Shown: one piece after another, positions 1 through 64,000 of the stretch
Layout: every line of letters starts with the position of its first letter
How positions within the stretch are numbered: the stretch's first letter is position 1
NCBI GenBank assembly: GCA_963759765.1
Contig: CAVXAL010000002.1
Coordinates: 621,710 to 685,709, forward strand
Direction: 5' to 3'
Length of the DNA: 64,000 bases
Origin: Candidatus Aminicenantes bacterium
Lineage (GTDB): Bacteria > Acidobacteriota > Aminicenantia > UBA2199
The notes under the pieces: generated by a model
What the model saw: the letters and a program-made list of their open reading frames with translations, nothing else
The model's database searches: none
What the model was told of the DNA's origin: nothing
Translations under genes and position numbers: made by a program

Positions 1-257
1 AGAACCTGCACGGCCAAATAAACAGTTGCAAATTTCAACTCAAGCATGGCCTTCATATGAACCGGGCGCTGCAGCTGGATTACACTCAGCTTGGCGAGGG
101 GAAATTCTCTTTTGAGGTCGTGGATTATCTTGAGCCGAGAAAGGAACCGAATTACGATTCCACTGCCGATCTGAAAACGCTTGAAGAAATGTGGCTGGAC
201 AAACTTCAGCCGTACGATGAGAAGGGATATAATCGAAGAAAGCGGACGGAAACATAG
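1..257 (+). CDS. GIY-YIG nuclease family protein, C-terminal part (5' end lies upstream of window)
   Basis: Reading frame of ORF 57..257 stays open back to position 3 (NLHGQINSCKFQLKHGLHMNRALQLDY...); tail has GIY-YIG C-terminal half pattern (H-N..LQ, FSFEV, EEMWLDKL, KGYN). No search run. Confidence 0.5.
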   Translation, partial: NLHGQINSCKFQLKHGLHMNRALQLDYTQLGEGKFSFEVVDYLEPRKEPNYDSTADLKTLEEMWLDKLQPYDEKGYNRRKRTET

Positions 258-269
258 AAGCGATGAGAG

Positions 270-755
270 GTGAACATGCAGACAAGGAAGGAATTCTGCC
301 AGGCCTGTCTGGCCTTGACCGTGGCCGGCCTGGGTGCTTCGCTCGTTTTCGGGCGCCCCGGTTCCACAGTGAGTAAAGGGGAAGACATGCCCAAGACGGA
401 GACGCAAAAAAAGGCCAAGCTTCTGGCCTACTGCGGCATCACCTGCAGCGAGTGTCCGGCCTACGTCGCCACCCAGAAAAACGACGACGCGCTGCGCCGC
501 CAGACGGCCCAAAAGTGGTCCGAGCAGTTCAAGTCCGACATCAAGCCCGCGGACATCAACTGCGACGGTTGCCCGACCGACTCCCAGCGCCTGTTCAATT
601 ACTGCCGCGTCTGCGAGATCCGCAAATGCGCTCGCGAAAAGAGAGTCCAAAACTGCGCCTGCTGCGCCGACTACCCCTGCCAAAAACTCTCCGCGTTCCT
701 GGCCCAGGTTCCCGAGGCCAAGGCCGCACTGGAAGAGATCCGAAAAAAGAGATAA
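270..755 (+). CDS. DUF3795-like cysteine-rich protein with N-terminal hydrophobic/signal segment
   Basis: 161 aa; Cys motifs CGITCSECPAY, CDGCP, CRVCEIRKC, NCACCADYPC match my memory of DUF3795. Confidence 0.55.
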   Translation: MNMQTRKEFCQACLALTVAGLGASLVFGRPGSTVSKGEDMPKTETQKKAKLLAYCGITCSECPAYVATQKNDDALRRQTAQKWSEQFKSDIKPADINCDGCPTDSQRLFNYCRVCEIRKCAREKRVQNCACCADYPCQKLSAFLAQVPEAKAALEEIRKKR

Positions 756-804
756 TCCCACCGGCAATCCGGAAATGGATGGTGATGAGCTGACGTGATC
801 AGCC

Positions 805-2448
805 TCAGATCGTCACGGTTTCCTTGTACTCCCCGAACACGGCGCGCAGTTGGTCGGCGATCTCCTGCAGGGTGGCGCAGGCTTTGACTGCGTCGATGAT
901 CGGCGGCATGAGATTCTGCTTGCCGGCTGCGGCGGCTTTGACCGAGGCCAGGGTTTCCATCACTTTTTTTGCCTCGCGTTCCCTTTTGACTTGCTGCAGC
1001 CGGGCGATTTGCCTTTCCTCGGATTCCTTGCTCACCTTCAATGTTTTTATATGGGCGAGGTTTTCCTCGATCTGGAACTGGTTGACGCCGACAATGATCT
1101 GTTCGCCCGCATCGATCTCCTTCTGGTAGGCGTAGGCGCTCTCCTGGATCTGCTTCTGGACGTAGCCCTTTTCGATGGCGACCAGCATGCCGCCCATCTT
1201 CTCGATGGTGTCCAGGTATTTCCAGACCTCTTTTTCGATCTCACGGGTCAGGCTCTCCAGGTAGTAGGAGCCGGCCAGGGGATCCACGGTGTCGGCCACG
1301 CCGCTTTCGTGGGCGATGATCTGCTGGGTGCGCAAGGCGACACGCACCGCCTCCTCGCTGGGCAGGGCCAGGGCCTCGTCCATGGAGTTGGTGTGCAGGC
1401 TCTGGGTGCCGCCGAGAACCGCGGCCAGGGCCTGGAGGGTCACCCGCACCACGTTATTGGCCGGCTGCTGGGCGGTCAGGGTCACGCCGCCGGTCTGAGT
1501 GTGGAAGCGCATCAGTTGCGATTTTTCGCCCGCCCGGAATTTCTCTTTCATAATCCTGGCCCAGATCTTGCGGGCGGCGCGAAATTTCGCCGCCTCCTCG
1601 AAGAGGTTGTTGTGGCTGGCGAAGAAAAAGGAGAGGCGCGGAGCGAAATCGTCGACCAGCAGCCCGGAGCGCAGCGCCGACTGCACGTACTCGATGGCGT
1701 CGGCAAAGGTGAAAGCCAGTTCTTGCACCGCCGTGGCGCCGGCCTCGCGGATGTGGTAACCGCTGATCGAGATGGTGTTCCACTTCGGCACACGCTCCTT
1801 GCAGAAGGAGAAGATGTCGGAGATGATGCGCAGCGAGGGCCGGGGCGGAAAGATGTAGGTGCCGCGGGCAATGTATTCCTTGAGTAAATCGTTCTGGATC
1901 GTTCCCGACAGGCTGGCCCAGGGCACTCCCTTCTGTTCGGCTACGGTCAGCACCATGGCCAGGATGATGGCGGCGGTGGCATTGATGGTCATGGAAACCG
2001 ATACCTGATCCAGGGGGATGCGGTCGAAAAGAATCTCCATGTCGCGCAGGGTATCGATGGCCACGCCGACTTTGCCCACTTCGCCTTGGCAGAGTGGCTG
2101 GTCCGAGTCCAGGCCGATCTGGGTGGGCAGGTCAAACGCCACGCTCAAGCCGGTCTGGCCGTGTTCGAGAAGATAACGGTAGCGTTCGTTGGACTCTTCG
2201 GCCGAACCGAAGCCGGCATACTGGCGCATGGTCCACAGCTTACCGCGGTACATGGTGGGCTGGACGCCGCGGGTGAAGGGATAGGCGCCGGGATAGCCGA
2301 TATCCCTTTCGTAATTCAGGTCGCTGATCTCCTCCGGGCCGTATAGCCGCTCGACGGGCAGCGAACTGGTTTTGAAGCGGTGCTGGCGCTCCGGATTCTT
2401 GGCCAGCGTCTTTTTCAGAACGCACTCTTCCCATTCCTTTTTTTTCAT
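805..2448 (-). CDS. methylmalonyl-CoA mutase family protein, large/catalytic (TIM-barrel) subunit without B12-binding domain
   Basis: 547 aa; [30 protein letters not shown] and [11 protein letters not shown] blocks typical of acyl-CoA mutases. Confidence 0.85.
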
Positions 2449-2546
2449 TTTTTTTCGCCTAAAATTGCGAGATTAATTCTTATTGAAGACGCCTTGGCGC
2501 GGGACCATCTGGATGGAAGGGTCGGAGGGCTGCCGAGCGGCTGGGC

Positions 2547-2795
2547 TTAATCTCTTTCGCTGATTTTCTTTTTGAATTTTTCTCGAGTACCTTCGTAGAG
2601 GGTTTTGGCGTTTTCGCTGACTTTCTCGACGTTGTCTTTGATATCCTCGCCGATTTTATCGGAAAAGTCCTTGATCATTTTCCGCGTTTCCTTGCCCGAC
2701 TGGGGAGCGAACAGCAGGGCCAGTCCGGCCCCGAGGGCAGCACCGGCAAAGAAGCTGCATACCGTTCCCATTCCGTTCTTTCCTTCACTGGACAT
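2547..2795 (-). CDS. YtxH domain protein
   Basis: 82 aa, single N-terminal TM segment then charged helical tail; commonly paired with DUF948. Confidence 0.5.
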   Translation of the reverse strand: MSSEGKNGMGTVCSFFAGAALGAGLALLFAPQSGKETRKMIKDFSDKIGEDIKDNVEKVSENAKTLYEGTREKFKKKISERD

Positions 2796-3158
2796 TTATT
2801 TCCCTCCTTTGATTTTTTTTACGAGTTTCCAGCCCAGGCGGATGGCTGGCAGCAGGGCGAAAAACCCGGCTGAGCGTTTGAGTATGTTCTGGTTGACAAA
2901 TTTCAGCGTATCGCCGACGTGGTCGACTGTTCGTTTGGAGGATGCCAGCACTCCATCCAGGTGTTCGAGCCGCTCCTCGGCCAGAGTGCCGACTTTGTTC
3001 AGCTGACGGGCCAGGTCGCGGATCTCTCCGGAGGTCCGTTCCATGTCGGCCAGTAGCAGCCGCAGCTGGTTGATGGCCGGGATCAAGGTTAGGACCAGCA
3101 GCAGAAATCCCAGAGAAAAAACCAGCGCGACGATGAAAAGGATGATGGTTGTTGTCAT
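2796..3158 (-). CDS. DUF948 family membrane protein
   Basis: 120 aa, N-terminal TM helix plus coiled region; abuts YtxH gene (1-nt spacing). Confidence 0.5.
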   Translation of the reverse strand: MTTTIILFIVALVFSLGFLLLVLTLIPAINQLRLLLADMERTSGEIRDLARQLNKVGTLAEERLEHLDGVLASSKRTVDHVGDTLKFVNQNILKRSAGFFALLPAIRLGWKLVKKIKGGK

Positions 3159-3200
3159 CGTGTGCCCTTGTTTAATGATATACCAAAGCCGACCGGCCTG

Positions 3201-4079
3201 TCAATCGGTTGTTCGCTTTTTAAGCTTTTCCAGAATCTCCATTGCCGCCTGCGGATTTTGGGCGCGGATGGCCACCGTCAGGTCGCTCTTTTCCCAAAAG
3301 GGGTGATGGCAGACGTTCAGGCCCTTCTCCGCGGCAAGTGCGCGGACCTGTTTCCGCCACTCCTTTTCCCAGCGGAAATAGCGGGGGTAGCGAAGTCGGA
3401 ACAACGTTTCCAAGATTGCCTTCTGCGGCATCTCCTGGCGCCCCAATCGGATGCGGTTGATTTGCCGCATGATCTCGGCAATCGTCGTTTTTCTGGCAAA
3501 GGCGATTTCCTCGGCCATTTCGATCAGTCTCCCTTGCTGGTTCTCGTTGAAGACGACCCGGCGCAGCAGCCCGGCCAAGGCGCTACGGTCTTGGCCGGTC
3601 ATGGTCAGCATTTTGCAAGCGCTCTTCAGAACCAGGCGATCGTTTTGCAATAATGTCTTAAGCGGAGGAGCCAACAGGCGATCCAGGTTTTTTAAAAGTT
3701 CATTGTTTACAGCAAATCCCAGCTGCGGCTGCTGCTGAATATCAGCCGGGCTGCGCCAGCGGCCGATTTTCTTTACGAAAAGCAGTTTTTCGTAAAGATT
3801 GAGCCCGGTCAGCAGCTGTTTCAGGTTGAAGTTGAGAATCAGCGCCTGTGCAGGTGGCAGGTCCACTTCCCACATCCAGGCGTACCGATGTTTCTTCTGC
3901 CTCAGCAGGGCCAGGTAATCGTGGCCGGCAATCACCCGTTTCTTGCCGTCGACCACCAGCAAGGGGAAACCGGGCAAGCGGCCTGCGAGCGTTTGATAGG
4001 AATCGGGACGGAGAGGATAGGAGAGGCGGAAGCGGTCATCGCGCCGGATTCCAGCAAGAGTCATGCGGGTGGTGTTCAT
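3201..4079 (-). CDS. hypothetical protein with ParB/Srx-like N-terminal fold (degenerate motif)
   Basis: ORF track gives 590 aa from 4973, but that extension runs antisense through the well-supported patatin gene. The internal ATG at 4079 (MNTTRMTLAGIRRDDRF...) gives 293 aa and leaves a 108-nt divergent intergenic region. VDGKKRVIAGHDYLALL resembles the ParB GxxRxxA region with R-R replaced. Confidence 0.45.
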   Translation of the reverse strand: MNTTRMTLAGIRRDDRFRLSYPLRPDSYQTLAGRLPGFPLLVVDGKKRVIAGHDYLALLRQKKHRYAWMWEVDLPPAQALILNFNLKQLLTGLNLYEKLLFVKKIGRWRSPADIQQQPQLGFAVNNELLKNLDRLLAPPLKTLLQNDRLVLKSACKMLTMTGQDRSALAGLLRRVVFNENQQGRLIEMAEEIAFARKTTIAEIMRQINRIRLGRQEMPQKAILETLFRLRYPRYFRWEKEWRKQVRALAAEKGLNVCHHPFWEKSDLTVAIRAQNPQAAMEILEKLKKRTTD

Positions 4080-4187
4080 TGTCAATGAAACCTGTCCGCG
4101 ATTATAACAAATCTGCGGCCGGTTCGCGAAGGGATGGCCCGCTATCGCGGGCTGCGGTTTTAATGTAGAATAAAACGGGAGACAGAG

Positions 4188-5096
4188 ATGGCCAACAGGC
4201 AACGAAGGCGATCGGCCTTGAAGGTCGGTATTGCTCTGGGCGGCGGTGGCGCCAAGGGTCTGGCCCATATCGGGGTATTGAAAGTGCTCGAAAAACACGG
4301 CATTGTTCCGGCCCAGGTCTCGGGCACCAGCATGGGAGCCCTGGTCGGGGCGCTGTACTGCGACCGGGGGAGCATCGCCGAGGTGGAGAAATTCGTCCTG
4401 GCTTTCGAGGATGCCAGCCTCAATCCCTACCTTTTTCCGAAGCTGTCCAGCACCGGACTGATCTCGGAAAAGAAAATCAGGAACTTTTTGGTCTCGCTCT
4501 TTGCTGATATGAGGATCGAGGATTTGGCGCGGCCATTTTGTTGCACCGCCACCGATATTTTGAGCGGCGAGGAGGTGGTTTTCTGCAAGGGGAGCCTGGT
4601 GGACGCGGTGCTGGCGAGCATTTCGGTGCCGGTCCTTTTTCCGGCTCATCGGTATCGAAACCGCTTCTTGGTCGACGGAGGGCTGGTCGATTTGGTACCG
4701 GTCGCCCCCTTGCGCCAAAACGGGGCGGATTTTATCATTGCCGTGAACGTGATTGTCCCTCCGCGCGCCGGACAGGCCGAACGGCGCCCGGACAGAAAGG
4801 AAAGGAAAAATCGCCTGCTCATTGAACGAATCGACTCTCTGCTCTCCCGGCGCCCGGCCCGCGACAAGGGAGTCCCCAATCTCATCGAGGTTCTGTTTTC
4901 CACATTTGAAATCATGCAGCAGAAGCTGGTTCTCTCTTGTCTCGAGCTGGATCAGCCGGATGTCGCCATCCATGTCGAAACGTCCGAATTCAAGTTCTAT
5001 GAGTTCAACAGCCCGACCGAGCTCATCGCCCGCGGGGAGGCGACGATGCGCCGCTTGATCGGGAAGGTCGAAAAGAAGATAGAACGGCAGGCCTGA
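4188..5096 (+). CDS. patatin-like phospholipase
   Basis: GGGGAKG oxyanion motif, GTSMG nucleophile elbow, DGG catalytic Asp region. Confidence 0.85.
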   Translation: MANRQRRRSALKVGIALGGGGAKGLAHIGVLKVLEKHGIVPAQVSGTSMGALVGALYCDRGSIAEVEKFVLAFEDASLNPYLFPKLSSTGLISEKKIRNFLVSLFADMRIEDLARPFCCTATDILSGEEVVFCKGSLVDAVLASISVPVLFPAHRYRNRFLVDGGLVDLVPVAPLRQNGADFIIAVNVIVPPRAGQAERRPDRKERKNRLLIERIDSLLSRRPARDKGVPNLIEVLFSTFEIMQQKLVLSCLELDQPDVAIHVETSEFKFYEFNSPTELIARGEATMRRLIGKVEKKIERQA

Positions 5097-5109
5097 GCGA
5101 CAGGAAGGC

Positions 5110-5313
5110 TCAGCCCCCGGAAATCAAATGGATGGCGTCCACCTTGTCGCCCTCCTGGATGGTAGAGGATTCGTATTCCTCTTTTTTGACCAGTTGGCCA
5201 TTGATTTTGACCACGATCAGGGGAAAGGTGAAGTTCATCGCCTGGAGCAGCCCTTTGACGGTCAGGGCGCTGGCGGGATACTCCGTTTCTCTATTGTTCA
5301 GAATGAATTTCAT
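5110..5313 (-). CDS. thiS: ThiS/MoaD family sulfur carrier protein
   Basis: 67 aa, C-terminal ...ISGG; immediately downstream of ThiF-like gene with overlapping stop/start. Confidence 0.65.
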   Translation of the reverse strand: MKFILNNRETEYPASALTVKGLLQAMNFTFPLIVVKINGQLVKKEEYESSTIQEGDKVDAIHLISGG

Positions 5314-5909
5314 TACTTGCCTCCGGCAGCTTTCTCCAGCAGAATCTCCAGCACCTGGTTGGCCTGCATGTGGGCGACGATGCCCACGCGCGGGGCCAGC
5401 GGCGGCAGTTCGTCCGACACTTCCAGCGCTTCGTCTCCGCAGATGACGAGCCGGTCCAGGCGGCGGGTGCGCAGGTCGTTGTTGCGACCGTAACCGGCCA
5501 ATCCCATTCCAGAAACCAGGTATTTGTCCGGCAGCCGTTGCAACACCGTTTCGATGATCATGCCCTTCATCTCTGCCTGGTCGAAGGCTTCGACAATAAC
5601 GTCGCAGGAGCTGAACAGACGGAGCACCGATTCAGGGTCCAGCCTCAGGTCATGGGCGTCGACGCGAACAGCGGGGTTGATGCGCCGGATGTTCTCCTTC
5701 AGGGCCAGCACTTTTTTCTGACCTACCTGATCCAGAAAATAATACTGGCGGTTGAGGTTTTCCTGTGAGACCACGTCGAAGTCGGCGACGATCAACCGGC
5801 CCACGCCGATGCGCGCCAGGGCCACGGCGCAGTTGGAGCCCAGGCCGCCGCAACCGGCAATGCCCACGCTCTTGCTGCCTATTTTTTTCTGGATGGAGGA
5901 GAAGCGCAT
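5313..5909 (-). CDS. ThiF/MoeB family E1-like adenylyltransferase
   Basis: GIAGCGGLGS dinucleotide-binding loop; start placed at ATG 5909 preceded by GGGAG (ORF track first Met 5945). Confidence 0.7.
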   Translation of the reverse strand: MRFSSIQKKIGSKSVGIAGCGGLGSNCAVALARIGVGRLIVADFDVVSQENLNRQYYFLDQVGQKKVLALKENIRRINPAVRVDAHDLRLDPESVLRLFSSCDVIVEAFDQAEMKGMIIETVLQRLPDKYLVSGMGLAGYGRNNDLRTRRLDRLVICGDEALEVSDELPPLAPRVGIVAHMQANQVLEILLEKAAGGK

Positions 5910-5941
5910 TGCTCCCATTATAGCGGCCGGGAAGGAAAAAT

Positions 5942-6994
5942 TCAATGGCGGGGAGCGGCCGCCGTGGCCAGTTGGCCGCAGGCCGAACGGATGTCTCGGC
6001 CCTTGGACCAGCGCACGTTGACCGTAAACCCGCGTTCCAGCAGCAGGCGCTGGAAGGCTTCCACCCTTTCCGGCGAGGGCGTTTCAAAGGCTGAGCGGGG
6101 AACGGGGTTGTAGGGGATGAGGTTGATTTTGGCGGGGATGCCGCGGATCAGCCCCGCCAACCGCCTGGCGTCTGCGGGGGTGTCGTTGACGCCGTCCAGC
6201 AGCACGTATTCGAAGGTGATGCGGTGGCGGCGCCGCTGTTTTCGGAAATAGGCGAGGATCTCGGCCAGCGCCTCCCGGCCCGCTACCGGCATGAGTGACT
6301 GGCGCTGGTCGGCGCTGGAAGCGTTCAGCGAAAAGGCGATTTTGACTTGAGGGAAATCGCTTTCCAGGTTTTTGATTTTTTCCAATATGCCCGCGGTCGA
6401 AACGGTGATCCGTCGCGGCGAGATGGCCAGGCCGCTGGGATGCAGAATGATACCCAGGGCTTTTTTCAGGTTGTCGTAATTGAGCAGCGGCTCGCCCATG
6501 CCCATCCAAACCAGGTTGAGCCGGTTGAGGTCGGCGCCGGCCGCTGCCTTGAGAATCAGCACCTGAGAGACGATTTCGCCTGGCGTCAGGTTGCGGCGAA
6601 ACCCCATGTTGCCGGTGGCACAAAAGGTGCAACCCAGGGCGCAGCCCACCTGGGAGGAGATACAGAGGGTAATATGTTTCTTTTCCGGAATCAGCACGGC
6701 CTCGATGCGCAGCCCGTCGCTCAGTTCGATGAGAAACTTGCGCGTGCCTTCGCTGTTACCCGCCACAGCCACAACGGCGTCGGTCTGCCAGGTGAACGCC
6801 TGGCCGAGCAGGGTGCGGTTCTTGCGACTGATGTTTGTCCAGCGGCTGCTGTCGGCCACATTCTTGAAATAACGCCACTGGAATACCTGGTCGGCCATGT
6901 AGGCCGGCAGGCCCAGTAGCTGCAACCGCTGGCGGAGTTCGGCGTGGGAAAGATCGAGCAACCCGATGCGTTCGGCGGTCGCGGCCTTCATCAT
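5942..6994 (-). CDS. rlmN: 23S rRNA (adenine2503-C2)-methyltransferase RlmN (radical SAM)
   Basis: GCALGCTFCATG radical SAM motif, MGMGEPLLN, typical RlmN N-terminus MKAATAERIGLLDLS; upstream in-frame ATG 7102 rejected because it overlaps the aminotransferase start. Confidence 0.85.
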   Translation of the reverse strand: MMKAATAERIGLLDLSHAELRQRLQLLGLPAYMADQVFQWRYFKNVADSSRWTNISRKNRTLLGQAFTWQTDAVVAVAGNSEGTRKFLIELSDGLRIEAVLIPEKKHITLCISSQVGCALGCTFCATGNMGFRRNLTPGEIVSQVLILKAAAGADLNRLNLVWMGMGEPLLNYDNLKKALGIILHPSGLAISPRRITVSTAGILEKIKNLESDFPQVKIAFSLNASSADQRQSLMPVAGREALAEILAYFRKQRRRHRITFEYVLLDGVNDTPADARRLAGLIRGIPAKINLIPYNPVPRSAFETPSPERVEAFQRLLLERGFTVNVRWSKGRDIRSACGQLATAAAPRH

Positions 6995-7070
6995 TTTCCC
7001 TTTAACAGAAAGGCCCGGCCTTGTCAATGCGGCCGTTTCTGTACTATAATGAGCCTTCCAGGAGGCGAGA

Positions 7071-8269
7071 TGAACCTCTCTCTGCGTGCCCGCGAAATTC
7101 AAGAGTCACCAATCCGCAAGTTGAATACCCTGGCCAACGAGACCAAGAAACGCGGCATCACCGTCTACCACCTCAACATCGGTCAGCCGGACATTCCCAC
7201 GCCGGAAAACTTCTTAAAGCGAATCGCCGCGTTCCCGGAAAAAGTGCTTTCCTACGGCCCCGCCGACGGTCTGGAGACGCTTAAAGATGCCATGGTCCAT
7301 TATTTCTCCTATTATGGAATTGGCCTGGAAAAGAAGAATATCGTCATTGCCAATGGCGGCAGCGAGGCCATTTCCTTCGCCTTCAACGTGGTGGCCGATC
7401 CCGGCGACGAGATCATTCTGCCCGAGCCTTTTTACACCAATTACAACGGCTACGCGTCGCTCTGCAGCCTGAAGCTCGTGCCGGTGACCACCCTGGCCGA
7501 AAAGGGGTTTCACCTGCCGCCGCTGTCCGAATTTGAGAAACGGGTCACCCCGCAAGACCCGGGCGATTCTCCTCTGCTCGCCCAACAACCCGACCGGTAC
7601 GGTGTACCGCGAAGATGAGATCAGGGCTGTGGGGGAGTTTGCCAAAAAGCACGACATCTACCTGATTGCCGACGAGGTATACAAGGAGTTCACCTATGAC
7701 GGCAAGCGTCATTTCAGCGTACTGCAGCTGAGCGGGCTGGAGGACCGCGTCATCGTGGTCGACTCCATCTCCAAACGTTATTCGGCGTGCGGCGCTCGTA
7801 TCGGGGCGGTCATTTCCCGCAACCTCGAGGTGATAAAGTCGGATCACCAAATTCGCCCAGGCGCGGCTCTGCCCGCCGACCCTGGAGCAAGTCGGGCGCC
7901 ATCGGCGCTTACGAGCTGCCGCTCTCACTATTTCAAGACGTCATGGCCGAATACCAGAAGCGCCGCGATATTCTGTACGGCATCCTGACCTCAAGAAAGG
8001 ACGTCATCCTGCAGAAGCCCGAGGGCGCTTTCTACATCATGGCCAAGCTGCCGATTGATGATTGTGATGATTTTGCGCGCTGGCTGCTGGCCGATTTTTC
8101 CGATAACAACGAGACGGTGATGGTCGCGCCCGGGGCAGGCTTCTATGCCACGCCCGGCAAGGGCAAGAACGAGGCGCGCTTGGCCTATGTGATCGAGGCG
8201 CCCAAGCTCGAGCGCGCCGGCCTTATTTTGCTCAAGGCTTTGGACGCCTACGGAAAAAGGGGAAAATAG
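7071..8269 (+). pseudogene. class I/II PLP-dependent aminotransferase (aspartate aminotransferase-like) interrupted by two frameshifts
   Basis: Three ORF fragments (6944..7618, 7533..7988, 7787..8269; frames 2,3,2) join into one colinear ~399-aa aminotransferase (GQPDIPTP, SPNNPTGTVY, SKRYSACGARIGAV). Shifts near 7548 and 7880 look like single-base indels in C/G runs. Confidence 0.75.
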
Positions 8270-8330
8270 GGAAACAACTTTTGCTTCGCTTCTTATCTCC
8301 CCAAATTGTATTCTTCTGAGGAGGCTTCAC

Positions 8331-8996
8331 ATGAAAAAGTATTTTGGGTTTGTTCTGGTTCTGATTTTAGCTTTGACTCTTGTCGCCGCCGAACAAACAC
8401 ACAAAGTGGTCATTGTCCGGGGAGGGTCCAGAGCGATGGCTGTGCCCATCCAGGCTTTGTCCTTTTCGAAAGCTTTTTCCCAGAAAGCCGCGATCAAACC
8501 CCGGTTTTTTTCTGCGGGAGAAAAATTGAAAATCCTTCAGGAGGCCAAGATCAATGAGGTCAATGGTGTTTCTGCAGCCGCCTGGAAGGTGACCCTCAAA
8601 TCGCCCAACATCAACGACCGAATGTTTATCACGCTGAGCCAGCCCAATTTCGTTTCCACAGAATTTTATGGCACGGGCGTGGCTTTGTTTGATAACAGCG
8701 ACCAATTTTACAAAGCCAATGGAACAGACAAGGCTTTTAATTTGGACTTTTTTGTTGAAGCTGGCAAATGGTATTTGCTCGATTGCGCGGTCAGCGAAAC
8801 CGATGCCACCTACCGGGTGTTTGTTTATCAACAATCGGGTTCTTCGCAGATCACTTTTGAGAATCCTTCGGACGGGCACCTTTTGATCGTCCTGCAGGCC
8901 ACTGCCGCCGGTCAAGCGTATATTGCTGTCACGGGAAATTGCCCCCGCCAGGGTAATTGGGGCATTTACGGAGCCGAAATCACCGTCATCAAATAA
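8331..8996 (+). CDS. secreted hypothetical protein (cleavable signal peptide)
   Basis: MKKYFGFVLVLILALTLVAA signal; RBS GAGGAGG upstream; no recognisable domain. Confidence 0.5.
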   Translation: MKKYFGFVLVLILALTLVAAEQTHKVVIVRGGSRAMAVPIQALSFSKAFSQKAAIKPRFFSAGEKLKILQEAKINEVNGVSAAAWKVTLKSPNINDRMFITLSQPNFVSTEFYGTGVALFDNSDQFYKANGTDKAFNLDFFVEAGKWYLLDCAVSETDATYRVFVYQQSGSSQITFENPSDGHLLIVLQATAAGQAYIAVTGNCPRQGNWGIYGAEITVIK

Positions 8997-9047
8997 GCCC
9001 TTACTTTCAGGTCTACAACCCGATCGAGTGTTGGCTGCTGAAATTTA

Positions 9048-9064
9048 AAATTTTTTAAAAATTT
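9048..9064. repeat. left copy of island-flanking direct repeat (aaattttttaaaaattt)
   Basis: Matches 10739..10754 (aaattttttaaatatt) at 15 of 16 positions; candidate attL/attR or target duplication. Confidence 0.4.
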
Positions 9065-9071
9065 CTTAAAA

Positions 9072-9455
9072 CTACGGCTTAATATGAAGAACCGAGCTCT
9101 CCGAAAGGTGTATTGCCTTCAGCAGTATTTCTGATTCATTAGATGGCCATCCAATAATATTAGTATGACGTTTTGGGATATTATCTGGATCCAATTTTAA
9201 GCAACAACTATAAATTGAAGATGCGGTTATATCAGCGCGTGCTTTTAAACTACTTGGTCTATTTTTCTCAACTTGAACTCCTATTAACCATATTGCGCTT
9301 TCAGACAAGTCGTATATTCTAAAAACTGACAATTTCTTATTTTGAGGCGGCATGAAGGCACGATGCTTAACACAGTTATTTTCTGAACTAAAATCTTTTT
9401 TTGAAAAAAGAAATCTTGATAGTTTTTCAGATGCTTTGATTTGATGATTATTCAA
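9072..9455 (-). CDS. hypothetical protein (island gene 3, 127 aa)
   Basis: AT-rich ORF; start 1 nt after stop of gene 2; no family recognised (..KHRAFMPPQNKKLSVFRIYDLSESAIWLIG..RHTNIIGWP..). Confidence 0.5.
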   Translation of the reverse strand: MNNHQIKASEKLSRFLFSKKDFSSENNCVKHRAFMPPQNKKLSVFRIYDLSESAIWLIGVQVEKNRPSSLKARADITASSIYSCCLKLDPDNIPKRHTNIIGWPSNESEILLKAIHLSESSVLHIKP

Positions 9456-9456
9456 A

Positions 9457-9942
9457 TTAAAATCCCAACCTTTTAAAATTTTCTATTATTACTGGTGGCA
9501 ATGCGTTTTCGAAATATTCATTCCCATGAATCTGATTCCCCCCAAATATTCCCGCATATTTAATAATTTTTGTATTCCCAATATTTATTATAAAAATTCT
9601 ATTTCTGTCCTTCCTCCATTCAAATCCCACATCTCCATTTGGTTCGATACAAATTTCAGGGAATGGAATAAAGGATGGTATAAGATTTAGAAATTTTTTA
9701 GCTTCAAAGTAAGCATCAATGGATAAGGGTTTGGCTCCCTCTCCATCCCAATCTTCATTCTTACATTCAATTTGTAACTTTTTTAATTCATAAAGGATTT
9801 GATTAAGAAACAATTCGTTAGATGTCTTGTTCTTCCAAATTGGTTTATTTTCATAAATCTTTTCATCTTTGGAGCTTGTACAACTTTGATAACTATTGAT
9901 ATTATAGCATATAGGTGTGGAGCATATAGCTGGGGTGCTCAT
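9457..9942 (-). CDS. hypothetical protein (island gene 2, 161 aa)
   Basis: AT-rich ORF; its ATG overlaps stop of gene 1 (ATGA); Cys-rich N-terminus CSTPICYNINSYQSC; no family recognised. Confidence 0.5.
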   Translation of the reverse strand: MSTPAICSTPICYNINSYQSCTSSKDEKIYENKPIWKNKTSNELFLNQILYELKKLQIECKNEDWDGEGAKPLSIDAYFEAKKFLNLIPSFIPFPEICIEPNGDVGFEWRKDRNRIFIINIGNTKIIKYAGIFGGNQIHGNEYFENALPPVIIENFKRLGF

Positions 9943-10685
9943 ATAAATAACTCCTTTAATTTTTCTGTTATTAAAGAGAAAAAAATTCTATTTTTGAAAT
10001 TTCGTAACCTTTCAAATAATTCCCAAGCTTCGTTATTTTCAAAAAATTCTTTATGTTTAAATACATCTATATCCAGCATTATTGGACAATACCTTGGATC
10101 AACAATCTGTTCGAAGACTTGAGTGATAATTGCTGTAATTCCGGTATCTGGTTCTTCAATTACAACTTTATTAAAGAAACTATTTACTCCTTGTGGCAAT
10201 TCTTTTGGAATAATCGGCGCTGCTGTTAAATACTCATTAAAATCAAGCAATGGTTGCGGATATAAAGGAATACTAATTTTATTTATATACCTAACTGCAA
10301 CTCTTATGATTTCAGGATTTACTAAATCTCTATATATCTTCCAAATTCTATAAGCCTCATCTCTAAGATTCTCCCAGCATTCATAAGGGTTTAACCGATT
10401 AAAAGTAAAGCCATCTATTCTTGTTTGGACAATCTGCTTTTTATCAATAGTTCTAAACCAATACCCTTTTAAAGTTTCTGAACTTGTCGATAAAGGTTTT
10501 AAATCTTTTTTTAACTCAAGCTTACTTTCAAATTCAATTGCCTCTGTTTTTTCTGGATATTGATTTTTTATTTTTTCGTGAATAGAAAGAAATTGTTTCA
10601 CATCAAAATCACTTTTCAACTTTGTCTTTAAATCAATTAATGCTTCATAAATCGGAGCATTATTAAGATGAGCTATCTCTGCCAC
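9939..10685 (-). CDS. hypothetical protein (island gene 1, 248 aa), possibly TIGR04255-like uncharacterised family
   Basis: GTG start at 10685 with GAGGAAAA SD. N-terminal LNNAPIYEALIDL and central RVAVRYINKISIP resemble my recollection of TIGR04255 proteins; unverified. Confidence 0.5.
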   Translation of the reverse strand: MAEIAHLNNAPIYEALIDLKTKLKSDFDVKQFLSIHEKIKNQYPEKTEAIEFESKLELKKDLKPLSTSSETLKGYWFRTIDKKQIVQTRIDGFTFNRLNPYECWENLRDEAYRIWKIYRDLVNPEIIRVAVRYINKISIPLYPQPLLDFNEYLTAAPIIPKELPQGVNSFFNKVVIEEPDTGITAIITQVFEQIVDPRYCPIMLDIDVFKHKEFFENNEAWELFERLRNFKNRIFFSLITEKLKELFI

Positions 10686-10707
10686 TTTTCCTCACATTTT
10701 TTATTTT

Positions 10708-10737
10708 ATTATAGCAGCACTCAATCTTTTTTCTCAA
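10708..10737 (-). promoter_or_regulatory. candidate sigma70 promoter for the island operon (TTGAGA-18-TGcTATAAT)
   Basis: Read on minus strand between purA stop and island gene 1; extended -10 TGn. Confidence 0.35.
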
Positions 10738-10745
10738 TAAATTTT

Positions 10746-12020
<1,275 letters not shown>

Positions 12021-12029
12021 GGCGGGTCG

Positions 12030-13281
12030 CTATTTCACCTTGATGATCAGCACGGTGAAGTCGTCGCGGAATTTCCGCTTGTGGGAGAACCCGCGGATCT
12101 TGCGGTAAAGCCCGGCGGCAATATCGGGGGCCGTGTTCAGGCGGTGGCTCTGGATGTAGTGGAGAATGCCGATTTCACCGAACTCTTCCCCTCGCGCGTT
12201 CTCCACTTCGTGGACGCCGTCGGTGAAAGCGATGATGATGTCGCCGCTTTTCAGGGGCATGGTGCTCTCTTCGTACGTGGCCTCCTCGCTGAAACCCAGC
12301 AACAGACCGCCCGGAGCAAGTTTGTGTATCTTCTGACCGGAGAGCACGATGGGGCTATAGTGGCCGGCGTTGACGTAGGTGATGGCCGGATTCTCGTCAT
12401 CGAGCAGTATCCAGAGCAGGGTGATGAAGTGCATACCCCGGGTGATCTCCAGAATGAGGGAGTTGGCCTTCTGGATGAACTTGGCCGGCTGAAACAGATA
12501 GAGTTCGTTGAGGGTGTGAAAAACCGCTTGGGCGGAGCTGGCCAGCAGGGCGGCCGACAGCCCCTTACCCTCGACGTCGGCCAACACCAGCGGCTGGATA
12601 TTTTTTTTCTTTTTCGGGATATCGTAATAGTCTCCGCCCACTTCTTGAATAGGGATGTAGATGACCCCGATGTCGTAGTGTCGCATGTCGGGCATGTGCT
12701 GGGGCAGGAGCGAAAGCTGAATGTCGCGGGCGATGGACAGCTCGTGTTCCAGGCTTTTTTTCTCGATGATCTGCTGCCAGGTAGTGGATATTGTCCAGGC
12801 CGATCGAGCAGAAGCGCGACAAGAAGAAAACGAATTCCTGTTCTTCGTGCTCAATTCGCTGCGGAATTGAACTTTTGGCCCAGGCCGAGAATAATATTTT
12901 TCTTCTTGTTCTGGGAGAGGCTGAGCAGGTAATAGATCTCTTTGATTCCAACAGGTCGCGGAGCGGGCGCGCGTCCTTGTTGAGGTCAGCCACTTTCAGG
13001 CAGGTGAAGGGCGCCACCTCATTCTGGACGTTTCGTTTCAGGTACTGCAGCTCCTGGGGGGCGATGCAAAATCCTTTTTTGCGGAATGTGCCGGAGTTCT
13101 TGTCGAAGAAAAAGGCCCGGGAGATGCCCATGGGCGCCATCAGGATGGAGAAGAAGATGCGCAGGATGTCGTCGACCTGCGAGGAGGAATGGAGAATGGA
13201 GGAAAGTTCATAGATGGAATTCAGCTGCAGTTTTTTGAAGCTGAGTTCCCTGCGCAGGTGGCTCAGATCGATTTCTGCCAT
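12030..13281 (-). pseudogene. GAF-domain PP2C-type serine phosphatase (RsbU/SpoIIE-like), one frameshift near 12790
   Basis: ORFs 12565..13281 (GAF part) and 12030..12854 (PP2C part: DIQLSLLP, GDYYD, GKGLSAAL, DGV.E) overlap in different frames and are colinear. Confidence 0.7.
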
Positions 13282-13317
13282 TTGATCATTTCGCAGGAGT
13301 TGTTGCCGTTGCTCGTT

Positions 13318-13705
13318 TTATATTCGACCGAGTCCATGATTGTTTTCATGATTTTGACACCCAGACCGCTTTTCTTTTTTTTCTTGATCATGTTCCGATG
13401 TTGATCTCTTCATCTGCGGCTCCGGGGGGATGCCGGCGTAGACGATACGAATTTTGATGCCCTCGCTGGTCAGGAAATATTCGATGGTGATGTCCTTGTC
13501 GCTCTTGTTCAGGTAGGAGTGCTTGATGACGTTGGTCACCGCCTCATCGATGGCTAGGGAGATCTTCTGCGCGTCCGTGGTCGAGAAATTGGAGAGGGTG
13601 GTGATGTGCCGGGTGAGATCGACCACCATCTTCAGCAGCTGGGTCTGCGATAGGAAAGTGATCGAGAAATCGGGCCGCTCGGGAAAGACGGTTGAATTTT
13701 TCAAT
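13318..13705 (-). CDS. anti-sigma factor / serine protein kinase (RsbW-like, HATPase_c)
   Basis: LAIDEAVTNVIKHSY N-box and GIKIRIVYAG; N-terminus lacks an in-frame ATG near the domain start (possible TTG ~13705 or upstream indel); 5' end uncertain. Confidence 0.55.
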
Positions 13706-13715
13706 GGCGGATTCC

Positions 13716-14033
13716 TCATCGCTGAGAAAATCGTAGATCTTGGTGAAGCCGATCAGGTCGAAGGTTTCGTAGACGCGCTCGTTGAGCGCGCACAGTTTGA
13801 TGTCTCCTTGCCTTTTCCCGAACCTCGTCGATGTAGCCCATGATCATGCCCATGCCGGCCGACGTGATGTAGTTCAGCTCCTGGCCGTTGATCAGGATCT
13901 TGACATTATTTTCCCGGATCAGGCGAACGATCTCCTTCTCGAAACGGGCCACCTGATGGGCGTCCAGATGGCCTTTCGGGTAGAGGACGGCCACGCCGTT
14001 GATGATCTTACTGCGTATCTGGAAATTCTTCAT
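13716..14033 (-). pseudogene. STAS-domain anti-sigma-factor antagonist (RsbV/SpoIIAA-like) with apparent frameshift near 13795
   Basis: N-terminal MKNFQIRSKIINGVAVLYPKGHLD...NYITSAGMGMIMGYIDEVRE in one frame; expected continuation GDIKLCALNERVYETFDLIGFTKIYDFLSDEESAIEKF is in a neighbouring frame; 3' end uncertain. Confidence 0.55.
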
Positions 14034-14437
14034 TTGCCCTCTCCAAAGAAGAAGTCGATTTCCCGACCGGCGGTCTCGGCCGAATCGGCCCCATGCACGG
14101 CATTCCATTGTAGGTCGATGCCGAATTTCCGGCGAATGGTGCCCGGCTCGGCTTTGGCCGGGTCGGTGGGCCCGATCAGCTTGCGCCATTCCTCCACCGC
14201 ATTCTCCTTTTCCAGAAGCACGGCAAAAATCTGGTCGGAACAGATGAATTCGACGAGGCTCGGAAAGAAAGGCTTCTGGCTATGGGCGGCGTAGAAACGC
14301 CCCGCTTGGTCGGGGGTCAGGCGGAGAGTTTTAATACGGAGGATGTGGAAGTCGTGGTGCTCGATCTCGGAAATGATCGTGCCGACGATCCTGCGGCGCA
14401 CCGCGTCGGGTTTGATCAGGGCCAGTGTCTGGTTCAT
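14030..14437 (-). CDS. ndk: nucleoside diphosphate kinase
   Basis: TLALIKPDAV, active-site NAVHGADS (His) motif. Confidence 0.85.
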   Translation of the reverse strand: MNQTLALIKPDAVRRRIVGTIISEIEHHDFHILRIKTLRLTPDQAGRFYAAHSQKPFFPSLVEFICSDQIFAVLLEKENAVEEWRKLIGPTDPAKAEPGTIRRKFGIDLQWNAVHGADSAETAGREIDFFFGEGK

Positions 14438-14550
14438 TTTTTCCTTGCTGCTATTGTAAAATAAACAGGGGTAAATTTCAAATGAATGAGCCCATTACGG
14501 AAGATGGAGCCAGATGGATAAGAGGATGCTATTGACTTTCGTTTTTCTAA

Positions 14551-14583
14551 ATAGTACAATAATAGTACAATAATAGTACAATA
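14551..14583 (+). promoter_or_regulatory. three tandem 11-bp direct repeats (atagtacaata) upstream of pstS; candidate PhoP/PhoB-type box
   Basis: atagtacaata x3 ending 12 nt before the pstS ATG, RBS GGGAGG follows; 11-bp periodicity matches Pho-box architecture. Confidence 0.4.
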
Positions 14584-14595
14584 GGGAGGCTTATA

Positions 14596-15552
14596 ATGAA
14601 AAAGGCATGGGTCGTTGTTGCTGCCCTAACAGTTCTGCTGGGCTGCCAGACCAGCAAGAAGCAGGCACAGGGCCAAGAAGAAACGCGAGGCACCATCACC
14701 CTTTCCGGCGCTTTTGCTCTTTATCCCATGGTGGTGAAATGGGCGGAGGAATATAAAAAGATCTGTCCCCAGGTCACAATGGACATATCGGCGGGCGGGG
14801 CAGGCAAGGGAATTGTTGATGCCTTGGCCGGCGCGGTGGACATCGGTATGGTCTCGCGCACGATCCATCCCGCCGAAATTGAAAAGGGCGCCTGGTGGGT
14901 GGCTGTGACCAAGGATGCGGTGGTGGCCGTGGTCAACGAAAACAATCCGCTGGTGGCGGAGCTGCTCGGCCACGGCTTGAAGCGGGAAACGCTGGCCGCC
15001 ATCTGGTTGAAGGGCACTGTGGCGACTTGGGAGGCGGCGCTGGAACGCGGCGGCAACCATCCCATTCACCTGTATACCCGCTCCGACGCCTGCGGCGCCG
15101 GGGAGACCTGGGCGCAATATTTGGGTAAAAAACAGGAAGACCTGCTGGGCATCGGTGTTTATGGGGATCCCGGGCTGGCCGATGCGGTAAAAAAAGACTT
15201 GCTGGGGATCGGCTACAACAATGTCAACTACGCCTACGACGCTGCCAGCAAGCGGCCTGTGGCCGGGCTGCGCATTTTGCCGCTGGATCTGAACGGCAAC
15301 GGCAGGGTGGAAACGCAGGAGAATTTTTACGGTCAGCGTGATGAACTGGTGGCAGCCATTGCCGACGGCCGCTATCCCAACCCTCCGGCTCGCGAGCTCT
15401 ATTTCGTTTGCCGCGGTCGGCCCACGAACAAGACGGTGGCTCGTTTCATCCGCTGGGTGTTGAGCGACGGCCAGCGCTTTGTTGCCGATGCCGGTTACAT
15501 CCGTCTGGCCGACAGCACGCTGCAGGCGGGCGTGGCCAAGCTGGGCGACTGA
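14596..15552 (+). CDS. pstS: phosphate ABC transporter substrate-binding lipoprotein, PstS family
   Basis: Lipoprotein signal LLGCQ; TLSGAFALYP and SAGGAGKGI blocks. Confidence 0.8.
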   Translation: MKKAWVVVAALTVLLGCQTSKKQAQGQEETRGTITLSGAFALYPMVVKWAEEYKKICPQVTMDISAGGAGKGIVDALAGAVDIGMVSRTIHPAEIEKGAWWVAVTKDAVVAVVNENNPLVAELLGHGLKRETLAAIWLKGTVATWEAALERGGNHPIHLYTRSDACGAGETWAQYLGKKQEDLLGIGVYGDPGLADAVKKDLLGIGYNNVNYAYDAASKRPVAGLRILPLDLNGNGRVETQENFYGQRDELVAAIADGRYPNPPARELYFVCRGRPTNKTVARFIRWVLSDGQRFVADAGYIRLADSTLQAGVAKLGD

Positions 15553-15562
15553 ACGCGGCGGC

Positions 15563-16486
15563 CTAACCGGTGGAGCCGCTCTTGCGGCTGCGGGGGTGAT
15601 AGCGGTCGTACGCCTTGCGCACCTGGTCCTTGGCCACATGGGTGTAGATTTCGGTGGTGGAGATGTTGGCGTGCCCCAGCAGCAGCTGCACGGAGCGCAG
15701 GTCGGCTCCTTGTTCCACCAGGTGGGTGGCAAAGGAGTGGCGCAGCATGTGGGGCGTCAGCACACCGCCGAGCCCGGTTTTTCTGCCGTAGGCCTTGATG
15801 ATTTTCCAGAGTCCCTGGCGTGTCAGCGGCCGGCCGCTGGGATTGAGAAAGACCGCATCACTTCGCTCCTTCTTGAGCTGCCGGGGCCGGCCGTTTTGCA
15901 GATAATCCCGCAGGCAGGCTTCCGCTTTCGGGCCGAAAGGCACGATCCGTTCTTTGCCGCCCTTGCCCCGCACGCGCAGGAAATTTTCCTCTAGGTACAC
16001 CTGCTCCAGCTGCAGCTGGGCCGCTTCCGAAACGCGCATGCCGGTGGCGTACATCAGTTCGAGCAGCGCCTTGTCCCTTTTGCCGGACGCGCTCCCCGTG
16101 TCGGGGCTTTCCAGCAACCGCAGCACTTCTTCTATGGTCAGGTATTTGGGAAGTTTGTGCCATTTTTTGGGCAATGCCAGGGTAGCGGCGGGATTGGTCG
16201 CCAACCGCTCCTCGGCAACCAGGTAACGGTAAAAACTCTTCAGCACCGAAATCAGATGGGCCTGCGACGACACTGCCCGGCCCTGGCGCGCTTCCTCTTT
16301 CAGGAAGCCGAGGAGCTCGTTGGCAGTGAGCGAGAGGAAATCCAGGCGCTGTTTCTTCAGGTGTGAAAAGAATTTTTCCAGTTCCTGGCGGTAGGAGAGA
16401 GCGGTGTTGAGAGCCAGGCCGCGCTCGACTTCCAGGTGGAGGAGGAATTGACCGACAGCAGTGGGCAGGATCGGTTTTTCGCTCAC
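15563..16486 (-). CDS. tyrosine recombinase XerC/XerD family
   Basis: ALLELMYATGMRVSE, HMLRHSFATHLV, LLGHANISTTEIYTHV catalytic blocks; 307 aa. Confidence 0.85.
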   Translation of the reverse strand: MSEKPILPTAVGQFLLHLEVERGLALNTALSYRQELEKFFSHLKKQRLDFLSLTANELLGFLKEEARQGRAVSSQAHLISVLKSFYRYLVAEERLATNPAATLALPKKWHKLPKYLTIEEVLRLLESPDTGSASGKRDKALLELMYATGMRVSEAAQLQLEQVYLEENFLRVRGKGGKERIVPFGPKAEACLRDYLQNGRPRQLKKERSDAVFLNPSGRPLTRQGLWKIIKAYGRKTGLGGVLTPHMLRHSFATHLVEQGADLRSVQLLLGHANISTTEIYTHVAKDQVRKAYDRYHPRSRKSGSTG

Positions 16487-17118
16487 GGGCTCAGGTAAGG
16501 GTTGCTGAGCAGTTCCCGCTCCAGGGTGCTCTGTTCGCCGTGACCGGGCAGAATGATGGTTGAGGGCGGGAACTCTTTCAGCCTGGCCAGGGATACCGCC
16601 ATTTGCTCCTCGTTGCCGCCGGGGAGGTCGGTGCGACCCACGTCACCGGCAAACAGAGTATCGCCGGTAAAAAGGTATGGCGGGCAGTACAGGGCGATCG
16701 AGCCGGGTGAATGACCGGGAAGGTGAATCACGGTCAGCGCGAAACCCGCTGCCTCCAGGCGTTCACCCTCATTGAGCGTGCGTTCGGGCCAGGGCGGCCG
16801 GGGTAGGTCAAGGGAATCGCCCAGTTCCAGATTCAATGGGGAAAAAAGCGCCGGCTCGTCGTCGCGATGCAGGAACAGGGGGACATGGTAATGGTCGGCC
16901 AGCTGGCGGGCGCCGCCGCAGTGGTCCATGTGGCCATGGGTGAGGATGATGCCCACGGGATCCAGGCTCTCGTCCGCAATGGCTTTTTCGATGACCTGCG
17001 GCTCGGCGCCGGGATCAATGATCCAGCACTTGCGGTTGGGCGGGGAAAAAACCAGATAGGCGTTGGTCTGCAGCTCGCCCACCTGGCAGCGCCGGATGGC
17101 AATCGGTTCAGGCGCCAT
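16483..17118 (-). CDS. MBL-fold metallo-hydrolase
   Basis: THGHMDHCGG zinc-binding motif. Confidence 0.8.
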   Translation of the reverse strand: MAPEPIAIRRCQVGELQTNAYLVFSPPNRKCWIIDPGAEPQVIEKAIADESLDPVGIILTHGHMDHCGGARQLADHYHVPLFLHRDDEPALFSPLNLELGDSLDLPRPPWPERTLNEGERLEAAGFALTVIHLPGHSPGSIALYCPPYLFTGDTLFAGDVGRTDLPGGNEEQMAVSLARLKEFPPSTIILPGHGEQSTLERELLSNPYLSP

Positions 17119-18385
17119 ATTTTTTGAATTTGAGGCCGTTGGCCATCATCAGCGGCAGGATATCCATGGAGTAGAAATTGCCCAGGATGCCGGCGGCGCA
17201 AGTGCGCTCGCCGAATTTGTTCAGACGCTTGACGGTCCGGGCTTTTCCGGTTTTGCTTGCCTCCCTGCCCACGGCATTGAGAAATTGGAGGGGCGTTTCT
17301 CCTGCCCGCTGAAAGGGGGCGTGGATCAGGAAAGGATTGGGGTGCCAGGAGTGGGATTTCATGGCAGCGGGAGTGGAATGGTCGCCGGTAACCACCAGCA
17401 CGTCCGGGGTGAGTTCGAGGATGGCCGGCAGCCAGTGATCGAATTCCTCGATCACCTCGACCTTGCCGGCGAAGTTGCCGTCCTCACCGTAGGAGTCGGT
17501 CTTTTTGACGTGCAGGAAGAAGAAATTGTGGCGCTTCCAGTTCGCCTTCAGGGTGGCGATCTGCTCCTGGATGGTTTTGCCGGTTTCCAAAATCTCCATC
17601 CCCACCAGCTGGGCCAGGCCCCGGTACATGGGGTACGTGGCGACGGCCGCGGGTTTCAGCTTGAACAATTCCTGCATCGAGGGGATGGCGGGGTATTTGG
17701 CGAAACCCCGCAGCAGGCAGGTGTTGGCCGGGTGAAAATCCTTCAGCTCGGCGGTGAGCCGGTCGATGAAAAAGTTGACGACAGCCGCAGTATGGCGGGC
17801 CGCCTCGCTCTTTGCTTCCGTGTACTTGATGGGCAGGTTGACCGCTTCCGGGTCGGCGTCGGTCAGATCAGCACTGAGGCCGTCGCCGCTGAGCACCAGC
17901 ACGAAACGGTGCTCCTCTCCGGAATGGAGCCGGATGTCCACGTCTTCGATGCGCTGCAGACGCGAATTGAGATAGGCCACGATTTCCTGGTTCCTTGCGG
18001 TGGGGATGCGGCCGGCGCGCCGGTCGGTGATGGTGCCGTTCTGCTGGGTGGCGAAGTTGCCGCGGGCGGTGACGTCGCGGGGCCCCACGGGGATGCCCAC
18101 GCCCAGGGCTTCCAGGATGCCCCGGCCGATCTCGTATTTGAGCGGATCGTAGCCAAAGAGCGAGAGGTGGGCCGGTCCGCTGCCGGGCGTGACGCCGATG
18201 GCGATCGGATGGGTCAGACCCAGTTCGCTGCTCGAGGCCAGTATATCGAGATTGAGTGTGGCTGCCGTTTCCAGTTCCGTCTTGCCCTTGACCGGCAGGC
18301 CGCCCAGGCCATCGAGCACGACCAGAACCAACTTTTTTTCGTTTTCTATGCTTAGTTTTTTATAAAGTTCTTCACGTTCCATCAC
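17108..18385 (-). CDS. apgM: cofactor-independent phosphoglycerate mutase, archaeal type
   Basis: VLVVLDGLGG, VTGDHSTP metal site motifs; 425 aa. Confidence 0.8.
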   Translation of the reverse strand: MMEREELYKKLSIENEKKLVLVVLDGLGGLPVKGKTELETAATLNLDILASSSELGLTHPIAIGVTPGSGPAHLSLFGYDPLKYEIGRGILEALGVGIPVGPRDVTARGNFATQQNGTITDRRAGRIPTARNQEIVAYLNSRLQRIEDVDIRLHSGEEHRFVLVLSGDGLSADLTDADPEAVNLPIKYTEAKSEAARHTAAVVNFFIDRLTAELKDFHPANTCLLRGFAKYPAIPSMQELFKLKPAAVATYPMYRGLAQLVGMEILETGKTIQEQIATLKANWKRHNFFFLHVKKTDSYGEDGNFAGKVEVIEEFDHWLPAILELTPDVLVVTGDHSTPAAMKSHSWHPNPFLIHAPFQRAGETPLQFLNAVGREASKTGKARTVKRLNKFGERTCAAGILGNFYSMDILPLMMANGLKFKKYGA

Positions 18386-18437
18386 TGTGCTCCTGTTGCC
18401 ATTATCGTCATCAAGCCTGGAAAAATCAAGCCTGCGG

Positions 18438-19382
18438 CTACTGCTCTTCGCCGCAGTAGGGGCAGACGGGCATGCGCCGGCCCATGGCCTTGCGGCAGTT
18501 CCAGCAGACGTGGTCGGAGCGGCTTTCGCGGGCCTGGATGCGTTTGTGGATGTCCTTTATTTCCGAGGACAAGTCCTGGCTTTTGTTCTCGCTCTGGTCC
18601 AGGTCGTTGAGCACCTCGTGGGCGCTGGCGTAGCGCTGCTTCAGGTCGGGGGCCAGCGTTTTCATGATGACCCAGTTGAGCTCGGGCGAAACCGCCGGGT
18701 TCTTTTTGCAGAGGGGAGCGAAATCGCCGGCCTTGGCCTTCTTGTAGATATCGAGCGGATTGGCCAGCACGATGGGCGGGAAGCCGGTCACCATCTCGTA
18801 GAACAGACAGCCGGCCGAATAGATGTCCGAGGCGAACACGGCTTTGCCCTCGAACTGTTCGGGCGCCATGTAGGGCGGCGAACCGATCTTGGTGGTGGCG
18901 AACTCCTTTTCCTTGAGCAAGGTGGAGGTGCCGAAATCGGTGATTTTCACTTCATTGTCTTGGTTGATCAAAATATTCGAGGGTCGGATGTCGCGGTGGA
19001 TGACGCCGTGGCGGTGGGCGAACTCCAGGGCCGAAAGGATCTGCCGGATATAGTTCAACGATTGCTTGATGCTCAATGACTGCTGCTGGTCGATCAGTTT
19101 TTCCAGGTCGGTGCCCTCAATGTATTCCATGACCATGATCAGGATGTGGTTGATGATGTCCACGGTCAGCAGCTTGACGATGCTGGGATGATCGAGCAGC
19201 CGTGTCTGCAGCACCGATTCCTGCAGCAGCTTGTCGAGTTGCGAGCTGGTGCGGTGAGGAATTTTGAGCGCCCGCTGGCACTTCAGGATGGTGTCCTCGG
19301 CCAGGTAGACGGTGCCGAAACCGCCGCTGCCCAGCTTCTTGAGGATCTTGTATTTGCCGATTTCGCCGTTCAGCTCAATCAT
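18438..19382 (-). CDS. serine/threonine protein kinase with C-terminal zinc-ribbon
   Basis: GSGGFGTVY, HRDIRPSNIL, DFG, APE; CWNCRK...CPYCG tail. Confidence 0.85.
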   Translation of the reverse strand: MIELNGEIGKYKILKKLGSGGFGTVYLAEDTILKCQRALKIPHRTSSQLDKLLQESVLQTRLLDHPSIVKLLTVDIINHILIMVMEYIEGTDLEKLIDQQQSLSIKQSLNYIRQILSALEFAHRHGVIHRDIRPSNILINQDNEVKITDFGTSTLLKEKEFATTKIGSPPYMAPEQFEGKAVFASDIYSAGCLFYEMVTGFPPIVLANPLDIYKKAKAGDFAPLCKKNPAVSPELNWVIMKTLAPDLKQRYASAHEVLNDLDQSENKSQDLSSEIKDIHKRIQARESRSDHVCWNCRKAMGRRMPVCPYCGEEQ

Positions 19383-20085
19383 GGTAAAAGCGCAGGATGG
19401 CGGCCATGGCGATGGCCGCGGTTTCGGTTTTGAGGATGGCGTCGTTGATCTTGAGGGATTGCCATCCGCCGTTTTTCAGCCTCTCCTTTTCCTCCGGGGT
19501 GAAATCGCCCGGTGGGCCAATCAGGGCAACCACCGGCCCGGGCTGCAGTGGAAATAGGGTCGGGTTGGGGCGGGGGCCGTCGATGTCGAGAAAAAGCCGC
19601 GTGGCGGCGGTCAGGGGAGAAGATGCCAGGCTGGCCAGAGATGCGGCCGGGAATATCTCGGTGAGCCAGAGTTGGCGATTGGCCTTGAGGGCTTGGATGG
19701 CGATCTTTTGCCATTTTTCGAGGAGCGCCGGCCGGAAGCGGGCATCGGTGCGCTCGCAGAGCAAAGGCCGGATCTGGTTCATTCCCAGTTCGCATAACTT
19801 TTCCATCATCCAGCCCATGGCGTGGGGCTTGGTCAAGGAGACGGCGATGATCGTGGACGGCGCGGGCTGCGGCTGGACCTCTTGGCGGCAGACCGCGGCC
19901 AGCAGAAAATGGCGCTCCAACTTGTCGACCACCGCCTCGAGCAGCCGGCCGCGGCCATTGACCACCTCGATGCGCTCCCCCGGGCGCACGCGCAACACCG
20001 TGGCCAGGTGGTGGTATTCGTCGCCGTCAACCCGGATGCGGTCACTGGCAGCCTCGTGGCCCGAATAGAAGCGGCGCAAACCCAT
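19375..20085 (-). CDS. rsmE: 16S rRNA (uracil1498-N3)-methyltransferase RsmE
   Basis: PUA-like N-terminus and LIGPPGDFT SPOUT motif. Confidence 0.8.
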   Translation of the reverse strand: MGLRRFYSGHEAASDRIRVDGDEYHHLATVLRVRPGERIEVVNGRGRLLEAVVDKLERHFLLAAVCRQEVQPQPAPSTIIAVSLTKPHAMGWMMEKLCELGMNQIRPLLCERTDARFRPALLEKWQKIAIQALKANRQLWLTEIFPAASLASLASSPLTAATRLFLDIDGPRPNPTLFPLQPGPVVALIGPPGDFTPEEKERLKNGGWQSLKINDAILKTETAAIAMAAILRFYHD

Positions 20086-21204
20086 CAGTTCACCATGCCG
20101 TTTTTGCTTTCCGTCTGGACGTTCTCCTTGGCTTTTTCGCTCTCGCGCAGCTCCTTGAACAGTTCCTTTTCCCGGCGGGTCAGCCGACCGGGGGTCTTCA
20201 CCTGGATGAGGATCAGCAGATCGCCGCGTCCCCAGCGGTTGACCTGCTTGAAACCCTTGCCCTTGAGGCGGATGATCTGGCCGCTCTGGGTTTCGGGAGG
20301 GACATGGATCTTTTCCGTGCCGTTGAAGGTGCTGATCTTGATGTCGTCGCCCAGGGCCGCCTGGGCAAAGGAGATATCCAGCGGATAGATCAGGTCGTCA
20401 TCCTGGCGTTTGAATACGGGATCCTCTTGGACGTGCACTTCCAGGTAGAGATCGCCGGGGCGACCCCCCTGCACCCCCTCTTCGCCTTCACCCACCACGC
20501 GCAGGCGGTTGCCCGTGTCTGCACCTGCCGGGATATTCACCTTGAGCTTCTTTTCTTCTTTGACCCGGCCGCTGCCCCGGCAGCGGCTGCAGGGATGGGT
20601 GATCAGCCGGCCGCTGCCTCGGCAGAGGGGGCAGGTGCTGGCGATGGAAAAGAAGCCCTGGGAACGGCGCACGCTGCCCGTGCCGCCGCACTGGCGGCAG
20701 GTTTCTAATTTTTGGCCAGGCTCGCTGCCGGAGCCGCTGCACCGGTCGCAATTTTTCTCGCGTTCCGCTCTGATTTCCTTTTCCACGCCCTGGTAGGCTT
20801 CGGCCAGAGTGAGCTGCACCTCCTGCATCAGGTCCTGACCCGGGTGCGACCGCTGGCCCTGGCGGCGGCCGGAAAAGAAGGAGTTAAAGCCGAACAGGTC
20901 ACTCAGGATGTCGCTGAAGTCGGAGAAGATAGAGTCCGAGAAGAAGCTGGGATCGAAGCGGCCGCTGCCACCACCGGCGCGCAGCCCTGCAAAACCGTAC
21001 TGGTCGTAAATTTGCCGCTTTTCCGGATTGCCCAGCACCGAATAGGCCTCGGAGGCCTCCTTGAATTTCTCTTCGGCAGCCGGGGTCCTCGCGGTTGCGG
21101 TCGGGGTGGTATTGGAGCGCCCGCTGGCGGTAGGCTTTCTTGATGTCGGTCGGGCTGGCGTTGCGGGGAACGCCGAGAATCTGGTAATAATCCCGTTTGG
21201 CCAT
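20085..21204 (-). pseudogene. dnaJ: molecular chaperone DnaJ with one frameshift near 21085 (J-domain separated from Zn-finger/CTD)
   Basis: J-domain ORF 20899..21204 (DYYQILGV...HPDRN) and body ORF 20085..21038 (CxxCxGxG x4) are colinear in adjacent frames; shift in a C/G run around gaccccggctgcc. Confidence 0.8.
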
Positions 21205-21213
21205 GGCTCGGTC

Positions 21214-23028
21214 TTAGTTGTCGAATTCCGAAACCAGAATGGAATTGATCTTGATACGGAAGGTCTGCATCTTGTTGAGCAGATTTCCCAGCAATATCAG
21301 GTCGTCACCCTCCAGGGCTTTCTCGCTGCGGGCGATCAGGGAGTCGATTTCCGACTTGGACTGGAGGCTGAGCTTTTCACTGAAGCGGTTGTAGAAAAAT
21401 TTGGCGGTGTCCAGTTCTTCTTTCAGTTGCATCTTCGTCTTGTTCAGCTCGACCGTTTTGCGGTCATCCGCCTCGTACTTTTTGGCCTCCTCGATGACGC
21501 GCTTAATCTCTTCGGGTGAGAGGCCGCTGGCCGGATGCACTTTCAGGCTCTGGGACAATCCGGTCTGCTTATCCCGGGCGGAAACCTGGACGATACCGTT
21601 GGCGTCAATTTCGAAGCTGACCTCGATCTGCGGGATGCCCTTGGGGGCCAGGGGAATGCCCACTAGGTTGAAATAGCCGAGGGACTTGTTCTCCGCGGAT
21701 ATCTCCCGCTCGCCTTGCAGGACGTGGATTTTAACGGTGGTCTGGTTGTCGCCGATGGTGGTGAAGATCATGGATTTCTTTATCGGGATGGTGGCGTTGC
21801 GCTCGATGATCTTGGTGAAACTGCCTCCCTTGGTCTCCACTCCCAGCGAGAGCGGCGTCACGTCGAGCAGCAGCAGGTCCTTGACCTTGCCTTTGAGGAT
21901 TTCCGCCTGCAGAGCGGCGCCCTGAGCGACTACCTCTTCGGGATTGAGCTCGATGTCCGGTTCCTTGTTAAAAAAGTCTTTTAATTTCTGGAAGATGATG
22001 GGCATGCGGCTCTGGCCACCAACCAGGATGGCCTTCTCGATCTGGTCGGGCTGGACGTTGACTTCAGCCAGCGCTTTCTTGATCAACTCGATGGTCTGGT
22101 CGATGAAGCTCAGGGTGAATGATTCGAGCTGGGAGCGGGTCAGTTTCCTCTGGAAGTGGTAATTGGTGCCGTCGGGAAAGTGGTGGAGGTAGGGGATGGA
22201 GATCAGGGTCTCGAGGTTGAAGGAGAGCTCGATTTTCGCCTTTTCAGCCATCTGGATCACCCGCTGGAGAATCTCCTTGCTGTCCCGCAGGTCCAGGGTT
22301 GTCTCCCGTTCCACTTCGTGGAAGATCCAATTGGAAATCTGGGCGTCGAAGTCACTGCCGCCCAGGAAAGTGTCCCCCAGCGTCGAGGCCACCTTGTAAA
22401 TGTCGCCGTTGATTTCGACGATGGAGATGTCGAACGTGCCGCCACCCAAGTCGTAAACGGCATACAGACCGTTCTTTTGGATCTTCCGACCGTAGGCGAT
22501 GAGCGCCGAGGTGGGTTCGTTGATGATGCGGGTAACGTTCAGGCCGGCGATTTCTCCGGCCACTTTAGTCGCTTGGCGCTGGGCGTCGTTAAAGAAAGCG
22601 GGCACCGTGATCACCGTGTCGCCGATGGCTTCACCCAGGAAATTCTCGGCGATGGTCTTGAGGTAATTCAGGAACATGCCGGAGATCTCCTCCGGCGAAT
22701 AGAGTTTCTCGCCCAGCTGGATTTTGACGTCGCCACTGTCGGCCTTGAGAATCTGGTAGCCCACCCGCTTCTTTATCTCTTTGACTTCCTGGCTTTCGAA
22801 TTTTCGGCCCATCAGCCGCTTGATCCCCCAGACGGTGTTTGCGCTGTTGGTGATCAATTGACGTTTGGCGACGTTGCCGAAAATACGCTTGCCTTCGCGG
22901 CTCAGAGCCACTAGCGAGGGGATGACCCGCGACCCTTCCGGATTGGGTATGATCACGGCCTCTTTGCCTTCCAGATAGGAGATGCAGGAATTGGTGGTTC
23001 CCAGATCGATACCAATATGGATCGGCAT
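21214..23028 (-). CDS. dnaK: molecular chaperone DnaK (Hsp70)
   Basis: IGIDLGTTNS, DLGGGTFD, full-length 604 aa. Confidence 0.9.
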   Translation of the reverse strand: MPIHIGIDLGTTNSCISYLEGKEAVIIPNPEGSRVIPSLVALSREGKRIFGNVAKRQLITNSANTVWGIKRLMGRKFESQEVKEIKKRVGYQILKADSGDVKIQLGEKLYSPEEISGMFLNYLKTIAENFLGEAIGDTVITVPAFFNDAQRQATKVAGEIAGLNVTRIINEPTSALIAYGRKIQKNGLYAVYDLGGGTFDISIVEINGDIYKVASTLGDTFLGGSDFDAQISNWIFHEVERETTLDLRDSKEILQRVIQMAEKAKIELSFNLETLISIPYLHHFPDGTNYHFQRKLTRSQLESFTLSFIDQTIELIKKALAEVNVQPDQIEKAILVGGQSRMPIIFQKLKDFFNKEPDIELNPEEVVAQGAALQAEILKGKVKDLLLLDVTPLSLGVETKGGSFTKIIERNATIPIKKSMIFTTIGDNQTTVKIHVLQGEREISAENKSLGYFNLVGIPLAPKGIPQIEVSFEIDANGIVQVSARDKQTGLSQSLKVHPASGLSPEEIKRVIEEAKKYEADDRKTVELNKTKMQLKEELDTAKFFYNRFSEKLSLQSKSEIDSLIARSEKALEGDDLILLGNLLNKMQTFRIKINSILVSEFDN

Positions 23029-23666
23029 TACTCGCTCTTCGCCGTTTCCGGATTCTGCAGGGGAACGGCCACTTTGGTGAGCGCCGGCCGCAGCAGTTTG
23101 TCACGGTAGACAAACCCTTTCTGATAGACTTCGATGACCACCGGTTCGCTGATACCGGGTCGCTCCTCTTTGGAAAGAGCCTCATGCAAGCTGGGATCAA
23201 AACGCTTGCCCAGGGTGTCGATCTCGGTAACGTTGTATTTCTTCAGCAGGTCCACGAATTGCTTGCGGGTGATCTCCACGCCGGAGATGATGGCTTTATC
23301 ATTCTCGGCATTTTTCGCTTTGAGGGCCCGGTCAAGATTATCCAGGATTTGCAGCAGGTCCAGCAAGATATCGCCCAGAACATATTTCTGGAATTCCTCT
23401 TTTTCCTTGAGGACTCGTTTGCGGAAGTTATCCATCTCGGCCAGGGCACGCAGGTATTTGTCTTGGAATTCATCCCGCTCCTTGACGGTTTTCTTCATGA
23501 TCTCTTCCAGATCGTGCAGCTTGTGGTGGGGCTTCTTGTGATGGGCCTTCTTGCGGCCGGCCGTTTCATGCTCCGGATGCGACGCTTTGCTCTGCTCGCT
23601 CTCTTTGTCGACTTCCACCTCGTCGGCGATATAACCGACGGGGCTGTCTTTCTCTTTCTCATCCAT
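23028..23666 (-). CDS. grpE: nucleotide exchange factor GrpE
   Basis: RALAEMDNFRKR and C-terminal beta-domain; stop overlaps dnaK start. Confidence 0.85.
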   Translation of the reverse strand: MDEKEKDSPVGYIADEVEVDKESEQSKASHPEHETAGRKKAHHKKPHHKLHDLEEIMKKTVKERDEFQDKYLRALAEMDNFRKRVLKEKEEFQKYVLGDILLDLLQILDNLDRALKAKNAENDKAIISGVEITRKQFVDLLKKYNVTEIDTLGKRFDPSLHEALSKEERPGISEPVVIEVYQKGFVYRDKLLRPALTKVAVPLQNPETAKSE

Positions 23667-23888
23667 GGTCTAATCCTCTGGGTGTGGTGTTCCTGATTCC
23701 GTTTGGGAATGGCCTTTCTTCAACAAGCGTGTTCGGAAACGAACGGAGTCGTTAATTTTTTTTTCTCTTAGCCGCATCCCAAAAAAATTTTAATACAATC
23801 TCCGGTAAAAGTCAATTGACCAGCGGCGCAAATGGCCGGGCGACGGCGCGAGTTGTCAAGCGGAGGAAAATATGTTATTGTTAAACCG

Positions 23889-25295
23889 ATGTCGGAGATT
23901 CGCTTTGGCACGGATGGCTGGCGCGCCAAGATGGGCGAATCATTCACCTTTGCCAACGTTAAGCTGATCGCCCAGGCCTATGCCAACATGTTAAGAAAAA
24001 CCAGCCGTGGCCGGGAGAACGTCGTCCTGGTCAACCACGATACCCGTTATCTCTCCCCCCAGTTTGCCGCTGAAGCGGCCAAGGTGCTGTCGTTGAACCG
24101 CATCCGGGTGGTGCGGCCCACCCGCGACGCTCCGGCGCCAGCCGCCTCCCTGGCCATCGTCGAGCAGCAATTGCAGGGTGGCATCAGCTTCACGGCCAGT
24201 TTCAACGAACTGATCTACAATGGCATCAAACTTTTTGATGCCAAGGGAGCGCCGCTGTTGCCCTCGCAAACCGTGTTGCTGGAGGAGGAAATACGCAAAC
24301 TCGCCGGTGTGTTCCACTACAAGCCGCGTTACGCGGATGAACAGCGGATCAGCCAGGTGGACGTGCGCCCCCCGTATCTGGATTATGTGGGCCGCACGGT
24401 CAATCTGCCGCTGATTCGGCGTGCCGGAATGAAAATCGTGGTGGATTGCCTCTACGGCACCTCCCGCGATTACCTGGACAAGCTGCTGCTGGATAACGGC
24501 GTGGAGGTCATCGCCCTGCACAACTATTCCGATTCGTATTTCGGTGGCGTGATTCCCTCATGCAGCCGCCGCAATTTGGGCGAGCTAGCACAGCGGGTGC
24601 GGGAAGAGAAGGCCCACCTTGGCTTGGCCACCGATGTCGACAGCGACCGCTTCGGCATCGTGGATTCCCGCGGCCGTTTTCTGGACGCCAATGCCCTGAT
24701 GCCTCCCCTGGTCGAATACCTGATTACGGTCCGCCATTTAACGGGCGACATTGTCAAATCGCTCTCCACCACCGACCTGATCGACCGTGTGGCCGAGCAA
24801 TACCAGCGCCGGGTTTTTGAAACTCCCGTCGGATTCAAATATGTAGCGGACATGCTGGCGGTACGCAAGGCGTTTGTGGGCATCGAGAGCACCAACGGTG
24901 CCGCGCTTAAAGGGCCGGTTCAGATCAAGGACGGCATCCTCTTCAACCTCCTGGTGGCGGAAATGGTGGCCCATCATGGCACGAGCCTGGAAGAGTTGCT
25001 CGCCGGTTTTTATCGCCGTTTCCCCCGCTTGCACGGCCGGGAATGCGATGCGGCCCGCACCCCCCGTCGCGATAAGAGGCTGCAGCATTTGCTGCACCGC
25101 AAGCAGTTTCGCTTTCCCGGGTTCACGCTGCGGCAGATCCGGTATCTGGACGGCCTCAAATTTGTTTTTAATGATTCCTGGCTGCTGATCCGGGAATCGG
25201 GCACCAAAGGAGTGATCCGAATCTATGCGGAGTCGCCGCGGCCGGAACGGAGCGCGCGCCTGCTGCAGTTGGGGAGGCAGTTGCTTGACCACTAA
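23889..25295 (+). CDS. phosphoglucomutase/phosphomannomutase family protein (alpha-D-phosphohexomutase), unusual active-site loop
   Basis: FGTDGWR N-terminus, GLATDVDSDR metal loop, ESGTKGVIRIY C-terminus; active-site loop reads TASFNELIYNGIK instead of TASHNPPEYNGIK; start taken at MSEIRFGTDGWR. Confidence 0.75.
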   Translation: MSEIRFGTDGWRAKMGESFTFANVKLIAQAYANMLRKTSRGRENVVLVNHDTRYLSPQFAAEAAKVLSLNRIRVVRPTRDAPAPAASLAIVEQQLQGGISFTASFNELIYNGIKLFDAKGAPLLPSQTVLLEEEIRKLAGVFHYKPRYADEQRISQVDVRPPYLDYVGRTVNLPLIRRAGMKIVVDCLYGTSRDYLDKLLLDNGVEVIALHNYSDSYFGGVIPSCSRRNLGELAQRVREEKAHLGLATDVDSDRFGIVDSRGRFLDANALMPPLVEYLITVRHLTGDIVKSLSTTDLIDRVAEQYQRRVFETPVGFKYVADMLAVRKAFVGIESTNGAALKGPVQIKDGILFNLLVAEMVAHHGTSLEELLAGFYRRFPRLHGRECDAARTPRRDKRLQHLLHRKQFRFPGFTLRQIRYLDGLKFVFNDSWLLIRESGTKGVIRIYAESPRPERSARLLQLGRQLLDH

Positions 25296-25335
25296 AAGGA
25301 AGGAGACCCCCTTTTGGCAGACAAAAGGTTTCAAG

Positions 25336-25614
25336 ATGATGGTCGTTTTCTTCCTGTTCGTCCTGGTGCTGACCTTCGTTTTCGGCGACCGGGGTATTCT
25401 GGAAATCATCCGGGCGGGCAAGGAGATCCGCCAGCTGGAACAGGCGATTGATAAACTCCAGGCGGAGAAGAAACAACTGAGCGACGAAGTCCAGGAGCTG
25501 CGTGACAATCCTCTGGCCCTGGAGCGGCGGGCCCGGGAGAAGCTCTGGCTGATGAAAAAAAACGAGAAAGTAGTGGTGTTCATCAAGGATAGAAAGGAGG
25601 GTAAGCATGAATAG
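25336..25614 (+). CDS. FtsB/DivIC-like septum formation initiator family protein
   Basis: N-terminal TM helix then coiled coil (QLEQAIDKLQAEKKQLSDEVQELRDNP); start at ATGATG 25336. Confidence 0.55.
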   Translation: MMVVFFLFVLVLTFVFGDRGILEIIRAGKEIRQLEQAIDKLQAEKKQLSDEVQELRDNPLALERRAREKLWLMKKNEKVVVFIKDRKEGKHE

Positions 25615-26452
25615 GCTGAAAACCGCTCTACTGCTGGGGCTGTTGACCGGCCTGCTGCTGGTGATCGGCAATCTGGCCGGCGGACAGAACGGCATGTTGT
25701 TGGCCCTGATTTTTGCCGGGCTGCTGAATTTCGTTGCCTACTGGTTTTCCGATAGAATCGTGCTGCGGGCCTACGGCGCGCGCGAACTGGACGAAGCGGC
25801 AGAGCCCCGCCTGAGGGCCATTGTCCAGGAGCTGTCCCAGAAGGCCAACATCCCCATGCCCAAACTTTATGTCATTGAACAGGAATCCCCCAACGCCTTC
25901 GCTACCGGCCGCAATCCCCAGCGGGCGGCTGTGGCCGTGACCCGCGGCCTGCTGCAGATGATGAGCGAGGAGGAATTGAAGGGCGTGATCGCTCACGAGC
26001 TTTCCCATGTCTTTCATCGTGACACCCTGATTGCCACTGTGGCCGCCACCCTGGCCGGGGCCATCATGTTTTTGGCCTATCAGATGCGCTGGCTGGCCCT
26101 CTTTTACGGCGGCGGCCACGATGATGACAACCGGGGCGGCGCGCTGGGTATGTTGCTGATGGCCATCCTGGCGCCGCTGGCCGCCACCCTGATCCAGTTG
26201 ACCATCTCGCGTTCCCGGGAATACAAGGCCGATCTGGGTTCGGCTGAACTAACGCACAACCCGGAAGGATTGGCCCGGGCTTTGGAGAAGCTCTCGGCCT
26301 CTAGCCGGCGCATCCCCCTGCCGGCCAGTCGGCAGACGGCTCACCTGTTCATCGTCTCGCCGCTGAGCGGCCGCAGCCTGCTGTCGCTTTTCTCCACCCA
26401 CCCGCCCATCGAAGAGCGCGTCGCCCGCCTGCGCGCGCTGAGACTTTCTTAA
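25607..26452 (+). CDS. htpX: zinc metalloprotease HtpX (M48)
   Basis: HELSHV zinc motif, four TM segments. Confidence 0.85.
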   Translation: MNRLKTALLLGLLTGLLLVIGNLAGGQNGMLLALIFAGLLNFVAYWFSDRIVLRAYGARELDEAAEPRLRAIVQELSQKANIPMPKLYVIEQESPNAFATGRNPQRAAVAVTRGLLQMMSEEELKGVIAHELSHVFHRDTLIATVAATLAGAIMFLAYQMRWLALFYGGGHDDDNRGGALGMLLMAILAPLAATLIQLTISRSREYKADLGSAELTHNPEGLARALEKLSASSRRIPLPASRQTAHLFIVSPLSGRSLLSLFSTHPPIEERVARLRALRLS

Positions 26453-26457
26453 CCGCT

Positions 26458-26925
26458 TTAGCCCACCTGGGTGGAGAGAAAGATGCCCAGGGTCATCTGG
26501 GCAATCTGGTCCTGCAGCTCTTCGATGCCGTCAATGTGCGCGTCTTCGTCGTTGAGGATGCTCTCCAGAATTTCTCGGGTGGCGAAATCGGCCACGTCGC
26601 CGGCCAGCTTGATCGCCTCGTTATAGGACTTGACAGCACCGTCTTCGGCGGCGTGGTCACTGGCCAGTTGTTTTGGCACGTCGGCACCGATGGCGATTTT
26701 GCGCAGGTTGTTCACCACCGGCGTCCCTTCCAGAAAGAGAATGCGGCCGATGAGTTTTTCGGCGTGCTTCATCTCGTCGACAGCCCGTTTCTCGAAGTGC
26801 TTGTGCAGCTTCTCGTAGCCCCAGTTGTCGCACATTTCCGAATGGACCATATACTGATTGATGGCGGTCAGTTCATCCGCCAACAGGGAATTCAGCGTTT
26901 CGATCAATTTGGCGTTGCCTTTCAT
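26458..26925 (-). CDS. bfr: bacterioferritin
   Basis: Ferritin-like di-iron ligands (E..H, EDEAHID), 155 aa. Confidence 0.85.
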   Translation of the reverse strand: MKGNAKLIETLNSLLADELTAINQYMVHSEMCDNWGYEKLHKHFEKRAVDEMKHAEKLIGRILFLEGTPVVNNLRKIAIGADVPKQLASDHAAEDGAVKSYNEAIKLAGDVADFATREILESILNDEDAHIDGIEELQDQIAQMTLGIFLSTQVG

Positions 26926-26961
26926 GAAAACCTCCTTTTGCCTTCATTCGGGTTGAAGTTT

Positions 26962-26990
26962 ATTTTATTCATTTTGTTCAAAAATGTAAA
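26962..26990 (-). promoter_or_regulatory. candidate bfr promoter (TTTACA-17-TAAAAT) with overlapping AT-rich Fur-box-like element
   Basis: Minus-strand reading ...tttacatttttgaacaaaatgaataaaat...; aatgaataaaat weakly resembles Fur box half-sites. Confidence 0.3.
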
Positions 26991-26993
26991 GAG

Positions 26994-28148
26994 TCAACCG
27001 CGGGATAAATTTTTAAGGCCGACCAGGCGCAGATAGAGGGCCTCCTGCTGACGCACCATGTGTTCCGCTTCCCATTCGGAGAAATCCTCTTTATCAAATT
27101 CAGCCAGCTGCCGGCGCAGCGGCGGGTTGTTGAGCAGTTCCAGGATGCGCTCGCTGAAGCGGCGATGATCATCCACGGCGACGAGAAATCCATTCAGCCC
27201 ATCACGAATCACTTCCCGGTTGCCGGGAATGTCACTGGCCACCACGGGTTTCTTTTTGAGGCGTAGCTGCACCAGGCTCTGGGGCAGGCCCTCCCAGAGC
27301 GCGGTGGAAACGCCGATGTCGCAGCAGTCGATGACTTTTTCCACCTCGCGGACGAACCCGGGCAGCCGGAAATTCTGGAACAGACCCCGTCGTTTCAGCT
27401 CCGCTTCGAAGCCGCCGCGCAGTTCGCCGTCTCCGGCGACGATGAAGATGGCGGTCGGGTGCTGGCGGATCACCCTTTCGGCGATAGCGATCAGGTGAAA
27501 GAGCCCCTTCTGCGGCTTGAACGGGGCGATCATGCCGCAGACAAAATGGTATCTCTCCAGTTGATAGGCGCGCCGGGCCTGGCCGATGTCGTCATCTGTG
27601 GCCGCTGTGCTGAAACGCCGCAAGGGAAAGCCGCTGCGGATAAGAGAAAAATTGTCTTTGACCAAACGCTGCCTGCGGGCGGTTTCGCTGTCGGCGCGGG
27701 CGACAAAGATGAAATGGCTGGTCAAATGAGAAACCAGTTTTTCCAGACCGCAGAAGAGCGTCCTCTTCCATAGGGGCTGCCGGGGGGAATAAGAAAAACC
27801 GTGGACCGAATGGATGATCACCGGGACGTGGGCCGAGCGGGCGGCCAGGCGGCCCAGAATCCCGGCCTTGGAGGAGTGGGTGTGAACGATATCCGGCTGG
27901 AGGTTTTTCAGGATGCGGCGCAGCTGCCGGAAGGCCAGGAAATCCTGGATGGGGCGAATGGGACGCTGCAGCCGGGGAGCGATCCGCAGGCGCTCAGCGA
28001 AGGAGGCGGAAGGGGCGAGCATGCCTCCCGGCCCGCTGACCAGGAATGTGTCAAACTGCTCCCGGTTGAGGTGTTCCACTGTGAAGAGGGTGTTGAGCTG
28101 AGCGCCTCCGAGTTCCAGTTTGGTGATGACGTGCACCACGCGCAGCAT
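26994..28148 (-). CDS. glycosyltransferase family 4 (GT-B, RfaB-like)
   Basis: N-terminal VITKLELGGAQ, C-terminal EGLPQSLVQ...KKPVVASDIPGNREV motif; start at MLRVVHV (28148), not first Met of ORF track. Confidence 0.75.
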   Translation of the reverse strand: MLRVVHVITKLELGGAQLNTLFTVEHLNREQFDTFLVSGPGGMLAPSASFAERLRIAPRLQRPIRPIQDFLAFRQLRRILKNLQPDIVHTHSSKAGILGRLAARSAHVPVIIHSVHGFSYSPRQPLWKRTLFCGLEKLVSHLTSHFIFVARADSETARRQRLVKDNFSLIRSGFPLRRFSTAATDDDIGQARRAYQLERYHFVCGMIAPFKPQKGLFHLIAIAERVIRQHPTAIFIVAGDGELRGGFEAELKRRGLFQNFRLPGFVREVEKVIDCCDIGVSTALWEGLPQSLVQLRLKKKPVVASDIPGNREVIRDGLNGFLVAVDDHRRFSERILELLNNPPLRRQLAEFDKEDFSEWEAEHMVRQQEALYLRLVGLKNLSRG

Positions 28149-28150
28149 CG

Positions 28151-29392
28151 TCAGTGTTGGTCGAGGCGGGCGGCGGTCCGGCGGGCCGACTGCAAGTCGT
28201 CGGCCATCGAGGTGTAGTTCCAGCTGCCGTAGCGCCCGATCGAATAGATGCCTCGGTTGCGTAGTGTTTCCAGCAGCGGCGGCACCAGCCCCGGCCAACG
28301 GCGGTCAAATAGGATGTAGGATACGGGGATGCAGACCGTGTCCAGGTGCAGCAATTCCCGCCAGGACCGGATCATGCCGGTGGCCATCAGGGTAAAACGG
28401 GTCTGGCGGCGGATTTGCTCTTTGTCCGGATGTTCACCGGGCAGGAGCGTTTTTTCCAGATAGACAAGGGGCCGGGCGGCGTCCGGATAATAGCCAACCC
28501 GGTAGAATGGAAACCGTGGTTCGGAAAGGTAGAGCCAGTGGAAGCGTCGGTGCCTTTTCTCCAGCACCGCGTTGACGACCAGCGTGGAGATATGCCGCAA
28601 CTGACGGGCCGTGGGGGTAAAGTCGGGCGGATCCAGCCGTCTCAGGAACTCATTCAACGGCATGGTGTTGACCAGGAATTCGTAGCGGTAAGTGCCCCTA
28701 TTGGTCTGGACCGTTTTGCGCCGACTGTCGATGCGCAAAGCTTCGGCCTGGAAGGTGATGCGCTCGGCGATCGGCCGGGTCAGATCGGCGATGAGCGCCC
28801 GCAGGCCACGGCGTGGATAATAAAAAGACGGGTTGTAACCCACGCGGCTGAAGCGCTGACCGGCTGCGCCGGCCAATACCTGGCGCCGGTCGGGGACCGG
28901 GAGACTGCCCTTGTCCATGTTGGCCAGCAGCCGGGAAAGTTCCTGACCGTAAAACTTGCTTAAGAAGGGTTTGAAAAAGAAGTTGAATAGGGTATCGCCG
29001 AAATGAAATTTCAAAAAACTTTCCAGATTCGCGTCCGCTCCCGGTGCTCCCTGGCCCGGGTTCAGCATTTGATCCGTGATCTCCTTTTTCAATTTGGCCG
29101 GCAGTGCGGCCAGATGGAACTGCAGGGGAAAGGCGATGAAACGGTCCTGCATGAATACTTTGCTGTTTCTCTGATAGCGGCGCAGGGAATGGAATGTTTC
29201 CAAAAAGTGGCGGATCTCCTCTTTGCCCTGGAAATGGAAATAATGGCCGCCATGGGGGAACCACCAGCTGCCCGATGTATATTCCCCGGCCAGACCGCCG
29301 GCCACCTGGCTCTTTTCAAGCACGAGGAAGTCCTCTTTGAGGGAGAGAGCCGTGCCCAGGCCGGAGATCCCTGCACCGATAATCAGGATCAT
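28151..29392 (-). CDS. FAD-dependent oxidoreductase, UDP-galactopyranose mutase-like
   Basis: MILIIGAGISGLG Rossmann start (ATG overlaps upstream stop as ATGA), HGGHYFHF, C-terminal GRYGSWNYTSMADD like Glf GRLAEYKYYNMD. Confidence 0.6.
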   Translation of the reverse strand: MILIIGAGISGLGTALSLKEDFLVLEKSQVAGGLAGEYTSGSWWFPHGGHYFHFQGKEEIRHFLETFHSLRRYQRNSKVFMQDRFIAFPLQFHLAALPAKLKKEITDQMLNPGQGAPGADANLESFLKFHFGDTLFNFFFKPFLSKFYGQELSRLLANMDKGSLPVPDRRQVLAGAAGQRFSRVGYNPSFYYPRRGLRALIADLTRPIAERITFQAEALRIDSRRKTVQTNRGTYRYEFLVNTMPLNEFLRRLDPPDFTPTARQLRHISTLVVNAVLEKRHRRFHWLYLSEPRFPFYRVGYYPDAARPLVYLEKTLLPGEHPDKEQIRRQTRFTLMATGMIRSWRELLHLDTVCIPVSYILFDRRWPGLVPPLLETLRNRGIYSIGRYGSWNYTSMADDLQSARRTAARLDQH

Positions 29393-30391
29393 TCCATTTT
29401 GACCCGAGCCAGAAAGAGGGCAAAAATCAGGAAAAAAAGGATCAGCAAGGCGGTGCTGACCACGGTTGCCAGCGGCGTGGAGAAAAAATTGATCAGCACG
29501 GCGGCCGAAAGCAGCAGGCTGGATGGCGATAACAGCGATCACCGTTTGCCGGCTGGACCAGTTGAACCTCTTTTTCAGGCGCAGGGCGAAATGATCGGGG
29601 CTGCCCCGGAAGGGCGAACGGCCTTTCAGTAACCTCAGCCAGGTGACATAGACGAGATCAAACAAGGGCAGACCGAGGACGATGAGCGCCGAAAGGAAAG
29701 CCAGGCGGTTGAAGGGGGTGTAGTGGGTCATAACGGCCAGCGAGCCGATGACCAGCCCCAGAACCATGCTGCCCGCATCGCCCAGGTAGATTCGGGCCGG
29801 TTCCCAGTTGAAACGCAGGAAGCAGAGTAGCGAGGCGGCCAGGCTGAGCGAGAGAATGGAGATCAGGAAGTCGTGGTCGTACAGAGATATGACGAAAATG
29901 GTGAGGGAGGCCAAGGCGCCGATCGACGGAGCCAGCCCGTCCATGATGTCGATGATATTGAAGGCGTTGATTGCCGTCAGAATCCATGCGAACGAGAGGA
30001 TGGTGTTCAGCCACTGGGGGATGAAGATGACACGGATCGAGATGCCGCTCTTGATCAGGATGTAGGTCGCCACGATCTGGAAGAAAAATTTAACCCCAGG
30101 TGTCAGCGCTTTGAAATCATCGAAAAGCCCGACGATGAGCAGGATCGAGCTGGCAAAGAGGATGCCCAGGAGCTCCTGGTTGAAATCGAAAAGCAGGGAA
30201 AGCGGCGAGATGAAGGCGAAGTACACGATGACCCCGCCCATGTAGGGTATCGGCGTCTGCTGTTTTTTTAGTTTGCCGTCGGGGAAATCGAGCAGGTTGT
30301 AGTGCGCAGCCACTTTCTGGGCGATCGGCGTGCCGTAAAGGGTCAGCAGAAACGAAAGGGCGAAGGTGAAAAGCAGGATCAGTTCATTCAT
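29390..30391 (-). pseudogene. WecA/MraY-type polyprenyl-phosphate N-acetylhexosamine-1-phosphate transferase, one frameshift near 29510
   Basis: GLFDDF, NAFNIIDIMDGLA motifs; the hydrophobic C-terminal tail ...LLLSAAVLINFFSTPLATVVSTALLILFFLIFALFLARVKME-stop is in the +1 frame; ORF track fuses it to the next gene as 746 aa. Confidence 0.7.
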
Positions 30392-31313
30392 GGTCGCGGA
30401 TGACCTGACGTTTTCTCCGGGCGAGCCGGAAAAGGGGTCCTGCCTTCATCAGGCGGATTATAATTCCCGGTGAACGCGCTGTCAACGCGCCCACCCAGGC
30501 CGCATCGCGGACGAGCATGAAAGGGATGGTCCACCAGAAGCGCCGCCAGCGGAAATTCTTGATCAGGGTGAGGTAACGGTTTTTGACCAGATGGAATTGG
30601 ATGTCGGGAGGGCGGGCCAGGGCCAGGGAATAGCGAGCCAGCCGGTTTTTCACGAGAGTGCCGCTGCGCTGGTGGGTGAGGACGGCGGCGGGCTGGAAAT
30701 AGACGCGGATGCCCAGCAGCTGGGCGCGCCAGCCGATATCGAAATCTTCCCAGAAAAGGAAAAAATCTTCGTCGTAGTATTCATCGCCGATACGCAAGCG
30801 CTCGAGTGCCGGCCGGGAGAACACGGTGGCGGCGCCGCAGCAGGAGAAGGTCTCTCCGGCTCTCAGGTTCAGCCGCTGGCGGGGGCGGTTGTAGCCGATT
30901 TCGCGGGGATGCAGGGCCGGGGAATAGGTTTGGCCGGCCGAATCCACGGTCTGTCGGTCCGGGCGCAGCAACAGGGGGGAAAGCAGACCGAGGCCGGGCT
31001 GCCGGGTGAATGTGTCCAGCACGGCCTGGTTGAAATCGGGGTTGAACACGGTGTCGCTGTTGGCCACCAGGATCAGGTCGGTGTCGGCCAGACGGATGCC
31101 CAGGTTGGCGGCAGCCGGGTAGCCCAGGTTCTTCTGCAAGCGGACCGCCTGCACCCCGGGTGTGGCGGCGCTCAGGTCGGGCGAGCGGTCGTCAGAGGCG
31201 TTGTCAATGACAATGATCTGTTTGAACGGCCGGCTCTGGGAGCGTAGCGACGCCAGGTTGGCGGGCAGGAACTTTTCCGAATTGTAGCTGACGATGACCG
31301 CGGCGATATCCAC
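30384..31313 (-). CDS. glycosyltransferase family 2
   Basis: AVIVSYNSEKFL, VIDNASDD, DxD region. Confidence 0.8.
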   Translation of the reverse strand: MDIAAVIVSYNSEKFLPANLASLRSQSRPFKQIIVIDNASDDRSPDLSAATPGVQAVRLQKNLGYPAAANLGIRLADTDLILVANSDTVFNPDFNQAVLDTFTRQPGLGLLSPLLLRPDRQTVDSAGQTYSPALHPREIGYNRPRQRLNLRAGETFSCCGAATVFSRPALERLRIGDEYYDEDFFLFWEDFDIGWRAQLLGIRVYFQPAAVLTHQRSGTLVKNRLARYSLALARPPDIQFHLVKNRYLTLIKNFRWRRFWWTIPFMLVRDAAWVGALTARSPGIIIRLMKAGPLFRLARRKRQVIRDHE

Positions 31314-31323
31314 GAACCGAAGG

Positions 31324-32508
31324 TCAGTGGATCAGTCCCAGCATTTTGCCGCCCTGATGGAAACCCTTGAGGATAAAATCCAGATCCGCGTCGGTATGGG
31401 TGGCGGTGAAGGAGGTGCGGATCAGCGAGTCTTCCGGGGGCACGGCCGGGGCGATGACTGGGTTGGTAAAGATGCCGTATTCGCGCAGGAATTTCCAGAG
31501 CATGAAGGTCTTCTTCTCGTCGTGGATGAACACCGGGATGATCGCCGTCTCGGTGTTGCCGGTATGGTACCCCATCACGGTCAGTTCTTTGTTCATGATC
31601 TTGGTGATCTGCCAGAGTCGTTCCCGCCTCCAGGGCTCGCTCTGGATGATCTCCAGGGCCTTGTGGGCCGCGCCCAGGGCCGCGGGCGTGATCGAGGCAG
31701 AAAACATCAGGGCGCGGGCGTGGTGTTTGATGTACTGGATGACCTTGCTGTCGCCGCAGACAAAACCGCCCAGCGAGGCGAAGGATTTGGAGAAGGTGGT
31801 CATGATCAGGTCCACCTCGTTCATGACGCCGAAATGCTCGGTGCTGCCGCGGCCGTTCTTGCCCAGAACGCCAACGCCGTGGGCGTCGTCGACCATCAGC
31901 CGCGCCTTGTATTTCTTGGCCAGTTTGACCACCTGGGGCAAGTTGGCCATGTCGCCTTCCATGCTGAAGACGCCGTCGACAATGATCAATTTGCCCCGGT
32001 CATCGGGCTGCTGCTTCAGCTTCTCCTCCAGATCCTGCATGTCGTTGTGGGTGAATTTGACCACGTGGCCATAGGAGAGGCGCACGCCGTCCATGATCGA
32101 GGCGTGCACCAGGCGATCGACGATGATCGTGTCGTGTCGGCTGACAATAGCGGATATGGTTCCCAGGTTGGTCTGCATGCCGGTGGAGAAAGCCAACGCC
32201 TCTTCCTTGCCCATGAACTTGGCCAACTTCTCCTCGAGCTCCACGTGCAACGAATAGGTGCCGTTGAGAAAACGGGAACCGCAGGTGGAGGAGCCGTAGT
32301 GGCGCACCGCTTCGATGGCCGCCTCTTTGATCCGAGGATCGTCAAAGAGGCCGAGGTAATTGTTGGACCCGACCATCAGGATTTTCTTGCCGCTGACCCA
32401 GACGTAATTGCCTTCCACTTTCTCGATTTCGGTGAAGAAGGGGTAAAGGCCGGACTTCTTGGTTTCTTCGGCGCGGGTAAATTCGAAGCATTTCTTGAAA
32501 AGATCCAT
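31324..32508 (-). CDS. alpha-oxoamine synthase family PLP enzyme, serine palmitoyltransferase-like
   Basis: GSNNYLGL, DDAHG, PLP-lysine block TFSKSFASLGGFV (TFSKS typical of Spt rather than KBL/BioF GTLxKA). Confidence 0.7.
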   Translation of the reverse strand: MDLFKKCFEFTRAEETKKSGLYPFFTEIEKVEGNYVWVSGKKILMVGSNNYLGLFDDPRIKEAAIEAVRHYGSSTCGSRFLNGTYSLHVELEEKLAKFMGKEEALAFSTGMQTNLGTISAIVSRHDTIIVDRLVHASIMDGVRLSYGHVVKFTHNDMQDLEEKLKQQPDDRGKLIIVDGVFSMEGDMANLPQVVKLAKKYKARLMVDDAHGVGVLGKNGRGSTEHFGVMNEVDLIMTTFSKSFASLGGFVCGDSKVIQYIKHHARALMFSASITPAALGAAHKALEIIQSEPWRRERLWQITKIMNKELTVMGYHTGNTETAIIPVFIHDEKKTFMLWKFLREYGIFTNPVIAPAVPPEDSLIRTSFTATHTDADLDFILKGFHQGGKMLGLIH

Positions 32509-32556
32509 GCTTAACTCCTGTTTGCAATATTTATAGGCATGTCATAAAATGGGGAC

Positions 32557-33522
32557 ATGAACGTGCTGGTCACGGGCGGAACCGGCTTTGTGGGTCGACA
32601 CCTGCTGGAGGCGTTGCACAGGGAGCACCAGATCTATGCCCTGGCCCGCCAGCCGGCCAAGCTCGACGTCCTGCCTTTCCGGGACCGCCTGCGGGTGATC
32701 CGCGGCGACCTGTTTGCCAGCGAGCCCTTCCCCGACGACATTGAACTCGTTTTCCACCTGGCGGCCGTGACCAAGGTGGTCTCGTCCGCCGAATTTCTGC
32801 ACATCAACCGGGATGGGACTCTGGCGTTGCTGAAACGGTTGGTGGCGCTCCCGCGCTTGAAAAAGGTACTGACGATTTCCTCCATAGCTGCGGCCGGCCC
32901 TTCGTCCGCCGGCCAGCCCCTGCGGGAGGAGATGCCCGCCCGTCCGGTTTCCCTTTACGGTAAAAGCAAACTGTTGCAGGAAGAGGCGGTGCGCAGTTGC
33001 TCGCCGGCGCCCTTTTTGATTGTCCGCGCGCCGATCGTCTTCGGCCCGGGCGACCTGGACATGCTCGGCCTGCTGCGCCCGATCAACCGGGGATTCCTGC
33101 CCATCCCGAGCGGGCAGGTACGCCGGTATTCGTTGATCTATGTCAAAGACCTGGTGCAAGGCTTGCTGACGCTGGCTTTTAGCCCCATCACCAACGACCT
33201 GTTCTATATGGCCAATCCGGAGCCATTGGACTTGGAAAGCTTCGGCCGGCTGGTCGGCCCACTGTTGGGACGCCCAAAGCTCCGCCGTGTACGCGTACCG
33301 GTGGGCCTCGGACCTCTGTTGGGCTGGCTGGTGGAAACAGGATCCCGCGCCATCGGGCGTCGGGCCATCTTCAACCGGGACAAGGTCCGAGAGTTTAAGC
33401 AGCCGGATTGGGTTTGTTCGCCGGAGAAAATCAAACGGGCGGTTCAGTTCATCGCCCGCTGGCCTCTGGTTGAGGCCTGGGCTGAAACCATCGCCTGGTA
33501 CAGGCAGAACCGGCTGCTGTGA
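32557..33522 (+). CDS. NAD-dependent epimerase/dehydratase (extended SDR)
   Basis: VTGGTGFVG Rossmann motif, YGKSK catalytic YxxxK. Confidence 0.8.
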   Translation: MNVLVTGGTGFVGRHLLEALHREHQIYALARQPAKLDVLPFRDRLRVIRGDLFASEPFPDDIELVFHLAAVTKVVSSAEFLHINRDGTLALLKRLVALPRLKKVLTISSIAAAGPSSAGQPLREEMPARPVSLYGKSKLLQEEAVRSCSPAPFLIVRAPIVFGPGDLDMLGLLRPINRGFLPIPSGQVRRYSLIYVKDLVQGLLTLAFSPITNDLFYMANPEPLDLESFGRLVGPLLGRPKLRRVRVPVGLGPLLGWLVETGSRAIGRRAIFNRDKVREFKQPDWVCSPEKIKRAVQFIARWPLVEAWAETIAWYRQNRLL

Positions 33523-34002
33523 CTCTTCCTTTTTTAACTTGACATTTTTCCGTGAATTGAACTCGCAATAGAATTTTTGGGAGGTCTTGATATACCAGTC
33601 TTCTTTGGAATAGGCGGTGAAGATGACCTCGCCGCTGATCGTTTGCCTGCCGATCAGGGCGGTTTCACTGACTTTGAAGGGGATTTCGATCTCTTTCTGC
33701 AGGTCGAGAAATACCTTCTCTTTCTCCTGGACGGTGGGTAAGTTGAGTTCCGAGCCGATGAAAAACATCTTGGCAAAGGAGCAGTTTCCGTTCTCAGCCA
33801 GTTTGATCATGAATTCCGGGTTCGAGGATATCTTGATGTCGGAACGGGGGCTGATCTTGATTTTCAGCATCCCCTCCTCCCCTTGGCGGATGATGGGGGG
33901 AGTGACTGTCGCATCGATCTTGAGAAAATCCTCCTGGCTGATCAGGGGGAAGCAAATGGTAAGAAAAATTCCCCCGGCAATGGCGTTGCGGCGGAAATTC
34001 AT
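33523..34002 (-). CDS. secreted hypothetical protein, lower-GC; 3' end unresolved
   Basis: MNFRRNAIAGGIFLTICFPLISQ signal peptide. ORF frame has no stop until 32542, which would mean a ~480-nt antisense overlap with the epimerase gene; true end probably near 33523-33560 with an indel. Confidence 0.35.
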
Positions 34003-34091
34003 GTCAGTCATATATACCATTTTGCCTGCGCTGTCAATCAGCTGCAGAGCCAGTCCGAGGGGTGGTAATGGGGGTTGGTGCTGAAAGAGAG

Positions 34092-34508
34092 CTAGTTTTG
34101 CGACCCGGCCGGTAATTTTCTCTCGAGAATATCTTTGATGGAGATATACAGAAATCGGGTCTGTATAGCCTGTTCCAGAATTTCCCAAACCGATTTGGCC
34201 AGGCAACTTTCCACCAGCGGACATTTTTTATCGTTCAGGCAATCGGTCAAATATATTTTTTCGTCGAAGGCGTCCATGATCATCTTGATAGTGATCTCCT
34301 CTGGTTTCTTATTCAACACGTAGCCGCCGTATATGCCTTGGACGCTTTTGATGATGGCGGCTTTTTCCAGAGGGCCGGCCAGTTTACGCAGGTACTTGGA
34401 GGATACCTTGATCTCGTTTCCCAGCTTGCTGGTATTGATCACCCGGTTTTCCCGGGCGATCCCCAAGACCATGCGCAGGCCGTAACGGATTTTGGTATTC
34501 ATTTTCAT
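34092..34508 (-). CDS. Rrf2 family transcriptional regulator with three-Cys Fe-S ligand motif
   Basis: N-terminal wHTH (KIRYGLRMVLGIA); CLNDKKCPLVESC (C-x6-C-x5-C). Confidence 0.8.
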   Translation of the reverse strand: MKMNTKIRYGLRMVLGIARENRVINTSKLGNEIKVSSKYLRKLAGPLEKAAIIKSVQGIYGGYVLNKKPEEITIKMIMDAFDEKIYLTDCLNDKKCPLVESCLAKSVWEILEQAIQTRFLYISIKDILERKLPAGSQN

Positions 34509-34671
34509 GAAAGAAAATATAACTCATCTGGTTTTAATTGTCAATTGTCAAGTCTTTTTTTCTTAATTTTTTATTTTGTGTAGAAAAAAGGTAAATTTTC
34601 CTGCAATATCGGCTATTTTGCTAAATGAACGCTTTCCGGGTCTTGTGCTGAAAAAAAGTGAGGTGCTGGCC

Positions 34672-35670
34672 CTATTTCTCTTTTTGCAGCCCTTTCAGAA
34701 ATTCCTCGGAAGCTATCTTGAGCTTGCGCAGTTCGGTGAATTTGGCCACCAGCCGGTCCCTTTCTTTCCAGTGCTCGTCATGTCTGCTGGAATCGATCTT
34801 GTCTTTTTCCACGTTGAGCAAGCCCATGTAGCTCCAGGGGTCCGGGTAATTGGGTTCCAGCTCGGCTGCTTTCTGGAGTGCGGCCAGTCCCTTATCGATG
34901 ATTGCTTGCCTTTCCTTGGGTGCCATCAAATCGGGCGGGGTCTGATAGCTGTGGGCCCAGCAGAGATGGCCGACGCGGTAATAAGCGTCCGCCAGCATGC
35001 TGGTTTTTTCCTTCTCATCGAGGTCGGTCAGCTGCTGGATTTTTTGGAGCCGCAGCTCTTGGTATTTCATAGCGTCATCCCATTTTTTACGGTCAAAATA
35101 ATAGCGGGCCAGGAACAGATACCCTTCCGGGTCATTGGGGTTGAGGTCGATCCGTTTCTGGAACATCTCCACGGCTTTGTCGCCTTTATTGTAACTGGTA
35201 TAGAAATCCGCCAGCACGCTGTAAATCTTGGGATCGTTGGGATTGTTTTCCAGTACTTTAAGAAAATATTTTTCGGCTTCCTCGAAGTTTTTCGTCTTGT
35301 CGTTGATATCGCCCAGGGCCAGGATAATGTCCTTGTTATTCGGGTCCACGTCCAGGGCCTTCTGCAAGTAATCCTTGGCATTGGCGGCCAGTTCTTTGTT
35401 ATTCGGCGTATCGTCGCCGGGCTTGTAGAGCATGGCGTAGGCGGTTCCCAGGTAGAAATAGACGGCTTTGAAATTGGGATTGAGTTTCAGGGCCTCCTCG
35501 TATTCGCTGACCGCTTTCTTATACTTTTCTTCCGAATAGTATTTATTGGCCGTTTTAAAATGACTGTTGGCTTTCAAGTTAGCCACTTTGAATTTTTGGC
35601 AGGCAGAAAAGCCGAGAACGATCACCCCCAGCAAGCACATTACCAGCAGGGCGGATGACAATTTTTTCAT
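34672..35670 (-). CDS. TPR-repeat lipoprotein
   Basis: MKKLSSALLVMCLLGVIVLGFSAC lipoprotein signal with GGAGG RBS; multiple TPR units (LNPNxxxxYxxLGxxY). Confidence 0.75.
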   Translation of the reverse strand: MKKLSSALLVMCLLGVIVLGFSACQKFKVANLKANSHFKTANKYYSEEKYKKAVSEYEEALKLNPNFKAVYFYLGTAYAMLYKPGDDTPNNKELAANAKDYLQKALDVDPNNKDIILALGDINDKTKNFEEAEKYFLKVLENNPNDPKIYSVLADFYTSYNKGDKAVEMFQKRIDLNPNDPEGYLFLARYYFDRKKWDDAMKYQELRLQKIQQLTDLDEKEKTSMLADAYYRVGHLCWAHSYQTPPDLMAPKERQAIIDKGLAALQKAAELEPNYPDPWSYMGLLNVEKDKIDSSRHDEHWKERDRLVAKFTELRKLKIASEEFLKGLQKEK

Positions 35671-35758
35671 ACGGACCTCCTCAACATTGAGATACATATA
35701 TAACGGAATATCGCCCAAAAGTCAAGTTTCATCCGGCCTCAATCTGCTGCCGGGGAAT

Positions 35759-36793
35759 TTAACTGTCTCGATCTTGTTGCATGGTCTCCCAGGTCTTTTT
35801 GAAGATGTCCGGGGAATCCAGATGGTAGGGGCATTTCTCCACGCAGGAGCGGCAGGCGACGCAGTCCTTGAAGCTTTTATTCAGGGCATTCAGCCGTTCC
35901 CAGACCCAATCCTTTAGTTCGTAGAGGAAATAGTAGTTCTTCAGCACGTGCAGGAAAGCGATGGGCAGGCCCTGGGGGCAGGGCATGCAGTATTCGCAGC
36001 GGCGGCAGAAATTCTCACCCAGCCGTTCCTTTTCCCGTTCCAGGTGTTTCCGCTCGGAAGCGGTCAGGGGAGTCAGGTGCTGCAGTGCAGCCAGGTTGCG
36101 GCGGATCTGGGTGAGGGAATTCATACCCGGGATGGCCACCTCGATGCCGCTGCTGAAAATGAAACGGAAGTTGAGGGCGATTTCGCGGATGTTGCCGCCG
36201 CCGATCGGTTTCATGGCGATGGTGCCGATGTGCTGGCGACGGGCATGGGGGAGGAGCTCTTCGGCGGCCGCGCTTTCGATGTGGTTAAAGGGAACTTGGA
36301 TGGTGGCAAACGCAAAGGCCTGCAAGGCCTTGAGCACGATCCAGGGTTTGTGGCCGGAAAGTCCGATATGCCGGATTTTACCACGCTCCTGGGCCTTGAC
36401 CATGGCGGACAGCGCGCCGCCCGGCGCCAGCACTCTGTCCAATTCGGCCTCGCTGGCCACGTTGTGACACTGGTAAATATCAATGCAATCGGTTTGCAGC
36501 TGGCGCAGGCTGGTCTCGATGTCCCTTTCCACCTGGCCAGCGTCGCGGCTGAGTGTCTTGCTGGCGATGACCACCTGACCGCGGTGGCGGGAAAGGACCC
36601 GACCCAGCTTCAGCTCACTGTCGGTATAAACGCGGGCGCTGTCGAAAAAATTGATGCCCATCTCGACGGCGCGTTCCAGCAGCCGGTCGCTGGCGCGCAG
36701 AGAGAGCCGCTGGATGGGAATGCCGCCCATGCCCATGCGGCAGACCTGCAACCCGGTGCGCCCCAGCATGATCGGCGTGTTTGCCTTGGCCAT
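35759..36793 (-). CDS. aldo/keto reductase with C-terminal 4Fe-4S ferredoxin-type cysteine cluster
   Basis: AKR barrel motifs (GMGGIP, FFDSARVY, IGLSGH); C-terminal CRRCEYCMPCP...CVACRSCVEKCP; start at MAKANTP to avoid overlap with maf. Confidence 0.75.
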   Translation of the reverse strand: MAKANTPIMLGRTGLQVCRMGMGGIPIQRLSLRASDRLLERAVEMGINFFDSARVYTDSELKLGRVLSRHRGQVVIASKTLSRDAGQVERDIETSLRQLQTDCIDIYQCHNVASEAELDRVLAPGGALSAMVKAQERGKIRHIGLSGHKPWIVLKALQAFAFATIQVPFNHIESAAAEELLPHARRQHIGTIAMKPIGGGNIREIALNFRFIFSSGIEVAIPGMNSLTQIRRNLAALQHLTPLTASERKHLEREKERLGENFCRRCEYCMPCPQGLPIAFLHVLKNYYFLYELKDWVWERLNALNKSFKDCVACRSCVEKCPYHLDSPDIFKKTWETMQQDRDS

Positions 36794-36803
36794 GTTCAGA
36801 ACA

Positions 36804-37379
36804 TCACGACGAAAAAAGGGGCAGTCGCAACCGTTCTGCCATGCGGTAGAACAGGTTGAGGGGAAAGCCCACGACATTGAAAAAGCACCCGTCGATCCTT
36901 TCCACGAACAGGGCCGCCCGGCCCTGGATGGCGTAGGCGCCCGCCTTGTCCAACACCGACTCGTGGTCCAGGTAAGAACGGATCTCGCTGTCTTTCAGCG
37001 CTCTGAAATAGACGGTGGTGCGCTCAATTTCAAAATGAGTTTCCCCCCGATGCATCAGGGCGATGCCGGTCCACACCTCGTGGCATCGGCCCGAAAGCCG
37101 GCGCAGCATGGCCAACGCTTCTTGCGGGTCGCGCGGCTTACCCAACACCTGCTGGTCGACCCGCACGATGGTGTCGGCGCTGATGATCAGCGAGGAGAAA
37201 TGACGGCTCTGGTAGACGTTGATCCCTTTGGCGATCGTGATCCGTTGCACGAATTTTTCCGTGGTTTCGCCGGTACGGGGCGTTTCGGCGATATCGGGGA
37301 TAATGACCTGGGGATCCAGGCCCACCAATTTGAGCAGTTCCCTGCGGCGGGGCGAGCCGGAGGCGAGGATGACATTCAT
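36804..37379 (-). CDS. maf: Maf family nucleoside triphosphate pyrophosphatase
   Basis: ILASGSPRRRELL, SADTIV, AYAIQG blocks. Confidence 0.8.
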   Translation of the reverse strand: MNVILASGSPRRRELLKLVGLDPQVIIPDIAETPRTGETTEKFVQRITIAKGINVYQSRHFSSLIISADTIVRVDQQVLGKPRDPQEALAMLRRLSGRCHEVWTGIALMHRGETHFEIERTTVYFRALKDSEIRSYLDHESVLDKAGAYAIQGRAALFVERIDGCFFNVVGFPLNLFYRMAERLRLPLFSS

Positions 37380-37819
37380 CGATTGAAGAAGCGGCGAATT
37401 TTCTTCGCGTAGGTGGGGGCCAGGCGCAACCGCTCGCCGCGGCCGATGAATTCCTTTAGCTCCGTCAGGGAGCAGATTCGGTGGTTTTGGTATATCTTGA
37501 AAACCGTTTTAGGACCGATGCCCTTGATTTGGGACAGTTCATACAGGCTCTCGGGCAGTTCCTGCAACTGGCGGGTCAGGGCTTTGATCTCGCCCAGGAT
37601 GATCAGGTCCTCGATCTTTTTGGCGATGATCTTGCCGATGCCGGAAATCTGGGTCAAGTCCTGCCCGCTGAGCAGAAGCTCTTCGACGGACTGGGGGTGT
37701 TTGCTGACGCAGCGGGCCGCCTTGCGGTAGGCATTGATCTTGAACTGGTTTTCGTTTTTGATGGCCAGGAAAAAGGAGAGTTTGTCCAGCGCTTGGGCTA
37801 TTTCCTGATTGTTCATCAT
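37376..37819 (-). CDS. standalone PolX N-terminal-like helix-hairpin-helix protein
   Basis: 8-kDa-domain-like NQEIAQALDKLSFFLAIKNENQFKINAYRKAA followed by GIGKIIAKKI and GIGPKTVFKI HhH motifs; 147 aa, no polymerase palm. Confidence 0.55.
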   Translation of the reverse strand: MMNNQEIAQALDKLSFFLAIKNENQFKINAYRKAARCVSKHPQSVEELLLSGQDLTQISGIGKIIAKKIEDLIILGEIKALTRQLQELPESLYELSQIKGIGPKTVFKIYQNHRICSLTELKEFIGRGERLRLAPTYAKKIRRFFNR

Positions 37820-37860
37820 GCACCCGCGCTATCATAGCAGAATCATCGGTAAATGTAAAT

Positions 37861-37889
37861 TTGACTTTGCGGCCTATCTCCGTTACAAT
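37861..37889 (+). promoter_or_regulatory. consensus sigma70 promoter TTGACT-17-TACAAT, TSS predicted ~37896 at a GTG codon (leaderless?)
   Basis: ttgact ttgcggcctatctccgt tacaat gcggcc gtg. Confidence 0.4.
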
Positions 37890-37895
37890 GCGGCC

Positions 37896-38480
37896 GTGTT
37901 CAAGATCGCGTTTTCCGGCCTTCCCGCCTGCGGCAAGACGGCGGTGCTCGCCGAGGTAAAGAAGATCCTGGCCCTCAAGGCCCCGGTGGCCGAGGTGGCG
38001 GACATCTGCCGGAGCAACCCCTATGACATCGATCAGAAGTCGGGTTTTGTCTCGCAATTTTTTTTCATGACCAATCAGGTCAACGAAGAGAATATCGTGG
38101 CCGCCAGCAATCCCGAGATCCTGCTCTGCGATCGGTCGGTTCTCGACCAGTGGGTCTATTGGCAGAAATTTCGCGCCGCCGCTCCAGCCAACGGCTCCTT
38201 GCTGGAGAAGGAACAACTGCTGGAGCATCTCTACCGCTTCTGGATCAAGACCTATACCCTGATCTTTCATATCCGCGCCGACGTCAAGATCCTGCGCGGC
38301 CGCAAGACGCCCAACCGTTTCAAGAACATGGGCGTCCAGGAACTGATGGCGATGGAGAGGTTGTTTCTCCAGACCATTCAGGAGGACGGGTTGCCGGCGC
38401 TGGACATCTGGAATCAAGGCTCGGTGGATGAAGCGGCCCAGCAAGCGGTGGCGGAAATATCTAGCCGGAACCTGATCTGA
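37896..38480 (+). CDS. P-loop NTPase, deoxynucleoside kinase-like
   Basis: GLPACGKT Walker A, LCDRS and IRADVKILRGRKTPNRF LID-like region; start ambiguous between ATG 37809 (within promoter) and GTG 37896 at predicted TSS. Confidence 0.55.
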   Translation: MFKIAFSGLPACGKTAVLAEVKKILALKAPVAEVADICRSNPYDIDQKSGFVSQFFFMTNQVNEENIVAASNPEILLCDRSVLDQWVYWQKFRAAAPANGSLLEKEQLLEHLYRFWIKTYTLIFHIRADVKILRGRKTPNRFKNMGVQELMAMERLFLQTIQEDGLPALDIWNQGSVDEAAQQAVAEISSRNLI

Positions 38481-38484
38481 ACGC

Positions 38485-39282
38485 ATGGGCCGCGGAGGCG
38501 TGCTGCGGGTCAGGCTGGCGGGTTTCAATGTCGACGCCGATACCCTGAAGCGTTGCCAGCAGCGGGTGCGGAGCCCGCTGACGCCGGAAACGCTGAGCGC
38601 CGCTTATGCCCGCATCAGCCGCAGCCCGCTGGATATCGTGCGGCTGCGCCGCAACGCCCGGCGCGATGTGGCCCGCGCCCGCGCCTCCAACCGGACGATC
38701 ATCTTCGACATGGGGCACCATTCGGTGGCTGAGCACGCGGTATTCAATTTCGACATCATGGCTGTGTCACGGCTGGCCCTGGAGGAAATCGAACAATTCC
38801 GGCTCGCCTCATACACCGAGAAGTCCCAGCGCTACGTAACCCTGGCAGGGGATTTTGTCGTTCCTGGGGAAATCCGGGAGCGTGGCGACCGCCGCTTATT
38901 TGTAGCCGCGGTCGAGCGGCAGAACGAATTTTACCGCCAGGCCCTGGCTCGGTTGCTGGAGCGAGGGAAGAATTCCTCGGATCTGAGCGAACGGCAACTC
39001 GAGGGCCAGGCCAAGGAGGATGCCCGCTATATCCTCTCTCTGGCCACCGCCGGCCAGGTGGGCATGACCCTCAACGCCCGCACCCTGGAACACCTGTTCC
39101 GGCGTTTCCGTGCCAGCCGGCGGCAGGAGGTGCGCCGCCTGGGTGAAAAACTATTCGCTCTGGTGCTGCCCATCGCCCCGTCGCTGATTCTCTTTCCCGA
39201 GCCGTCGGCCTTTGAACTGGACGTGCATGCTGTCCTCGAGGAGAAACTGGCCTCCCGGGTCCCGGCAAAAGGACCCGGTTGA
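38485..39282 (+). CDS. ThyX-like (FAD-dependent thymidylate synthase family) protein A with degenerate signature
   Basis: GHHSVAEHAVFNFDI and ...FRLASYTEKSQRYV align to the ThyX signature region RHRxxSxxxxSxRY but RHR is replaced by FRL. Confidence 0.6.
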   Translation: MGRGGVLRVRLAGFNVDADTLKRCQQRVRSPLTPETLSAAYARISRSPLDIVRLRRNARRDVARARASNRTIIFDMGHHSVAEHAVFNFDIMAVSRLALEEIEQFRLASYTEKSQRYVTLAGDFVVPGEIRERGDRRLFVAAVERQNEFYRQALARLLERGKNSSDLSERQLEGQAKEDARYILSLATAGQVGMTLNARTLEHLFRRFRASRRQEVRRLGEKLFALVLPIAPSLILFPEPSAFELDVHAVLEEKLASRVPAKGPG

Positions 39283-39950
39283 GCGCCGCGCGCGTGACCG
39301 TGGAATGCGTCGGCCAGGACGATGACCGGATCCTGGCGTCGTTTCTGGCCTGCTCCAGGGCCATGCCCCTGGCCCGGGCCCTGGCCGCCGTCCGGAGGCT
39401 GTCTGCCGCTGCCAAAAAGGAAATTTTCCGGGCCGCCTTCCGCCGCATGGAATTTTTCGACGCGCCGCCGCGCGAGTTTGAGATGGCGGAGGTGACGGTT
39501 CAGGCCGTCATCAGCTCCTCCTGTTTTGCCCAGCTCAAACGCCATCGCCTGGCCACGCTGCTGGTTGGCCCCTACAGCCCGCGCTGGGGCGTTACCGTGC
39601 CGCCGGCGCTGCGCTGGGCCGGACTGGAAAAGGAGTTCCGGCGGGTCATCGCTGAGACGGAAAAGATATTTTTTCAATTCAAAGGAAAATACGGCGGGGC
39701 GGCCGATTACCTCCTGACCAACGCCCACCGCCGGCCGGTGTTGCTGAAAATGAACCTGCGCGAGCTCTATCATTTCATCCGCCTGCGCGACGATGACAAC
39801 GCCCAGTGGGATATCCGCCAACTGGCGGCCACCATCGGCCGGCAAGTGAAAAAACAGCTGCCGCTTTCCAGCTTGCTGCTCTGCGGCAAAAGCCAGTTTG
39901 TCCGGGAATTCCGCAAGATCTACCAGCGCGAACCGGCATTCAAGATTTAG
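39279..39950 (+). CDS. ThyX-like protein B with differently degenerate signature
   Basis: TTG start overlapping stop of A (TTGA); CFAQLKRHRLATLLVGPYSPRWG keeps RHR but lacks SxxSxRY; C-terminal NLRELYHFIRLRDDDNAQWDIRQLA matches ThyX helix. Confidence 0.6.
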   Translation: MSAARVTVECVGQDDDRILASFLACSRAMPLARALAAVRRLSAAAKKEIFRAAFRRMEFFDAPPREFEMAEVTVQAVISSSCFAQLKRHRLATLLVGPYSPRWGVTVPPALRWAGLEKEFRRVIAETEKIFFQFKGKYGGAADYLLTNAHRRPVLLKMNLRELYHFIRLRDDDNAQWDIRQLAATIGRQVKKQLPLSSLLLCGKSQFVREFRKIYQREPAFKI

Positions 39951-40012
39951 ACGGCGACCGGCGCCGGGCCGCGGTTGACGGTACCCGGTAAATGTGATAT
40001 TTTGGCTCTGCC

Positions 40013-40639
40013 ATGGTCGATATCCTGCGCGTTGCCGGTCAGTTTTTGATTGTGCTCTTCGCCCTCTCGGTGCACGAGTCGGCGCACGCCTGGACGGCCG
40101 ACCGTTTCGGCGATCCCACGGCCCGGTTGCTGGGCCGGGTGAGCCTGAACCCGCTGGCCCACATCGACCCGATTGGAACCATCATTTTACCCTTGCTGCT
40201 GGCCGTGATGCATGCACCGGTATTCGGCTGGGCCAAGCCGGTGCCGGTCAACCCCTACAACCTGCGCCACCCTCGTCGCGACAGCGTGCTGGTTTCCGCC
40301 GCCGGCCCTCTCTCCAACCTGCTGACGGCCCTGATTTCCATGATCTTTTTTTTGCTGTTGAAGAACAGTGCGCTGCTGCGTTCGGTTTCCCTGCTCACCG
40401 TGTTGTTCTACCTGATCGTGATCAACATCTACCTGGCGGTCTTCAACCTCATTCCCATTCCCCCGCTCGACGGCAGCGGCATCCTCGAGGGCTTTCTCAA
40501 GGGCGAGGCTCTTTCCCTCTATGAACGGCTGAGGCCTTTCGGATTTATCATTTTGATCGCCGTGATCTATCTGGGCCTGCTGGATGTTGTCGCCCGCCCG
40601 ATCCTGCAACTGGTGACAAGCATCCTGGGGATTTCCTGA
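40013..40639 (+). CDS. site-2 protease family zinc metalloprotease (M50)
   Basis: HESAH zinc motif in TM helix, LDGS motif, multiple TM segments. Confidence 0.75.
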   Translation: MVDILRVAGQFLIVLFALSVHESAHAWTADRFGDPTARLLGRVSLNPLAHIDPIGTIILPLLLAVMHAPVFGWAKPVPVNPYNLRHPRRDSVLVSAAGPLSNLLTALISMIFFLLLKNSALLRSVSLLTVLFYLIVINIYLAVFNLIPIPPLDGSGILEGFLKGEALSLYERLRPFGFIILIAVIYLGLLDVVARPILQLVTSILGIS

Positions 40640-40640
40640 A

Positions 40641-41600
40641 ATGGAACGGAAGACGGTGATGAGCGGCATGCGGCCCACCGGTGCCCTGCACCTGGGCCAC
40701 TGGGAGGGCGCGCTCAAAAGCTGGCTGCAGCTGCAGCAGACACAGCCGACTGCTACTTTTCCATCGTCGACTGGCACGCCCTGACCACCGAATACCAGGA
40801 TCCCCAGCACATCCGGCAGAACATCCGCGAAGTTCTGCTGGACTGGCTGAGCGCGGGCATCGACCCGGAACAGAGCGTCATCTACCTGCAATCGGCGGTC
40901 AAGGAGATCGCCGAGCTGTTCCTGCTGCTGGGCATGATGACGCCCCTGGGCTGGCTGGAGCGGGTGCCCACCTTCAAGGAGCAGCAGGCGCAGTTGCAAG
41001 ACCGCGACCTGAACACCTACGGTTTTCTCGGCTACCCCCTGCTGCATGACCGTGGACATCGTCATCATGAAGGCCGAACGGTGCCGGTGGGCGAGGATCA
41101 GGTGTTCCATCTGGAACTGGCGCGAGAGATCGTCCGCCGTTTCAATACCTTTTTCGGCGCCTATTTCCCCGAGCCGCAGGAGTTTCTCACTCCCATCCCC
41201 AAACTCCCCGGTCTGGACGGCCGCAAAATGAGCAAGAGTTACAACAATGCCATCTATCTGAGCGACAGTGCCGCGACCGTGACCGACAAGATCAACCCCA
41301 TGGTGACCGACGTCCGCCGCAAGCGGCGCAGCGATCCCGGCGTGCCCCAGGATTGCCCGGTATTCGCCCTGCAGCAGGCCTTCTCCAGCGCCGAGGAGGT
41401 CGCCGCCATCGACCGCGATTGCCGCACGCGCGGGCATCGGCTGCCTGGACTGCAAGAAGATCGTCATCCGCCAATATCAATGAATTTCTCGAACCGTTCC
41501 GCCAGCGGCGCGCCCGTTACACCCAGGCGAATCTGGACGAGATTCTGGAAGCCGGAAACCGCCAGGCCCGCCAGCGGGCCGGCCAGACCATGGCCGACGT
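40641..41600 (+). pseudogene. trpS: tryptophan--tRNA ligase with at least five frameshifts
   Basis: Fragments MSGMRPTGALHLGHWEGAL / ADCYFSIVDWHALTTEY... / GYPLL-MTVDIVIMKAER-VPVGEDQVFHLEL / KMSKS / CRTAGIGCLDCKK / INEFLEPFRQRRARY found in alternating frames; shifts ~40742, ~41040, ~41085, ~41440-41480. Confidence 0.75.
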
Positions 41601-41615
41601 GCGTCGTTTCTTTTG

Positions 41616-42371
41616 AACCTGTGATGGAAGCCGAGCGGTTACCAGGTACAGCACCGACTATTTCGAGGGGCCGCTCGACCTGTTGCTGCACCTGATCCGC
41701 AAGAACAAGATGAACATCCTGGAGATCCGCCTCTCGCAGATCACCACCGAATATCTCTCTTATCTCGAACACCTTCAGGGCATCAATCCCTCGCGGGAGA
41801 GCGATTTTCTGATGACCGCCGCCACCCTGATTTACATCAAGTCGCGGTCGCTGCTGCCCCGGCCTGAAGAACCTGGCCGACGAGTCGCCTGAGAAGCAGC
41901 TGATCCGCACACCTGATCGAGTACGAGAAGATCCAGAAAATTTCGGAGAATGCTGCAGGAAATGGAATACACCGAGCTGCTGCTCTGGCGGCGGGAAGAG
42001 ATCGGCGAGAACTTCGACAACCGCGAATACATGCTCTGAAAGAGGTGTCGGCTTTTCAACTGGCCGAAATCTTTTTCGCCATGGTGCGCAAGAAGGAGGA
42101 AGAGCAGTTTCTTTACATTTCTTCCAAGCACTATTCGATTGCCGGCAAGCGGCAGGAGATCCTGGCGCTGCTGGAGGAGAGCGGCTATCTGGATTTCAGC
42201 GATTACGTGGCCAAGCGGGATTCGATCGAAGAGATCGTGGTGAGTTTTTTCACTATCCTGGAGATGGTCAAACGCCACCTGCTGATCGCCATTCAAAAAG
42301 AGCTGTTTGGACGCATCCAGCTCTGGAAGCTGGACCGGCTGGAAGCGCAACTGCGGCGGGGGAAAGCGTGA
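41616..42371 (+). pseudogene. scpA: segregation and condensation protein A with several frameshifts
   Basis: YFEGPLDLLLHLIRKNKMNILEI (41683 ORF) and C-terminal SAFQLAEIFFAMV... (42045 ORF) in different frames; intervening region has stops in all frames. Confidence 0.7.
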
Positions 42372-42940
42372 GCTCGGAAATCCAGAAGCAGCAGCAGGCT
42401 TTTATCGAGGCGCTCCTCTTCGTTTCCCGTGAGCCGGTGGAGCCGGCGCGCCTCATGGATTTTTTGGGCATCCAGGACATCAGCGAGTTCGAAGCCCTCC
42501 TCGCTGCCATGGAGCAGGGGTTCCGCGATCCGGCCCAGGGCCGGGGCATCATGCTCAAGAGGTGCGGCAACGGCCTGCAGCTGGTCACCCAGCCCGATTT
42601 CCATGAGCAGCTGAAGCAATTCTTTACGGTCAAGCACTATGCCCGGCTCACCCTGGCATCGCTGGAGACGCTGGCCATTATCGCCTACAAGCAGCCGGCC
42701 ACCCTGGCCGAGATTTCCGATTTGCGCGGCGTCAATTCCGCCACTTCCTTGAAAACCCTGCTGCAGAAAAAGCTGATCAAAATCTCCGGTCGCAAAAAAG
42801 TGCCTGGCCTGCCCGCGCTCTACTCCACCACCCCGGAATTCATGACCTACTTCGGCCTGAACGACCTCTCGGAATTGCCGTCCTTGGAGGAATTGACCGA
42901 GCTTTTCGAGGAAAAAGAACAACCGTCCCTGTTCAAGTAG
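42368..42940 (+). CDS. scpB: segregation and condensation protein B
   Basis: Intact 190 aa; FIEALLFVSREPV, LETLAIIAYKQP wHTH blocks; ATGA overlap with scpA end. Confidence 0.85.
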   Translation: MSSEIQKQQQAFIEALLFVSREPVEPARLMDFLGIQDISEFEALLAAMEQGFRDPAQGRGIMLKRCGNGLQLVTQPDFHEQLKQFFTVKHYARLTLASLETLAIIAYKQPATLAEISDLRGVNSATSLKTLLQKKLIKISGRKKVPGLPALYSTTPEFMTYFGLNDLSELPSLEELTELFEEKEQPSLFK

Positions 42941-42943
42941 GAG

Positions 42944-44062
42944 GTGACAATGGAACACTGGGTCAATCCCCATGTGCTGGAGATCAGTCCCTATAAAGCC
43001 GGCAAGCCCGTCGAGGAAATCGAGAGGCAGTACGGCCTGAAGCGGGTGGTCAAGCTGGCCTCCAACGAGAATTGCCTGCCCCTGCCCGAAGCGGTGCGCC
43101 AGGCGGTGCGGGACGAACTGGACCAGGCCCATCTCTATCCCGATTCCGATAATTATTATCTGCGCCAAGCCATTGCCGGCTACAACCGCATCCCCATCGA
43201 TAACGTCATTGCCGGCGCCGGTTCGGTGGAACTGATCAAAATGATCATCCGAGACGTTCCTGAAACCGGGTGAAACCGTGCTGAGTTCGGAAAAGACATT
43301 TTCACTATACAAGATTGCCACCACCCAGGTGGCCGGCAAGGCCGCTTTCATTGAGGCGCCGATGGACGAGCAGCTGCGCTTCGACCTGGAGCAGATCCAG
43401 CGCCGGGTGAATGAAAAAACCAAGATCATTTTCTTGACCAATCCCAACAACCCGACCGGGACCATCGTCTCGGGCAAGAAAATCATGGCTTTCATCCGGC
43501 GCGTACCCGAAGACAAGATCATCGTGCTGGACAACGCCTACCAGGAGTACGTGGACAACCTGACCGACTACGTGACCGGCATCCCTCTGGCTCTGGAGCG
43601 TCCAAACATCATCGTCCTGCGCACCTTCTCCAAGATTTACGGCCTGGCCGGTTTCCGCATCGGCTACGCCATGGCCAATCTGCGCGTCATCGAGGTGCTC
43701 AACCGGGTCAAACCGCCCTTCAACGTGACCCGCCTGGCGCAGCGGGCGGCCATCGCGTCGCTGGCCAGCGACGAGTTCAAGAACCGGTCGGCCGAATTGA
43801 ACCGCCGCAACAAACCGCAGTTGCTGGCCTGGCTGCAGGACTCGGCCTGCGGGTGCTGCCCTCGCAGACCAATTTCCTGCTTTTTTTCCCCGGCGTGGAC
43901 GTCAATCGTCTCAACGATCTGCTGCTGCGCGAAGGAGTGATCATGCGGCCGGTGGGGGGTTTCGGCGTGCCCGACGGCATCCGGGTGACCGTGGGCCTGG
44001 AAGAGGAGAACCGTTTCTTCATCGACAAGCTCAAAAAATCCCTGGTGGCCATGCGGTCCTGA
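42944..44062 (+). pseudogene. hisC: histidinol-phosphate aminotransferase with two frameshifts (~43260, ~43848)
   Basis: KLASNENCLP, LTNPNNPTG, TFSKIYGLAGFRIGY, C-terminal LPSQTNFLLF in three consecutive frames. Confidence 0.75.
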
Positions 44063-44069
44063 GGCCGCC

Positions 44070-45449
44070 GTGGGGGCACTTATGGACTACGATCTGATTT
44101 TCATCGGCGGCGGACCGGCCGGCTACGAGGGAGCGATTTACGCGGCCAAGAAGGGAATGAAGGTGGCCGTGGTCGAGATGGAGCTGCTGGGCGGCACCTG
44201 CCTGCAGCGCGGCTGCATCCCGACCAAGGCCATTCTCCATTCGGCCAAGCTGCTCAAACAGATGCGCGAGGTCGCAAGCAGCGGCGTGCAGGCGGACCAC
44301 ATCCGTTTCGATTGGGCGGAGATCAATAAGCGCAAGAACCGGGTGGTCCAAAAACACACCAAAGGCATTGAACTGCTTTTCAAGCAGAACGGCGTCGCCT
44401 GGGTCAAAGGCCGGGGCCGGCTGGTCGCGGCCGGCACGGTGGCGGTCGAGGGGCAAACCGACCTGCGGGCCAAGACGGTGGTACTGGCCAGCGGCTCGCA
44501 CTCGGCCGAGCTGCCCTTTCTCAAGTGTGACGGCCGGCTGGTTCTCTCTTCCGACGACCTGCTGGAGCTGTCCGCCCCACCGGCGAGCCTGCTGGTCGTC
44601 GGCGCCGGCGCCGTGGGCCTGGAATGGGCGGTCATCTTCAGCCACCTGGGCTGCCAGGTCACCGTGGTGGAGATCATGGAACACATTGTCCCCGGCCTGG
44701 ATCGCGAGATCGCCGAACAGCTGAAAAACGAGCTGATCAAGCAGGGCATGACCATCCATACCGCCACGGCCATTTCCGCACCACGCCTGGCCGGCGCTGC
44801 CACCCTCTCGTTGCGCCAGGGTGAAAAAGAGTGGCAGGGCTCATTTTCCCGCGTGCTGCTGGCTGTGGGCCGGCTGCCCAACAGTTCGGGACTGTTTGAC
44901 AGTGGGCTGCCCATCGCCACTGACAGCAAGGGGTTTGTGCGGGTAGACAACAACCTGCAGACCGGAGTGGAGAACGTGTTCGCCTGCGGCGACCTGGTGG
45001 GCGCTCCGCTGCTGGCCCATAAGGCTTCCCACCAGGCCATGGCCATCGCCGAGTTCATCGCCAGCGGCCGGCCGGTTCAATCATCACCACTGCCGGCCGC
45101 GCTGTTCACATTCCCCGAAGTGGCCACTGTGGGCCTGAGCGAGGAGGAAGCACGGCAGGCGGGCCTGGAGCCCCGCGTCGGCCGTTTCCCTTACGCGGCC
45201 AGCTCCCGCGCCAGCGCCATGGAGGAGAAAACCGGCCTGATCAAGGTGGTCGCCGCCGCCGACGGCACGGTGGTCGGCGCCCATATCCTCGGCGCAGAGG
45301 CAGGCGAGCTTCTGCCGCTGCTGACCTATGCCGTGACCCGCAAGCTGCCGGTCGACCATTTCCGGGAACTGGTCTTCATCCATCCCACGCTCGGCGAAGG
45401 GATTTGGGAGGCTCTCGGCCAGGTTGGCGGTTTCGCCATCCATCTTTAG
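44070..45449 (+). CDS. lpdA: dihydrolipoyl dehydrogenase
   Basis: GGGPAGY, GGTCLQRGCIPTKA redox-active disulfide, 459 aa intact. Confidence 0.85.
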   Translation: MGALMDYDLIFIGGGPAGYEGAIYAAKKGMKVAVVEMELLGGTCLQRGCIPTKAILHSAKLLKQMREVASSGVQADHIRFDWAEINKRKNRVVQKHTKGIELLFKQNGVAWVKGRGRLVAAGTVAVEGQTDLRAKTVVLASGSHSAELPFLKCDGRLVLSSDDLLELSAPPASLLVVGAGAVGLEWAVIFSHLGCQVTVVEIMEHIVPGLDREIAEQLKNELIKQGMTIHTATAISAPRLAGAATLSLRQGEKEWQGSFSRVLLAVGRLPNSSGLFDSGLPIATDSKGFVRVDNNLQTGVENVFACGDLVGAPLLAHKASHQAMAIAEFIASGRPVQSSPLPAALFTFPEVATVGLSEEEARQAGLEPRVGRFPYAASSRASAMEEKTGLIKVVAAADGTVVGAHILGAEAGELLPLLTYAVTRKLPVDHFRELVFIHPTLGEGIWEALGQVGGFAIHL

Positions 45450-45592
45450 TTTCTTGGCCCTGAAACTCTTGACAAATCGTTGTTTTTGATTTATTAGATG
45501 GGCGTAATGAGAAGAACGAGTGCGATCGTGAAAGGAGCCGTTCTCCTCGGCAACAACGAAAAAGGGGGAGCAGCGCCCCCCAGGAGAGGAAA

Positions 45593-46849
45593 ATGATAAA
45601 AAATTCTATCTGCGTCTTAGTGGTCTTGCTGGCTGGAGCCCTGCTGCTTCAAGCCCAGGGCCAAGAGAAAAAATACAATCTGCAGCGGGCCTATATCTAC
45701 CAGGAAGAAACGCTGTTGATATCGGACACCGACCTGAATTGCTCCTATTTTTTCCGCAATGGCAAGTTCCCCGATGAAATACGGATTATCGGTTCCGAGC
45801 AGATGGATAGCAAACGCATTGGCTACAGTGACCTTGACAAACTCTTTATCAACCGCGGCAGCCAAGAGGGTTTCAAGGAGGGGGATAAGCTGTTGATCCT
45901 GACCGAGGGTCATATCTTTCGCGGTCCCCAAAAGGGGCAGGCCTCACTGGGCCGCTATTACCTGAAAAAGTCGTTGGCCGTCATCACCTGCATTTACGAT
46001 CACCAGGCGGTGATCACGCTGCAGGAGGGGTGCAACCCGGTCTACCAAGGCGATATCGTGGTGCCTTACAAACCGGAAGAGAAAATCTACCAGAAAAAGC
46101 CGGCCTATAACGAATGCCGGATTCCTGCCCGCGGTGCGACCGGCAATATCGTCTACAACGACCTCTACATTGATATCCAAAAAAACCTCGCCGGCGACTT
46201 CAATTATGTGACCGTGAACCTGGGCACGGACCAGGTGCGGCGCGGCACCTTCCTGCTTCTCTACCGCATCCTGCAGCCGGGCCTGCCGCCGATCATTATC
46301 GGCATGGGCATTGTCGTCAATCCCGAAAGTAACAACTCCACAGTCAAGATTCTGGATTCGGCCCGGGAGATCAAGGTCGGCGATTACGCGGTGGTCCTGC
46401 CCGAGGTCAAGGTTGCGCCACCGCCCGTCGAAGTTGCCCCCCCGCCGGAAGTGGTGCAGGAAACCGCGCCGGTGGTCGCGCCTCCCAAGGAGGTTGAGAA
46501 GAAGGAAGCGAACCTGATGATGGAAATGCTCTTTGAGATCGGCAGCAAGGATGTGGCCCAGGCCTATACGGCCGACTTTGCCAAGATCGCTGACTTTGTC
46601 AAAGACAAAAGCGAATACGCGGTCATTTTGCGCGGTTACTGCTGCAGCATCGGTGCGGACGAATACAACTTGAAGCTTTCCCAGGAGCGCACCGAAGCCG
46701 TGAAAGCGATTCTGGTCGACCAGTACAAGATCGATCCCGCCCGCATCGAGGCCTATTATTATGGGGAGAAAGGCAGCCCCTATGACAACAGCCTGGAGTC
46801 CGAGCGGCGGCGAAACCGGCTGGTGCGCATCGAGGTTGTCGGAAAATGA
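45593..46849 (+). CDS. OmpA-family protein (signal peptide, Pro-rich linker, C-terminal OmpA-like peptidoglycan-binding domain)
   Basis: VAPPPVEVAPPPEVV linker; C-terminal GYCCSIGADEYNLKLSQERTEAVKAIL and RRNRLVRIEVV. Confidence 0.75.
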   Translation: MIKNSICVLVVLLAGALLLQAQGQEKKYNLQRAYIYQEETLLISDTDLNCSYFFRNGKFPDEIRIIGSEQMDSKRIGYSDLDKLFINRGSQEGFKEGDKLLILTEGHIFRGPQKGQASLGRYYLKKSLAVITCIYDHQAVITLQEGCNPVYQGDIVVPYKPEEKIYQKKPAYNECRIPARGATGNIVYNDLYIDIQKNLAGDFNYVTVNLGTDQVRRGTFLLLYRILQPGLPPIIIGMGIVVNPESNNSTVKILDSAREIKVGDYAVVLPEVKVAPPPVEVAPPPEVVQETAPVVAPPKEVEKKEANLMMEMLFEIGSKDVAQAYTADFAKIADFVKDKSEYAVILRGYCCSIGADEYNLKLSQERTEAVKAILVDQYKIDPARIEAYYYGEKGSPYDNSLESERRRNRLVRIEVVGK

Positions 46850-47412
46850 AAACCACCGCCTGGGCCTTGATTGGACTTTTGCTGGTGGCCATTGTGCCGC
46901 TGGCGGCGCAGAGCGTCAATCTGATGGAGCTGAAGAAAAAGGAAGAAGAGCGGCGGAAAAAGGCGGAAAAGTCCAAAATCGTCCTGACCGACACCAACGT
47001 CGGGAAAGTTGCCGGCAGCGAAAAAAAGTACGGTTACGTGGAAGTGGAGGGCACCGCGGCCGCCACCACAGAGGAGGCGGCGCAAACGGAAGGCACTGCT
47101 GCCGAACCGCAGCAGCCGATCGACGAAACCAGAACCCCCGAATACTGGCAAAACCTGAAGCAGGAAATGGAAAAGCGCATCAAGGAATTGCAGGAGGGCA
47201 TTGCCAGGCAGCAGACGGACCTGAACAAGCTGTGGACCGATTACTACATCAAAAATACTCAAACCCAGCAGGCGGTCATCAAGGGCTCGATCAGCCAGCT
47301 GAGCAACCAGCTGGAGAGCGATAAACAATCCCTGCGCCAGGTTCAGACGGATCTGCAAAACCTTTTTGCGCGGGCGAGGAAAGCTGGTATTCCGCCGGGC
47401 TGGTTGCGCTGA
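46846..47412 (+). CDS. secreted coiled-coil hypothetical protein
   Basis: Signal peptide MKTTAWALIGLLLVAIVPLAAQ; start overlaps ompA-family stop (ATGA). Confidence 0.45.
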   Translation: MKTTAWALIGLLLVAIVPLAAQSVNLMELKKKEEERRKKAEKSKIVLTDTNVGKVAGSEKKYGYVEVEGTAAATTEEAAQTEGTAAEPQQPIDETRTPEYWQNLKQEMEKRIKELQEGIARQQTDLNKLWTDYYIKNTQTQQAVIKGSISQLSNQLESDKQSLRQVQTDLQNLFARARKAGIPPGWLR

Positions 47413-47540
47413 GCCGCCACCACTCGGCGATCCGTTCCAGGCGCTGTTTTCCGGGAATCGTGGGGCGGATCCCGCTTATAGCCTGTTTCTTGTGAACTAA
47501 ATAAAACACGACCGGACGGCGTATAGCACAGTGAAAACCC

Positions 47541-48083
47541 ATGGACGAGCGGGAACTCATCGGGCGTTGCCTGCGCGGTGAAACGGCTGCCTTCGGGCCT
47601 CTGGTTGAAAAATACCAGACGCCGGTCCTGGCCGTGGCCTACGGCATCCTGCGCGACCGCGAAGAGGCGCGCGATGCCGCCCAGGAGGCGTTCCTCCAGG
47701 CTTATTCCCATCTGGCTTCGTTCGATGCGGGCCGGCCCTTCAAGAACTGGCTGCTGGCCATCGCGACCAAGCGCAGCCTGGACCGGGTACGGCGCCGACG
47801 CACGTTTCTGGGTTTCCTGCGCCGCTACGAGGGATACCTCGGCCACGGCCAGGAGAGTGCCGAGAGTGCCGTCCAGGCGGAGGACTTTTTCGAGAAAATG
47901 GTCGGCCGCCTGAATCGCCGCGAGCGGTCGGTGATCTCGCTTAAAATCAGCGGCGATTTCTCCTTCACCGAGATCGCCGACCTTCTCGGCTGCAGCGAGA
48001 GTACTGTGCGCGTCCACTACTTCAACGCCCGCCGCAAGCTGCGCCGACGGATGAACGACGAATCCCGGACGGGCGATAAATGA
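47541..48083 (+). CDS. RNA polymerase sigma-70 factor, ECF subfamily
   Basis: Region 2 (FLQAYSHLASFD..FKNWLLAIA) and region 4 (FTEIADLLGCSESTVRVHYFNARRKLR). Confidence 0.85.
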   Translation: MDERELIGRCLRGETAAFGPLVEKYQTPVLAVAYGILRDREEARDAAQEAFLQAYSHLASFDAGRPFKNWLLAIATKRSLDRVRRRRTFLGFLRRYEGYLGHGQESAESAVQAEDFFEKMVGRLNRRERSVISLKISGDFSFTEIADLLGCSESTVRVHYFNARRKLRRRMNDESRTGDK

Positions 48084-48097
48084 AAGAGGAGGAGAGC

Positions 48098-48586
48098 ATG
48101 TGCCGGCTAATCAGGCTATTGTACGTTCTGGTTCCCCTGGGCTGGCTGCGTTCGCGTTTACTGCGGCACCATCTGGAGTCCTGTCCGAATTGCCGGCAGC
48201 ACTATGGCCTAGAAGAAGATGTCTGGCCGCTGCCTTCGTGGATACTCAATGACGAAAGCCTCAGGCTGGGAGTGCTGCAGAAACTGGAAGGAAATATAAC
48301 TAATGTAGTTATAATTAAGCCGGAAATAAACTCTGCAACCTGGTGGCGCTGGGCGCTGGTGCCGGTGCTGGCCGCATTTTTTATTCTGGGCATCCGCTTC
48401 CTGAAGTTTGAGAGTATGCCGGTGTCGCCGCAGGTGGAAACGCTGACGGTCCAACCGAGTCAACCCGACATCAACCTGATTTCGGCGCGTGTCAGCGGTC
48501 AACCGGTTCAGCCTTATATAGTCAAATCCAGCCGCTCGCCCATGGTGGTGATCTGGCTGGAAAAAGAGAAACATCGGGAGGTCTAA
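48098..48586 (+). CDS. putative zinc-finger anti-sigma factor (membrane-anchored)
   Basis: HHLESCPNCRQH ZAS-like motif, single TM helix WWRWALVPVLAAFFILGI; start at ATG 48098 behind AGGAGG (ORF track 48080 overlaps sigma stop). Confidence 0.6.
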   Translation: MCRLIRLLYVLVPLGWLRSRLLRHHLESCPNCRQHYGLEEDVWPLPSWILNDESLRLGVLQKLEGNITNVVIIKPEINSATWWRWALVPVLAAFFILGIRFLKFESMPVSPQVETLTVQPSQPDINLISARVSGQPVQPYIVKSSRSPMVVIWLEKEKHREV

Positions 48587-50500
48587 ATGAAAAAAACAAC
48601 TATCGTTTTGCTGCTGGTTTTTTCAATCCTGCTGTCTTTCCGGCTTTTAGCCAATGACCTGACCGTGCTCAATGTCAAGGTGCGATTTTTTGCTGCGCCC
48701 AAGCCTGCGGAAGCGGCTCAAGCCAGCGTGGTCACCTCCTATTACCTGAAAAATTTTTTCAGCGGCAGCATGGTCGGCGAGTTCGAACAGAGCAAGCAGA
48801 TGGCCGAATTGCGCCGTATCTTCAACCTGGCCGATCTCAGATTGCTCAGCGAGGGCAACCTGGTTTGCGACACGTCATCGGGCAAGAGCGCGTTCCAGGT
48901 GGTTCGCCTGAACAACAACGAGTACCTGATTGAGCTCACCCCCCAGATGCAGGGCGAGGATATCCGCTTCCGGGTCGCGATTTCTGCCAGAACGGAGCAG
49001 CAGGAGAGCCGCAGCCTGCTCGATTCGGAATTGACAATGCCTTTGGACAAAGTGGCCGTATTCGGCTTTCGCGACGAAAAAGAAAATGCGTATTTTCTCT
49101 CCTTTTTCGTGGAAGGTCTGGTAACCGGAACACAGAAGGCCGATGAGGTCATTCTCACCATCGGCAAAGATCTTTCACTAACAATCAACCACCAGGAGCC
49201 TCTGCCATTCGCTGCTCTGGAGAACCGGCTGCGTGAAATCTTCAAGGGCCGTCAGGACAAGGCCCTTGTCATCCATGCGGACAAAGCCATTGCCTATAAA
49301 GATGTACTTGGAGTCATTGATGCAGTCAAAGCCGCGGGTGTGCAAGTGATGGACGTTGTAACTCGATTGACCGCAGAGCAGCGGCCCAAGTTGATCAAGC
49401 AGGTTAAGCCCATTTACCCTGAAATAGCCCTGCAAGCGGCCATCCAGGGCATTGTCATTGTGGAGGTGGCCACGGACATTTACGGCCGGGTACAGCAGGC
49501 GCGGGTCATCACCGGCCATCCGTTGCTCAATGACGCGGCAGTCACCGCGGTCAAGCAATGGATCTATGAGCCGCTGATGATCAGTGGTGTTCCCAAGCCT
49601 GCCCTGTTTACCGTAACGGTGACTTTCGTGATGGCGGGAGAGGAAGGAAAATCAGCAGGTGCCAGTCTGATGAAGGGCGAAGAAGAAGGGATCCGCCGGG
49701 TCGCTGCGAATCAGCGGCCCAAGTTGATCAAGCAGGTTAAGCCCATTTACCCTGAAATAGCCGCGCTAGCGGCCATCCAAGGCAATGTGGTTATAGAGGC
49801 GGTCACAGACATTTACGGCCGGGTGCAACAGACGCGGGTCATCAGTGGCCATCCCCTGCTCAACGACGCGGCAGTCAATGCGGTCAAGCAATGGATCTAC
49901 GAACCCTGTATCGAGAACGGCAAGCCGGTTCCCGTGGTCTTTGCCGTGACTGTCACATTCCGATTGGGTCAGGATCAGATGAAAAGCGGTGTCGCGAGCG
50001 GGGTCAAAGGCGGACTGGAAGGCGGAGTGCAGGGAGGAGTGGCAGGCGGGGTCGAAGGTGGTGTATCCGGCGGCGTGGAGGGTGGAGTCGCCGGCAACAA
50101 AGAAGCCGCGGTCCCGTCCATCTGGCCGGTCAGAAAAGGGTATGTTTCACTCGGTTTCACCAATTTCATCAATCCGTTTACCGGTAAAAGCGAGTTTCAC
50201 GCTGCGGTCGATATTGCCGCTGCGACAGGAACGAAAGTAATGGCAGCGGCGGATGGCACAGTCGTGGGAGCGGAGACATTGCCACGCTATGGCAACGTGG
50301 TGGTCATTGACCATGGTTACGGATATCAGACCCGTTATGCCCGCCTGGATAAGATTCTTGTCAAAATGAAACAGAAAGTTAAACGCTTTGACGTGATCGG
50401 TACTGTGGGAAACACCGGTACCTCATCCACCGGTCCCCATTTGCATTATGAGGTCCGCTACTTCGATAAGCCGGTAGACCCCGTGAAATTCATAAAGTAG
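48587..50500 (+). CDS. multi-domain envelope protein: signal/TM - ExbD/TolR-like domain - two TonB C-terminal domains - Gly-rich linker - M23 metallopeptidase
   Basis: KALVIHADKAIAYKDVLGVIDAVKAAGVQV (ExbD-like); two copies of KPIYPEIA..AIQG.V..E...D.YGRVQQ.RVI.GHPLLNDAAV.AVKQWIYEP (TonB_C); GGV(E/Q/A/S) repeats; HAAVDIA...GPHLHYEV (M23 HxxxD / HxH). Confidence 0.7.
   Translation: MKKTTIVLLLVFSILLSFRLLANDLTVLNVKVRFFAAPKPAEAAQASVVTSYYLKNFFSGSMVGEFEQSKQMAELRRIFNLADLRLLSEGNLVCDTSSGKSAFQVVRLNNNEYLIELTPQMQGEDIRFRVAISARTEQQESRSLLDSELTMPLDKVAVFGFRDEKENAYFLSFFVEGLVTGTQKADEVILTIGKDLSLTINHQEPLPFAALENRLREIFKGRQDKALVIHADKAIAYKDVLGVIDAVKAAGVQVMDVVTRLTAEQRPKLIKQVKPIYPEIALQAAIQGIVIVEVATDIYGRVQQARVITGHPLLNDAAVTAVKQWIYEPLMISGVPKPALFTVTVTFVMAGEEGKSAGASLMKGEEEGIRRVAANQRPKLIKQVKPIYPEIAALAAIQGNVVIEAVTDIYGRVQQTRVISGHPLLNDAAVNAVKQWIYEPCIENGKPVPVVFAVTVTFRLGQDQMKSGVASGVKGGLEGGVQGGVAGGVEGGVSGGVEGGVAGNKEAAVPSIWPVRKGYVSLGFTNFINPFTGKSEFHAAVDIAAATGTKVMAAADGTVVGAETLPRYGNVVVIDHGYGYQTRYARLDKILVKMKQKVKRFDVIGTVGNTGTSSTGPHLHYEVRYFDKPVDPVKFIK
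49379..49906 (+). repeat. intragenic tandem duplication: two ~195-bp near-identical copies (49379..49573 and 49712..49906), 333 bp register, encoding the two TonB_C domains
   Basis: cagcggcccaagttgatcaagcaggttaagcccatttaccctgaaatagcc identical in both copies; ends gtcaagcaatggatcta(t/c)ga. Confidence 0.8.
49988..50097 (+). repeat. coding low-complexity 12-nt repeat (GGV-X)n encoding the Gly-rich linker
   Basis: GVASGVKGGLEGGVQGGVAGGVEGGVSGGVEGGVAG. Confidence 0.7.
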
Positions 50501-50567
50501 AAGCCGCCGGTTGAAAAATAGGAGCGTTTAATTTTTTTCTGGTAAAATATCTTTTGGGACCGTTTGG

Positions 50568-52073
50568 ATGCGAAAGATGAAAATGGCTGTCCCTGTTCTC
50601 TTGGGTCTGCTCTCTTTTTTCGGCTGCGGTACGAAAATCCCTGCCCCCCAAACAGCTCCCGCTGCAAGGCCGGAAGAGTTCCGGCTGCTGGTTGAACAGG
50701 GCGCCCGGGAGTTTGCCAAGATGTACTGGGCCGGGTGGAAAAACGCGGCCGGCTTTTATGAAAAAGCTCTGGGCCTGAGAAGCGATGCATCGGTGAGGCA
50801 GAAGCTTTTTGATTCCCTGCTGCTGACTCTCCTGCGTGAGCTGGAATTGAACCATTCCGATGAGGCGCTGTTTGATAAAATAAAAGCTCTGTTGCCGTCT
50901 TTGCCGGCCAGGGGAAACGGTGCCCTTTTCCCCTTCGTGGAGATGATGTTCCGCCAGAGCAGCAGCAAGCTCTCCGACCGCATGGCCATCGCCGCCGCGG
51001 AGTGGAACAAGTTCAAAACCAGCCCCATTCCCGATGACCCTACCCGCGACTGGAAAAGCTATATCCATCTCGTCCTGGTCGAGCGCTGGCGCGAATTTGA
51101 GGAGGCGCGCCAGGCGGAGAATGATTTCCTGAAGCGATTTACTGATACCCATCTGGCCCGCTTCGTTGACCGCAGCCGGCTGAGCGAACAGCAGCTCGAT
51201 CAGCTGCTTGCGGAAAATCCCGATTTTTACGAACTGCTGCTGCTGCGCGCCGCCAATGGCCTGGCCGTGAAAAAATTCCAGTCCGCGGCCCGGGATTTTC
51301 TGGCCGCTCTGGCGGCCATGCCTTTTTACACGGAAGGGTACATCAGCCTGGGCAACCTCTATTTGCGCCTGGACGACGAGGAGCAGGCGCTGGCCTATTA
51401 CGAGGATGCCCTGAAGCAGGCGCCGACCAGCGGTGTCGCCCTTTTCGGCAAGGGGGTCTGCCTGAGCAACCTGGGCCGGCTCGATGAATCCAGCGCGGTG
51501 CTGAAGCAGACGATCGAAAAACAGATTTTCTACCACGGCGAGGCCTACTATTACCTGGCCAAGAACCTTTACCTGCAGAACCGCAAGCAGGAATGCCGGG
51601 GCTTCAGCGAAAGCGCCCGCTCCTATATTCCTGACTCGGTCGAGCTCAACCTGCTGTCCGGCATCCTCTATCTGGAAGCGAGCCAGTGGCCCGAGGCCGA
51701 GCGGGACTTGCGCAGGGTGCTGGAGCAGAACAGTCAGGTAGCGGACGCTCATTTCTATCTGGGCCAGATTGCCTGGCGCGCGGGGAAAAAGTCGGATGCG
51801 CCGGACCATTTCCTGAAGGCGGCGCGCTGCCTGCGCCAGGAAGCCGCCTCCTTGGCTCAGAGGCGCGAAGAGATCGGCCGGACGGATATCCCCGATGAGC
51901 AGAGAGCACGAATCGGCAACAAGTTGAAGAAGACCGAGCAACGCACCCTGCAGGATGGCCTGTTGAGGTTGGACGGCGTGCTACCCCTGCTGGCGGGCAC
52001 GGCGCAGGAAAAAGAGATAACGGCCATCCGCGCCCAGCTGGCGATGCGGCTGCAGGAGCTGGCTCAGGACTGA
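50568..52073 (+). CDS. TPR-repeat lipoprotein
   Basis: Lipoprotein signal LLGLLSFFGCG; TPR units in C-terminal half. Confidence 0.7.
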   Translation: MRKMKMAVPVLLGLLSFFGCGTKIPAPQTAPAARPEEFRLLVEQGAREFAKMYWAGWKNAAGFYEKALGLRSDASVRQKLFDSLLLTLLRELELNHSDEALFDKIKALLPSLPARGNGALFPFVEMMFRQSSSKLSDRMAIAAAEWNKFKTSPIPDDPTRDWKSYIHLVLVERWREFEEARQAENDFLKRFTDTHLARFVDRSRLSEQQLDQLLAENPDFYELLLLRAANGLAVKKFQSAARDFLAALAAMPFYTEGYISLGNLYLRLDDEEQALAYYEDALKQAPTSGVALFGKGVCLSNLGRLDESSAVLKQTIEKQIFYHGEAYYYLAKNLYLQNRKQECRGFSESARSYIPDSVELNLLSGILYLEASQWPEAERDLRRVLEQNSQVADAHFYLGQIAWRAGKKSDAPDHFLKAARCLRQEAASLAQRREEIGRTDIPDEQRARIGNKLKKTEQRTLQDGLLRLDGVLPLLAGTAQEKEITAIRAQLAMRLQELAQD

Positions 52074-52525
52074 ATGTCGCGCGGCCCGCGCTCCCTGCTT
52101 TTCTTTTCGCTTTCACCCAGAAATTGCACGGCGATGCGGCGCTGGCGCGGCTTGTTGTCGAATTCCAGGAACACCACCTGCTGCCAGGTCCCCAGCAGCA
52201 GGCGCCGCTGAACGATGGGCACGACCAGCGATGGGCCGATCAGGGTGGCGCGCAGGTGTGAGTGGCCGTTGCCGTCGTGCCAGGTTTCGTCGTGCAGGTA
52301 GGTGTGCTTCTGGGGGATCAGTTTTTCCAGCAGCAGCGGTAGGTCCTGGATCAGGCCGGGTTCGTATTCCAGGGTGGAGAGTGCGGCGGTGGAGCCCGAA
52401 ACAAAAATCAGCGCCTGGCCGGCGGTCACGTGTGAATGGTCCAGCTTGTCTTGGATGGCAGCGGTCAGATCGACAATCTCGTTTCTACCCCGGGTGGAGA
52501 ATTCGATAAAATGGAGTTCAACCAT
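52064..52525 (-). CDS. YjbQ/UPF0047 family protein (secondary thiamine-phosphate synthase-like)
   Basis: ALIFVSGSTAALSTLEYEPG, THLHDETWHDGNGHSHLRA blocks. Confidence 0.7.
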   Translation of the reverse strand: MVELHFIEFSTRGRNEIVDLTAAIQDKLDHSHVTAGQALIFVSGSTAALSTLEYEPGLIQDLPLLLEKLIPQKHTYLHDETWHDGNGHSHLRATLIGPSLVVPIVQRRLLLGTWQQVVFLEFDNKPRQRRIAVQFLGESEKKSRERGPRDIQS

Positions 52526-52593
52526 GAGGCCATTATACAGGCCGCCCGCTCGATTGCAAAACCGCAGACGGGATGCTACAATGGGCCACCGCC

Positions 52594-53532
52594 ATGGATT
52601 ACCGTCGCATTCAGGAACCCGTCCGCGACCTCCTTGCCGCCAGCGACCGACTGCTCAAGGATACCATCCGCAGCCGGGTCCGGCTCATCCGCCGCTTGCA
52701 CGATTTTACGCCGATCAGCCAGGGCAAGAAAATCCGGCCGACCTTCCTCTTCCTGCTGGCCGGACTCAACGGGGTGGCGACCGAGGAGTTGCCCGCCATC
52801 GCGGCCGCCATCGAGCTGTTCCATCTCTCCAGCTTGATCCACGACGACATCGTGGATAATTCCGAGTGGCGCCGCGGCCGCCGGACCGCGCAGGCCCATT
52901 TCGGCAACCCGGCCAGCGTGCTCTGGGGAGACTACCTGTTCATGAATTCGCTGTACATGGTCCGCGGCCTGAAGGAGGAATTCATCACCGACGTGCTGGT
53001 CCGCGCCTCCTGCACCATGGTCGAGGGGCAGATTCTGGAACTGGAAAACAGTTTCAACTACCGTCTGACACCGCGAACCTATTTTGAAATCATCCGCAAG
53101 AAGACCTCCGCCCTCTTCGGTGCCATCGCCGAGATCGTCGGGCTGCTGGCGGACGGCGACAAAGAGCAGAGGGCAGCGATCAGCGAATTCGGCCGCAGTT
53201 TCGGCATGATGTTCCAGATCGGCGACGACCTGCTGGACATTTTTTCGGGAAATTCCGGCAAAGACCATTTCCGCGACCTGCAGGAAGGCAAAATCACCCT
53301 GCCCTATATCATCTTTCTCAAAACCCACGGTGCTGCGGCCCTGAAAAATTTTTCCAGAAAAAAAGCGAAGCTGCTGCGCCAATTTAACCAGGGACCGGTC
53401 AAAGCGGTCTGCCAGCAGGTCATCAAGCGCTTCACCCGGCGTGGCCTCCATTACCTGGAGGGATTCGACGATTCGCCCCACCGGCGCTCGCTGCTGGCGT
53501 TGCTGGAGTTCATTGCCCATCGTGACTACTGA
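52594..53532 (+). CDS. polyprenyl diphosphate synthase (IspB-like, trans-IPPS)
   Basis: First DDxxD (LIHDDIVDN) and second (QIGDDLLD) Asp-rich motifs. Confidence 0.8.
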   Translation: MDYRRIQEPVRDLLAASDRLLKDTIRSRVRLIRRLHDFTPISQGKKIRPTFLFLLAGLNGVATEELPAIAAAIELFHLSSLIHDDIVDNSEWRRGRRTAQAHFGNPASVLWGDYLFMNSLYMVRGLKEEFITDVLVRASCTMVEGQILELENSFNYRLTPRTYFEIIRKKTSALFGAIAEIVGLLADGDKEQRAAISEFGRSFGMMFQIGDDLLDIFSGNSGKDHFRDLQEGKITLPYIIFLKTHGAAALKNFSRKKAKLLRQFNQGPVKAVCQQVIKRFTRRGLHYLEGFDDSPHRRSLLALLEFIAHRDY

Positions 53533-54070
53533 AGAGCGCCTGGAAATCGAAGTCAAAATCCCGCTGTCCGACCCGGCCGGCGTGCGGCGCCGCATCGGCG
53601 AGCAGGGCTTCCGGCTGCGCGCGCAACGGGCATTCGAGCGCAATTTGGTTTTCGATTTTCCCGACGGGGGCTTGCAGCGCCGGGGGATACTCCTGCGCCT
53701 GCGCCAGCAGGGGGAGTCGGTCTGGCTGACCCTCAAGCAGCCAGCGGAAGCGGACGAGCGCTACAAGGTGCGCCGCGAACTGGAGGTGCGCCTGGACAGT
53801 TTCGGGGCGGCGCGGCAGATTCTGGAGGGACTGGGACTGCACGTCTCCTTTATCTACGAGAAGTACCGGGAGATTTTTTCCGCGGGCCGGGTTTCGCTGC
53901 TCCTGGATGAGACGCCGATCGGCACGTTTCTGGAGATCGAGGGGTCGCGTCCGGAGATCGACCGGGCGGCGGCTGCCCTCGGGTTTGCGCCGCAGCACTA
54001 TGTCTGCGACACCTACTTCCAGTTGTTCCAGAAATCCGGGCGGCCGGGCTTCATGACCTTTGCACCATGA
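53522..54070 (+). CDS. CYTH-domain protein (CyaB/thiamine-triphosphatase-like)
   Basis: GTG start 53522 overlapping ispB end by 11 nt; EIEVKIPL N-terminal EXEXK motif, central beta-barrel-like pattern. Confidence 0.6.
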   Translation: MTTEERLEIEVKIPLSDPAGVRRRIGEQGFRLRAQRAFERNLVFDFPDGGLQRRGILLRLRQQGESVWLTLKQPAEADERYKVRRELEVRLDSFGAARQILEGLGLHVSFIYEKYREIFSAGRVSLLLDETPIGTFLEIEGSRPEIDRAAAALGFAPQHYVCDTYFQLFQKSGRPGFMTFAP

Positions 54071-54912
54071 AATTTTTCGTGCTGGCCGGCGGGTATGGAA
54101 AGCGCGCCCGCCCCCTCTCCCTGGAGAAACCCAAGCCGGCGTTTCCCCTCAACGGCACGCCCCTGCTCACGCTGTTGCTCGACCTGTTCCGGCGCCAGGG
54201 AGTGGCGGAAGGTTTCATCAATCTCCATTATCTGGCCGAACAGGTCACACCCTTACTCGGCGAGCAGGCGCGGATTAAAGTTTTTTACGAAGAACGGCTG
54301 AGCGGCAGCCGCGTGTTGCAGCAGGCGCTGCCTTTTCTGGACGATTTCCTGCTGGTGGCCAACGGCGACGTGTTTCTGGATATTCCCATCCGGCGGCTGT
54401 GGGCAATGGCTTCGCAGCCGCAGGTGGACGGCGTGCTGCTGGTGCGCCGGCAAACGGCCGGTTACGCTTCCCTGCAAATCGCCGGCGGTACATTCAAAGG
54501 CACGGGGCGGGCCTCACCCGGGGGATGGATGTACACCGGCGTGGCCTTGTTTCGGCCGCAGGTGGTCGAAACCTTTGGCGCTCCGAACTTTTTCCGCTCG
54601 CTGGAAAAGGGAAGATTCCGCATCCGGGTGCTGGCCTATCGCGGCATCTGGCTCGATGTCGGCACACCCGCCGGTTATTACCGAGCCAATTTCCTTTACC
54701 GCAAACACCTCGGGCTCAAAGAAGGAAATGCGCTCTCGCCCCGGGTGCGCCTGGATGCGCGGGCGCGCCTGGAGCGCACGGTGGTCTGGGAAAACGCCCG
54801 CCTTGGGGGTCGCGTCCGGCTGCGCCGATGCATTGTCGGAGGAAGCGTGCGCCTGGTTGAGGGTGCGTACCAGAACCGGCTGATTCTGCAGCGGGGAATT
54901 TTCCCGTTCTGA
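54067..54912 (+). CDS. nucleotidyltransferase (NDP-sugar pyrophosphorylase family)
   Basis: VLAGGYGKRARPLS signature G-x-G-x-R motif; 281 aa. Confidence 0.75.
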   Translation: MKFFVLAGGYGKRARPLSLEKPKPAFPLNGTPLLTLLLDLFRRQGVAEGFINLHYLAEQVTPLLGEQARIKVFYEERLSGSRVLQQALPFLDDFLLVANGDVFLDIPIRRLWAMASQPQVDGVLLVRRQTAGYASLQIAGGTFKGTGRASPGGWMYTGVALFRPQVVETFGAPNFFRSLEKGRFRIRVLAYRGIWLDVGTPAGYYRANFLYRKHLGLKEGNALSPRVRLDARARLERTVVWENARLGGRVRLRRCIVGGSVRLVEGAYQNRLILQRGIFPF

Positions 54913-54963
54913 TGCTTGTTTTTTAATGCGCAACGGCTTAATATAGAAGACAAGGAGCCGACA

Positions 54964-55518
54964 ATGGACGAGTTGAATGGTTTGCTTGAACGGCTGCGGA
55001 CCCTGGTGGCCGGAGGTTTTTCGGAGAGCTCATTTCAAGATGCCATGAACAGCGTGGCTCATTTTTTCTCGACCAGCCTGGAACTGCAAATGGACGAGGT
55101 GTCGATCCTGATCACCGACAAGGACAAGGCGGTTCTTTCTTTTGCTTACCCCGCCTACCTGGTGGACAGCGGCATGATTCCGGTAACCTCGCCAGACGCC
55201 TTCGCGTCCATGATCTATCAGGCGGGACGGGGTTTCATCGAGAACAGTTTCAACCAACAGAAGCACCTGCACCTGTTCGAATTGATCCCGACCCCGGACA
55301 AAAAGGTCAAGCCGATCTGGAAGATCATGGGTACGGTGTTGAAGGCCAGCGGCGAGAAGTTCGGCGTGATCGAGCTCTCGCGCAAAGCCGAAGACAACCT
55401 GAAGGCCGGGGCCGATTTCAGCCGCGAGGATCTGGTTTTTTTGGAACGCTCGCTGGACAAGATCGCGCCTTCCCTCAAGAAGGTGCTGCCCGCCGATTTC
55501 CGGGGCAAGATTAAATAA
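54964..55518 (+). CDS. GAF-domain protein
   Basis: 185 aa single GAF-like fold (by pattern only). Confidence 0.5.
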   Translation: MDELNGLLERLRTLVAGGFSESSFQDAMNSVAHFFSTSLELQMDEVSILITDKDKAVLSFAYPAYLVDSGMIPVTSPDAFASMIYQAGRGFIENSFNQQKHLHLFELIPTPDKKVKPIWKIMGTVLKASGEKFGVIELSRKAEDNLKAGADFSREDLVFLERSLDKIAPSLKKVLPADFRGKIK

Positions 55519-56056
55519 TGAAAGAGCGGTTGAAAGAAATTCTCCTGAAAAAATCGGTGGTGGTCGGCCGCGAGTTCAAATTGGCCTCCGGCCGGACCAG
55601 CGATTTTTACGTCGACGCCCGCATGACCACCCTCGATGCCGAGGGCGCCACCCTCTGCGGCAAGATTTTTCTGGAGATGCTGCGGGGGTTTTCCGTTGCC
55701 GCGGTGGGCGGCTACTCGATCGGCGCCGATCCCATCGTGGCGGCCATCGCCGTGCTCAGTTTTCTGGAGGGTCGGCCGCTGCCCGCTTTCATTATCCGCA
55801 AGGAAGCAAAGTCCCACGGCACACTGAAGATGATCGAAGGCAACTTTCCTGGCCGTCAGCAGAGGGTGGCTCTGTTCGACGACGTGATCACCTCGGGCGG
55901 TTCGATTCTCAAGGGCGCCCAGCAGGTGGGGCAGCAGGGGGGAACGGTGGCGGTGATCATGGCCGTTCTCGATCGCCAGGAAGGAGGGCGGGAACTAATC
56001 GAAGCCGCCGGCTACCGCTTTCAATCGATTTTCACCAAGAAAGAGTTGCTCGGCTC

Positions 56057-56060
<4 letters not shown>
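55518..56060 (+). CDS. pyrE: orotate phosphoribosyltransferase
   Basis: PRPP-binding VALFDDVITSGGS motif. Confidence 0.85.
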
Positions 56061-58395
<2,335 letters not shown>

Positions 58396-58432
58396 TTAGC
58401 CAAACCGCCAGGATTAGTCAAACCGTTGCCGG

Positions 58433-58460
58433 TTGCAAAAAAAGTTCTCTTCCCTATAAT
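58433..58460 (+). promoter_or_regulatory. consensus sigma70 promoter TTGCAA-16-TATAAT
   Basis: ttgcaa aaaaagttctcttccc tataat aaggggggcggtgccgc atg. Confidence 0.4.
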
Positions 58461-58477
58461 AAGGGGGGCGGTGCCGC

Positions 58478-58669
58478 ATGACCTTGAACGACGTTATCGA
58501 TCTCTTCAAAAAGCGGCTGGCAAGTTCCAAAAGCGAGGAGGACCGCCAGCTTCTCCAGTGGCTGCTGGAATTGCGCACCATGCGGGATCAGCTCCGCCAG
58601 CTCAACCAGGAGAACGAAGCATTAAAAAAAGAATACGAGAAGCTGCTGCTGCAGCACAAAGGCGATTGA
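58478..58669 (+). CDS. small coiled-coil protein (63 aa), hypothetical
   Basis: Good promoter and SD (AAGGGGGG) upstream; heptad-like QLRQLNQENEALKKEYEKLLLQ; overlaps 3' end of etfA on opposite strand by ~80 nt. Confidence 0.4.
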   Translation: MTLNDVIDLFKKRLASSKSEEDRQLLQWLLELRTMRDQLRQLNQENEALKKEYEKLLLQHKGD

Positions 58670-58679
58670 GCGCGGCGGC

Positions 58680-59634
58680 TCACGCCGGAGCCAGCGTTTT
58701 TTTCAGTTCCTCTTTGAGTAGCGGTATTACGGTGAACAGATCGGCGATGATGCCATAGTCGGCCTTCTTGATGATGGGGGCTTCCGGGTCCTTGTTGATG
58801 GCCACGATCACCTTGGACGTTTTCATGCCCACAAAGTGCTGGATGGATCCGGAGATGCCGCAGGCTATGTAGATCTTGGGATTGACCACCTTTCCCGTTT
58901 GGCCGACCTGCATGTCCTGGGTGGCGAAGCCGGCGTCCACCGCGGCCCGCGAAGCGCCCACGCCGGCGCCAAGCACCTGGGCCAAATCCTCGAGCAGGGC
59001 GAAATTCTCTTTGGCTTTCATAGCCGCGGCCGCCGGAGACGATGATTTCGGCTTCGGGCAGGTCCACTTTTTTGGCCGTGCTGCGGGTTACTCCCGTGAT
59101 CTGGGTGCGCGCGGGGACGGCGGTCAGCGGACGGCTGATGCGGCGGGGGAGGGAGGTCGCGGTTGGAGGCTCCACGGCAATGACGTTGGGCCGGATGGCG
59201 TACAGCCGCTGGTCATCAACCAGCCGGTATTCGGCAAGCAGTTTACCCGCGTAGATCGGTTTGCTGGCCGTGTGGTTGGCCAAGTCCACGGCCAGGCAGT
59301 CGCTGACCAGGCTGCCCGGCACGCGCGCGGCCACGCGCACCAGCAGGTCTTTGCCTTGGGCGGAGCATCCGCCCAGAAAATCCTTGAGGCCGTGTTCGCG
59401 AATCACTTCGGCCAGGGTCTGGGCATAGCTGTCCGGCTGGTAGTCCAGGTTGCTGCCGGTGATCTGAACCAGCGTCTGGATCCCGGTTAACTCCTTTTCC
59501 AGGGCTTGCACCTCGTTGGCGAAGACCACCGCGGTGACGTCGCTGCCGCTCTTTCTGGCTAGGGTAAGCAGTTCCCGGTTGGTTTTTTTGAATTGCCCAT
59601 TTTTCAGCTCGATATATACTCCGATGGCGGACAT
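58680..59634 (-). pseudogene. etfA: electron transfer flavoprotein alpha subunit with one frameshift (~59030)
   Basis: N-terminal ORF (59634..) to ...[11 protein letters not shown] then C-terminal ORF 58680..59021 ([26 protein letters not shown]...[11 protein letters not shown]) in adjacent frame. Confidence 0.75.
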
Positions 59635-59644
59635 GGGGCGCTCC

Positions 59645-60415
59645 TTATAGTACTTTGGCTTCTTCTTTCAAAAGGCGGACCAGCTCGTGCACCGCTGCGG
59701 CGGGTTCGCCGGGAATGATTTTGCCTTGCAGTTTTTCCGGGGGCAGCGTCAACCGCTGCAGGGTCATTTTGTTGCCGGCGGCCGACACGCCGAGATCGCT
59801 GAGCTGCAGTTTGGCTATTTCAATTTTTTTGGCTTTCATGATGCCGATCACCGAGGCATAGCGTGGTGTGTTCAGCCCTTTGGCGGCGGCCACCACGCAG
59901 GGCACCGCCATGCGGATGGACTCCTTGTCACCGCCGTCGATGTCCCGCCCCACGGTGACCGCGCCGTCGCCGTAAGCGAAAGCGGTCACGTTGGTGGCCA
60001 CCGGGATGCCCAGTTCTTCGGCCAGCAGGATATGCACCTGGTAGGCGTCGTCGTCGATGGCCTGCTTGCCCATGAAGATGATCCCGAACGAGGCGTCGCG
60101 CCGGATCGCCTGGGCCAGGGCCAGGGCGGTTTGGCGATAATCCAGATAGTCGCCGCTCTGGATATGAACGGCTTTATCCGCACCCATGGCCAGGGCGGTG
60201 CGCAGGACGCTCTGCACCCGCTCGGGGCCAAGGGCCAAGGCTATGACGTTGGAGCCGGGGATTTTTTCCTTCAGGCGCAGGCTCTCTTCCATGGCGAATT
60301 CGTCGTAGGGATTCATGATCCACTTGATGGGAGCCTCGTTGATGGCGGTTCCGCCCTGAATGTGGATGGTGGCTTCCGTATCAGGAACTTGCTTGACGCA
60401 GACATACATATTCAT
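59645..60415 (-). CDS. etfB: electron transfer flavoprotein beta subunit
   Basis: MNMYVCVKQVPDTEA start, typical EtfB fold pattern. Confidence 0.8.
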   Translation of the reverse strand: MNMYVCVKQVPDTEATIHIQGGTAINEAPIKWIMNPYDEFAMEESLRLKEKIPGSNVIALALGPERVQSVLRTALAMGADKAVHIQSGDYLDYRQTALALAQAIRRDASFGIIFMGKQAIDDDAYQVHILLAEELGIPVATNVTAFAYGDGAVTVGRDIDGGDKESIRMAVPCVVAAAKGLNTPRYASVIGIMKAKKIEIAKLQLSDLGVSAAGNKMTLQRLTLPPEKLQGKIIPGEPAAAVHELVRLLKEEAKVL

Positions 60416-60517
60416 GCTGACCTCCTGAACAACCTTTGATAGCCTGGAAAATGCCGTGGACACAGCGGCTTGGGTGTGCGAAGGCACATGTATAACCGAA
60501 AACCGTCAAAAAGTCAA

Positions 60518-61885
60518 TCAGTCTCTCTTGAGGTTGGCCCGCTGCAGCAGGGGGCGGCCGAAGTAGTCGATCTCCAAACCGTCCAGCGTTTTCTTCACAT
60601 AGAGGGAAAAATTTTTCTGAAACAGCGGCAGGATGAAGCCGTCCTGGATGATGGTTTCACTGATCTTGGCCACCTGCTCGGCAAGCAACTGGGAGTCGTG
60701 GCTTCCCTCAAGTTCGGCCAGTTCGCTGAGCAGGCGCAGGTATTTCTCGTTAAACCGGGAGAAGCTCAATTCCTTAAGAATCAGGCTGATCTTTTCTTCG
60801 GCACTGGTCTTTTTCTGAAAGACCTTGTCGATCAAGATGATCTTGACGGCAGCACTGTTCAGGGAACTCTTCAACTGGGCGTCATCGATGAAAACGGGCT
60901 CCAGTTTGAGCCGGCTCTGCCCCAGAAAACGGCGCAGGTCGGATTCCAGGCCGGAGAGCGATGAAAGGACATGGAGCTTGGCATCAAAATTTTTCAGGAC
61001 GGCAATGACCTTCTGCGGGGCCAGGGGCTTGATCTCCACGGATATCGGCGATTCGGCGTCGCTGGTCAGGGCATGCAGCGGGCTGAACGGCGAGCCGCCG
61101 GTCTGGTTGAATTGCTGCAGCAGGGTGTAGAGGGCGACGCGGGTGTTCTGCCCGATGCCGGCTTGGGGAAAGCAGAGGTAGATATTCTGGTAGATGCCGG
61201 AATTGGATTCCCCGTAATCGTTCTGGAACGGCGCTTGGCCCGGTGGACCGAGAAACAGGTCGGCATTGGCGCCGGCCTCAAAAACCACCTTCACCGTGTC
61301 CAGGTAGGGACGTCCGCCGGGATAAAAGGGGTTGGCGCTGAGTGTGATGTAGCGGCTTTTCAGCCATTCGCTGGGGAAAAAGGGACCGGAAAATGCCTGT
61401 TCGCTGTCGGTCAACACGACCAGCTCCGGTTCGCAGAGCAGGCTGAGAATATCGGGGGTGTCCGCGAGCAGTTCGATGAGCATGCGCCCGTTATCCTGGC
61501 GGATGTTCTTCAGGATTTTGGCCAAGCGGCTGGCCGACAGCAGATCGCTGTGCAAGAAGATGTTCAAAGACGTCTGGATGTGGTCGGGCGTGATCGGCTT
61601 GCCGTTGGAAAAACTCAGATTATCCTTGAGCACCAGGGTGAGCGTGCGGGTTTTGCCGTCGTAGGCGTACTCCTTGAAAATATGGGAAACGATCCCGCCG
61701 CTTTCCTGCAAGAAGAAGAAATTCTCATAGATCAGGGAATACAGGATGAGGTTGGAGTAGCTGGAATTGTTGAGTGAAAAGGAGGAGGGCTCGTCCAGTT
61801 TGATGCTGAGGCTGCCGCCGTAGCGCGGCTTGCTGGCGAAAACCAGCAAGAGCGGCAGCAGCAGTGCGAGAATTTTTCTATTCAT
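60518..61885 (-). CDS. ABC transporter substrate-binding protein, family 5 (peptide/nickel-type) - tentative
   Basis: Signal peptide; GGSLSIKLDEPSSF, YSLIYENFF, FSNGKPITPDHIQTSL resemble SBP_bac_5 N-terminal blocks. Confidence 0.55.
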   Translation of the reverse strand: MNRKILALLLPLLLVFASKPRYGGSLSIKLDEPSSFSLNNSSYSNLILYSLIYENFFFLQESGGIVSHIFKEYAYDGKTRTLTLVLKDNLSFSNGKPITPDHIQTSLNIFLHSDLLSASRLAKILKNIRQDNGRMLIELLADTPDILSLLCEPELVVLTDSEQAFSGPFFPSEWLKSRYITLSANPFYPGGRPYLDTVKVVFEAGANADLFLGPPGQAPFQNDYGESNSGIYQNIYLCFPQAGIGQNTRVALYTLLQQFNQTGGSPFSPLHALTSDAESPISVEIKPLAPQKVIAVLKNFDAKLHVLSSLSGLESDLRRFLGQSRLKLEPVFIDDAQLKSSLNSAAVKIILIDKVFQKKTSAEEKISLILKELSFSRFNEKYLRLLSELAELEGSHDSQLLAEQVAKISETIIQDGFILPLFQKNFSLYVKKTLDGLEIDYFGRPLLQRANLKRD

Positions 61886-63230
61886 GCGGTTCGCCCCAGA
61901 ACTGCAGGGTATAGGTGGGATAACCGTTGACTTGCGAAAAGAGATAGAGCCAGAATCCCTGCCGCTGCAGCCAGGAACCGGCCGTCAGAAAAACGATTTC
62001 GCCGGCCAGAGGTTTTTCGAAGGCCAGCCTCATCCCGCCGTCGCGTACATCGTAAAGGAAGAGCCGGTCGGCGGCGCGGGAATAATCGCTGACCGCCAGC
62101 CAGCGGTTATCCAGCAGAGCCAGGGTCGCCCCGCGCTTGACATCCTTTGCCGGCGGGGGAATGGCGGCCAGGTTGCTTCCCAGCAGGCGCTGGCGGTAGG
62201 AGAGGTCGATCAGGTGCACAGCCTGCAGCTCTCCTTGCGGGGCGTAGATGGCACAGGTGAAGAAGGGGAAAATTTTCTTTTCCAGGAGTCCCACTGCATC
62301 CATTCGGCCCTCGGCAAAGGGCATGAACGTCAGGGTGTCGCTGAAATAATTTTTTCCGAGTTCATAATGGCCGCCCACCAGATAAGGCCGACCGTTGAGA
62401 TTCAGGGTCCGGAATGGGATGAAGCCGAGAGAAGGCAGCGGCTGCCACTGGCTGTTACGCCCGGCAAAGAGCAGGCAGCGGGGGGAGAAGTTGCCGCCGG
62501 CGGCCAGGACCGGGACGCTGCCGGCGTCAAACAGGGCGAGACGACCCTCATAGCCGAGGACCGGATAATAGGGCCGCTCCCAGGTCAGTTTGAGGGCGGA
62601 CTGTTTTTCCAGCCGTCCGGATGCCCCATGATAAATGAGAATTTCTTCCGGGTAGAAGAAAAAATAGAGGGGCTGGCCATCGTTGCCGCTGAAGCTGCCA
62701 ATATCCAGCAAGTCTTTTTTGGCCCCCATCTCCAGCACTTTGACAAAACCGGTCTCGCTGAATCCGAATTCGCTGGTGTTGAGGAGATCGGTTTCACCGG
62801 CGGTCAGCTCGCTTTCGGCGTATGCCAGGTCGACGATTTTATCCAAGCGCCGGGAAAAAATCGCCAGGCCCAAACCGACCCGGTTCCGGTTCTGGGTGAA
62901 TTTGAGGTAGATCAGGTAATTGCACGTGTCTGCCTGGCTGACATTGAACTGGGCCCGGTTGTGGCTAAAATCGACCAGCAGGTCCAGGAAGACAAGGGTT
63001 TTTTCGCTCTCCAGCTGGGACAGCAGCAGCTGGTAAATCTTTTGCATTGCCAGATCGCCCAACGCTGAGAAATTCTCCAGTTTCACCACCGCCACACGGG
63101 GGGAGATCTTGTCTTGGAAGAATTGTTTGATGCGGGTGGCGGTCGATTGAACCAGGGCATCGAGGCTCTGACTCCCCAGGTGAACGGCGAGAGTCAGAGT
63201 GAGGACGCCCCACCACCATTGTCGTTTCAT
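61878..63230 (-). CDS. secreted hypothetical protein (450 aa)
   Basis: Signal peptide MKRQWWWGVLTLTLAV; no recognisable domain. Confidence 0.5.
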   Translation of the reverse strand: MKRQWWWGVLTLTLAVHLGSQSLDALVQSTATRIKQFFQDKISPRVAVVKLENFSALGDLAMQKIYQLLLSQLESEKTLVFLDLLVDFSHNRAQFNVSQADTCNYLIYLKFTQNRNRVGLGLAIFSRRLDKIVDLAYAESELTAGETDLLNTSEFGFSETGFVKVLEMGAKKDLLDIGSFSGNDGQPLYFFFYPEEILIYHGASGRLEKQSALKLTWERPYYPVLGYEGRLALFDAGSVPVLAAGGNFSPRCLLFAGRNSQWQPLPSLGFIPFRTLNLNGRPYLVGGHYELGKNYFSDTLTFMPFAEGRMDAVGLLEKKIFPFFTCAIYAPQGELQAVHLIDLSYRQRLLGSNLAAIPPPAKDVKRGATLALLDNRWLAVSDYSRAADRLFLYDVRDGGMRLAFEKPLAGEIVFLTAGSWLQRQGFWLYLFSQVNGYPTYTLQFWGEPHE

Positions 63231-63240
63231 GGGTTGGGTC

Positions 63241-64000
63241 TTATGGCTTTTTTTTCAGACTGATGATCAGGTTGAGATTGATCTTGATTTCGTCTTTGAA
63301 TTCGGGCAGCTGGATACTGATAGGGATGTCGACATTCTTCACCGCTGGAGCCGCAGACGGGACATCGCTCTTACTGATTTTAGCGCTGGGCTTGATATCG
63401 GAAAGGCCGAAGGAATCCACCTGATCCAGATCTTCGTAAGGTGAAATCTTTTCCGGTGTCACTTGATTGGAGGGTTCGCCGGCCGTTTCATGGGGGTTTT
63501 CCAGGTTGAAAATCTCCTCGTCGCCGAAGGTTTGGAACACCTCGGTATCGGGAACTTCCATTAACGGGGAAGACAGTTCGAACACATCGCCGTTGCCGCG
63601 AGGCGGTGCGGCGGGCGCGGGGCGTTCCTGGGCGCGCTTCTTCTCCTCCGCTCGAGGTATCGTCCTGGGCGCGCTGGCGGTGATTTCCTCCCGGGAAAAC
63701 ATGACCGTCTTGTCTTTTTGGAATATGGAGAGCTTGTTTTTGAGATGGATGATGACCAGTTTGATGATGGCGTGCAGACCTTCCAGCACGTTTTCGCCTT
63801 TGGTGGCAACGGTGGGGAAGAACGATTTGTTGTCGGGATTGAGATCGCGGTTGAGGGTATCGCTGGGCATAATCTCCTTCAGGTCGCGCTTGTTGTACTG
63901 GAAGATGATCGGGACTTCATTATAATCGATGTTGTTCAGGCGCAGGTTCTTCTTGAGGTTGTTGAAGCTCTCCAGGTTCTGTTCGCGGGCAACCGCTTGA
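63241..64000 (-). CDS. MglA/Ras-like small GTPase, 5' end beyond window, with ~150-aa low-complexity C-terminal extension
   Basis: Frame open to window end; translation of 63871..64000 gives ...NIDYNEVPIIFQYNKRDL... (G4 NKxD motif) then ...ATKGENVLEGLHAIIKLVI (G5-like); tail is Pro/Ser/Glu-rich. Confidence 0.55.
   Translation of the reverse strand, partial: QAVAREQNLESFNNLKKNLRLNNIDYNEVPIIFQYNKRDLKEIMPSDTLNRDLNPDNKSFFPTVATKGENVLEGLHAIIKLVIIHLKNKLSIFQKDKTVMFSREEITASAPRTIPRAEEKKRAQERPAPAAPPRGNGDVFELSSPLMEVPDTEVFQTFGDEEIFNLENPHETAGEPSNQVTPEKISPYEDLDQVDSFGLSDIKPSAKISKSDVPSAAPAVKNVDIPISIQLPEFKDEIKINLNLIISLKKKP

Follow-up and report, generated by a model that had tools for sequence, protein, structure and literature searches.

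A short AT-rich segment interrupts the composition of a 64,000-nt window from the genome of a Candidatus Aminicenantes bacterium. This raises the question of whether the segment was acquired horizontally, as suggested in an earlier note made from the sequence alone, and what kind of system its genes might encode.

Composition, ends and operon structure of the island

The GC content of the island is 0.301, as compared to a mean of 0.575 for the window (1.7-kb windows elsewhere: standard deviation 0.030, minimum 0.47). The sliding-window analysis proposed in the earlier note yielded GC values of 0.28-0.34 in 300-nt windows from ~9050 to ~10700, whereas values on the purA side were 0.58-0.65. The reported drop in GC content is confirmed by these values, but its edges do not coincide with position 8996, where the convergent 221-aa gene ends, and with the stop codon of purA (10746), as had been thought: a change-point calculation placed them at 9040/9041 and 10758. 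The onset of low GC content is located ~45 nt beyond the stop of the convergent gene, which has an intermediate GC content of 0.485, and the last four codons of purA (10746-12020, minus strand) fall within the AT-rich stretch. The GC3 values of genes 1, 2 and 3 are 0.20, 0.27 and 0.26, as compared to 0.79 for purA and 0.77 for each of the rlmN-like and PP2C-like neighbours. The island is thus atypical in composition and has sharp boundaries, as is the case for genomic islands of horizontally acquired DNA.

Three ORFs of 248, 161 and 127 aa are present exactly as described, all on the same strand as purA (Table 1). The genes are intact and translationally coupled, and are preceded by a strong promoter-like site that begins 9 nt past the purA stop. 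This site was the best in a consensus scan, in which it agreed at 11 of 12 positions and also had the TG of an extended -10 element. It is a match to the consensus only, and the total count of promoter-like sites in the region was not enriched. A terminator scan found no terminators within the island. The arrangement of adjacent, co-oriented and translationally coupled small genes is that of type II toxin-antitoxin modules.

Table 1. Positions of the island and its features in the window
Feature	Position	Strand	Basis or description
AT-rich acquired segment (island)	9041..10758		Composition profile and change-point; 30% GC
Gene 3, predicted ART-fold protein, putative effector/toxin, 127 aa	9072..9455	minus	TTG start 1 nt past gene 2 stop
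Gene 2, middle protein, 161 aa	9457..9942	minus	Start overlaps gene 1 stop (ATGA)
Gene 1, TIGR04255 family protein, 248 aa	9939..10685	minus	GTG start behind GAGGA ribosome-binding site
Sigma-70-like promoter	10708..10737	minus	TTGAGA, 18-nt spacer, TG-TATAAT; upstream of gene 1
AAATTTTTTA, distal island end	9048..9057		Pattern search
AAATTTTTTA, purA end of island, overlaps purA stop codon	10739..10748		Pattern search; inverted and direct matches at both ends (I3, I6)

The 10-mer AAATTTTTTA found at the two ends of the island is present in three copies in the window, all of which are inside the island, as compared to 0.11 copies expected for the whole window. Since the third copy is internal to the island (9691-9700), the 10-mer provides weak evidence for a target-site repeat, and we rejected the stronger claim that the end copies represent a target-site duplication. 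No tRNA genes were identified in the window with a tRNA scan and no RNA elements with Rfam, and the island, with its three short ORFs, leaves no space for an integrase.

Sequence and structural families of the three proteins

None of the three proteins could be placed in a family with confidence in the earlier note, and this holds for genes 2 and 3 with regard to Pfam but not for gene 1, which on profile similarity is a full-length member of the TIGR04255 family in NCBIfam (E = 8e-34; score 117.5 bits, cut-off 30; alignment to profile positions 2-251 of 252). Its homologues carry the same label at JGI and NCBI, and a single word-filtered search retrieved 739 protein clusters at 90% identity. 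The number of TIGR04255 loci is at least 366. The polar, active-site-like residues of this family are the most strongly conserved among the components of the cassette, over a range of 24-61% sequence identity. A Foldseek comparison of gene 1 with PDB was uninformative and gave no significant match to kinases, and no Pfam kinase or ligase domain was found.

The middle protein is conserved in its C-terminal domain (residues ~45-159; alignment A3) but varies at its N-terminus. It matched no Pfam family, and a word-indexed search retrieved the query alone, as if it were an orphan. We discarded this result as a sensitivity artefact because an exhaustive HMMER search recovered 3158 cluster representatives (50% identity clusters, E ≤ 0.001). 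None of the DNA-binding domains looked for as signs of an autoregulating antitoxin (HTH, RHH or AbrB) was found in gene 2 and 48 of its relatives. Gene 2 showed a weak and partial match to the PADLOC profile PDC-M32A (E = 0.0015, profile positions 268-325 of 375), which was also weakly matched by 35 of the 48 family members with a best E-value of 9e-6.

Gene 3 has relatives in 341 clusters at 90% identity. Neither the window protein (E ≤ 1) nor any of 78 members of its family (E ≤ 0.05) matched Pfam, and a sequence search of PDB gave no match, so by sequence it appears to lie outside any described ADP-ribosyltransferase (ART) family. The AlphaFold model, a check suggested in the earlier note, was of high confidence (pLDDT 95.8), and its structural matches were almost exclusively to ART-fold proteins, such as Tpt1, Tse2, DarT, RES toxins and the pertussis and diphtheria toxins. 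The protein is therefore predicted to have an ART fold. Its alignment with the 179-aa chain of Tpt1 covers only 91 residues. With residues assigned to the ART triad [H/R]-[Y/S]-[E/Q/D] of strands 1, 2 and 5 by secondary-structure order, with no superposition, the first two positions would correspond to R14 (strand 11-16) and S43 (strand 42-46, followed by a helix), both of which are invariant, while strand 97-101 opens with an invariant H97, and not Glu, where the triad would have [E/Q/D]. Among the relatives examined, even the most diverged retain the Arg-Ser-His trio.

Scans of the three proteins against Pfam, PHROGs and PADLOC gave nothing apart from the weak PDC-M32A match; in PADLOC-DB v2.0.0, genes 1 and 3 had no match at E ≤ 1. 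Sequence searches of PDB with single sequences and with profiles A1-A4 returned only low-complexity or chance matches. As judged from these searches, genes 2 and 3 represent large families for which Pfam has no model, and the cassette is absent from both PADLOC-DB v2 and Pfam. In the literature library searched, no papers on TIGR04255, CHP04255/IPR026349 or DUF7689 were found, and the idea that the island carries an undescribed accessory system is borne out to this extent.

Distribution and modularity of the cassette

Of 71 informative loci, which come from many phyla, 53 have the gene order 1-2-3, and the flanking genes vary from genome to genome. The ATGA overlap of genes 1 and 2 was kept in 49 of 51 loci, and the close spacing between genes 2 and 3 was also conserved across loci. 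The same gene order was present in three viral contigs in IMG/VR, and a diverged version was found in a P2-like Ralstonia phage. The island genes are thus a widespread conserved operon rather than singletons. We attribute the segment to horizontal acquisition because of the extreme gap in composition, the patchy distribution over unrelated phyla with different flanks, and the copies on viral contigs and in the Ralstonia phage, in line with what was originally proposed.

TIGR04255 is also the first gene of sister cassettes in which the third gene codes for a zeta toxin, as annotated on the Vibrio plasmid CP063527.1, or for a DUF7689 protein with an invariant Cys and His. Each type of sister cassette has its own middle gene, and TIGR04255 is the sole component common to all cassette types identified here. 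No homology between the third genes of types A and B was detected with hhalign, and their middle genes matched over a short N-terminal stretch alone, with low probability. An N-terminal motif, G-[F/V/L]-S-x-[D/E]-[S/A]-x-x-[L/I], appears to be common to otherwise unrelated middle proteins. At two loci, L165 and L166, the pair of genes 2 and 3 is located behind another first gene, for which hhalign revealed no similarity to TIGR04255.

Possible functions and comparison with known systems

On balance, the segment is probably a recently acquired, self-contained cassette of three genes that forms a tripartite toxin-antitoxin-like or abortive-infection system. Situated directly downstream of purA, the cassette would be transcribed from its own promoter-like site. 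The product of gene 3 would be a minimal ART-fold enzyme that uses NAD+ to modify a cellular target or depletes NAD+, which would lead to growth arrest. Gene 2, which is always encoded just upstream of gene 3, may keep this protein in check. Gene 1, the constant component coupled to gene 2, may serve as a subunit that the cassettes share for regulation, sensing or stabilisation, and not as a toxin-specific factor, since TIGR04255 heads sister cassettes with other third genes. A role in toxin/immunity or phage defence, as originally guessed, would fit with the predicted ART fold of gene 3, the zeta toxin in the same position of a sister cassette and the tight coupling of the genes.

It is hardly credible that the low-GC genes were inherited within the lineage instead of being acquired, given that the gap in GC3 to all neighbouring genes is ~0.5 and that the nearest homologues (61%) are from unrelated phyla and have different neighbour genes. 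What speaks for such an origin is that the closest purA relative in a metagenome scan with purA, which was 66% identical and located on a 1.8-kb contig, is too distant to reveal an empty site, and that the sole other contig with the locus obtained in exact-protein look-ups (2.9 kb) differs by 4 SNPs in 2916 bp and thus belongs to the same population. We also consider it very improbable that gene 3 is a secreted ART-like toxin in interbacterial competition, with gene 2 as its immunity protein. The structural neighbours of gene 3 do include the T6SS and Rhs toxins Tse2, Tne2, TreX and TreTu, and the third-position protein of one diverged cassette had a faint match to SUKH-4 immunity proteins (E = 0.038). 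However, alignments of the gene 3 proteins, which are 121-135 aa in size, show no N-terminal extension that could serve as a delivery domain, neither the clustering of conserved neighbours nor the most frequent Pfam families in the flanks indicated secretion-system genes, and the putative immunity gene comes before the toxin gene, coupled to the gene for a constant, cytoplasmic third protein.

Two other explanations are unlikely, to about the same degree. One is a pathway for repair or modification of nucleic acids, in which a Tpt1/KptA-like gene 3 protein would use NAD+ to ADP-ribosylate a phosphate of RNA or DNA and gene 1 would code for an enzyme of the glutamine-synthetase/guanidino-kinase fold that resembles a kinase or ligase. 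This is difficult to reconcile with the lack in gene 3 of the lobe that holds most of the Tpt1 catalytic tetrad, with the absence of a significant Foldseek match to kinases and of a Pfam kinase or ligase domain in gene 1, with the pairing of TIGR04255 with zeta toxins and DUF7689 proteins, which is unlike a single repair chemistry, and with the sporadic, AT-rich and partly phage-borne nature of the cassette. The other reverses the roles, such that TIGR04255 is the enzymatic effector while genes 2 and 3 code for sensors or regulators, the ART-fold protein being a modifying switch. The strongly conserved active-site-like residues of TIGR04255 and its presence in all cassette types are as expected under such a scheme. 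Yet, the variable component of known modular defence systems is usually the effector, zeta, a bona fide toxin family, is found in third position along with toxin-type folds, and L165 and L166 retain genes 2 and 3 behind a first gene without detectable similarity to TIGR04255. A more elaborate scheme, which we regard as speculative and rather doubtful, is that TIGR04255 proteins form an enzyme class not recognised before, with a fold distantly like that of guanidino kinases, and act as the common sensor or switch of a large modular family of three-part toxin systems. They would recognise, and perhaps covalently modify, the N-terminal motif of the middle proteins and thereby release interchangeable effectors, with gene 3 as a new Arg-Ser-His clade of ARTs with an unusual chemistry, for example Tpt1-like transfer to a nucleic-acid phosphate.

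If the preferred interpretation of a tripartite toxin-antitoxin-like or abortive-infection cassette is correct, TIGR04255, a family with a name but no function, would be at the centre of a modular toxin system with three components that is widespread, covers many phyla, mostly known from metagenomes, and to which two more families without Pfam models would belong. It would also add a new minimal clade of ADP-ribosyltransferases in which the catalytic Glu typical of these enzymes is absent, and a new case in which effectors are exchanged around a regulator that stays the same. Related cassettes are present in culturable hosts, including Vibrio parahaemolyticus, Microcoleus, Crinalium and a Ralstonia solanacearum prophage, which makes cheap experiments possible; culturable sources of cassettes include Ralstonia phage YO139_2.

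Among known systems, the two-gene toxin-antitoxin modules with ART-fold toxins, DarT/DarG, ParT/ParS, MbcT/MbcA and Xre-RES, have no detectable sequence similarity to the window cassette, which differs in that its partner protein is not of the macrodomain or Xre/HTH type and in having an additional conserved first gene. Tpt1/KptA is a two-lobed protein of about 180 aa, in which the N-terminal RNA-binding lobe has the Arg-His-Arg of the catalytic tetrad, whereas the 127-aa gene 3 protein matches part of this chain, has no counterpart to that lobe and is encoded in a mobile cassette. With the roles proposed here, the order of the genes resembles that of omega-epsilon-zeta (regulator, antitoxin, toxin), as does the zeta toxin in the third place of one TIGR04255 cassette. 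However, the first gene of omega-epsilon-zeta codes for a small ribbon-helix-helix repressor while that of the window cassette codes for an alpha/beta protein of 248 aa in which enzyme-like residues are conserved, and the toxin candidate is ART-like and not a zeta kinase.

The SecB-like chaperones of TAC systems and the PanA/DUF4065 'Panacea' domain each represent a single family that is combined with many unrelated toxin families, a pattern that TIGR04255 would share. The latter is unrelated to both in sequence and fold, and its cassettes have a separate, family-specific middle protein between TIGR04255 and the putative toxin. The gene 2 family weakly matches a component of PDC-M32, a two-gene candidate of unknown function (PMC12429752), while genes 1 and 3 do not match this system. 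CmdTAC is a toxin-antitoxin-chaperone system for anti-phage defence with an mRNA ADP-ribosyltransferase (PMC11618068). The SecB-like chaperone subunit that marks TAC and CmdTAC was not found in the window cassette. The two are alike in that both are made up of three small genes that are transcribed together and include an ART-fold effector, as predicted here for gene 3, and a dedicated neutralising partner, a part that gene 2 may play, along with a third protein that is neither toxin nor antitoxin and that in the window cassette, as in CmdTAC, would be the regulator or sensor.

Composition and boundaries of the island

The GC content (300-nt windows) drops to 0.28-0.34 from ~9050 to ~10700, starting from about 0.58-0.65, and a change-point calculation placed the boundaries at 9040/9041 and 10758, which bears out the drop at the 3' side of purA described in an earlier note. 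The island has a GC content of 30.1%, whereas the window mean is 57.5% and 1.7-kb windows outside the island vary with a standard deviation of 3.0 points and a minimum of 47%. Genes 1, 2 and 3 have GC3 values of 0.20, 0.27 and 0.26, while purA has 0.79 and the rlmN-like and PP2C-like neighbours have 0.77 each. The AT-rich stretch takes in the final four codons of purA, the C-terminus of which is of normal length in comparison with homologues. One copy of the 10-mer AAATTTTTTA is located at each end of the island (9048-9057 and 10739-10748, the second copy overlapping the purA stop codon), but a third occurs inside it, and we regard the 10-mer as a weak hint of a target repeat.

The three same-strand ORFs were recovered as the earlier note had described them. 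The best sigma-70-like site in the region (11 of 12 matches, by consensus match only) begins 9 nt past the purA stop. Scans of the region and window identified no terminator-like site, tRNA or Rfam element.

Features of the island and its neighbours
Feature	Position	Strand	Description
Gene 1	9939-10685	-	248 aa; GTG start, preceded by GAGGA
Gene 2	9457-9942	-	161 aa; ATG overlaps gene 1 stop (ATGA)
Gene 3	9072-9455	-	127 aa; TTG start one base past gene 2 stop
purA	10746-12020	-	upstream of island genes
Signal-peptide protein gene	8331-8996	+	221 aa; convergent with island genes
Sigma-70-like site	10737-10708	-	TTGAGA, 18-nt spacer, TATAAT; extended -10 TG

In an independent short-read assembly (L001, Logan ERR10755944), the arrangement of purA, island and 221-aa gene is identical to that at 7940-10855; the two sequences differ by only 4 substitutions over 2916 bp, including an adjacent pair in gene 3 (9095-9096). 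The 221-aa gene has a GC content of 0.485 and a GC3 of 0.56, compared to about 0.78 in its neighbours; its product has an N-terminal signal-peptide-like segment, matched no family and is the sole member of its 90% identity cluster. This gene may have been acquired separately and at an earlier time, next to the same junction. Another low-GC stretch, less pronounced (0.40-0.50), at 34092-35718 contains a 138-aa and a 348-aa ORF, which by eye resemble an Rrf2-type regulator and a TPR-repeat lipoprotein. At 13100-13550 and 14300-14750, the GC content dips briefly to 0.45-0.49 and the AT or GC skew changes strongly.

The three protein families

The earlier note could place none of the three ORFs in a family with confidence, but gene 1 matches NCBIfam TIGR04255 over its full length (E = 8e-34) and genes 2 and 3 belong to large families. 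None of the three families has a described function. A word-indexed search with gene 1 returned 739 homologous clusters, the best non-self match being 61% identical. Across 80 TIGR04255 proteins, of which the three most distant are plasmid copies with 24-32% identity to gene 1, the polar residues E14, D18, R20, Q87, D91, T94, Y101, R128, R132, N135, Y152, Q165, D205, D207, K231 and N232 are retained, as would be expected of an active site or of a pocket for a specific ligand. The description "guanidino-kinase-like" should be taken as a lead, not as a classification.

For gene 2, the word-indexed search returned the query alone, while an exhaustive HMMER search recovered 3158 cluster representatives that have its C-terminal domain (residues about 45-159) in common. 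About 50 residues at the N-terminus of the protein are variable, and its C-terminal domain is conserved, with the pattern WDGYGA.PI ... EP.GEI.FEW ... YAG.FG...HG.EYF ... LP. Since this domain has few invariant polar residues, its sequence suggests a binding protein rather than an enzyme. Weak matches to the PADLOC candidate PDC-M32A were obtained for 35 of 48 family members (best E = 9e-6), PDC-M32 being a two-gene candidate of unknown function. Longer proteins of 236-256 aa hold the gene 2 position in other cassettes.

The profile search with gene 3 yielded 341 proteins, all labelled hypothetical, and Pfam contains no model for either this or the gene 2 family. The nearest structure is Tpt1, and further structural matches were AvrPphF/HopF (6.5), Tse2 (6.4), OspC3/CopC (6.2-5.5), DarT (5.2, 4.9, 4.3) and RES-domain toxins (5.1, 4.2, 3.6), along with Tne2, Scabin, TreX/TreTu, SidE/SdeA and the pertussis, cholera-like and diphtheria toxins, so that the predicted fold essentially retrieves a roll-call of the ADP-ribosyltransferase (ART) superfamily. 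In the family alignment, R14, P36, S43, F45, L86, P94 and H97 are invariant, and E10, R46, W56, G59, R73, R96 and W103 are at least 90% conserved. Predicted secondary structures place R14 in strand 1, S43 in strand 2 just ahead of a helix, and H97 at the opening of the strand that normally bears the catalytic Glu; because of these positions, we regard the family as having an Arg-Ser-His trio. The window's gene 3 keeps all of the conserved R, S and H residues, and the three residues also occur in order in three third-position proteins (L170, L173, L054) that are barely or not at all detectable with the family HMM. With His apparently in place of the catalytic Glu, and with Tpt1 as the closest structure, phosphate-group transfer would be a reasonable alternative chemistry.

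Distribution and modularity of the cassettes

Scanning of one genome per species confirmed 366 TIGR04255 loci, 80 of which were fetched. Searches with the three window proteins (tblastn) located genes 2 and 3 immediately after gene 1, with order and strand kept, in most fetched loci; this arrangement, type A, accounted for 53 of the 71 loci for which 1 kb or more of downstream sequence was available, and the ATGA overlap of genes 1 and 2 was present in 49/51 loci. The GC content of the cassette is usually below that of its own flanks, and clustering of neighbouring ORFs identified no fourth conserved gene, the flanks being unrelated between loci. The hosts include Nitrospirota, Thermodesulfovibrionia, Desulfobacterota, Brocadiales and other Planctomycetota, Bacteroidota, Chloroflexota, Acidobacteriota, Verrucomicrobiota and gamma-proteobacteria. 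Housekeeping genes make up most of the type A flanks; in a minority, type I restriction enzymes, RadC, RhuM, AbiEii-like ATPases or Dpd genes are present. Among plasmid and phage records TIGR04255 is rare, occurring in 3 of 72,556 and 1 of 50,697, respectively.

Complete type A cassettes were identified in three IMG/VR contigs, one adjoining a tail-fibre-like gene. In L168:5001-10042 (IMGVR_UViG_3300011264_000054), the full cassette directly precedes two ORFs (161 and 103 aa) with many hydrophobic residues and a tail-fibre-like ORF of 847 aa. A diverged cassette, in which TIGR04255 is followed by a protein resembling gene 2 and one of 146-156 aa resembling gene 3, is present in Ralstonia phage YO139_2, which is P2-like, and in two related viral contigs. 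P2-like prophages carry defence genes in variable hotspots.

The first gene also occurs at the head of other three-gene cassettes. Eleven loci (L040, L041, L043, L045, L049, L058, L062, L070, L071, L072 and L076; e.g. L040:3266-4136) are of type B, in which TIGR04255 is followed by a 144-aa protein with invariant HPAYQQIIG...HWFWAL and a DUF7689 protein (E = 1e-43) with invariant YNC30IAWA, H101 and D120/E122/H123. The Cys-His arrangement resembles that of papain- or NlpC-like hydrolases and suggests that DUF7689 is a hydrolase-type effector. TIGR04255 is followed by 96-aa and 178-aa proteins in cyanobacterial and other loci, and by 182-aa and 171-aa proteins on a Crinalium plasmid; on a Thermus megaplasmid it is located between a VapBC pair, a DNA methylase and cas6. 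On a Vibrio parahaemolyticus plasmid (L163, CP063527.1, 158-2105), it precedes a 179-aa hypothetical protein and a P-loop protein annotated as a zeta toxin; the host is culturable and this version is experimentally tractable. Profile-profile comparisons indicated that the second and third genes of types A and B are unrelated, and position 3 is therefore viewed as an exchangeable, toxin-like effector. Position 2 changes along with position 3, and position 1 is constant.

When the middle proteins of types A and B were compared by hhalign, similarity was confined to a short stretch near the N-terminus. A motif noticed post hoc, G-[F/V/L]-S-x-[D/E]-[S/A]-x-x-[L/I], is located at residues about 11-35 of type A, B and C middle proteins that are otherwise unrelated (alignments A3 and A5; L080:6723-7010). 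A position matrix built from the type A motif scored four type B and one type C middle proteins above all 514 control ORFs, at similar distances from the N-terminus; six other middle proteins gave no score, and the motif is degenerate in the window's gene 2. It may be a docking or recognition site for TIGR04255.

At two loci (L165:555-2444 and L166:2700-4524), a gene 2-like (236-252 aa) and gene 3-like pair follows a 237-244-aa protein that occupies the place of TIGR04255 but with no similarity to it detected (hhalign probability 0.2%); the first gene is either a replacement or extremely diverged.

A proposed three-part module and its precedents

The earlier proposal of an acquired accessory toxin/immunity or defence-type cassette is supported. 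The island belongs to a widespread but uncharacterised cassette family. Neither PADLOC-DB v2 nor the literature searched contains the system. We consider it probably a tripartite toxin-antitoxin or defence module with an ART-type effector. In the best-supported model, the three-part module is toxin-antitoxin-like or acts by abortive infection: growth would be arrested by the ART-fold protein, which would either modify a target in an NAD+-dependent manner or consume NAD+, the middle protein would keep the ART-fold protein inhibited, and the TIGR04255 protein would control or sense.

Four alternatives were weighed and all rated low. An ancestral rather than acquired origin of the three genes is very improbable. 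We likewise consider it unlikely that the cassette is a repair pathway, or that it encodes an interbacterial toxin with its immunity protein, and give little weight to a reversal of roles among the three proteins.

By the tests run, none of the three proteins is homologous to components of the two systems that offer precedents for the three-part module. In CmdTAC, a chaperone senses a phage capsid protein, and loss of the chaperone frees an mRNA ADP-ribosyltransferase (PMC11618068); a kinase/substrate/VapC system provides the second precedent (PMC13373217).

Follow-up and report, generated by a model that had tools for sequence, protein, structure and literature searches.

A horizontally acquired three-gene operon directly behind purA of a GC-rich Aminicenantes-like bacterium, with a short A/T repeat at its borders

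Hotspots of variable gene content without a detectable mobile element are documented in Escherichia coli (PMC10121019), and defence islands in integrase-less hotspots flanked by conserved core genes have been mapped both there and in Pseudomonas aeruginosa (PMC10250203). CIMEs are a described class of decayed ICEs or IMEs that keep attL and attR after their integration and transfer genes have been lost (PMC5704250). The protein family TIGR04255 is listed in NCBIfam as a 'sporadically distributed' family, and our literature search on it found no paper.

The locus described here, a low-GC islet in a 64-kb stretch of DNA (the window, at its full length) from a GC-rich Aminicenantes-like bacterium, can be compared with all three. 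As in the integrase-less hotspots, the cargo sits between conserved core genes (here purA and an aminotransferase gene), the slot is filled differently in every relative that was examined, no mobility gene could be identified in the cargo, and the same module is accompanied elsewhere by restriction-modification, Fic, GmrSD and toxin-antitoxin genes. It differs from them in that the comparison covers five distant relatives (63–69% purA identity) rather than the pan-genome of a species, and in that the cargo is a single 1.7-kb operon, a candidate defence module absent from PADLOC as a known system. Like a CIME, the islet is a recombinase-less segment flanked by direct repeats; it is inserted into a conserved gene whose 3' end is restored in the proximal repeat. 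Unlike a CIME, it is trimmed to one operon, its repeat is a 12–16-nt all-A/T string of marginal significance, and neither a cognate integrase nor a related ICE/IME is known for it. Known CIMEs are also far larger than this islet. As for TIGR04255, the first gene of the operon passes the family model widely (117.5 bits, with a cut-off of 30 bits), with residues 7–247 of 248 covered.

A foreign operon behind purA

The islet is a horizontally acquired three-gene operon directly behind purA (features are listed in Table 1). Its GC content is 0.27–0.35 (~30%) between about 9041 and 10757, whereas the window mean is 0.575, and the edges are sharp. Each copy of the border repeat lies in an all-A/T run (24 nt and 19 nt) that no other such run in the window exceeds, and all-A/T tracts native to the window reach 15 nt at maximum.

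Table 1. Coordinates of the islet, its genes and repeats, and the neighboring genes in the window
Feature	Position	Strand	Remarks
Lipoprotein-like gene, 221 aa	8331..8996	+	Far side of the islet; lineage-specific; belongs to the variable slot; not related to what relatives have there
AT-rich foreign islet	9041..10757	-	~1.7 kb; one promoter, three close-packed genes, short trailer; co-directional with purA
Left (purA-distal) repeat copy, aaattttttaaaaattt	9048..9064	.	Within 24-nt all-A/T run 9041-9064; 8-24 nt downstream of gene 3 stop
Gene 3, 127 aa, no named family	9072..9455	-	Conserved PP..LSVFRI and H.NIIGWP motifs
Gene 2, 161 aa, no named family	9457..9942	-	Conserved C-terminal WDG.GA...GFEW domain
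Gene 1, TIGR04255-family protein, 248 aa	9939..10685	-	NCBIfam TIGR04255, 8.4e-34
Sigma-70-type promoter (predicted)	10708..10737	-	TTGAGA, 18-nt spacer, TGcTATAAT; 11/12 matches, extended -10
Right (purA-proximal) repeat copy, aaattttttaaatatt	10739..10754	.	Within 19-nt all-A/T run 10736-10754; spans purA Asn-Ile-stop; abuts -35 hexamer of islet promoter
purA (adenylosuccinate synthase)	10746..12020	-	PF00709, 1.6e-164; NF002223, 541 bits; 3' end overlapped by right repeat

Could the DNA of a low-GC organism have been joined chimerically into a GC-rich contig through the low-complexity repeat? The conserved genes of the window show several frame changes, which suggests an error-prone assembly. 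However, the Logan assembly of run ERR10755944 covers positions 7940–10856 (2917 nt) with five substitutions and no indels, and this independent contig carries both junctions and both repeats, so that they are neither a chimera nor a homopolymer error. A 12-nt repeat is also too short to mislead assemblers, and we give an assembly artefact a negligible probability. Elsewhere in the window, a low-GC patch at 34.2–34.7 kb looks, by its sequence, like an ordinary small gene with an intergenic region rather than a second islet.

The three genes overlap or abut, forming one tight operon. The predicted promoter is the top promoter-like site in 8800–11000, its -35 hexamer lies within 1 nt of the right repeat copy, and homologous modules (see below) have a TATAAT at equal distance from their start codons. 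The islet is trimmed closely to this operon: it has 17 nt ahead of the -35 hexamer and 31 nt beyond the final stop codon, and pieces of neighboring donor genes are absent.

Gene 1 has 739 homologues, the nearest of which (other than itself) shares 62% identity. Its AF2 model (pLDDT 88.7) has no solved-fold match in the PDB according to Foldseek, the structural matches being weak and viral, including CYTH and TBP-like proteins. Gene 2, with no Pfam or PDB match, retrieved 3158 cluster representatives at E<=1e-3; the PADLOC candidate PDC-M32A matches gene 2 and its four module homologues weakly (5/5, best E = 0.0015). Gene 3 likewise has no Pfam or PDB match, and its homologue search returned gene 3 itself alone; four other modules have a third gene that aligns with it at 41–48% identity, and its single-sequence structure model (pLDDT 35) is useless. 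Sequence searches of Pfam, PHROGs and PDB with the islet proteins were empty or weak, and in PADLOC-DB 2.0 genes 1 and 3 were without a match, with no significant match to a known anti-phage system. A plasmid DNA similarity search found nothing, and a phage protein similarity search gave a single distant match (Ralstonia phage, 29%).

The same three-gene order is found in eight other independent contexts (L084/85, L086, L087-96, L097-100 and L102-105), four viral contigs among them. Judging from the gene neighborhood (restriction genes and the other neighbors named above), we consider the module a candidate for a role in defence.

The border repeat and the end of purA

The first-pass annotation had described imperfect direct repeats bracketing the island, and the two sequences read as claimed. 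They share an exact 12-nt core, AAATTTTTTAAA, within an ungapped match of 15/16 nt, and this core occurs just twice in the 64-kb window (at 9048 and 10739); when one mismatch is allowed, the sole extra matches are overlapping variants within the left tract. The same annotation had named a frequent AT-rich low-complexity string as what would undo its reading. The string is not frequent, but it is all-A/T and near-palindromic, which lets the two tracts align in inverted orientation as well (14/16).

The significance of the repeat depends on the null model chosen. A search for the core motif in whole-window shuffles expects 0.31 hits, and mononucleotide shuffles of border zones of 30–80 nt give p = 0.0003–0.0015. 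In dinucleotide shuffles in which both borders are taken as all-A/T tracts, p is 0.03 if the repeat must be direct and 0.05 if either orientation counts, and an empirical null built from 134 real all-A/T tracts of unrelated loci gives 0.018 (at least 12 nt exact, direct), 0.035 (either orientation) and 0.007 (at least 15/16). In the 1.8 kb scanned around the islet (9000–10800) there are four distinct 12-mer repeat pairs including the border pair, and one of them reaches 13 nt. Both copies sit in the only non-coding ends of the islet, which are all-A/T tracts with a chance of about 1–5% of sharing a 12-mer; the right copy occupies the place expected for a promoter UP element. The RNA around the left copy folds no better than its shuffled versions (z = -1.3 to -1.4), and the scan for terminator-like sites made no call there.

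The right copy also encodes the last codons of purA (Asn at 10752–10754, Ile at 10749–10751, and the stop at 10746–10748), as had been read in the first pass, giving a C-terminus of ...H-R-N-N-I-stop. The frame completed inside the repeat yields a full-length product of 424 aa, compared to 420–426 aa in most relatives. Its tail, AAT-ATT-TAA, is atypical for native codon use (AAT makes up 28% of Asn codons, ATT 20% of Ile codons, and TAA about 20% of stops). The purA products of the three closest relatives end in ...HRGA, and the five relatives compared at the DNA level have GC-normal final purA codons, with TGA or TAG as stops. An outlier tail next to GC-normal ends in five relatives fits foreign DNA supplying the tail, not a native A/T core that existed beforehand.

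These observations bear on the proposal, made in the first pass, that the repeat is an att-site duplication left by site-specific integration into a conserved gene at its 3' end. A foreign islet does lie right where purA ends; its repeat is a possible att duplication. If the copies were attL and attR, a CIME-like or minimal cassette would have entered the purA 3' end by site-specific recombination and brought a surrogate N-I-stop tail, its recombinase being elsewhere in the genome or lost. Such a history would agree with a direct repeat (12 nt exact, 15/16) lying exactly at both compositional borders (p about 0.007–0.05 under realistic nulls), with the completion of the purA reading frame within the right copy, with the tight trimming of the operon, which suits a dedicated cassette, and with the existence of CIMEs as elements that keep both att sites. 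However, it requires a native all-A/T stretch of 16–23 nt at the purA stop, longer than any native tract of the window, at a place where five relatives are GC-normal; native codon use disfavours the tail, and the motif is of low complexity and reads nearly as well inverted. With these points on either side we regard an att-core duplication as rather unlikely. It would have recognizable products: the empty site would read ...ACCATCCACCGAAACAAT(A/T)TTTAAAAAATTT joined to TAAATTTCAGCAGCCAACACTCG, with one AAT(A/T)TTTAAAAAATTT copy at the purA stop, and the junction of the excised circle would read ...TAGTTTTAAGAAATTTTTAAAAAATTT joined to ATTGAGAAAAAAGATTGAG.

Relatives, recombinases and the variable slot

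The best purA relative in a search of 5.8 billion proteins has 69% protein identity, relatives found in genome contigs have at most 61% identity, and an exact-sequence look-up of purA gave no match. Look-ups with the lipoprotein-like gene and with gene 1 led to a single Logan contig (L083) of the same sample, so the organism turned up in no other sample, and the searches with purA, the lipoprotein-like gene and gene 1 returned no island-free variant of it. In distant relatives the motif is absent at the purA stop; the closest of them (69% identical in protein) have other genes in the slot, and they are too distant to serve as empty sites. Between purA and the aminotransferase gene, five relatives (63–69% purA identity) have five unrelated genes, which shows that this slot is variable. 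The lipoprotein-like gene had zero family matches in Pfam and NCBIfam.

No recombinase was found among the three islet proteins (Pfam, NCBIfam, PHROG and PADLOC), in agreement with the earlier remark that no integrase lies inside the island, and no transposase was found in the islet either. The Xer-type recombinase at 15563–16486, thought in the first pass to look chromosomal, is indeed a housekeeping XerD (TIGR02225 equivalog, 349 bits as compared to a cut-off of 329.6 bits), and a Phage_integrase-family gene is found in the corresponding neighborhood of a relative (L106). Using tblastn with XerD, we found no second tyrosine recombinase in the 64-kb window, and searches of the window for tRNA/tmRNA genes and with Rfam returned none. 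A dif-like XerD arm (TTATGTTAAAT, up to two mismatches) is present at neither border, with match counts at chance level. Integron core sites (GTTRRRY) are absent from both strands of 9000–9110 and 10690–10800, and the islet, compared with an integron cassette, instead has its own promoter and three genes. That housekeeping XerD is alone in the window and that the islet has no recombinase both speak against att sites.

The homologous modules have no flanking direct repeats of at least 11 nt within 900 nt, and the border motif is absent from all of their loci, which again counts against att sites; in IMG/VR, one of the module copies is found 1.3 kb away from an ORF resembling a large serine recombinase (judged by its N-terminal motif alone), which counts for them. 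A DDE transposase gene lies close to another module (L087), and this agrees with the idea that a transposase acted in trans on a non-autonomous element here and left a target-site duplication, as does the identity of the 12-nt part of the repeat at both ends. Many transposases favour AT-rich targets. On the other hand, no terminal inverted repeats are present at the islet ends, inside the repeats, the palindromic A/T tract itself being the only inverted similarity; the islet is without a transposase, and this idea also requires an unlikely native all-A/T target at the purA stop. A duplication of 12–16 nt would be long for known transposase families. We consider a target-site duplication very improbable.

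A bolder possibility is that the islet, with its promoter, its three genes and a 12–16-nt A/T core, is a minimal mobile cassette that lacks a recombinase. A recombinase acting in trans would bring it into A/T tracts where genes end, and in this case the stop of purA would have been rebuilt. Its cargo, the conserved TIGR04255 three-gene module, would then be an undescribed defence or stress system spreading in this way; we hold this to be improbable.

Our preferred account, held tentatively, is a recent acquisition into a variable slot without a recombinase of its own, with the repeat as a by-product rather than an att site. A small operon (promoter, TIGR04255-family gene and two partner genes) would have been acquired recently from an unsampled low-GC donor and would have settled in the naturally variable slot directly behind purA, where the foreign DNA may have overwritten, or may now supply, the last two or three purA codons and the stop. 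Replacement of the tail would be harmless because what follows ...QTI(H/K/R)R in purA is variable, both in its length and in its sequence. The operon would need no recombinase of its own: we infer that it would have entered through illegitimate recombination, or that the slot was exchanged when the core genes on either side recombined homologously, as at integrase-less hotspots. The A/T repeat would then reflect the all-A/T ends of the islet, namely the region upstream of the -35 hexamer (the place of an UP element) and the trailer after the last gene.

An incidental repeat is the reading we lean towards, with some doubt, in preference to a true att site or an insertion footprint, which together we find possible and less probable. 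Several observations count against our preference. An exact match of 12 nt (15/16) falling precisely at both compositional borders is a 1–5% event under realistic nulls, and the border copies are the sole exact pair of the motif in 64 kb. Random illegitimate recombination does not predict an islet trimmed so closely to its operon. A restored gene 3' end is, moreover, a classic signature of site-specific integration.

As it stands, the case is one of ordinary recent horizontal acquisition into a variable chromosomal slot. Its main use is as a caution: where a short all-A/T repeat edges an AT-rich islet and the genome is GC-rich, the repeat is only weak evidence of att sites. Should the repeat turn out to be a true att core, we would have here an unusually small cassette, mobilised in trans, that targets the end of a housekeeping gene, and this in a phylum that is poorly studied. 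For TIGR04255, a family so far known by number, the constant linkage of its gene to two small partner genes is an addition, and the trio makes a testable three-gene candidate system.

Gene turnover behind purA

Going by its best purA matches, the window is Aminicenantes/Acidobacteriota-like in lineage, and its gene order (NDK, STAS, HATPase, SpoIIE-like, purA, a slot, aminotransferase, SecA or AI-2E, RlmN) is kept in four compared contigs (L081, L002, L106 and L109). The purA-aminotransferase slot holds a different gene in each of the five genomes, unrelated to the others (relatives: 243, 283, 187 and 142 aa), and in the window a 221-aa lipoprotein-like gene and the islet; by sequence comparison it is a variable slot, a gene-turnover hotspot in this lineage. 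These purA relatives are too distant to count as empty sites, and sequence look-ups detected the window's organism in one sample only. The lipoprotein-like gene (GC 0.45–0.53, under the window mean of 0.575) has no family match in profile searches and, on both grounds, may have entered this slot in an earlier acquisition. Compared with its L002 orthologue the aminotransferase gene runs through frames 2, 3, 1 and 2 in turn, and the SpoIIE-like gene shifts frame a single time, near 12760; either the long-read assembly has indel errors here or the genes are pseudogenes.

Coordinates of the features discussed (window positions unless a contig is named)
Feature	Coordinates	Strand	Remarks
Islet	~9041–10757	-	three-gene operon
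Left repeat copy	9048–9064		purA-distal
Right repeat copy	10739–10754		purA-proximal
Gene 1	9939–10685	-	248 aa; TIGR04255 family, 117.5 bits vs 30-bit cut-off
Gene 2	9457–9942	-	161 aa; unnamed
Gene 3	9072–9455	-	127 aa; unnamed
purA	10746–12020	-	PF00709 at 1.6e-164
Aminotransferase	7070–8251	+	
Lipoprotein-like gene	8331–8996		
SpoIIE-like phosphatase	12030–13281	-	
XerD	15563–16486		curated equivalog model, 349.3 bits vs 329.6
Slot	8997–10745		
Slot, L081	4904–5731		
Slot, L002	3194–4711		
Slot, L106	6282–7167		
Slot, L109	6264–6799		
Phage_integrase-family gene, L106	1–95		
Tandem array, L001	2700–2830		
A/T tract, L002	3321–3342		
Module, L084 (= L085)	5001–6641		
Module, L104	4526–5950	-	

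GC between the repeat copies is 0.27–0.35 against the window mean, with sharp edges. The Logan contig of run ERR10755944 (L083), a separate assembly, spans 7940–10856 with five substitutions and no indels; since it reproduces the junctions and homopolymer lengths, these are not assembly artefacts, and we give scarcely any credence to an artefactual islet or junction. The islet is one operon, co-directional with purA, whose neighbouring genes overlap or abut. Directly after the purA stop comes the region's best sigma-70-like promoter (TTGAGA, 18 nt, TGcTATAAT; 11/12 matches), followed by GAGGA and a GTG start. The predicted structure of gene 1 is confident (pLDDT 88.7); Foldseek found no match among solved structures, viral structures matched only weakly, and we found no paper naming the TIGR04255 family. 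Genes 2 and 3 have no relative in Pfam, PHROG or PDB searches.

No recombinase or transposase is encoded in the islet, as the first-pass annotation had remarked of integrases, and the nearby Xer-type recombinase, which it took to be chromosomal, is XerD; a Phage_integrase-family gene has the same neighbourhood (PBP_like_2, NDK) in L106, a relative with 66% purA identity. A search of the window found no second tyrosine recombinase, no tRNA or tmRNA and no Rfam family. There is no dif-like XerD arm or integron core site at the islet borders, and, apart from the palindromic tract, the ends have no terminal inverted repeats.

The A/T tracts at the islet borders

Both repeat strings reported earlier, aaattttttaaaaattt on the left and aaattttttaaatatt on the right, are present at their positions; they have a 12-nt core, AAATTTTTTAAA, in common and agree at 15/16 positions without gaps. 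The exact core occurs nowhere else in the 64-kb window, and allowing one mismatch adds only overlapping variants within the left tract. The copies sit within the window's two longest all-A/T runs (24 and 19 nt), the longest native run outside the islet being at most 15 nt, and, the motif being nearly palindromic, the two tracts can be aligned in inverted orientation as well. The right copy begins 1 nt upstream of the -35, which we infer to be the position that an UP element would take, and the left copy is within the 31-nt trailer 3' of gene 3, so the copies fill the islet's only two non-coding pieces. Fold and terminator checks gave no convincing terminator at the left copy.

The right copy does complete purA, as had been proposed: the protein ends H-R-N-N-I-stop, with the stop and last two codons within the copy. 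Across relatives the tail beyond ...QTI(H/K/R)R ranges in length from nothing to many residues (HRGA ends the three closest), and in all five relatives with DNA the purA 3' end has GC-normal codons and a TGA or TAG stop that is not in an A/T tract. Among the window's native genes AAT accounts for 28% of Asn codons, ATT for 20% of Ile and TAA for ~20% of stops, which makes AAT-ATT-TAA an outlier tail and is consistent with a purA end that came from foreign, or in any case atypical, DNA. In Candidatus Aminicenantes UBA876 (L001), the purA end and downstream sequence consist of tandemly repeated GTTGGAGA/GTTGGAAA-like units, giving a 15-residue repetitive tail. In L002 an all-A/T tract of 22 nt, ATTTTTTAAATAAATATTTTTA, lies ~130 nt beyond the 3' end of purA, so native A/T tracts are possible in this intergenic region; the 11-mer ATTTTTTAAAT that it has in common with the right copy, in opposite orientation relative to purA, is probably low-complexity chance.

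The three-gene module in other genomes

Among 739 gene 1 homologues the nearest non-self ones reach just 61–62% identity, and the low-GC donor is therefore unsampled. The three genes are kept in the same order in every context examined: beside type I restriction-modification and Fic genes (L084/L085), Fic, HsdS-like and PIN genes (L086), a DUF433/PIN pair, a Macro-domain gene and a DDE transposase (L087–L096), GmrSD in an Aminicenantales MAG (L097–L100), and on four IMG/VR contigs (L102–L105). Genes 2 and 3 align at 31–48% identity across modules. Gene 2 carries a widespread C-terminal domain (3158 cluster representatives), which matches the PADLOC candidate PDC-M32A weakly but consistently in 5/5 module copies tested. 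Gene neighbourhood suggests a defence or toxin-antitoxin-like role.

Run ERR10755944, which contains the window's organism, also has a second, 61% identical module copy (L085), on a contig from another organism of lower GC. In L104 the module lies 1.3 kb from a 474-aa ORF, a putative large serine recombinase by its N-terminal motif alone. No direct repeats of at least 11 nt flank other module copies within 900 nt, and the repeat motif is absent from all of them.

Origin of the repeat and the islet

How significant the repeat is varies with the null chosen. Mononucleotide shuffling within the border zones, which breaks up the stretches of A and of T that are usual in AT-rich non-coding DNA, gives p ~0.0003–0.0015. 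When the null takes the all-A/T nature of the two borders as given, dinucleotide-preserving shuffles put a direct repeat at 0.03 and a repeat in either orientation at 0.05. An empirical null of 134 real all-A/T tracts (18–30 nt) from unrelated loci gives 0.018 for at least 12 nt exact direct, 0.035 for either orientation and 0.007 for 15/16 or better. Four different pairs of 12-mer repeats occur within 9000–10800 (1.8 kb); the border pair is among these four, and one pair reaches 13 nt. Taken together, these results leave the repeat at a 1–5% chance level, suggestive and not compelling.

That chance level is one point in favour of a real insertion footprint, together with the placement of the repeats exactly at both compositional borders, the restored purA reading frame, the absence of donor gene fragments and the close fit of the foreign DNA to the operon (17 nt before the -35, 31 nt past the last stop), a tightness to be expected neither from random illegitimate recombination nor from the decay of a larger island. 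A true att core, in a CIME-like (PMC5704250) or trans-mobilised cassette, would nevertheless require a native all-A/T purA end of 16–23 nt, for which there is no support in the native tracts of this genome or in any relative, and we consider it rather unlikely; a target-site duplication seems very improbable. Because both copies are all-A/T non-coding ends, one of them in functional promoter position, and the motif is low-complexity, does not recur at other module copies and comes with no recombinase, we lean, tentatively, towards an incidental repeat with recombinase-independent or hotspot-type acquisition; part of the probability is assigned to none of these readings. Occupied hotspots without an integrase are documented (PMC10121019). 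Of the insertion proposed at first, three points stand, namely its place at the 3' end of purA, the missing integrase and a chromosomal Xer, and the att duplication is unproven.

The islet is a small horizontally acquired segment in a variable slot, of a kind already known and in itself of modest significance; the by-product deserving follow-up is the conserved TIGR04255 three-gene module.

Follow-up and report, generated by a model that had tools for sequence, protein, structure and literature searches.

Three small genes, g1, g2 and g3, found in a 64,000-nucleotide stretch of Candidatus Aminicenantes DNA (the window), probably make up a mobile tripartite toxin-antitoxin or abortive-infection cassette, in which g3 would encode the toxin, g2 the antitoxin and g1 a conserved third component. 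We assign this reading a probability of roughly 0.55. The three genes constitute one unit, and this unit is passed on as a whole in many phyla as well as in prophages and on plasmids.

A coupled operon in an AT-rich island

Downstream of purA (10746-12020), the minus strand carries three co-directional open reading frames, which are listed in Table 1. They occupy an AT-rich island that is bordered on one side by the stop codon of purA (10748-10746) and on the other by a convergent gene ending at 8996. Composition profiles confirmed the low GC content of this island, about 30% against about 59% (0.59) for the genome. The initial annotation had stressed the close packing of the genes, and this is read directly in the sequence: the stop codon of g1 and the start codon of g2 have the tetranucleotide ATGA in common, and a single base (9456) separates the stop codon of g2 from the TTG start of g3. 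A GAGGA sequence is located 3 nt 5' of the GTG start of g1, and g2 possesses an AAGGAG Shine-Dalgarno sequence, the best ribosome-binding site of the cassette.

A TTGAGA-18-TGcTATAAT promoter had been proposed immediately upstream of g1. It is present, and is the top-scoring sigma-70-like site between positions 8900 and 10900, with 11 of 12 positions and the TG of an extended -10 element in agreement with the consensus; the identification is a consensus match only. Promoter-like sites are not enriched in this AT-rich interval (11 were found, with 8.3 +/- 2.9 in shuffled sequences), so the weight of the call lies in the quality and position of this single site and not in enrichment. An imperfect inverted repeat with arms of 19 nt, 84% complementary to one another, is present at the borders of the island and may be a chance product of AT-rich DNA. 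Scans of the locus for intrinsic terminators, tRNAs and Rfam matches found none. A Logan contig from run ERR10755944 represents the same locus and shows 4 differences over 2,916 bases.

Table 1. Features of the cassette and its island, in window coordinates.
Feature	Position	Strand	Description
g1	9939-10685	-	GTG start at 10685; TGA stop 9941-9939; 248 aa; TIGR04255 family protein
g2	9457-9942	-	ATG start 9942-9940; TAA stop 9459-9457; 161 aa; putative antitoxin/adaptor
g3	9072-9455	-	TTG start at 9455; TAG stop 9074-9072; 127 aa; putative toxin/effector, predicted ADP-ribosyltransferase fold
AT-rich island, ~1.7 kb	~9035-10750		GC ~0.30, flanks 0.55-0.59 (composition profiles)
Sigma-70-like promoter	10708-10737	-	TTGAGA 10737-10732; 18-nt spacer ending TGc; TATAAT 10713-10708 (extended -10)
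Inverted repeat, left arm	9049-9067		AT-rich, imperfect, at island border; partner 10736-10754
Inverted repeat, right arm	10736-10754		Overlaps the purA stop codon and the -35 region

The three genes travel together

Genomes were scanned with an alignment of g1, one genome per species, which yielded 463 relatives. The best 80 of these loci were taken, and homologues of g2 and g3 within them were identified by local phmmer. In most of the 80, g2 and g3 were found directly downstream of g1, and 47 non-redundant cassettes with the same gene order were obtained. The -4 (ATGA) overlap between g1 and g2 is present in 45 of these 47 cassettes and, recurring to this extent, is above what chance would produce. 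The spacing between g2 and g3 falls between -8 and +16 nt in 44 of the 47 and is mostly 1-14 nt. At least 45 of 47 g2 homologues start with ATG. Among the 47 g3 homologues, 24 have a TTG start, and the gene is sometimes overlooked by gene callers.

An independent metagenome scan was started from g3 and gave 80 loci. All 63 of the loci with room for g2 upstream of g3 contain it, and g1 and g2 are both present in 45 of the 47 with room for both genes; of the two exceptions, one has a divergent g1-like open reading frame and the other is an orphan. The initial annotation had held that its defence reading would fail if homologues of the three genes were not co-localized elsewhere. Since they are co-localized, both in the 47 cassettes retrieved with g1 and in 45 of the 47 loci retrieved with g3, this test does not overturn that reading. 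Further, the pairwise divergences of g1, g2 and g3 are correlated with one another (r = 0.72-0.85), and by the same measure g1 is the most conserved of the three proteins.

The hosts of the cassette include Nitrospirota, Desulfobacterota, Planctomycetota (Brocadia and Scalindua), Bacteroidota, Chloroflexota, Acidobacteriota, Dadabacteria and NC10. The GC content of the cassette is below that of its own flanks in 52 of 54 homologous loci; together with the composition of the island in the window, this is the signature of horizontal acquisition. The genes are thus small, adjacent, co-directional, translationally coupled, mobile and sporadic, which is the architecture of a type II-like toxin-antitoxin locus.

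A TIGR04255 protein leads the cassette

The assignment of g1 to the TIGR04255 family had been suggested in the initial annotation, and it holds. Membership was accorded to proteins that reach at least the curated cut-off of 30 bits and match nearly the full length of the 252-position NCBIfam model. g1 scores 117.5 bits (E = 8.4e-34), and its residues 7-247 align to model positions 2-251. The NAPIYEAL and RVAVRYINKI motifs, which had been pointed out as suggestive of this family, are both present and fall on invariant or nearly invariant columns. The corresponding proteins of distant cassettes also exceed the cut-off, with 59.6 bits for locus L126, 109.2 for L121 and 117.7 for L096. In all, g1 has 739 homologues, the closest of which, outside the source strain, are 61-62% identical.

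Beyond this family assignment, searches with g1 returned no match in Pfam or PADLOC, no significant match in PHROGs and, using either the single sequence or a profile, no match among PDB sequences. PADLOC-DB v2.0.0 likewise matched neither g1 nor any of four other TIGR04255 proteins, and TIGR04255 is not mentioned in any paper of the literature searched. Foldseek gave no significant match for g1, the fold match being weak. We infer that g1 is a conserved third component of the cassette, which may act as a sensor, a regulator, a modifying enzyme or a chaperone.

g3 is predicted to adopt an ADP-ribosyltransferase fold

Membership of the ADP-ribosyltransferase (ART) superfamily was judged by structural similarity to solved ART proteins, and the predicted structure of g3 displays this similarity. 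The prediction of an ART fold for g3 has high confidence. The residues conserved among its homologues are R14 in strand 1, F34, P36, the S43-V-F-R46 segment in strand 2, W56, R73, D75, H97 and W103. The R, S-x-x-R and H-A elements are kept in the very distant versions at L096, L121 and L126 and in a Ralstonia record. ART enzymes carry a catalytic triad of the H-Y-[EDQ] or the R-S-E type. Of the latter, g3 would keep the Arg on the first strand (R14) and the Ser on the second (S43). The expected catalytic Glu is not evident, and the third conserved position, judged by chain order, would be His97 rather than Glu. The chemistry of g3 may therefore be non-canonical, with His97 in the place where R-S-E enzymes have their catalytic Glu.

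No Pfam family matched g3 at E <= 1, including the models of the named ART families (DarT, RES, Tpt1/KptA and DUF952), and 48 of its homologues gave just two matches to Pfam, each for a single member, at chance level and to unrelated families. A g3 profile found no match among PDB sequences. g3 is a candidate minimal ART-fold toxin.

Two alternatives give g3 another role. A Tpt1-like g3 might serve as a 2'-phosphotransferase beside a kinase-like g1, in a housekeeping or stress operon devoted to RNA repair or to NAD/ADP-ribose metabolism. Tpt1 structures possess a second, RNA-binding lobe, for which the 127 residues of g3 leave no room; of the 179 residues of the Tpt1 chain only about 91 are matched by g3, at 11% identity, and g3 lacks a Pfam match. 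The sporadic distribution of the cassette, its foreign composition and its occurrence in phages and plasmids also argue against a housekeeping operon, as does the pairing of TIGR04255 genes with unrelated modules, described below. We regard this explanation as highly improbable. Even less credible is a role in interbacterial killing, with g3 as a polymorphic toxin delivered by a secretion system and g2 as its immunity protein. The structural neighbors of g3 do include type VI effectors with immunity proteins (Tse2-Tsi2 and Tne2-Tni2), as well as Rhs toxins. However, g3 is a stand-alone protein of 127 aa that lacks a trafficking, PAAR or Rhs domain at its N-terminus. The putative immunity gene comes before that of the toxin and shows coupling to a third, cytoplasmic gene, and secretion genes are not linked to the cassette in the loci examined.

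The conserved domain of g2 and its occurrence in phages

The N-terminus of g2 is variable, and conservation resides in a C-terminal domain of about 115 residues (approximately residues 45-160) with the pattern WDGYGA ... EPxGEIxFEW. Its conserved positions are W65, D66, G67, A70, P95, P101, G103, E108, W109, G131, G140 and P149. The Cys-rich N-terminus to which the initial annotation had drawn attention is indeed found in the g2 of the window, but it is not a feature of the family: C7 is present in 23 and C12 in 18 of 48 homologues, and 17 of the 48 have no Cys among their first 25 residues. A zinc site formed by these residues was considered and was rejected for this lack of conservation.

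Neither g2 alone nor its 48 family members gave a Pfam match, and comparison with PDB sequences returned just designed coiled coils, by way of low-complexity sequence. Sequence comparison connected none of the three proteins of the cassette to a relative of solved structure. A PHROGs search with the three proteins gave nothing meaningful. A word-indexed protein search with g2 and g3 found the same strain only, which reflects the limited sensitivity of that search and not the rarity of the proteins, since phmmer on the loci and a full HMM search gave thousands. Specifically, a g2 profile compared with 1.84 billion cluster representatives matched 7,134 at E <= 1e-3 and 3,253 at E <= 1e-10. A tblastn search of plasmids with g2, g3 and distant g2 homologues gave essentially nothing.

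Most of the proteins with this domain are about 165 aa in length and some have N-terminal extensions. P0294 is a natural fusion of the g2 domain with regions 2 and 3 of sigma-70. In IMG/VR the domain was found at 39 loci, of which only 3 contain the full cassette; at the other 36 it forms a solitary small protein of a phage genome. It follows from the solitary viral copies that the g2 domain need not be an antitoxin. In the cassette, g2 is the candidate neutralizer (antitoxin) of g3. Its variable N-terminus joined to a conserved C-terminal domain, and the sigma-70 fusion, are points in favor of its being an adaptor or neutralizer, as is the annotation of the second gene in other TIGR04255 cassettes, namely HTH protein or transcriptional regulator.

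TIGR04255 genes precede other modules

Some TIGR04255 genes are followed by modules other than g2 and g3. Among the best 80 of the 463 genome loci, 14 (13 of them full length) carry a module in which the g1 homologue overlaps by 4 nt (-4) the gene of a protein of about 143 aa, which is followed by a DUF7689 protein (E = 1e-43) with a papain-like NCIAWA ... H Cys/His pattern. The g1 proteins of this module form one cluster nested among those of the ART type, at 45-51% identity. Plasmids provide further arrangements. In Vibrio, a TIGR04255 gene is accompanied by genes for a 179-aa protein and for a protein annotated as belonging to the zeta toxin family, an assignment that rests on the annotation of the record and on a visible Walker A motif (GCNGAGKS); a search of PDB sequences with this protein and with DUF7689 gave no matches. 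In Crinalium, TIGR04255 overlaps by 4 the gene of a 182-aa protein, which is followed by a 171-aa protein. In Thermus it is found with a 147-aa protein and adjoins VapBC, methylase and CRISPR genes. In Rhodococcus and Acinetobacter the next gene encodes a transcriptional regulator or HTH protein, followed in the latter by a 273-aa hypothetical protein, and in Methylocystis TIGR04255 adjoins a gene annotated as abortive infection family. TIGR04255 is thus the constant gene at the front of these modules, with an exchangeable pair downstream.

These arrangements bear on the notion that g1 is the real effector, for instance a kinase-like or ligase-like enzyme dependent on NTP, with g2 and g3 as its regulatory or accessory partners and the ART fold of g3 serving to bind a ligand. 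In the usual logic of such systems the effector varies and its partner is constant. The modules that replace g2 and g3 end in toxin-type proteins (DUF7689, with its papain-like pattern, and the Vibrio protein with the zeta toxin annotation), which argues against this notion. The failure of Foldseek to find a significant match for g1 counts in the same direction, and we consider an effector role for g1 distinctly unlikely.

A distant link to PDC-M32, and the neighborhoods of the cassette

PDC-M32 belongs to a set of 145 predicted defence candidates that were nominated because they are embedded in BREX, DISARM or type I restriction-modification (R-M) loci ("guilt-by-embedding"); the supplementary cassette table lists it with two genes and gives it a count of 98 (Payne et al., bioRxiv 10.1101/2024.01.29.577857). 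The PDC-M32A profile was matched by 47 of 48 g2-family proteins (best E = 9e-6) and the PDC-M32B profile by 7 of 48 g3-family proteins (best E = 4e-5), the matches being weak and partial in both cases. The g2 of the window matches PDC-M32A with E = 0.0015 over 58 of the 375 profile positions (268-325), and its g3 does not match PDC-M32B; L096 and L126, which are more distant prophage versions, match both A and B. The order of A before B is that of g2 and g3. PDC-M32 differs in consisting of two genes, whereas here a TIGR04255 gene with no PADLOC match stands in front. Judged by these profiles, the relationship of g2 and g3 to PDC-M32 is a distant one and not membership. PDC-M32A was also considered as a fusion of TIGR04255 with g2; the lengths would fit (250 + 125 = 375), yet no TIGR04255 protein matches the A profile, and the idea is unproven.

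Several homologous cassettes lie close to genes of defence or of toxin-antitoxin type. One is preceded by hsdR-Fic-hsdM, another by methyltransferase, AAA, S8 peptidase and ResIII genes; one has an HsdR fragment and HsdS before it and RadC and ParE behind it, and one is close to Fic-like, MNT and CHAT genes. Six IMG/VR contigs carry the cassette, four as full triads and two in prophages, and in these two prophages TIGR04255, g2-like and g3-like genes are followed by AbiTii (Pfam, 5e-39). A triad is also present in an unverified record whose deposited name is that of a P2-like Ralstonia phage. Contigs were inspected for six g1 homologues; two of these, L087 and L089 (after ftsZ, among redox genes), lie in housekeeping surroundings, as does the cassette of the window.

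The last observation is what would be expected of a purely selfish addiction module, one that stabilizes itself or the DNA of its host and has no role in phage defence. The isolation of these three cassettes amid housekeeping genes and the presence of cassettes on plasmids agree with such a module, for which the architecture and the signature of horizontal transfer are equally expected. Against it are the R-M, Abi and toxin-antitoxin genes that repeatedly adjoin the cassettes, the cassettes found in prophages and IMG/VR viral contigs, and the distant relationship of the g2 and g3 families to a candidate that is embedded in defence systems. Taking both sides into account, we regard a purely selfish module as unlikely.

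A model for the cassette

The tripartite toxin-antitoxin or abortive-infection reading may be expressed as a simple mechanism. In this scheme g3 would be a toxin that uses NAD+, either to ADP-ribosylate a target, or simply by consuming NAD+, or by acting in the manner of Tpt1 on a phosphorylated nucleic-acid end. g2 would neutralize g3, and g1, reused elsewhere with unrelated two-gene modules, would owe its coupling with g2 to the ATGA overlap. Growth would stop once g3 was released from g2, either on phage infection or when the cassette is lost. An excess of antitoxin over toxin fits the translation signals, g2 having an ATG start codon with AAGGAG and g3 a TTG start codon with a weak Shine-Dalgarno sequence. 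The initial annotation had likened the cassette to toxin-antitoxin or multi-component defence systems; this comparison has been strengthened by the predicted ART fold of g3, the links to PDC-M32, the R-M, AbiTii, ParE and VapBC neighbors, and the presence of TIGR04255 in front of toxin-type modules.

Some features point the other way. The catalytic Glu is not evident, the match to PDC-M32 is weak, the surroundings of the cassette can be of the housekeeping type, viral g2 domains are solitary and the fold match of g1 is weak.

A more far-reaching proposal joins several ideas, and as a whole it is possible, if somewhat doubtful. TIGR04255, always the first gene and more conserved than its partners, would be a hub over many antitoxin-toxin pairs, controlling ART-like, DUF7689, zeta and HTH-led modules. 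Invariant acidic and basic residues form a strip along a large antiparallel sheet of the protein, which might act by sensing infection or by enzymatic modification of its partner. The solitary g2-domain proteins of phages would be counter-defence decoys that neutralize the ART-like toxin, and g3 would be the first member of a new family of minimal ART proteins whose chemistry is of the R-S-H type.

Comparison with known systems

If the toxin-antitoxin reading of the cassette is correct, an ART-fold toxin accompanied by a cognate neutralizer in a mobile operon would, by analogy with DarTG and RES-Xre, be of a known kind. The correspondence is incomplete in both cases. Unlike DarT, g3 has no identified catalytic Glu and, since it has no Pfam match at all, no DarT family match; g2 is not recognizably a macrodomain, and there is a third gene here. 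In comparison with the RES-Xre systems (ParST, MbcTA and VPA0770/0769), g3 lacks a RES match in Pfam and g2 lacks an HTH, while the order is from antitoxin to toxin with an extra gene in first place. The tripartite systems omega-epsilon-zeta and toxin-antitoxin-chaperone (TAC) resemble the cassette in having a third conserved component beside the antitoxin-toxin pair and three co-transcribed genes, and one TIGR04255 cassette ends in the protein annotated as zeta toxin family. However, TIGR04255 is unrelated in sequence to the omega repressors and to the SecB chaperones. What is new is that the three families have no Pfam match and that neither these families nor an architecture with TIGR04255 as its hub is described in the literature searched. 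Among catalogued systems the closest is the predicted candidate PDC-M32.

If confirmed, the cassette would represent a new tripartite toxin-antitoxin or defence architecture and would provide the first functional handle both on TIGR04255 and on the predicted candidate PDC-M32. g2 would offer a candidate antitoxin domain that is also carried by phages, and TIGR04255, so far an anonymous family described as "sporadically distributed", would become a testable system.

Gene pairs found behind TIGR04255

The ART-type module, which consists of g2, a putative antitoxin with the WDGYGA domain, and g3, a putative toxin with a predicted ADP-ribosyltransferase fold, is not the only gene pair found behind a TIGR04255 gene (g1). 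At L042-L045, L052-L062, L072 and L080 an alternative cassette is present, in which the TIGR04255 gene shares 4 nt with the gene for a 143-aa protein and the gene for a DUF7689 protein comes next. The 143-aa protein carries the motif HPAYQxIIGMG ... HWFWAL, and the Cys/His pattern of the DUF7689 protein is papain-like; the literature library that was searched yielded no mention of DUF7689. Inspection of alignment A3 and of the middle proteins of L034-L080 reveals that MS[VMIL]A[VT] is a frequent start of the middle protein in modules of the ART type and of the DUF7689 type alike. The ATGA overlap partly dictates the second residue of this start, and the remainder could represent a g1-binding motif. 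A Vibrio plasmid (L219) presents yet another arrangement, in which the last gene is annotated as a zeta toxin family protein. This protein possesses a Walker A motif (GCNGAGKS), and a PDB sequence search returned no match confirming the zeta assignment.

Positions of features in the window and at homologous loci
Feature	Sequence	Positions	Content
Inverted repeat, arm 1	window	9049-9067	
Inverted repeat, arm 2	window	10736-10754	
Lower-GC stretch	window	34001-36000	GC 0.48; about 0.59 around
L088 g3	L088	1662-2110	intact; missed by the source's gene caller
L221 triad	Ralstonia phage YO139_2 record	2317-4384	g1, g2, g3
L219	Vibrio parahaemolyticus plasmid CP063527	158-2105	TIGR04255 gene, 179-aa hypothetical protein, annotated zeta toxin family protein

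Further occurrences and borders of the cassette

Besides the window's strain, sequencing run ERR10755944 (Logan) contains a second cassette, which comes from a different organism (L083) and has a g1 that is 61% identical to that of the window. A single residue distinguishes the g2 of a MAG labelled Thaumarchaeota (L035) from that of a Deltaproteobacteria MAG (L032), and the Thaumarchaeota label is probably due to mis-binning rather than denoting an archaeal instance. The record that contains the L221 triad is flagged as unverified and may therefore extend past the end of the prophage into host DNA. Downstream of this triad are ORFs that, as judged by eye, resemble PAAR, DUF4123 and type VI effector-like proteins. 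The failure to call g3 in L088 is probably explained by its TTG start, which is the apparent g3 start codon in 24 of 47 homologues.

A repeat search of the window located an AT-rich, imperfect 19-nt inverted repeat (84% complementary), the two arms of which coincide exactly with the borders of the island. An insertion event could have left this repeat behind, or it could have arisen by chance in AT-rich DNA. The window also contains a second stretch of lower GC, which may be another foreign segment.

The g2 domain outside the cassette

Solitary proteins with the g2 domain, 95-236 aa in length, are common in phage genomes (IMG/VR viral contigs L099-L137), and at 36 of the 39 IMG/VR loci that encode this domain g1 and g3 are absent. 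One of the solitary proteins (L129) has a weakly SocA/Panacea-like N-terminus, the match (E 0.003) falling short of the cut-off. In the 483-aa g2-family protein P0294, regions 2 and 3 of sigma-70 (Sigma70_r3 match, 7e-10) are naturally fused to a C-terminal g2 domain. The solitary phage proteins may act as anti-defence decoys; alternatively, the domain may function more broadly.

Follow-up and report, generated by a model that had tools for sequence, protein, structure and literature searches.

A serine palmitoyltransferase-like gene in a conserved glycan-building operon of Aminicenantes points to a possible glycosylated sphingolipid

In the genome of a Candidatus Aminicenantes bacterium, the gene of an enzyme resembling serine palmitoyltransferase (Spt), which catalyses the first, committed step towards sphingolipids, belongs to a tightly packed operon of glycan-building genes that is lineage-wide in Aminicenantes. 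The locus is sphingolipid-linked and, judging from the encoded proteins, a glycosylated sphingolipid is a plausible product. We propose, at slightly less than an even chance, that the operon links the synthesis of a long-chain base with a small set of genes for glycan assembly, and that its product is an envelope sphingolipid that is glycosylated or phosphoglycosylated. Aminicenantes (candidate phylum OP8; Acidobacteriota in GTDB) occur widely in anoxic sediments, in aquifers and in digesters, and we know of no cultured members. Our literature searches found no published lipid data for these uncultured bacteria.

The window, i.e. the whole 64-kb stretch of DNA that was analysed, contains the six genes listed in the preliminary description, with the coordinates and strands given there and with strong domain matches for all of them (Table 1). 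The earlier list had overlooked the gene of the exported protein, which is a member of the conserved unit. The spacing of the minus-strand genes is operon-like: 10 nt separate the Spt-like and GT2 genes, the GT2 and phosphosugar transferase genes overlap by 8 nt, the transferase and flavoprotein genes share an ATGA overlap, and 2 nt lie between the flavoprotein and GT4 genes. The SDR gene is divergent from the Spt-like gene, with 48 bp between the two.

Table 1 Genes of the Aminicenantes locus, with positions counted from the first nucleotide of the window.
Gene product	Position	Strand	Family match or remark
GT4 glycosyltransferase	26994-28148	-	Glycos_transf_1 7.9e-25 and Glyco_transf_4 (CAZy GT4 type)
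UGM-like FAD-dependent flavoprotein	28151-29392	-	NAD_binding_8/Amino_oxidase
WecA/MraY-family phosphosugar transferase (PNPT)	29389-30391 after frameshift repair (29390-30391 as first noted)	-	Glycos_transf_4 (PF00953) 1.5e-31
GT2 glycosyltransferase, about 309 aa, soluble or peripheral type	30384-31313	-	Glycos_transf_2 1.9e-21
Spt-like alpha-oxoamine synthase (PLP-dependent), CFB type	31324-32508	-	Aminotran_1_2 (PF00155) 8.4e-59
Extended SDR (epimerase/3-beta-HSD family) oxidoreductase	32557-33522	+	Epimerase 5.8e-23
Exported protein, ~158 aa	33526-34002	-	No Pfam family; first gene of the conserved unit
Rrf2-family regulator, just upstream	34092-34508	-	TIGR00738 5e-30

Also overlooked at first was an apparent fusion of the WecA-like and Glf-like proteins. 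In the sequence as given, a 1-nt insertion near 29518 leaves no transferase stop at 29390, and the frame reads on into the flavoprotein, giving a single 746-aa ORF (28151-30391). Deletion of one C at about 29518 yields a 333-aa transferase ending in ARVKME and a stop, with the same ATGA overlap with the flavoprotein start as in relatives. The fusion is probably an indel error of the assembly, because the repaired frame matches the relatives, the two genes are separate in the cleaner ones, and dnaJ and trpS of the same window are frameshifted, too.

The core order of small protein, Spt, GT2, WecA-like transferase and mutase-like flavoprotein was traced through 14 loci, either with the same flanks (the window, L002, L007 and L038-L040) or with unrelated flanks (L003, L005, L004, L029, L030, L031, L033 and L032), and with a GC content ranging from 27.5% to 59%. 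The Spt gene sits between the small-protein gene and the GT2 gene in 13 of these loci; the exception, L032, lacks Spt but encodes the other four core proteins, so the glycan module can stand alone. Since the block has persisted although its flanks were replaced completely and its GC content shifted strongly, more than a merely inherited neighbourhood links Spt to the glycan genes, and the initial proposal of such a linkage is borne out. Sixteen further, weakly supported candidate contigs are common to the Spt and flavoprotein match lists. The subclade of this genome extends the core by two accessory genes. One is the SDR gene, an inverted insertion between the small-protein gene and Spt that occurs in one subclade only (window, L002, L007, L038, L039 and L040; absent from L003, L005 and L029-L033). 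The other is the GT4 gene, the last gene of the operon, which follows the flavoprotein gene in the window, L002, L007, L003, L005 and L038-L040 and is absent in L029, L030, L031 and L032.

Aligned to E. coli WecA and MraY, the phosphosugar transferase keeps the DD (GLFDDF), NAFNxxDxxDG (NAFNIIDIMDGL) and GDAGS (LGDAGS) motifs, and thus the catalytic motifs of the PF00953 family (the DD pair, NxxNxxDxxDG and GDxGS) on a multi-span membrane protein. The HIHH motif in the fifth cytoplasmic loop of WecA is replaced by SPDHFALRL (DHFALRL), with the first His alone kept, and the NCBIfam WecA model TIGR02380 yields 99.7 bits against a cut-off of 326, which suggests that the sugar donor, and possibly the acceptor too, may differ from those of WecA proper. 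To our knowledge, polyprenyl-phosphate is the only acceptor known for WecA-family enzymes. The flavoprotein resembles, as far as its sequence tells, a eukaryotic-type UDP-galactopyranose mutase (UGM): its only solved relatives are the UGMs of T. cruzi and Aspergillus (74 bits over nearly the full length), and the bacterial Glf model TIGR00031 gives 27 bits (cut-off 303.75). The motifs GxGxxG, the GGH loop, QRxS...FPxQ, FxYPxRG, WLY, PFYR and GRxGxWxY of the two solved enzymes are kept. The Arg of FMRPYNFK, which we take to be the second diphosphate-binding arginine, is changed to Lys (FFKPFLSKF), and the Tyr of KGYP, presumably the active-site tyrosine, to Trp (RRWP). The GT2 protein is 50-60% identical in all related loci, is always encoded between Spt and the phosphosugar transferase, and shows weak NCBIfam similarity to MftF, a rhamnosyltransferase and GlfT1.

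WecA-initiated galactofuranose-containing glycans, such as E. coli K-12 O16, Klebsiella galactan I and the mycobacterial GlcNAc-Rha-Galf linker (WecA, Glf, GlfT1), are built by the same trio of a WecA-family initiating transferase, a UGM-type flavoprotein and a GT2. This likeness speaks for an alternative, rather unlikely in our view, in which one promoter serves two products: Spt (with the SDR) would make plain sphingolipids, and the transferase, GT2, mutase-like protein and GT4 would assemble a short undecaprenyl-PP-linked HexNAc-furanose glycan for another acceptor, e.g. as the linkage unit of a cell-wall polymer or for a glycoprotein or an LPS-like molecule, with co-transcription for the sole reason that both serve envelope biogenesis. 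Such a separate glycan would agree with L032, with the retention of all WecA/MraY catalytic motifs for a reaction of the polyprenyl-phosphate type, and with a perfect sigma-70 consensus located just upstream of the transferase gene, within the end of GT2. It is harder to reconcile with the retention of Spt inside the block in 13 of 14 loci despite the turnover of flanks and GC, which would be unusual for functionally unrelated genes, and with the operon itself, in which no flippase, ligase, polymerase or transporter gene was found. From the galactofuranose systems, the Aminicenantes operon further differs by a mutase of eukaryotic rather than bacterial Glf type, the replaced HIHH loop, and the presence of an Spt-like gene and of an orphan exported protein in the same unit. 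If there are two separate products, the locus would be a common type of envelope operon, unusual only in its combination of genes.

The PLP enzyme is, by sequence, closest to Bacteroidetes-type serine palmitoyltransferase. The NCBIfam model NF047600 (SerpalmtaseCFB) scores 548.6 bits, compared to 380-400 bits for the BioF/Kbl-family, bioF and KBL models. The score is below the equivalog cut-off of 640 bits, as are those of all Spt-like relatives from other phyla that we compared (470-556 bits). Against proteins of solved structure, the score is 428 bits for Sphingobacterium multivorum SPT, followed by Thermus BioF/KBL (294), CapB (265), KBL (246), SulA (246), BioF (194), ALAS (189) and CqsA (131). 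Identity to the S. multivorum enzyme is 51% over 376 ungapped residues, compared to 35% for E. coli Kbl and 31% for E. coli BioF. The TFSKS block with the PLP-lysine is present as MTTFSKSFASLGG, and Lys241 corresponds to Lys244 in S. multivorum SPT. With the residue numbers shifted by -3, 14 of the 15 residues of the PLP/L-serine site of that enzyme (Asn52, Gly80, Ser81, Phe114, His138, Ser185, Asp210, Ala212, His213, Thr241, Ser243, Lys244, Met271, Ser273 and Ala274) are identical; the sole change is Phe114 to Met, where contact is made via the main chain. A phylogeny against Spt, KBL and BioF, which the preliminary description had suggested as a check, placed the enzyme in a clade with S. 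multivorum SPT that excludes E. coli Kbl and BioF (small neighbour-joining tree, 98% bootstrap), in agreement with its original assignment as Spt-like. Bacteroidales/Odoribacteraceae relatives (35% identity) form a separate branch, and within Aminicenantes the protein is 76-84% identical. With the SPT of S. multivorum and other Bacteroidetes (PDB 3A2B, 8GUH; NF047600), the predicted enzyme shares the PLP-lysine block and the character of a soluble, ~394-aa enzyme of the acyl-CoA-using type (PMC11324152). It differs in coming from another phylum, in its score below the cut-off, and in being encoded together with a phosphosugar transferase, a GT2 and a mutase-like flavoprotein.

Instead of serine, the synthase might use e.g. 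alanine, glycine, threonine or cysteate, or it might take a different acyl donor, giving an amino-ketone lipid or building block of a non-canonical kind (a 1-deoxy or sulfonolipid-like base) that would then be glycosylated or attached to a glycan. The sub-cut-off score would be consistent with this, Spts can use Ala and Gly, if inefficiently (PMC10196870), the related enzymes CapB and SulA use cysteate (PMC9304779), and environmental Spt-like proteins have been proposed to vary widely in their substrates (PMC11334938). The capnine/sulfonolipid pathway (CapB/SulA plus the reductase CapC) likewise pairs an alpha-oxoamine synthase with an SDR and leads to a sphingoid-like base (PMC9304779); its synthases resemble the Aminicenantes enzyme much less than Spt does, and no cysteate synthase candidate was found in the window. 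However, the nearly complete identity of the PLP/L-serine site, in which the one change is a main-chain contact, the much lower scores of CapB and SulA and the separate branch of the Bacteroidales/Odoribacteraceae relatives make such a substrate very unlikely. A chance placement of BioF (biotin) or KBL (threonine catabolism) beside polysaccharide genes, as could be read from the name 8-amino-7-oxononanoate synthase that JGI annotation pipelines give to homologues and from the ~380-390 bits still reached by the BioF and KBL models, is close to refuted by the 150-bit margin of the Spt model, the identities, the tree and the window, in which no bio or tdh genes were found near the Spt-like gene.

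With regard to further enzymes of sphingolipid synthesis, the SDR had been put forward as the reductase partner of Spt. The protein retains the GxxGxxG and YGKSK (YxxxK) motifs; its best NCBIfam model is HpnA, and its orthologues also match the lipid ketoreductases OleD and SdmB. Full-length orthologues (26-34% identity) adjoin Spt-like genes in four loci that are without glycan genes (L014, L021, L026 and L028, from Bacteroidota, Ignavibacteriota and Gemmatimonadota MAGs), which makes a lipid ketoreductase partner more likely than a sugar epimerase. In three of these four loci, a ~370-aa GNAT-like gene follows directly, an arrangement in agreement with published reports of clustered Spt, CerR and bCerS genes (PMC11334938). 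The SDR is thus a candidate 3-keto-sphingoid or oxo-ceramide reductase whose context fits such a role, albeit outside the conserved core. The ceramide set of Spt, bCerS and CerR (Caulobacter CCNA_01220/01212/01222; Bacteroides) is similar in that a gene of a NAD-binding dehydrogenase-family SDR adjoins the Spt-like gene; the likeness to CerR, a predicted NAD-binding dehydrogenase with NDUFA9 homology in Caulobacter, is one of description (PMC11334938, PMC11324152, PMC11087976). The search for a ceramide synthase or ACP partner, also proposed earlier, was run on the 64-kb window and the related loci and found neither. Using the GNAT-like Spt neighbours of L014, L026 and L028 as tblastn queries, we detected no ceramide-synthase-like (GNAT-type) gene in the window or the 14 loci, which distinguishes these loci, like the restriction of the SDR to one subclade, from the ceramide set. 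An ACP or acyl-ACP synthetase gene was likewise found neither in the window nor in any related locus; Bacteroidetes Spts use acyl-CoA as substrate (PMC11324152) and an ACP partner would therefore not be needed.

For the proposed glycosylated or phosphoglycosylated sphingolipid, we envisage that the Spt-like enzyme would condense serine and acyl-CoA to a 3-keto long-chain base, whose keto group would be reduced by the SDR, or by an unlinked equivalent in other subclades, and which would perhaps be N-acylated by an unlinked acyltransferase. The flavoprotein would supply a furanose nucleotide sugar, and the phosphosugar transferase and GT2 (plus GT4 where present) would build a short head group or glycan from HexNAc-phosphate and hexose/furanose that ends up on the sphingoid lipid in the cell envelope, with the exported protein working on the periplasmic side. 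The Spt identity, the operon packing, the core order kept across the loci, the SDR orthologues beside Spt-like genes and the retained catalytic motifs of transferase and mutase-like protein count for such a product; L032, the Spt score below the equivalog cut-off, the polyprenyl-phosphate acceptors of known WecA-family enzymes, the missing bCerS-like gene and the missing flippase, ligase and transporter genes count against it. In known bacterial glycosphingolipids, the sugar is transferred directly to ceramide (PMC6445935). The Caulobacter (CcbF/Spt, Sgt1, Sgt2) and Sphingomonas pathways also combine Spt with glycosyltransferases and yield a sugar-bearing sphingolipid of the outer membrane (PMC6445935). 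Unlike the Aminicenantes operon, these pathways include neither a WecA-family enzyme nor a pyranose-furanose mutase, and the Caulobacter transferase genes CCNA_00792/00793 lie outside the spt operon and serve direct ceramide glycosylation. Of the original glycosphingolipid idea, the tie between an Spt-like enzyme and glycan genes thus stands; the absence of a ceramide-synthase-like gene at the loci and a phosphosugar transferase foreign to known glycosphingolipid pathways weigh on the rest.

A more specific version, which we consider quite unlikely, is that the WecA-family enzyme transfers HexNAc-1-phosphate onto ceramide, a long-chain base or their 1-phosphates instead of undecaprenyl, and that GT2 adds a furanose made via the eukaryote-type mutase. 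If true, this would constitute a new class of phosphoglycosphingolipids and a new class of acceptors for the WecA family, confined to an abundant uncultured lineage. More generally, the operon might reveal new chemistry for WecA-family enzymes and would take the biology of bacterial sphingolipids past the Bacteroidota and Proteobacteria; it predicts a specific lipid that could serve as an environmental biomarker.

At the upstream edge of the operon, the Rrf2 gene has the same position in L001, L038, L039 and L040 and was not seen in L029-L033; linked in the closest subclade only, this regulator may or may not control the operon. The small protein is 44-66% identical to the product of the gene directly upstream of Spt (of GT2 in L032) in 13 related loci. 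In the window its gene lacks a stop codon, and the ORF extends on the strand opposite to the SDR gene as far as 32542. The N-terminal helix is of the signal or anchor type; behind it, AlphaFold2 (pLDDT 84) models an all-beta sandwich, for which Foldseek returned generic Ig-like matches only. Among 1.84 billion cluster representatives, only 50 related clusters were found, and this orphan family of exported proteins gains a clear genomic context from the locus.

In the window, the alpha-oxoamine synthase gene is part of a run of minus-strand genes for glycan assembly. The six genes of the preliminary description, from the GT4-type glycosyltransferase to the extended short-chain dehydrogenase/reductase (SDR), were all recovered on their strands with strong domain matches, and an all-against-all ORF comparison revealed a further conserved gene, missing from that description, directly upstream of the block of Spt (serine-palmitoyltransferase-like synthase) and GT2. 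The minus-strand genes are packed as expected for a single transcript, with a gap of 10 nt between Spt and GT2, overlaps of 8 nt (GT2/transferase) and ATGA (transferase/flavoprotein), and a gap of 2 nt before GT4. A perfect sigma-70 consensus (TTGACA-17 nt-TATAAT) at 30457-30485 (-), within the 3' end of the GT2 gene and 66 nt before the first codon of the phosphosugar transferase, may act as an internal promoter for the distal operon genes. No flippase, polymerase, ligase or transporter gene was found in the operon.

Genes of the operon and its upstream region.
Feature	Position	Strand	Remark
GT4-type glycosyltransferase	26994-28148	-	strong domain match
Flavoprotein (UDP-galactopyranose-mutase-like)	28151-29392	-	strong domain match
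WecA/MraY-family phosphosugar transferase	to 30391	-	strong domain match
GT2 glycosyltransferase	30384-31313	-	strong domain match
Alpha-oxoamine synthase (Spt)	31324-32508	-	strong domain match
SDR	32557-33522	+	48 bp from synthase start
Small exported protein	34002-33526	-	conserved upstream gene (ORF comparison)

The phosphosugar transferase retains three motifs known from E. coli WecA and MraY (DD, NAFNxxDxxDG and GDAGS), with the HIHH loop of WecA replaced by DHFALRL. Among solved structures, the flavoprotein is related only to UDP-galactopyranose mutases of the eukaryote type, most of whose signature motifs it carries with two substitutions, and the bacterial Glf model barely matches it. 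Neither NCBIfam models nor searches of solved structures gave a specific assignment for the GT2 and GT4 enzymes. In the assembled sequence, the transferase gene lacks a stop codon and runs into the flavoprotein gene, forming one ORF of 746 aa. The +1 frame after ~29518 codes for the membrane helices expected at the transferase C-terminus and ends in ...ARVKME and a stop at the ATGA overlap with the flavoprotein start; deletion of one C yields a transferase of 333 aa that aligns end to end with its relatives. Two other genes of the window are broken as well: dnaJ (20085-21204, -) is split by a frameshift, with the J domain in ORF 20899-21204 and out of frame after HPDRN, and trpS (40681-41695, +) lies in at least three frame pieces. 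Since the two operon genes are separate in relatives, where they share an ATGA overlap, and since L038-L040, which are syntenic with the window, carry unbroken dnaJ and trpS, we rejected a real fusion and consider an assembly indel error most likely; together, the three frameshifted genes suggest that indel errors are common in this assembly.

We compared the operon with loci from species-representative genomes and contig look-ups, whose GC content ranges from 27.5% (L031) to 59% (window). The order Spt-GT2-transferase-flavoprotein was found in L002, L007 and L038-L040, whose flanks match the window, and also in L003, L005, L029, L030, L031 and L033, whose flanks are entirely different; the sequence of L004 is cut after GT2. 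A GT4 gene follows the flavoprotein gene in some loci only, being absent from L029, L030, L031 and L032, and the SDR gene is confined to the window's own subclade as an inverted insertion between the small-protein gene and Spt. In L032 (3902-7868), the genes for the small protein, GT2, transferase and flavoprotein occur without an Spt gene. Since the order is kept across the loci and only L032 departs in this way, the core comprises five genes, of which Spt is present nearly always, though not without exception. Of the gene set originally described, Spt, GT2, transferase and flavoprotein belong to this core, but SDR and GT4 are found only in some loci. In L032, the flavoprotein is longer (447 aa) and the operon adjoins a large Y_Y_Y sensor kinase.

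That Spt stays in the block even where the flanks are unrelated speaks for a function shared by these genes. The most likely product would be an envelope lipid with a sphingoid base that is glycosylated or phosphoglycosylated, an assignment that we make tentatively. As the main alternative, the operon could serve two separate envelope products, as L032 has the glycan module without Spt and as no acceptor other than polyprenyl-phosphate is known for WecA-family enzymes; this possibility, against which the retention of Spt despite unrelated flanks speaks, appears somewhat less likely. It is improbable that a sphingoid compound serves as acceptor for the WecA-family enzyme, which, if true, would represent new enzymology. 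A point of comparison is provided by the known bacterial glycosphingolipids, in which ceramide is glycosylated directly by transferases encoded away from spt, e.g. the Caulobacter sgt genes CCNA_00792/00793, which are not adjacent to spt (PMC6445935). In contrast, the Aminicenantes Spt gene sits inside a block of glycan genes. An earlier study reported Spt-like genes from MAGs of ~40 phyla (PMC11334938), so their occurrence in another lineage is unsurprising. In the literature searched, we found no paper linking Aminicenantes to Spt, and no description of an operon joining Spt with a WecA-family enzyme and a pyranose-furanose mutase.

The proposal that the synthase is Spt-like was borne out by model scores, solved structures, residues and a tree. 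Among NCBIfam models, it scores highest on that for Bacteroidetes-type serine palmitoyltransferase with 548.6 bits, below the strict cut-off of 640 for that model, compared to 399 bits for the BioF/Kbl family, 389 for bioF, 389 for the beta-proteobacterial Spt and 380 for KBL. The closest solved structure is S. multivorum SPT (428 bits, 51% identity across 376 ungapped positions), followed by Thermus BioF/KBL (294), Sphingomonas SPT (276), the cysteate acyltransferase CapB (265), KBL (246), SulA (246), BioF (194), ALAS (189) and CqsA (131 bits). Of the 15 residues holding PLP and L-serine in the S. multivorum enzyme (PMC10196870), 14 are identical and Phe114 is replaced by Met; it is quite unlikely that the synthase takes an amino acid other than serine. 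A sulfonolipid reading of the CapB/SulA type is likewise unlikely, given the lower scores and the separate branch formed by relatives at 35% identity. In a neighbour-joining tree including E. coli BioF and Kbl, S. multivorum SPT and Aminicenantes proteins, the Aminicenantes synthases formed one group (100% bootstrap) within the clade of S. multivorum SPT, with Kbl and BioF outside (98%). A firm BioF/KBL placement, which according to the preliminary description would have spoken against its proposal, therefore does not hold: scores and tree reject such an identity, and a BioF/KBL role is very unlikely. One database entry, on an 842-kb contig, is 100% identical to the synthase. Homologues at 76-84% identity number in the hundreds, with Candidatus Aminicenantes and Acidobacteria MAGs among the sources, and where full-length, the synthase is the best-conserved operon protein (76-84% identity versus 45-74% for the others). 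In the GC-poor L031, the last 72 residues of the Spt-like protein (2-220) are still highly similar to those of the window (27.5% versus 59% GC).

The SDR is of the extended type; its NAD motif is intact, its catalytic motif reads YGKSK, and it matches solved sugar epimerases weakly (at most 50 bits). Full-length orthologues (26-34% identity, common C-terminal motif), which match the lipid-ketoreductase models HpnA, OleD and SdmB, adjoin Spt-like genes in four MAG loci, all without glycan genes (Bacteroidetes L014 and L028, Ignavibacteriota L026, Gemmatimonadota L021). In L014, L026 and L028, the Spt-like gene is followed by a ~370-aa GNAT-like gene. This arrangement matches the reported clustering of Spt with the bacterial ceramide reductase CerR and ceramide synthase bCerS (PMC11334938), of which CerR is described as an NDUFA9-like NAD-binding dehydrogenase (PMC11087976, PMC11324152), and by analogy we infer that the SDR may correspond to CerR. 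The neighbourhood of their relatives elsewhere fits the idea that Spt and SDR perform the first two steps of sphingolipid synthesis. Neither the window nor any of the Aminicenantes loci compared yielded a GNAT-like homologue, nor was there a further sphingolipid gene (ceramide synthase, ACP, acyl-ACP synthetase, ceramide kinase) in the whole 64-kb window. Since Bacteroidetes-type Spts take acyl-CoA (PMC11324152), the lack of ACP and acyl-ACP synthetase is uninformative.

The small exported protein (~160 aa) has a signal or anchor helix, no Pfam family and a predicted beta-sandwich fold (pLDDT 84) with generic structural matches only; its relatives form only 50 clusters among 1.84 billion representatives. 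In relatives, its stop lies 8 nt from the SDR stop; in the window the stop is missing (GAG at 33523-33525, -), through either a true stop loss or an error, and the ORF 32542-34224 (-) as read runs ~330 codons further, on the strand opposite the SDR gene. The ATG at 34002 is immediately preceded by TTGACA and TATATG, 17 nt apart (34010-34045, -), so that the transcript of the small-protein gene may carry little or no leader.

Elsewhere, the window encodes housekeeping functions: a mutase, PurA, an XerC/D-type recombinase (15563-16486), DnaK/DnaJ/GrpE, a phosphoglucosamine-mutase-like enzyme, bacterioferritin, Maf, ThyX, TrpRS, a polyprenyl synthase and ETF. An inositol-lipid cluster at 54-57 kb was rejected, as its genes encode a MurU-like nucleotidyltransferase, PyrE and a HAL2/CysQ-type nucleotidase. 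Low-GC patches at 8001-10000 (0.41) and 34001-36000 (0.48), compared to ~0.59 elsewhere, hold ORFs without Pfam match (7787-8996) and the genes for the small exported protein and a TPR lipoprotein, respectively. Outside Aminicenantes, Spt-like genes 48-54% identical to that of the window occur in L006, L008, L015, L017, L019 and L020, from Firmicutes and Mycoplasmatota MAGs (Christensenellaceae, Bacillota, Izemoplasmatales, Acholeplasmataceae); the L006 protein reaches 556 bits with the Spt CFB model. A classical adh_short SDR of ~268 aa adjoins every one of these genes, a hint that Gram-positive and wall-less lineages might make sphingoid bases.
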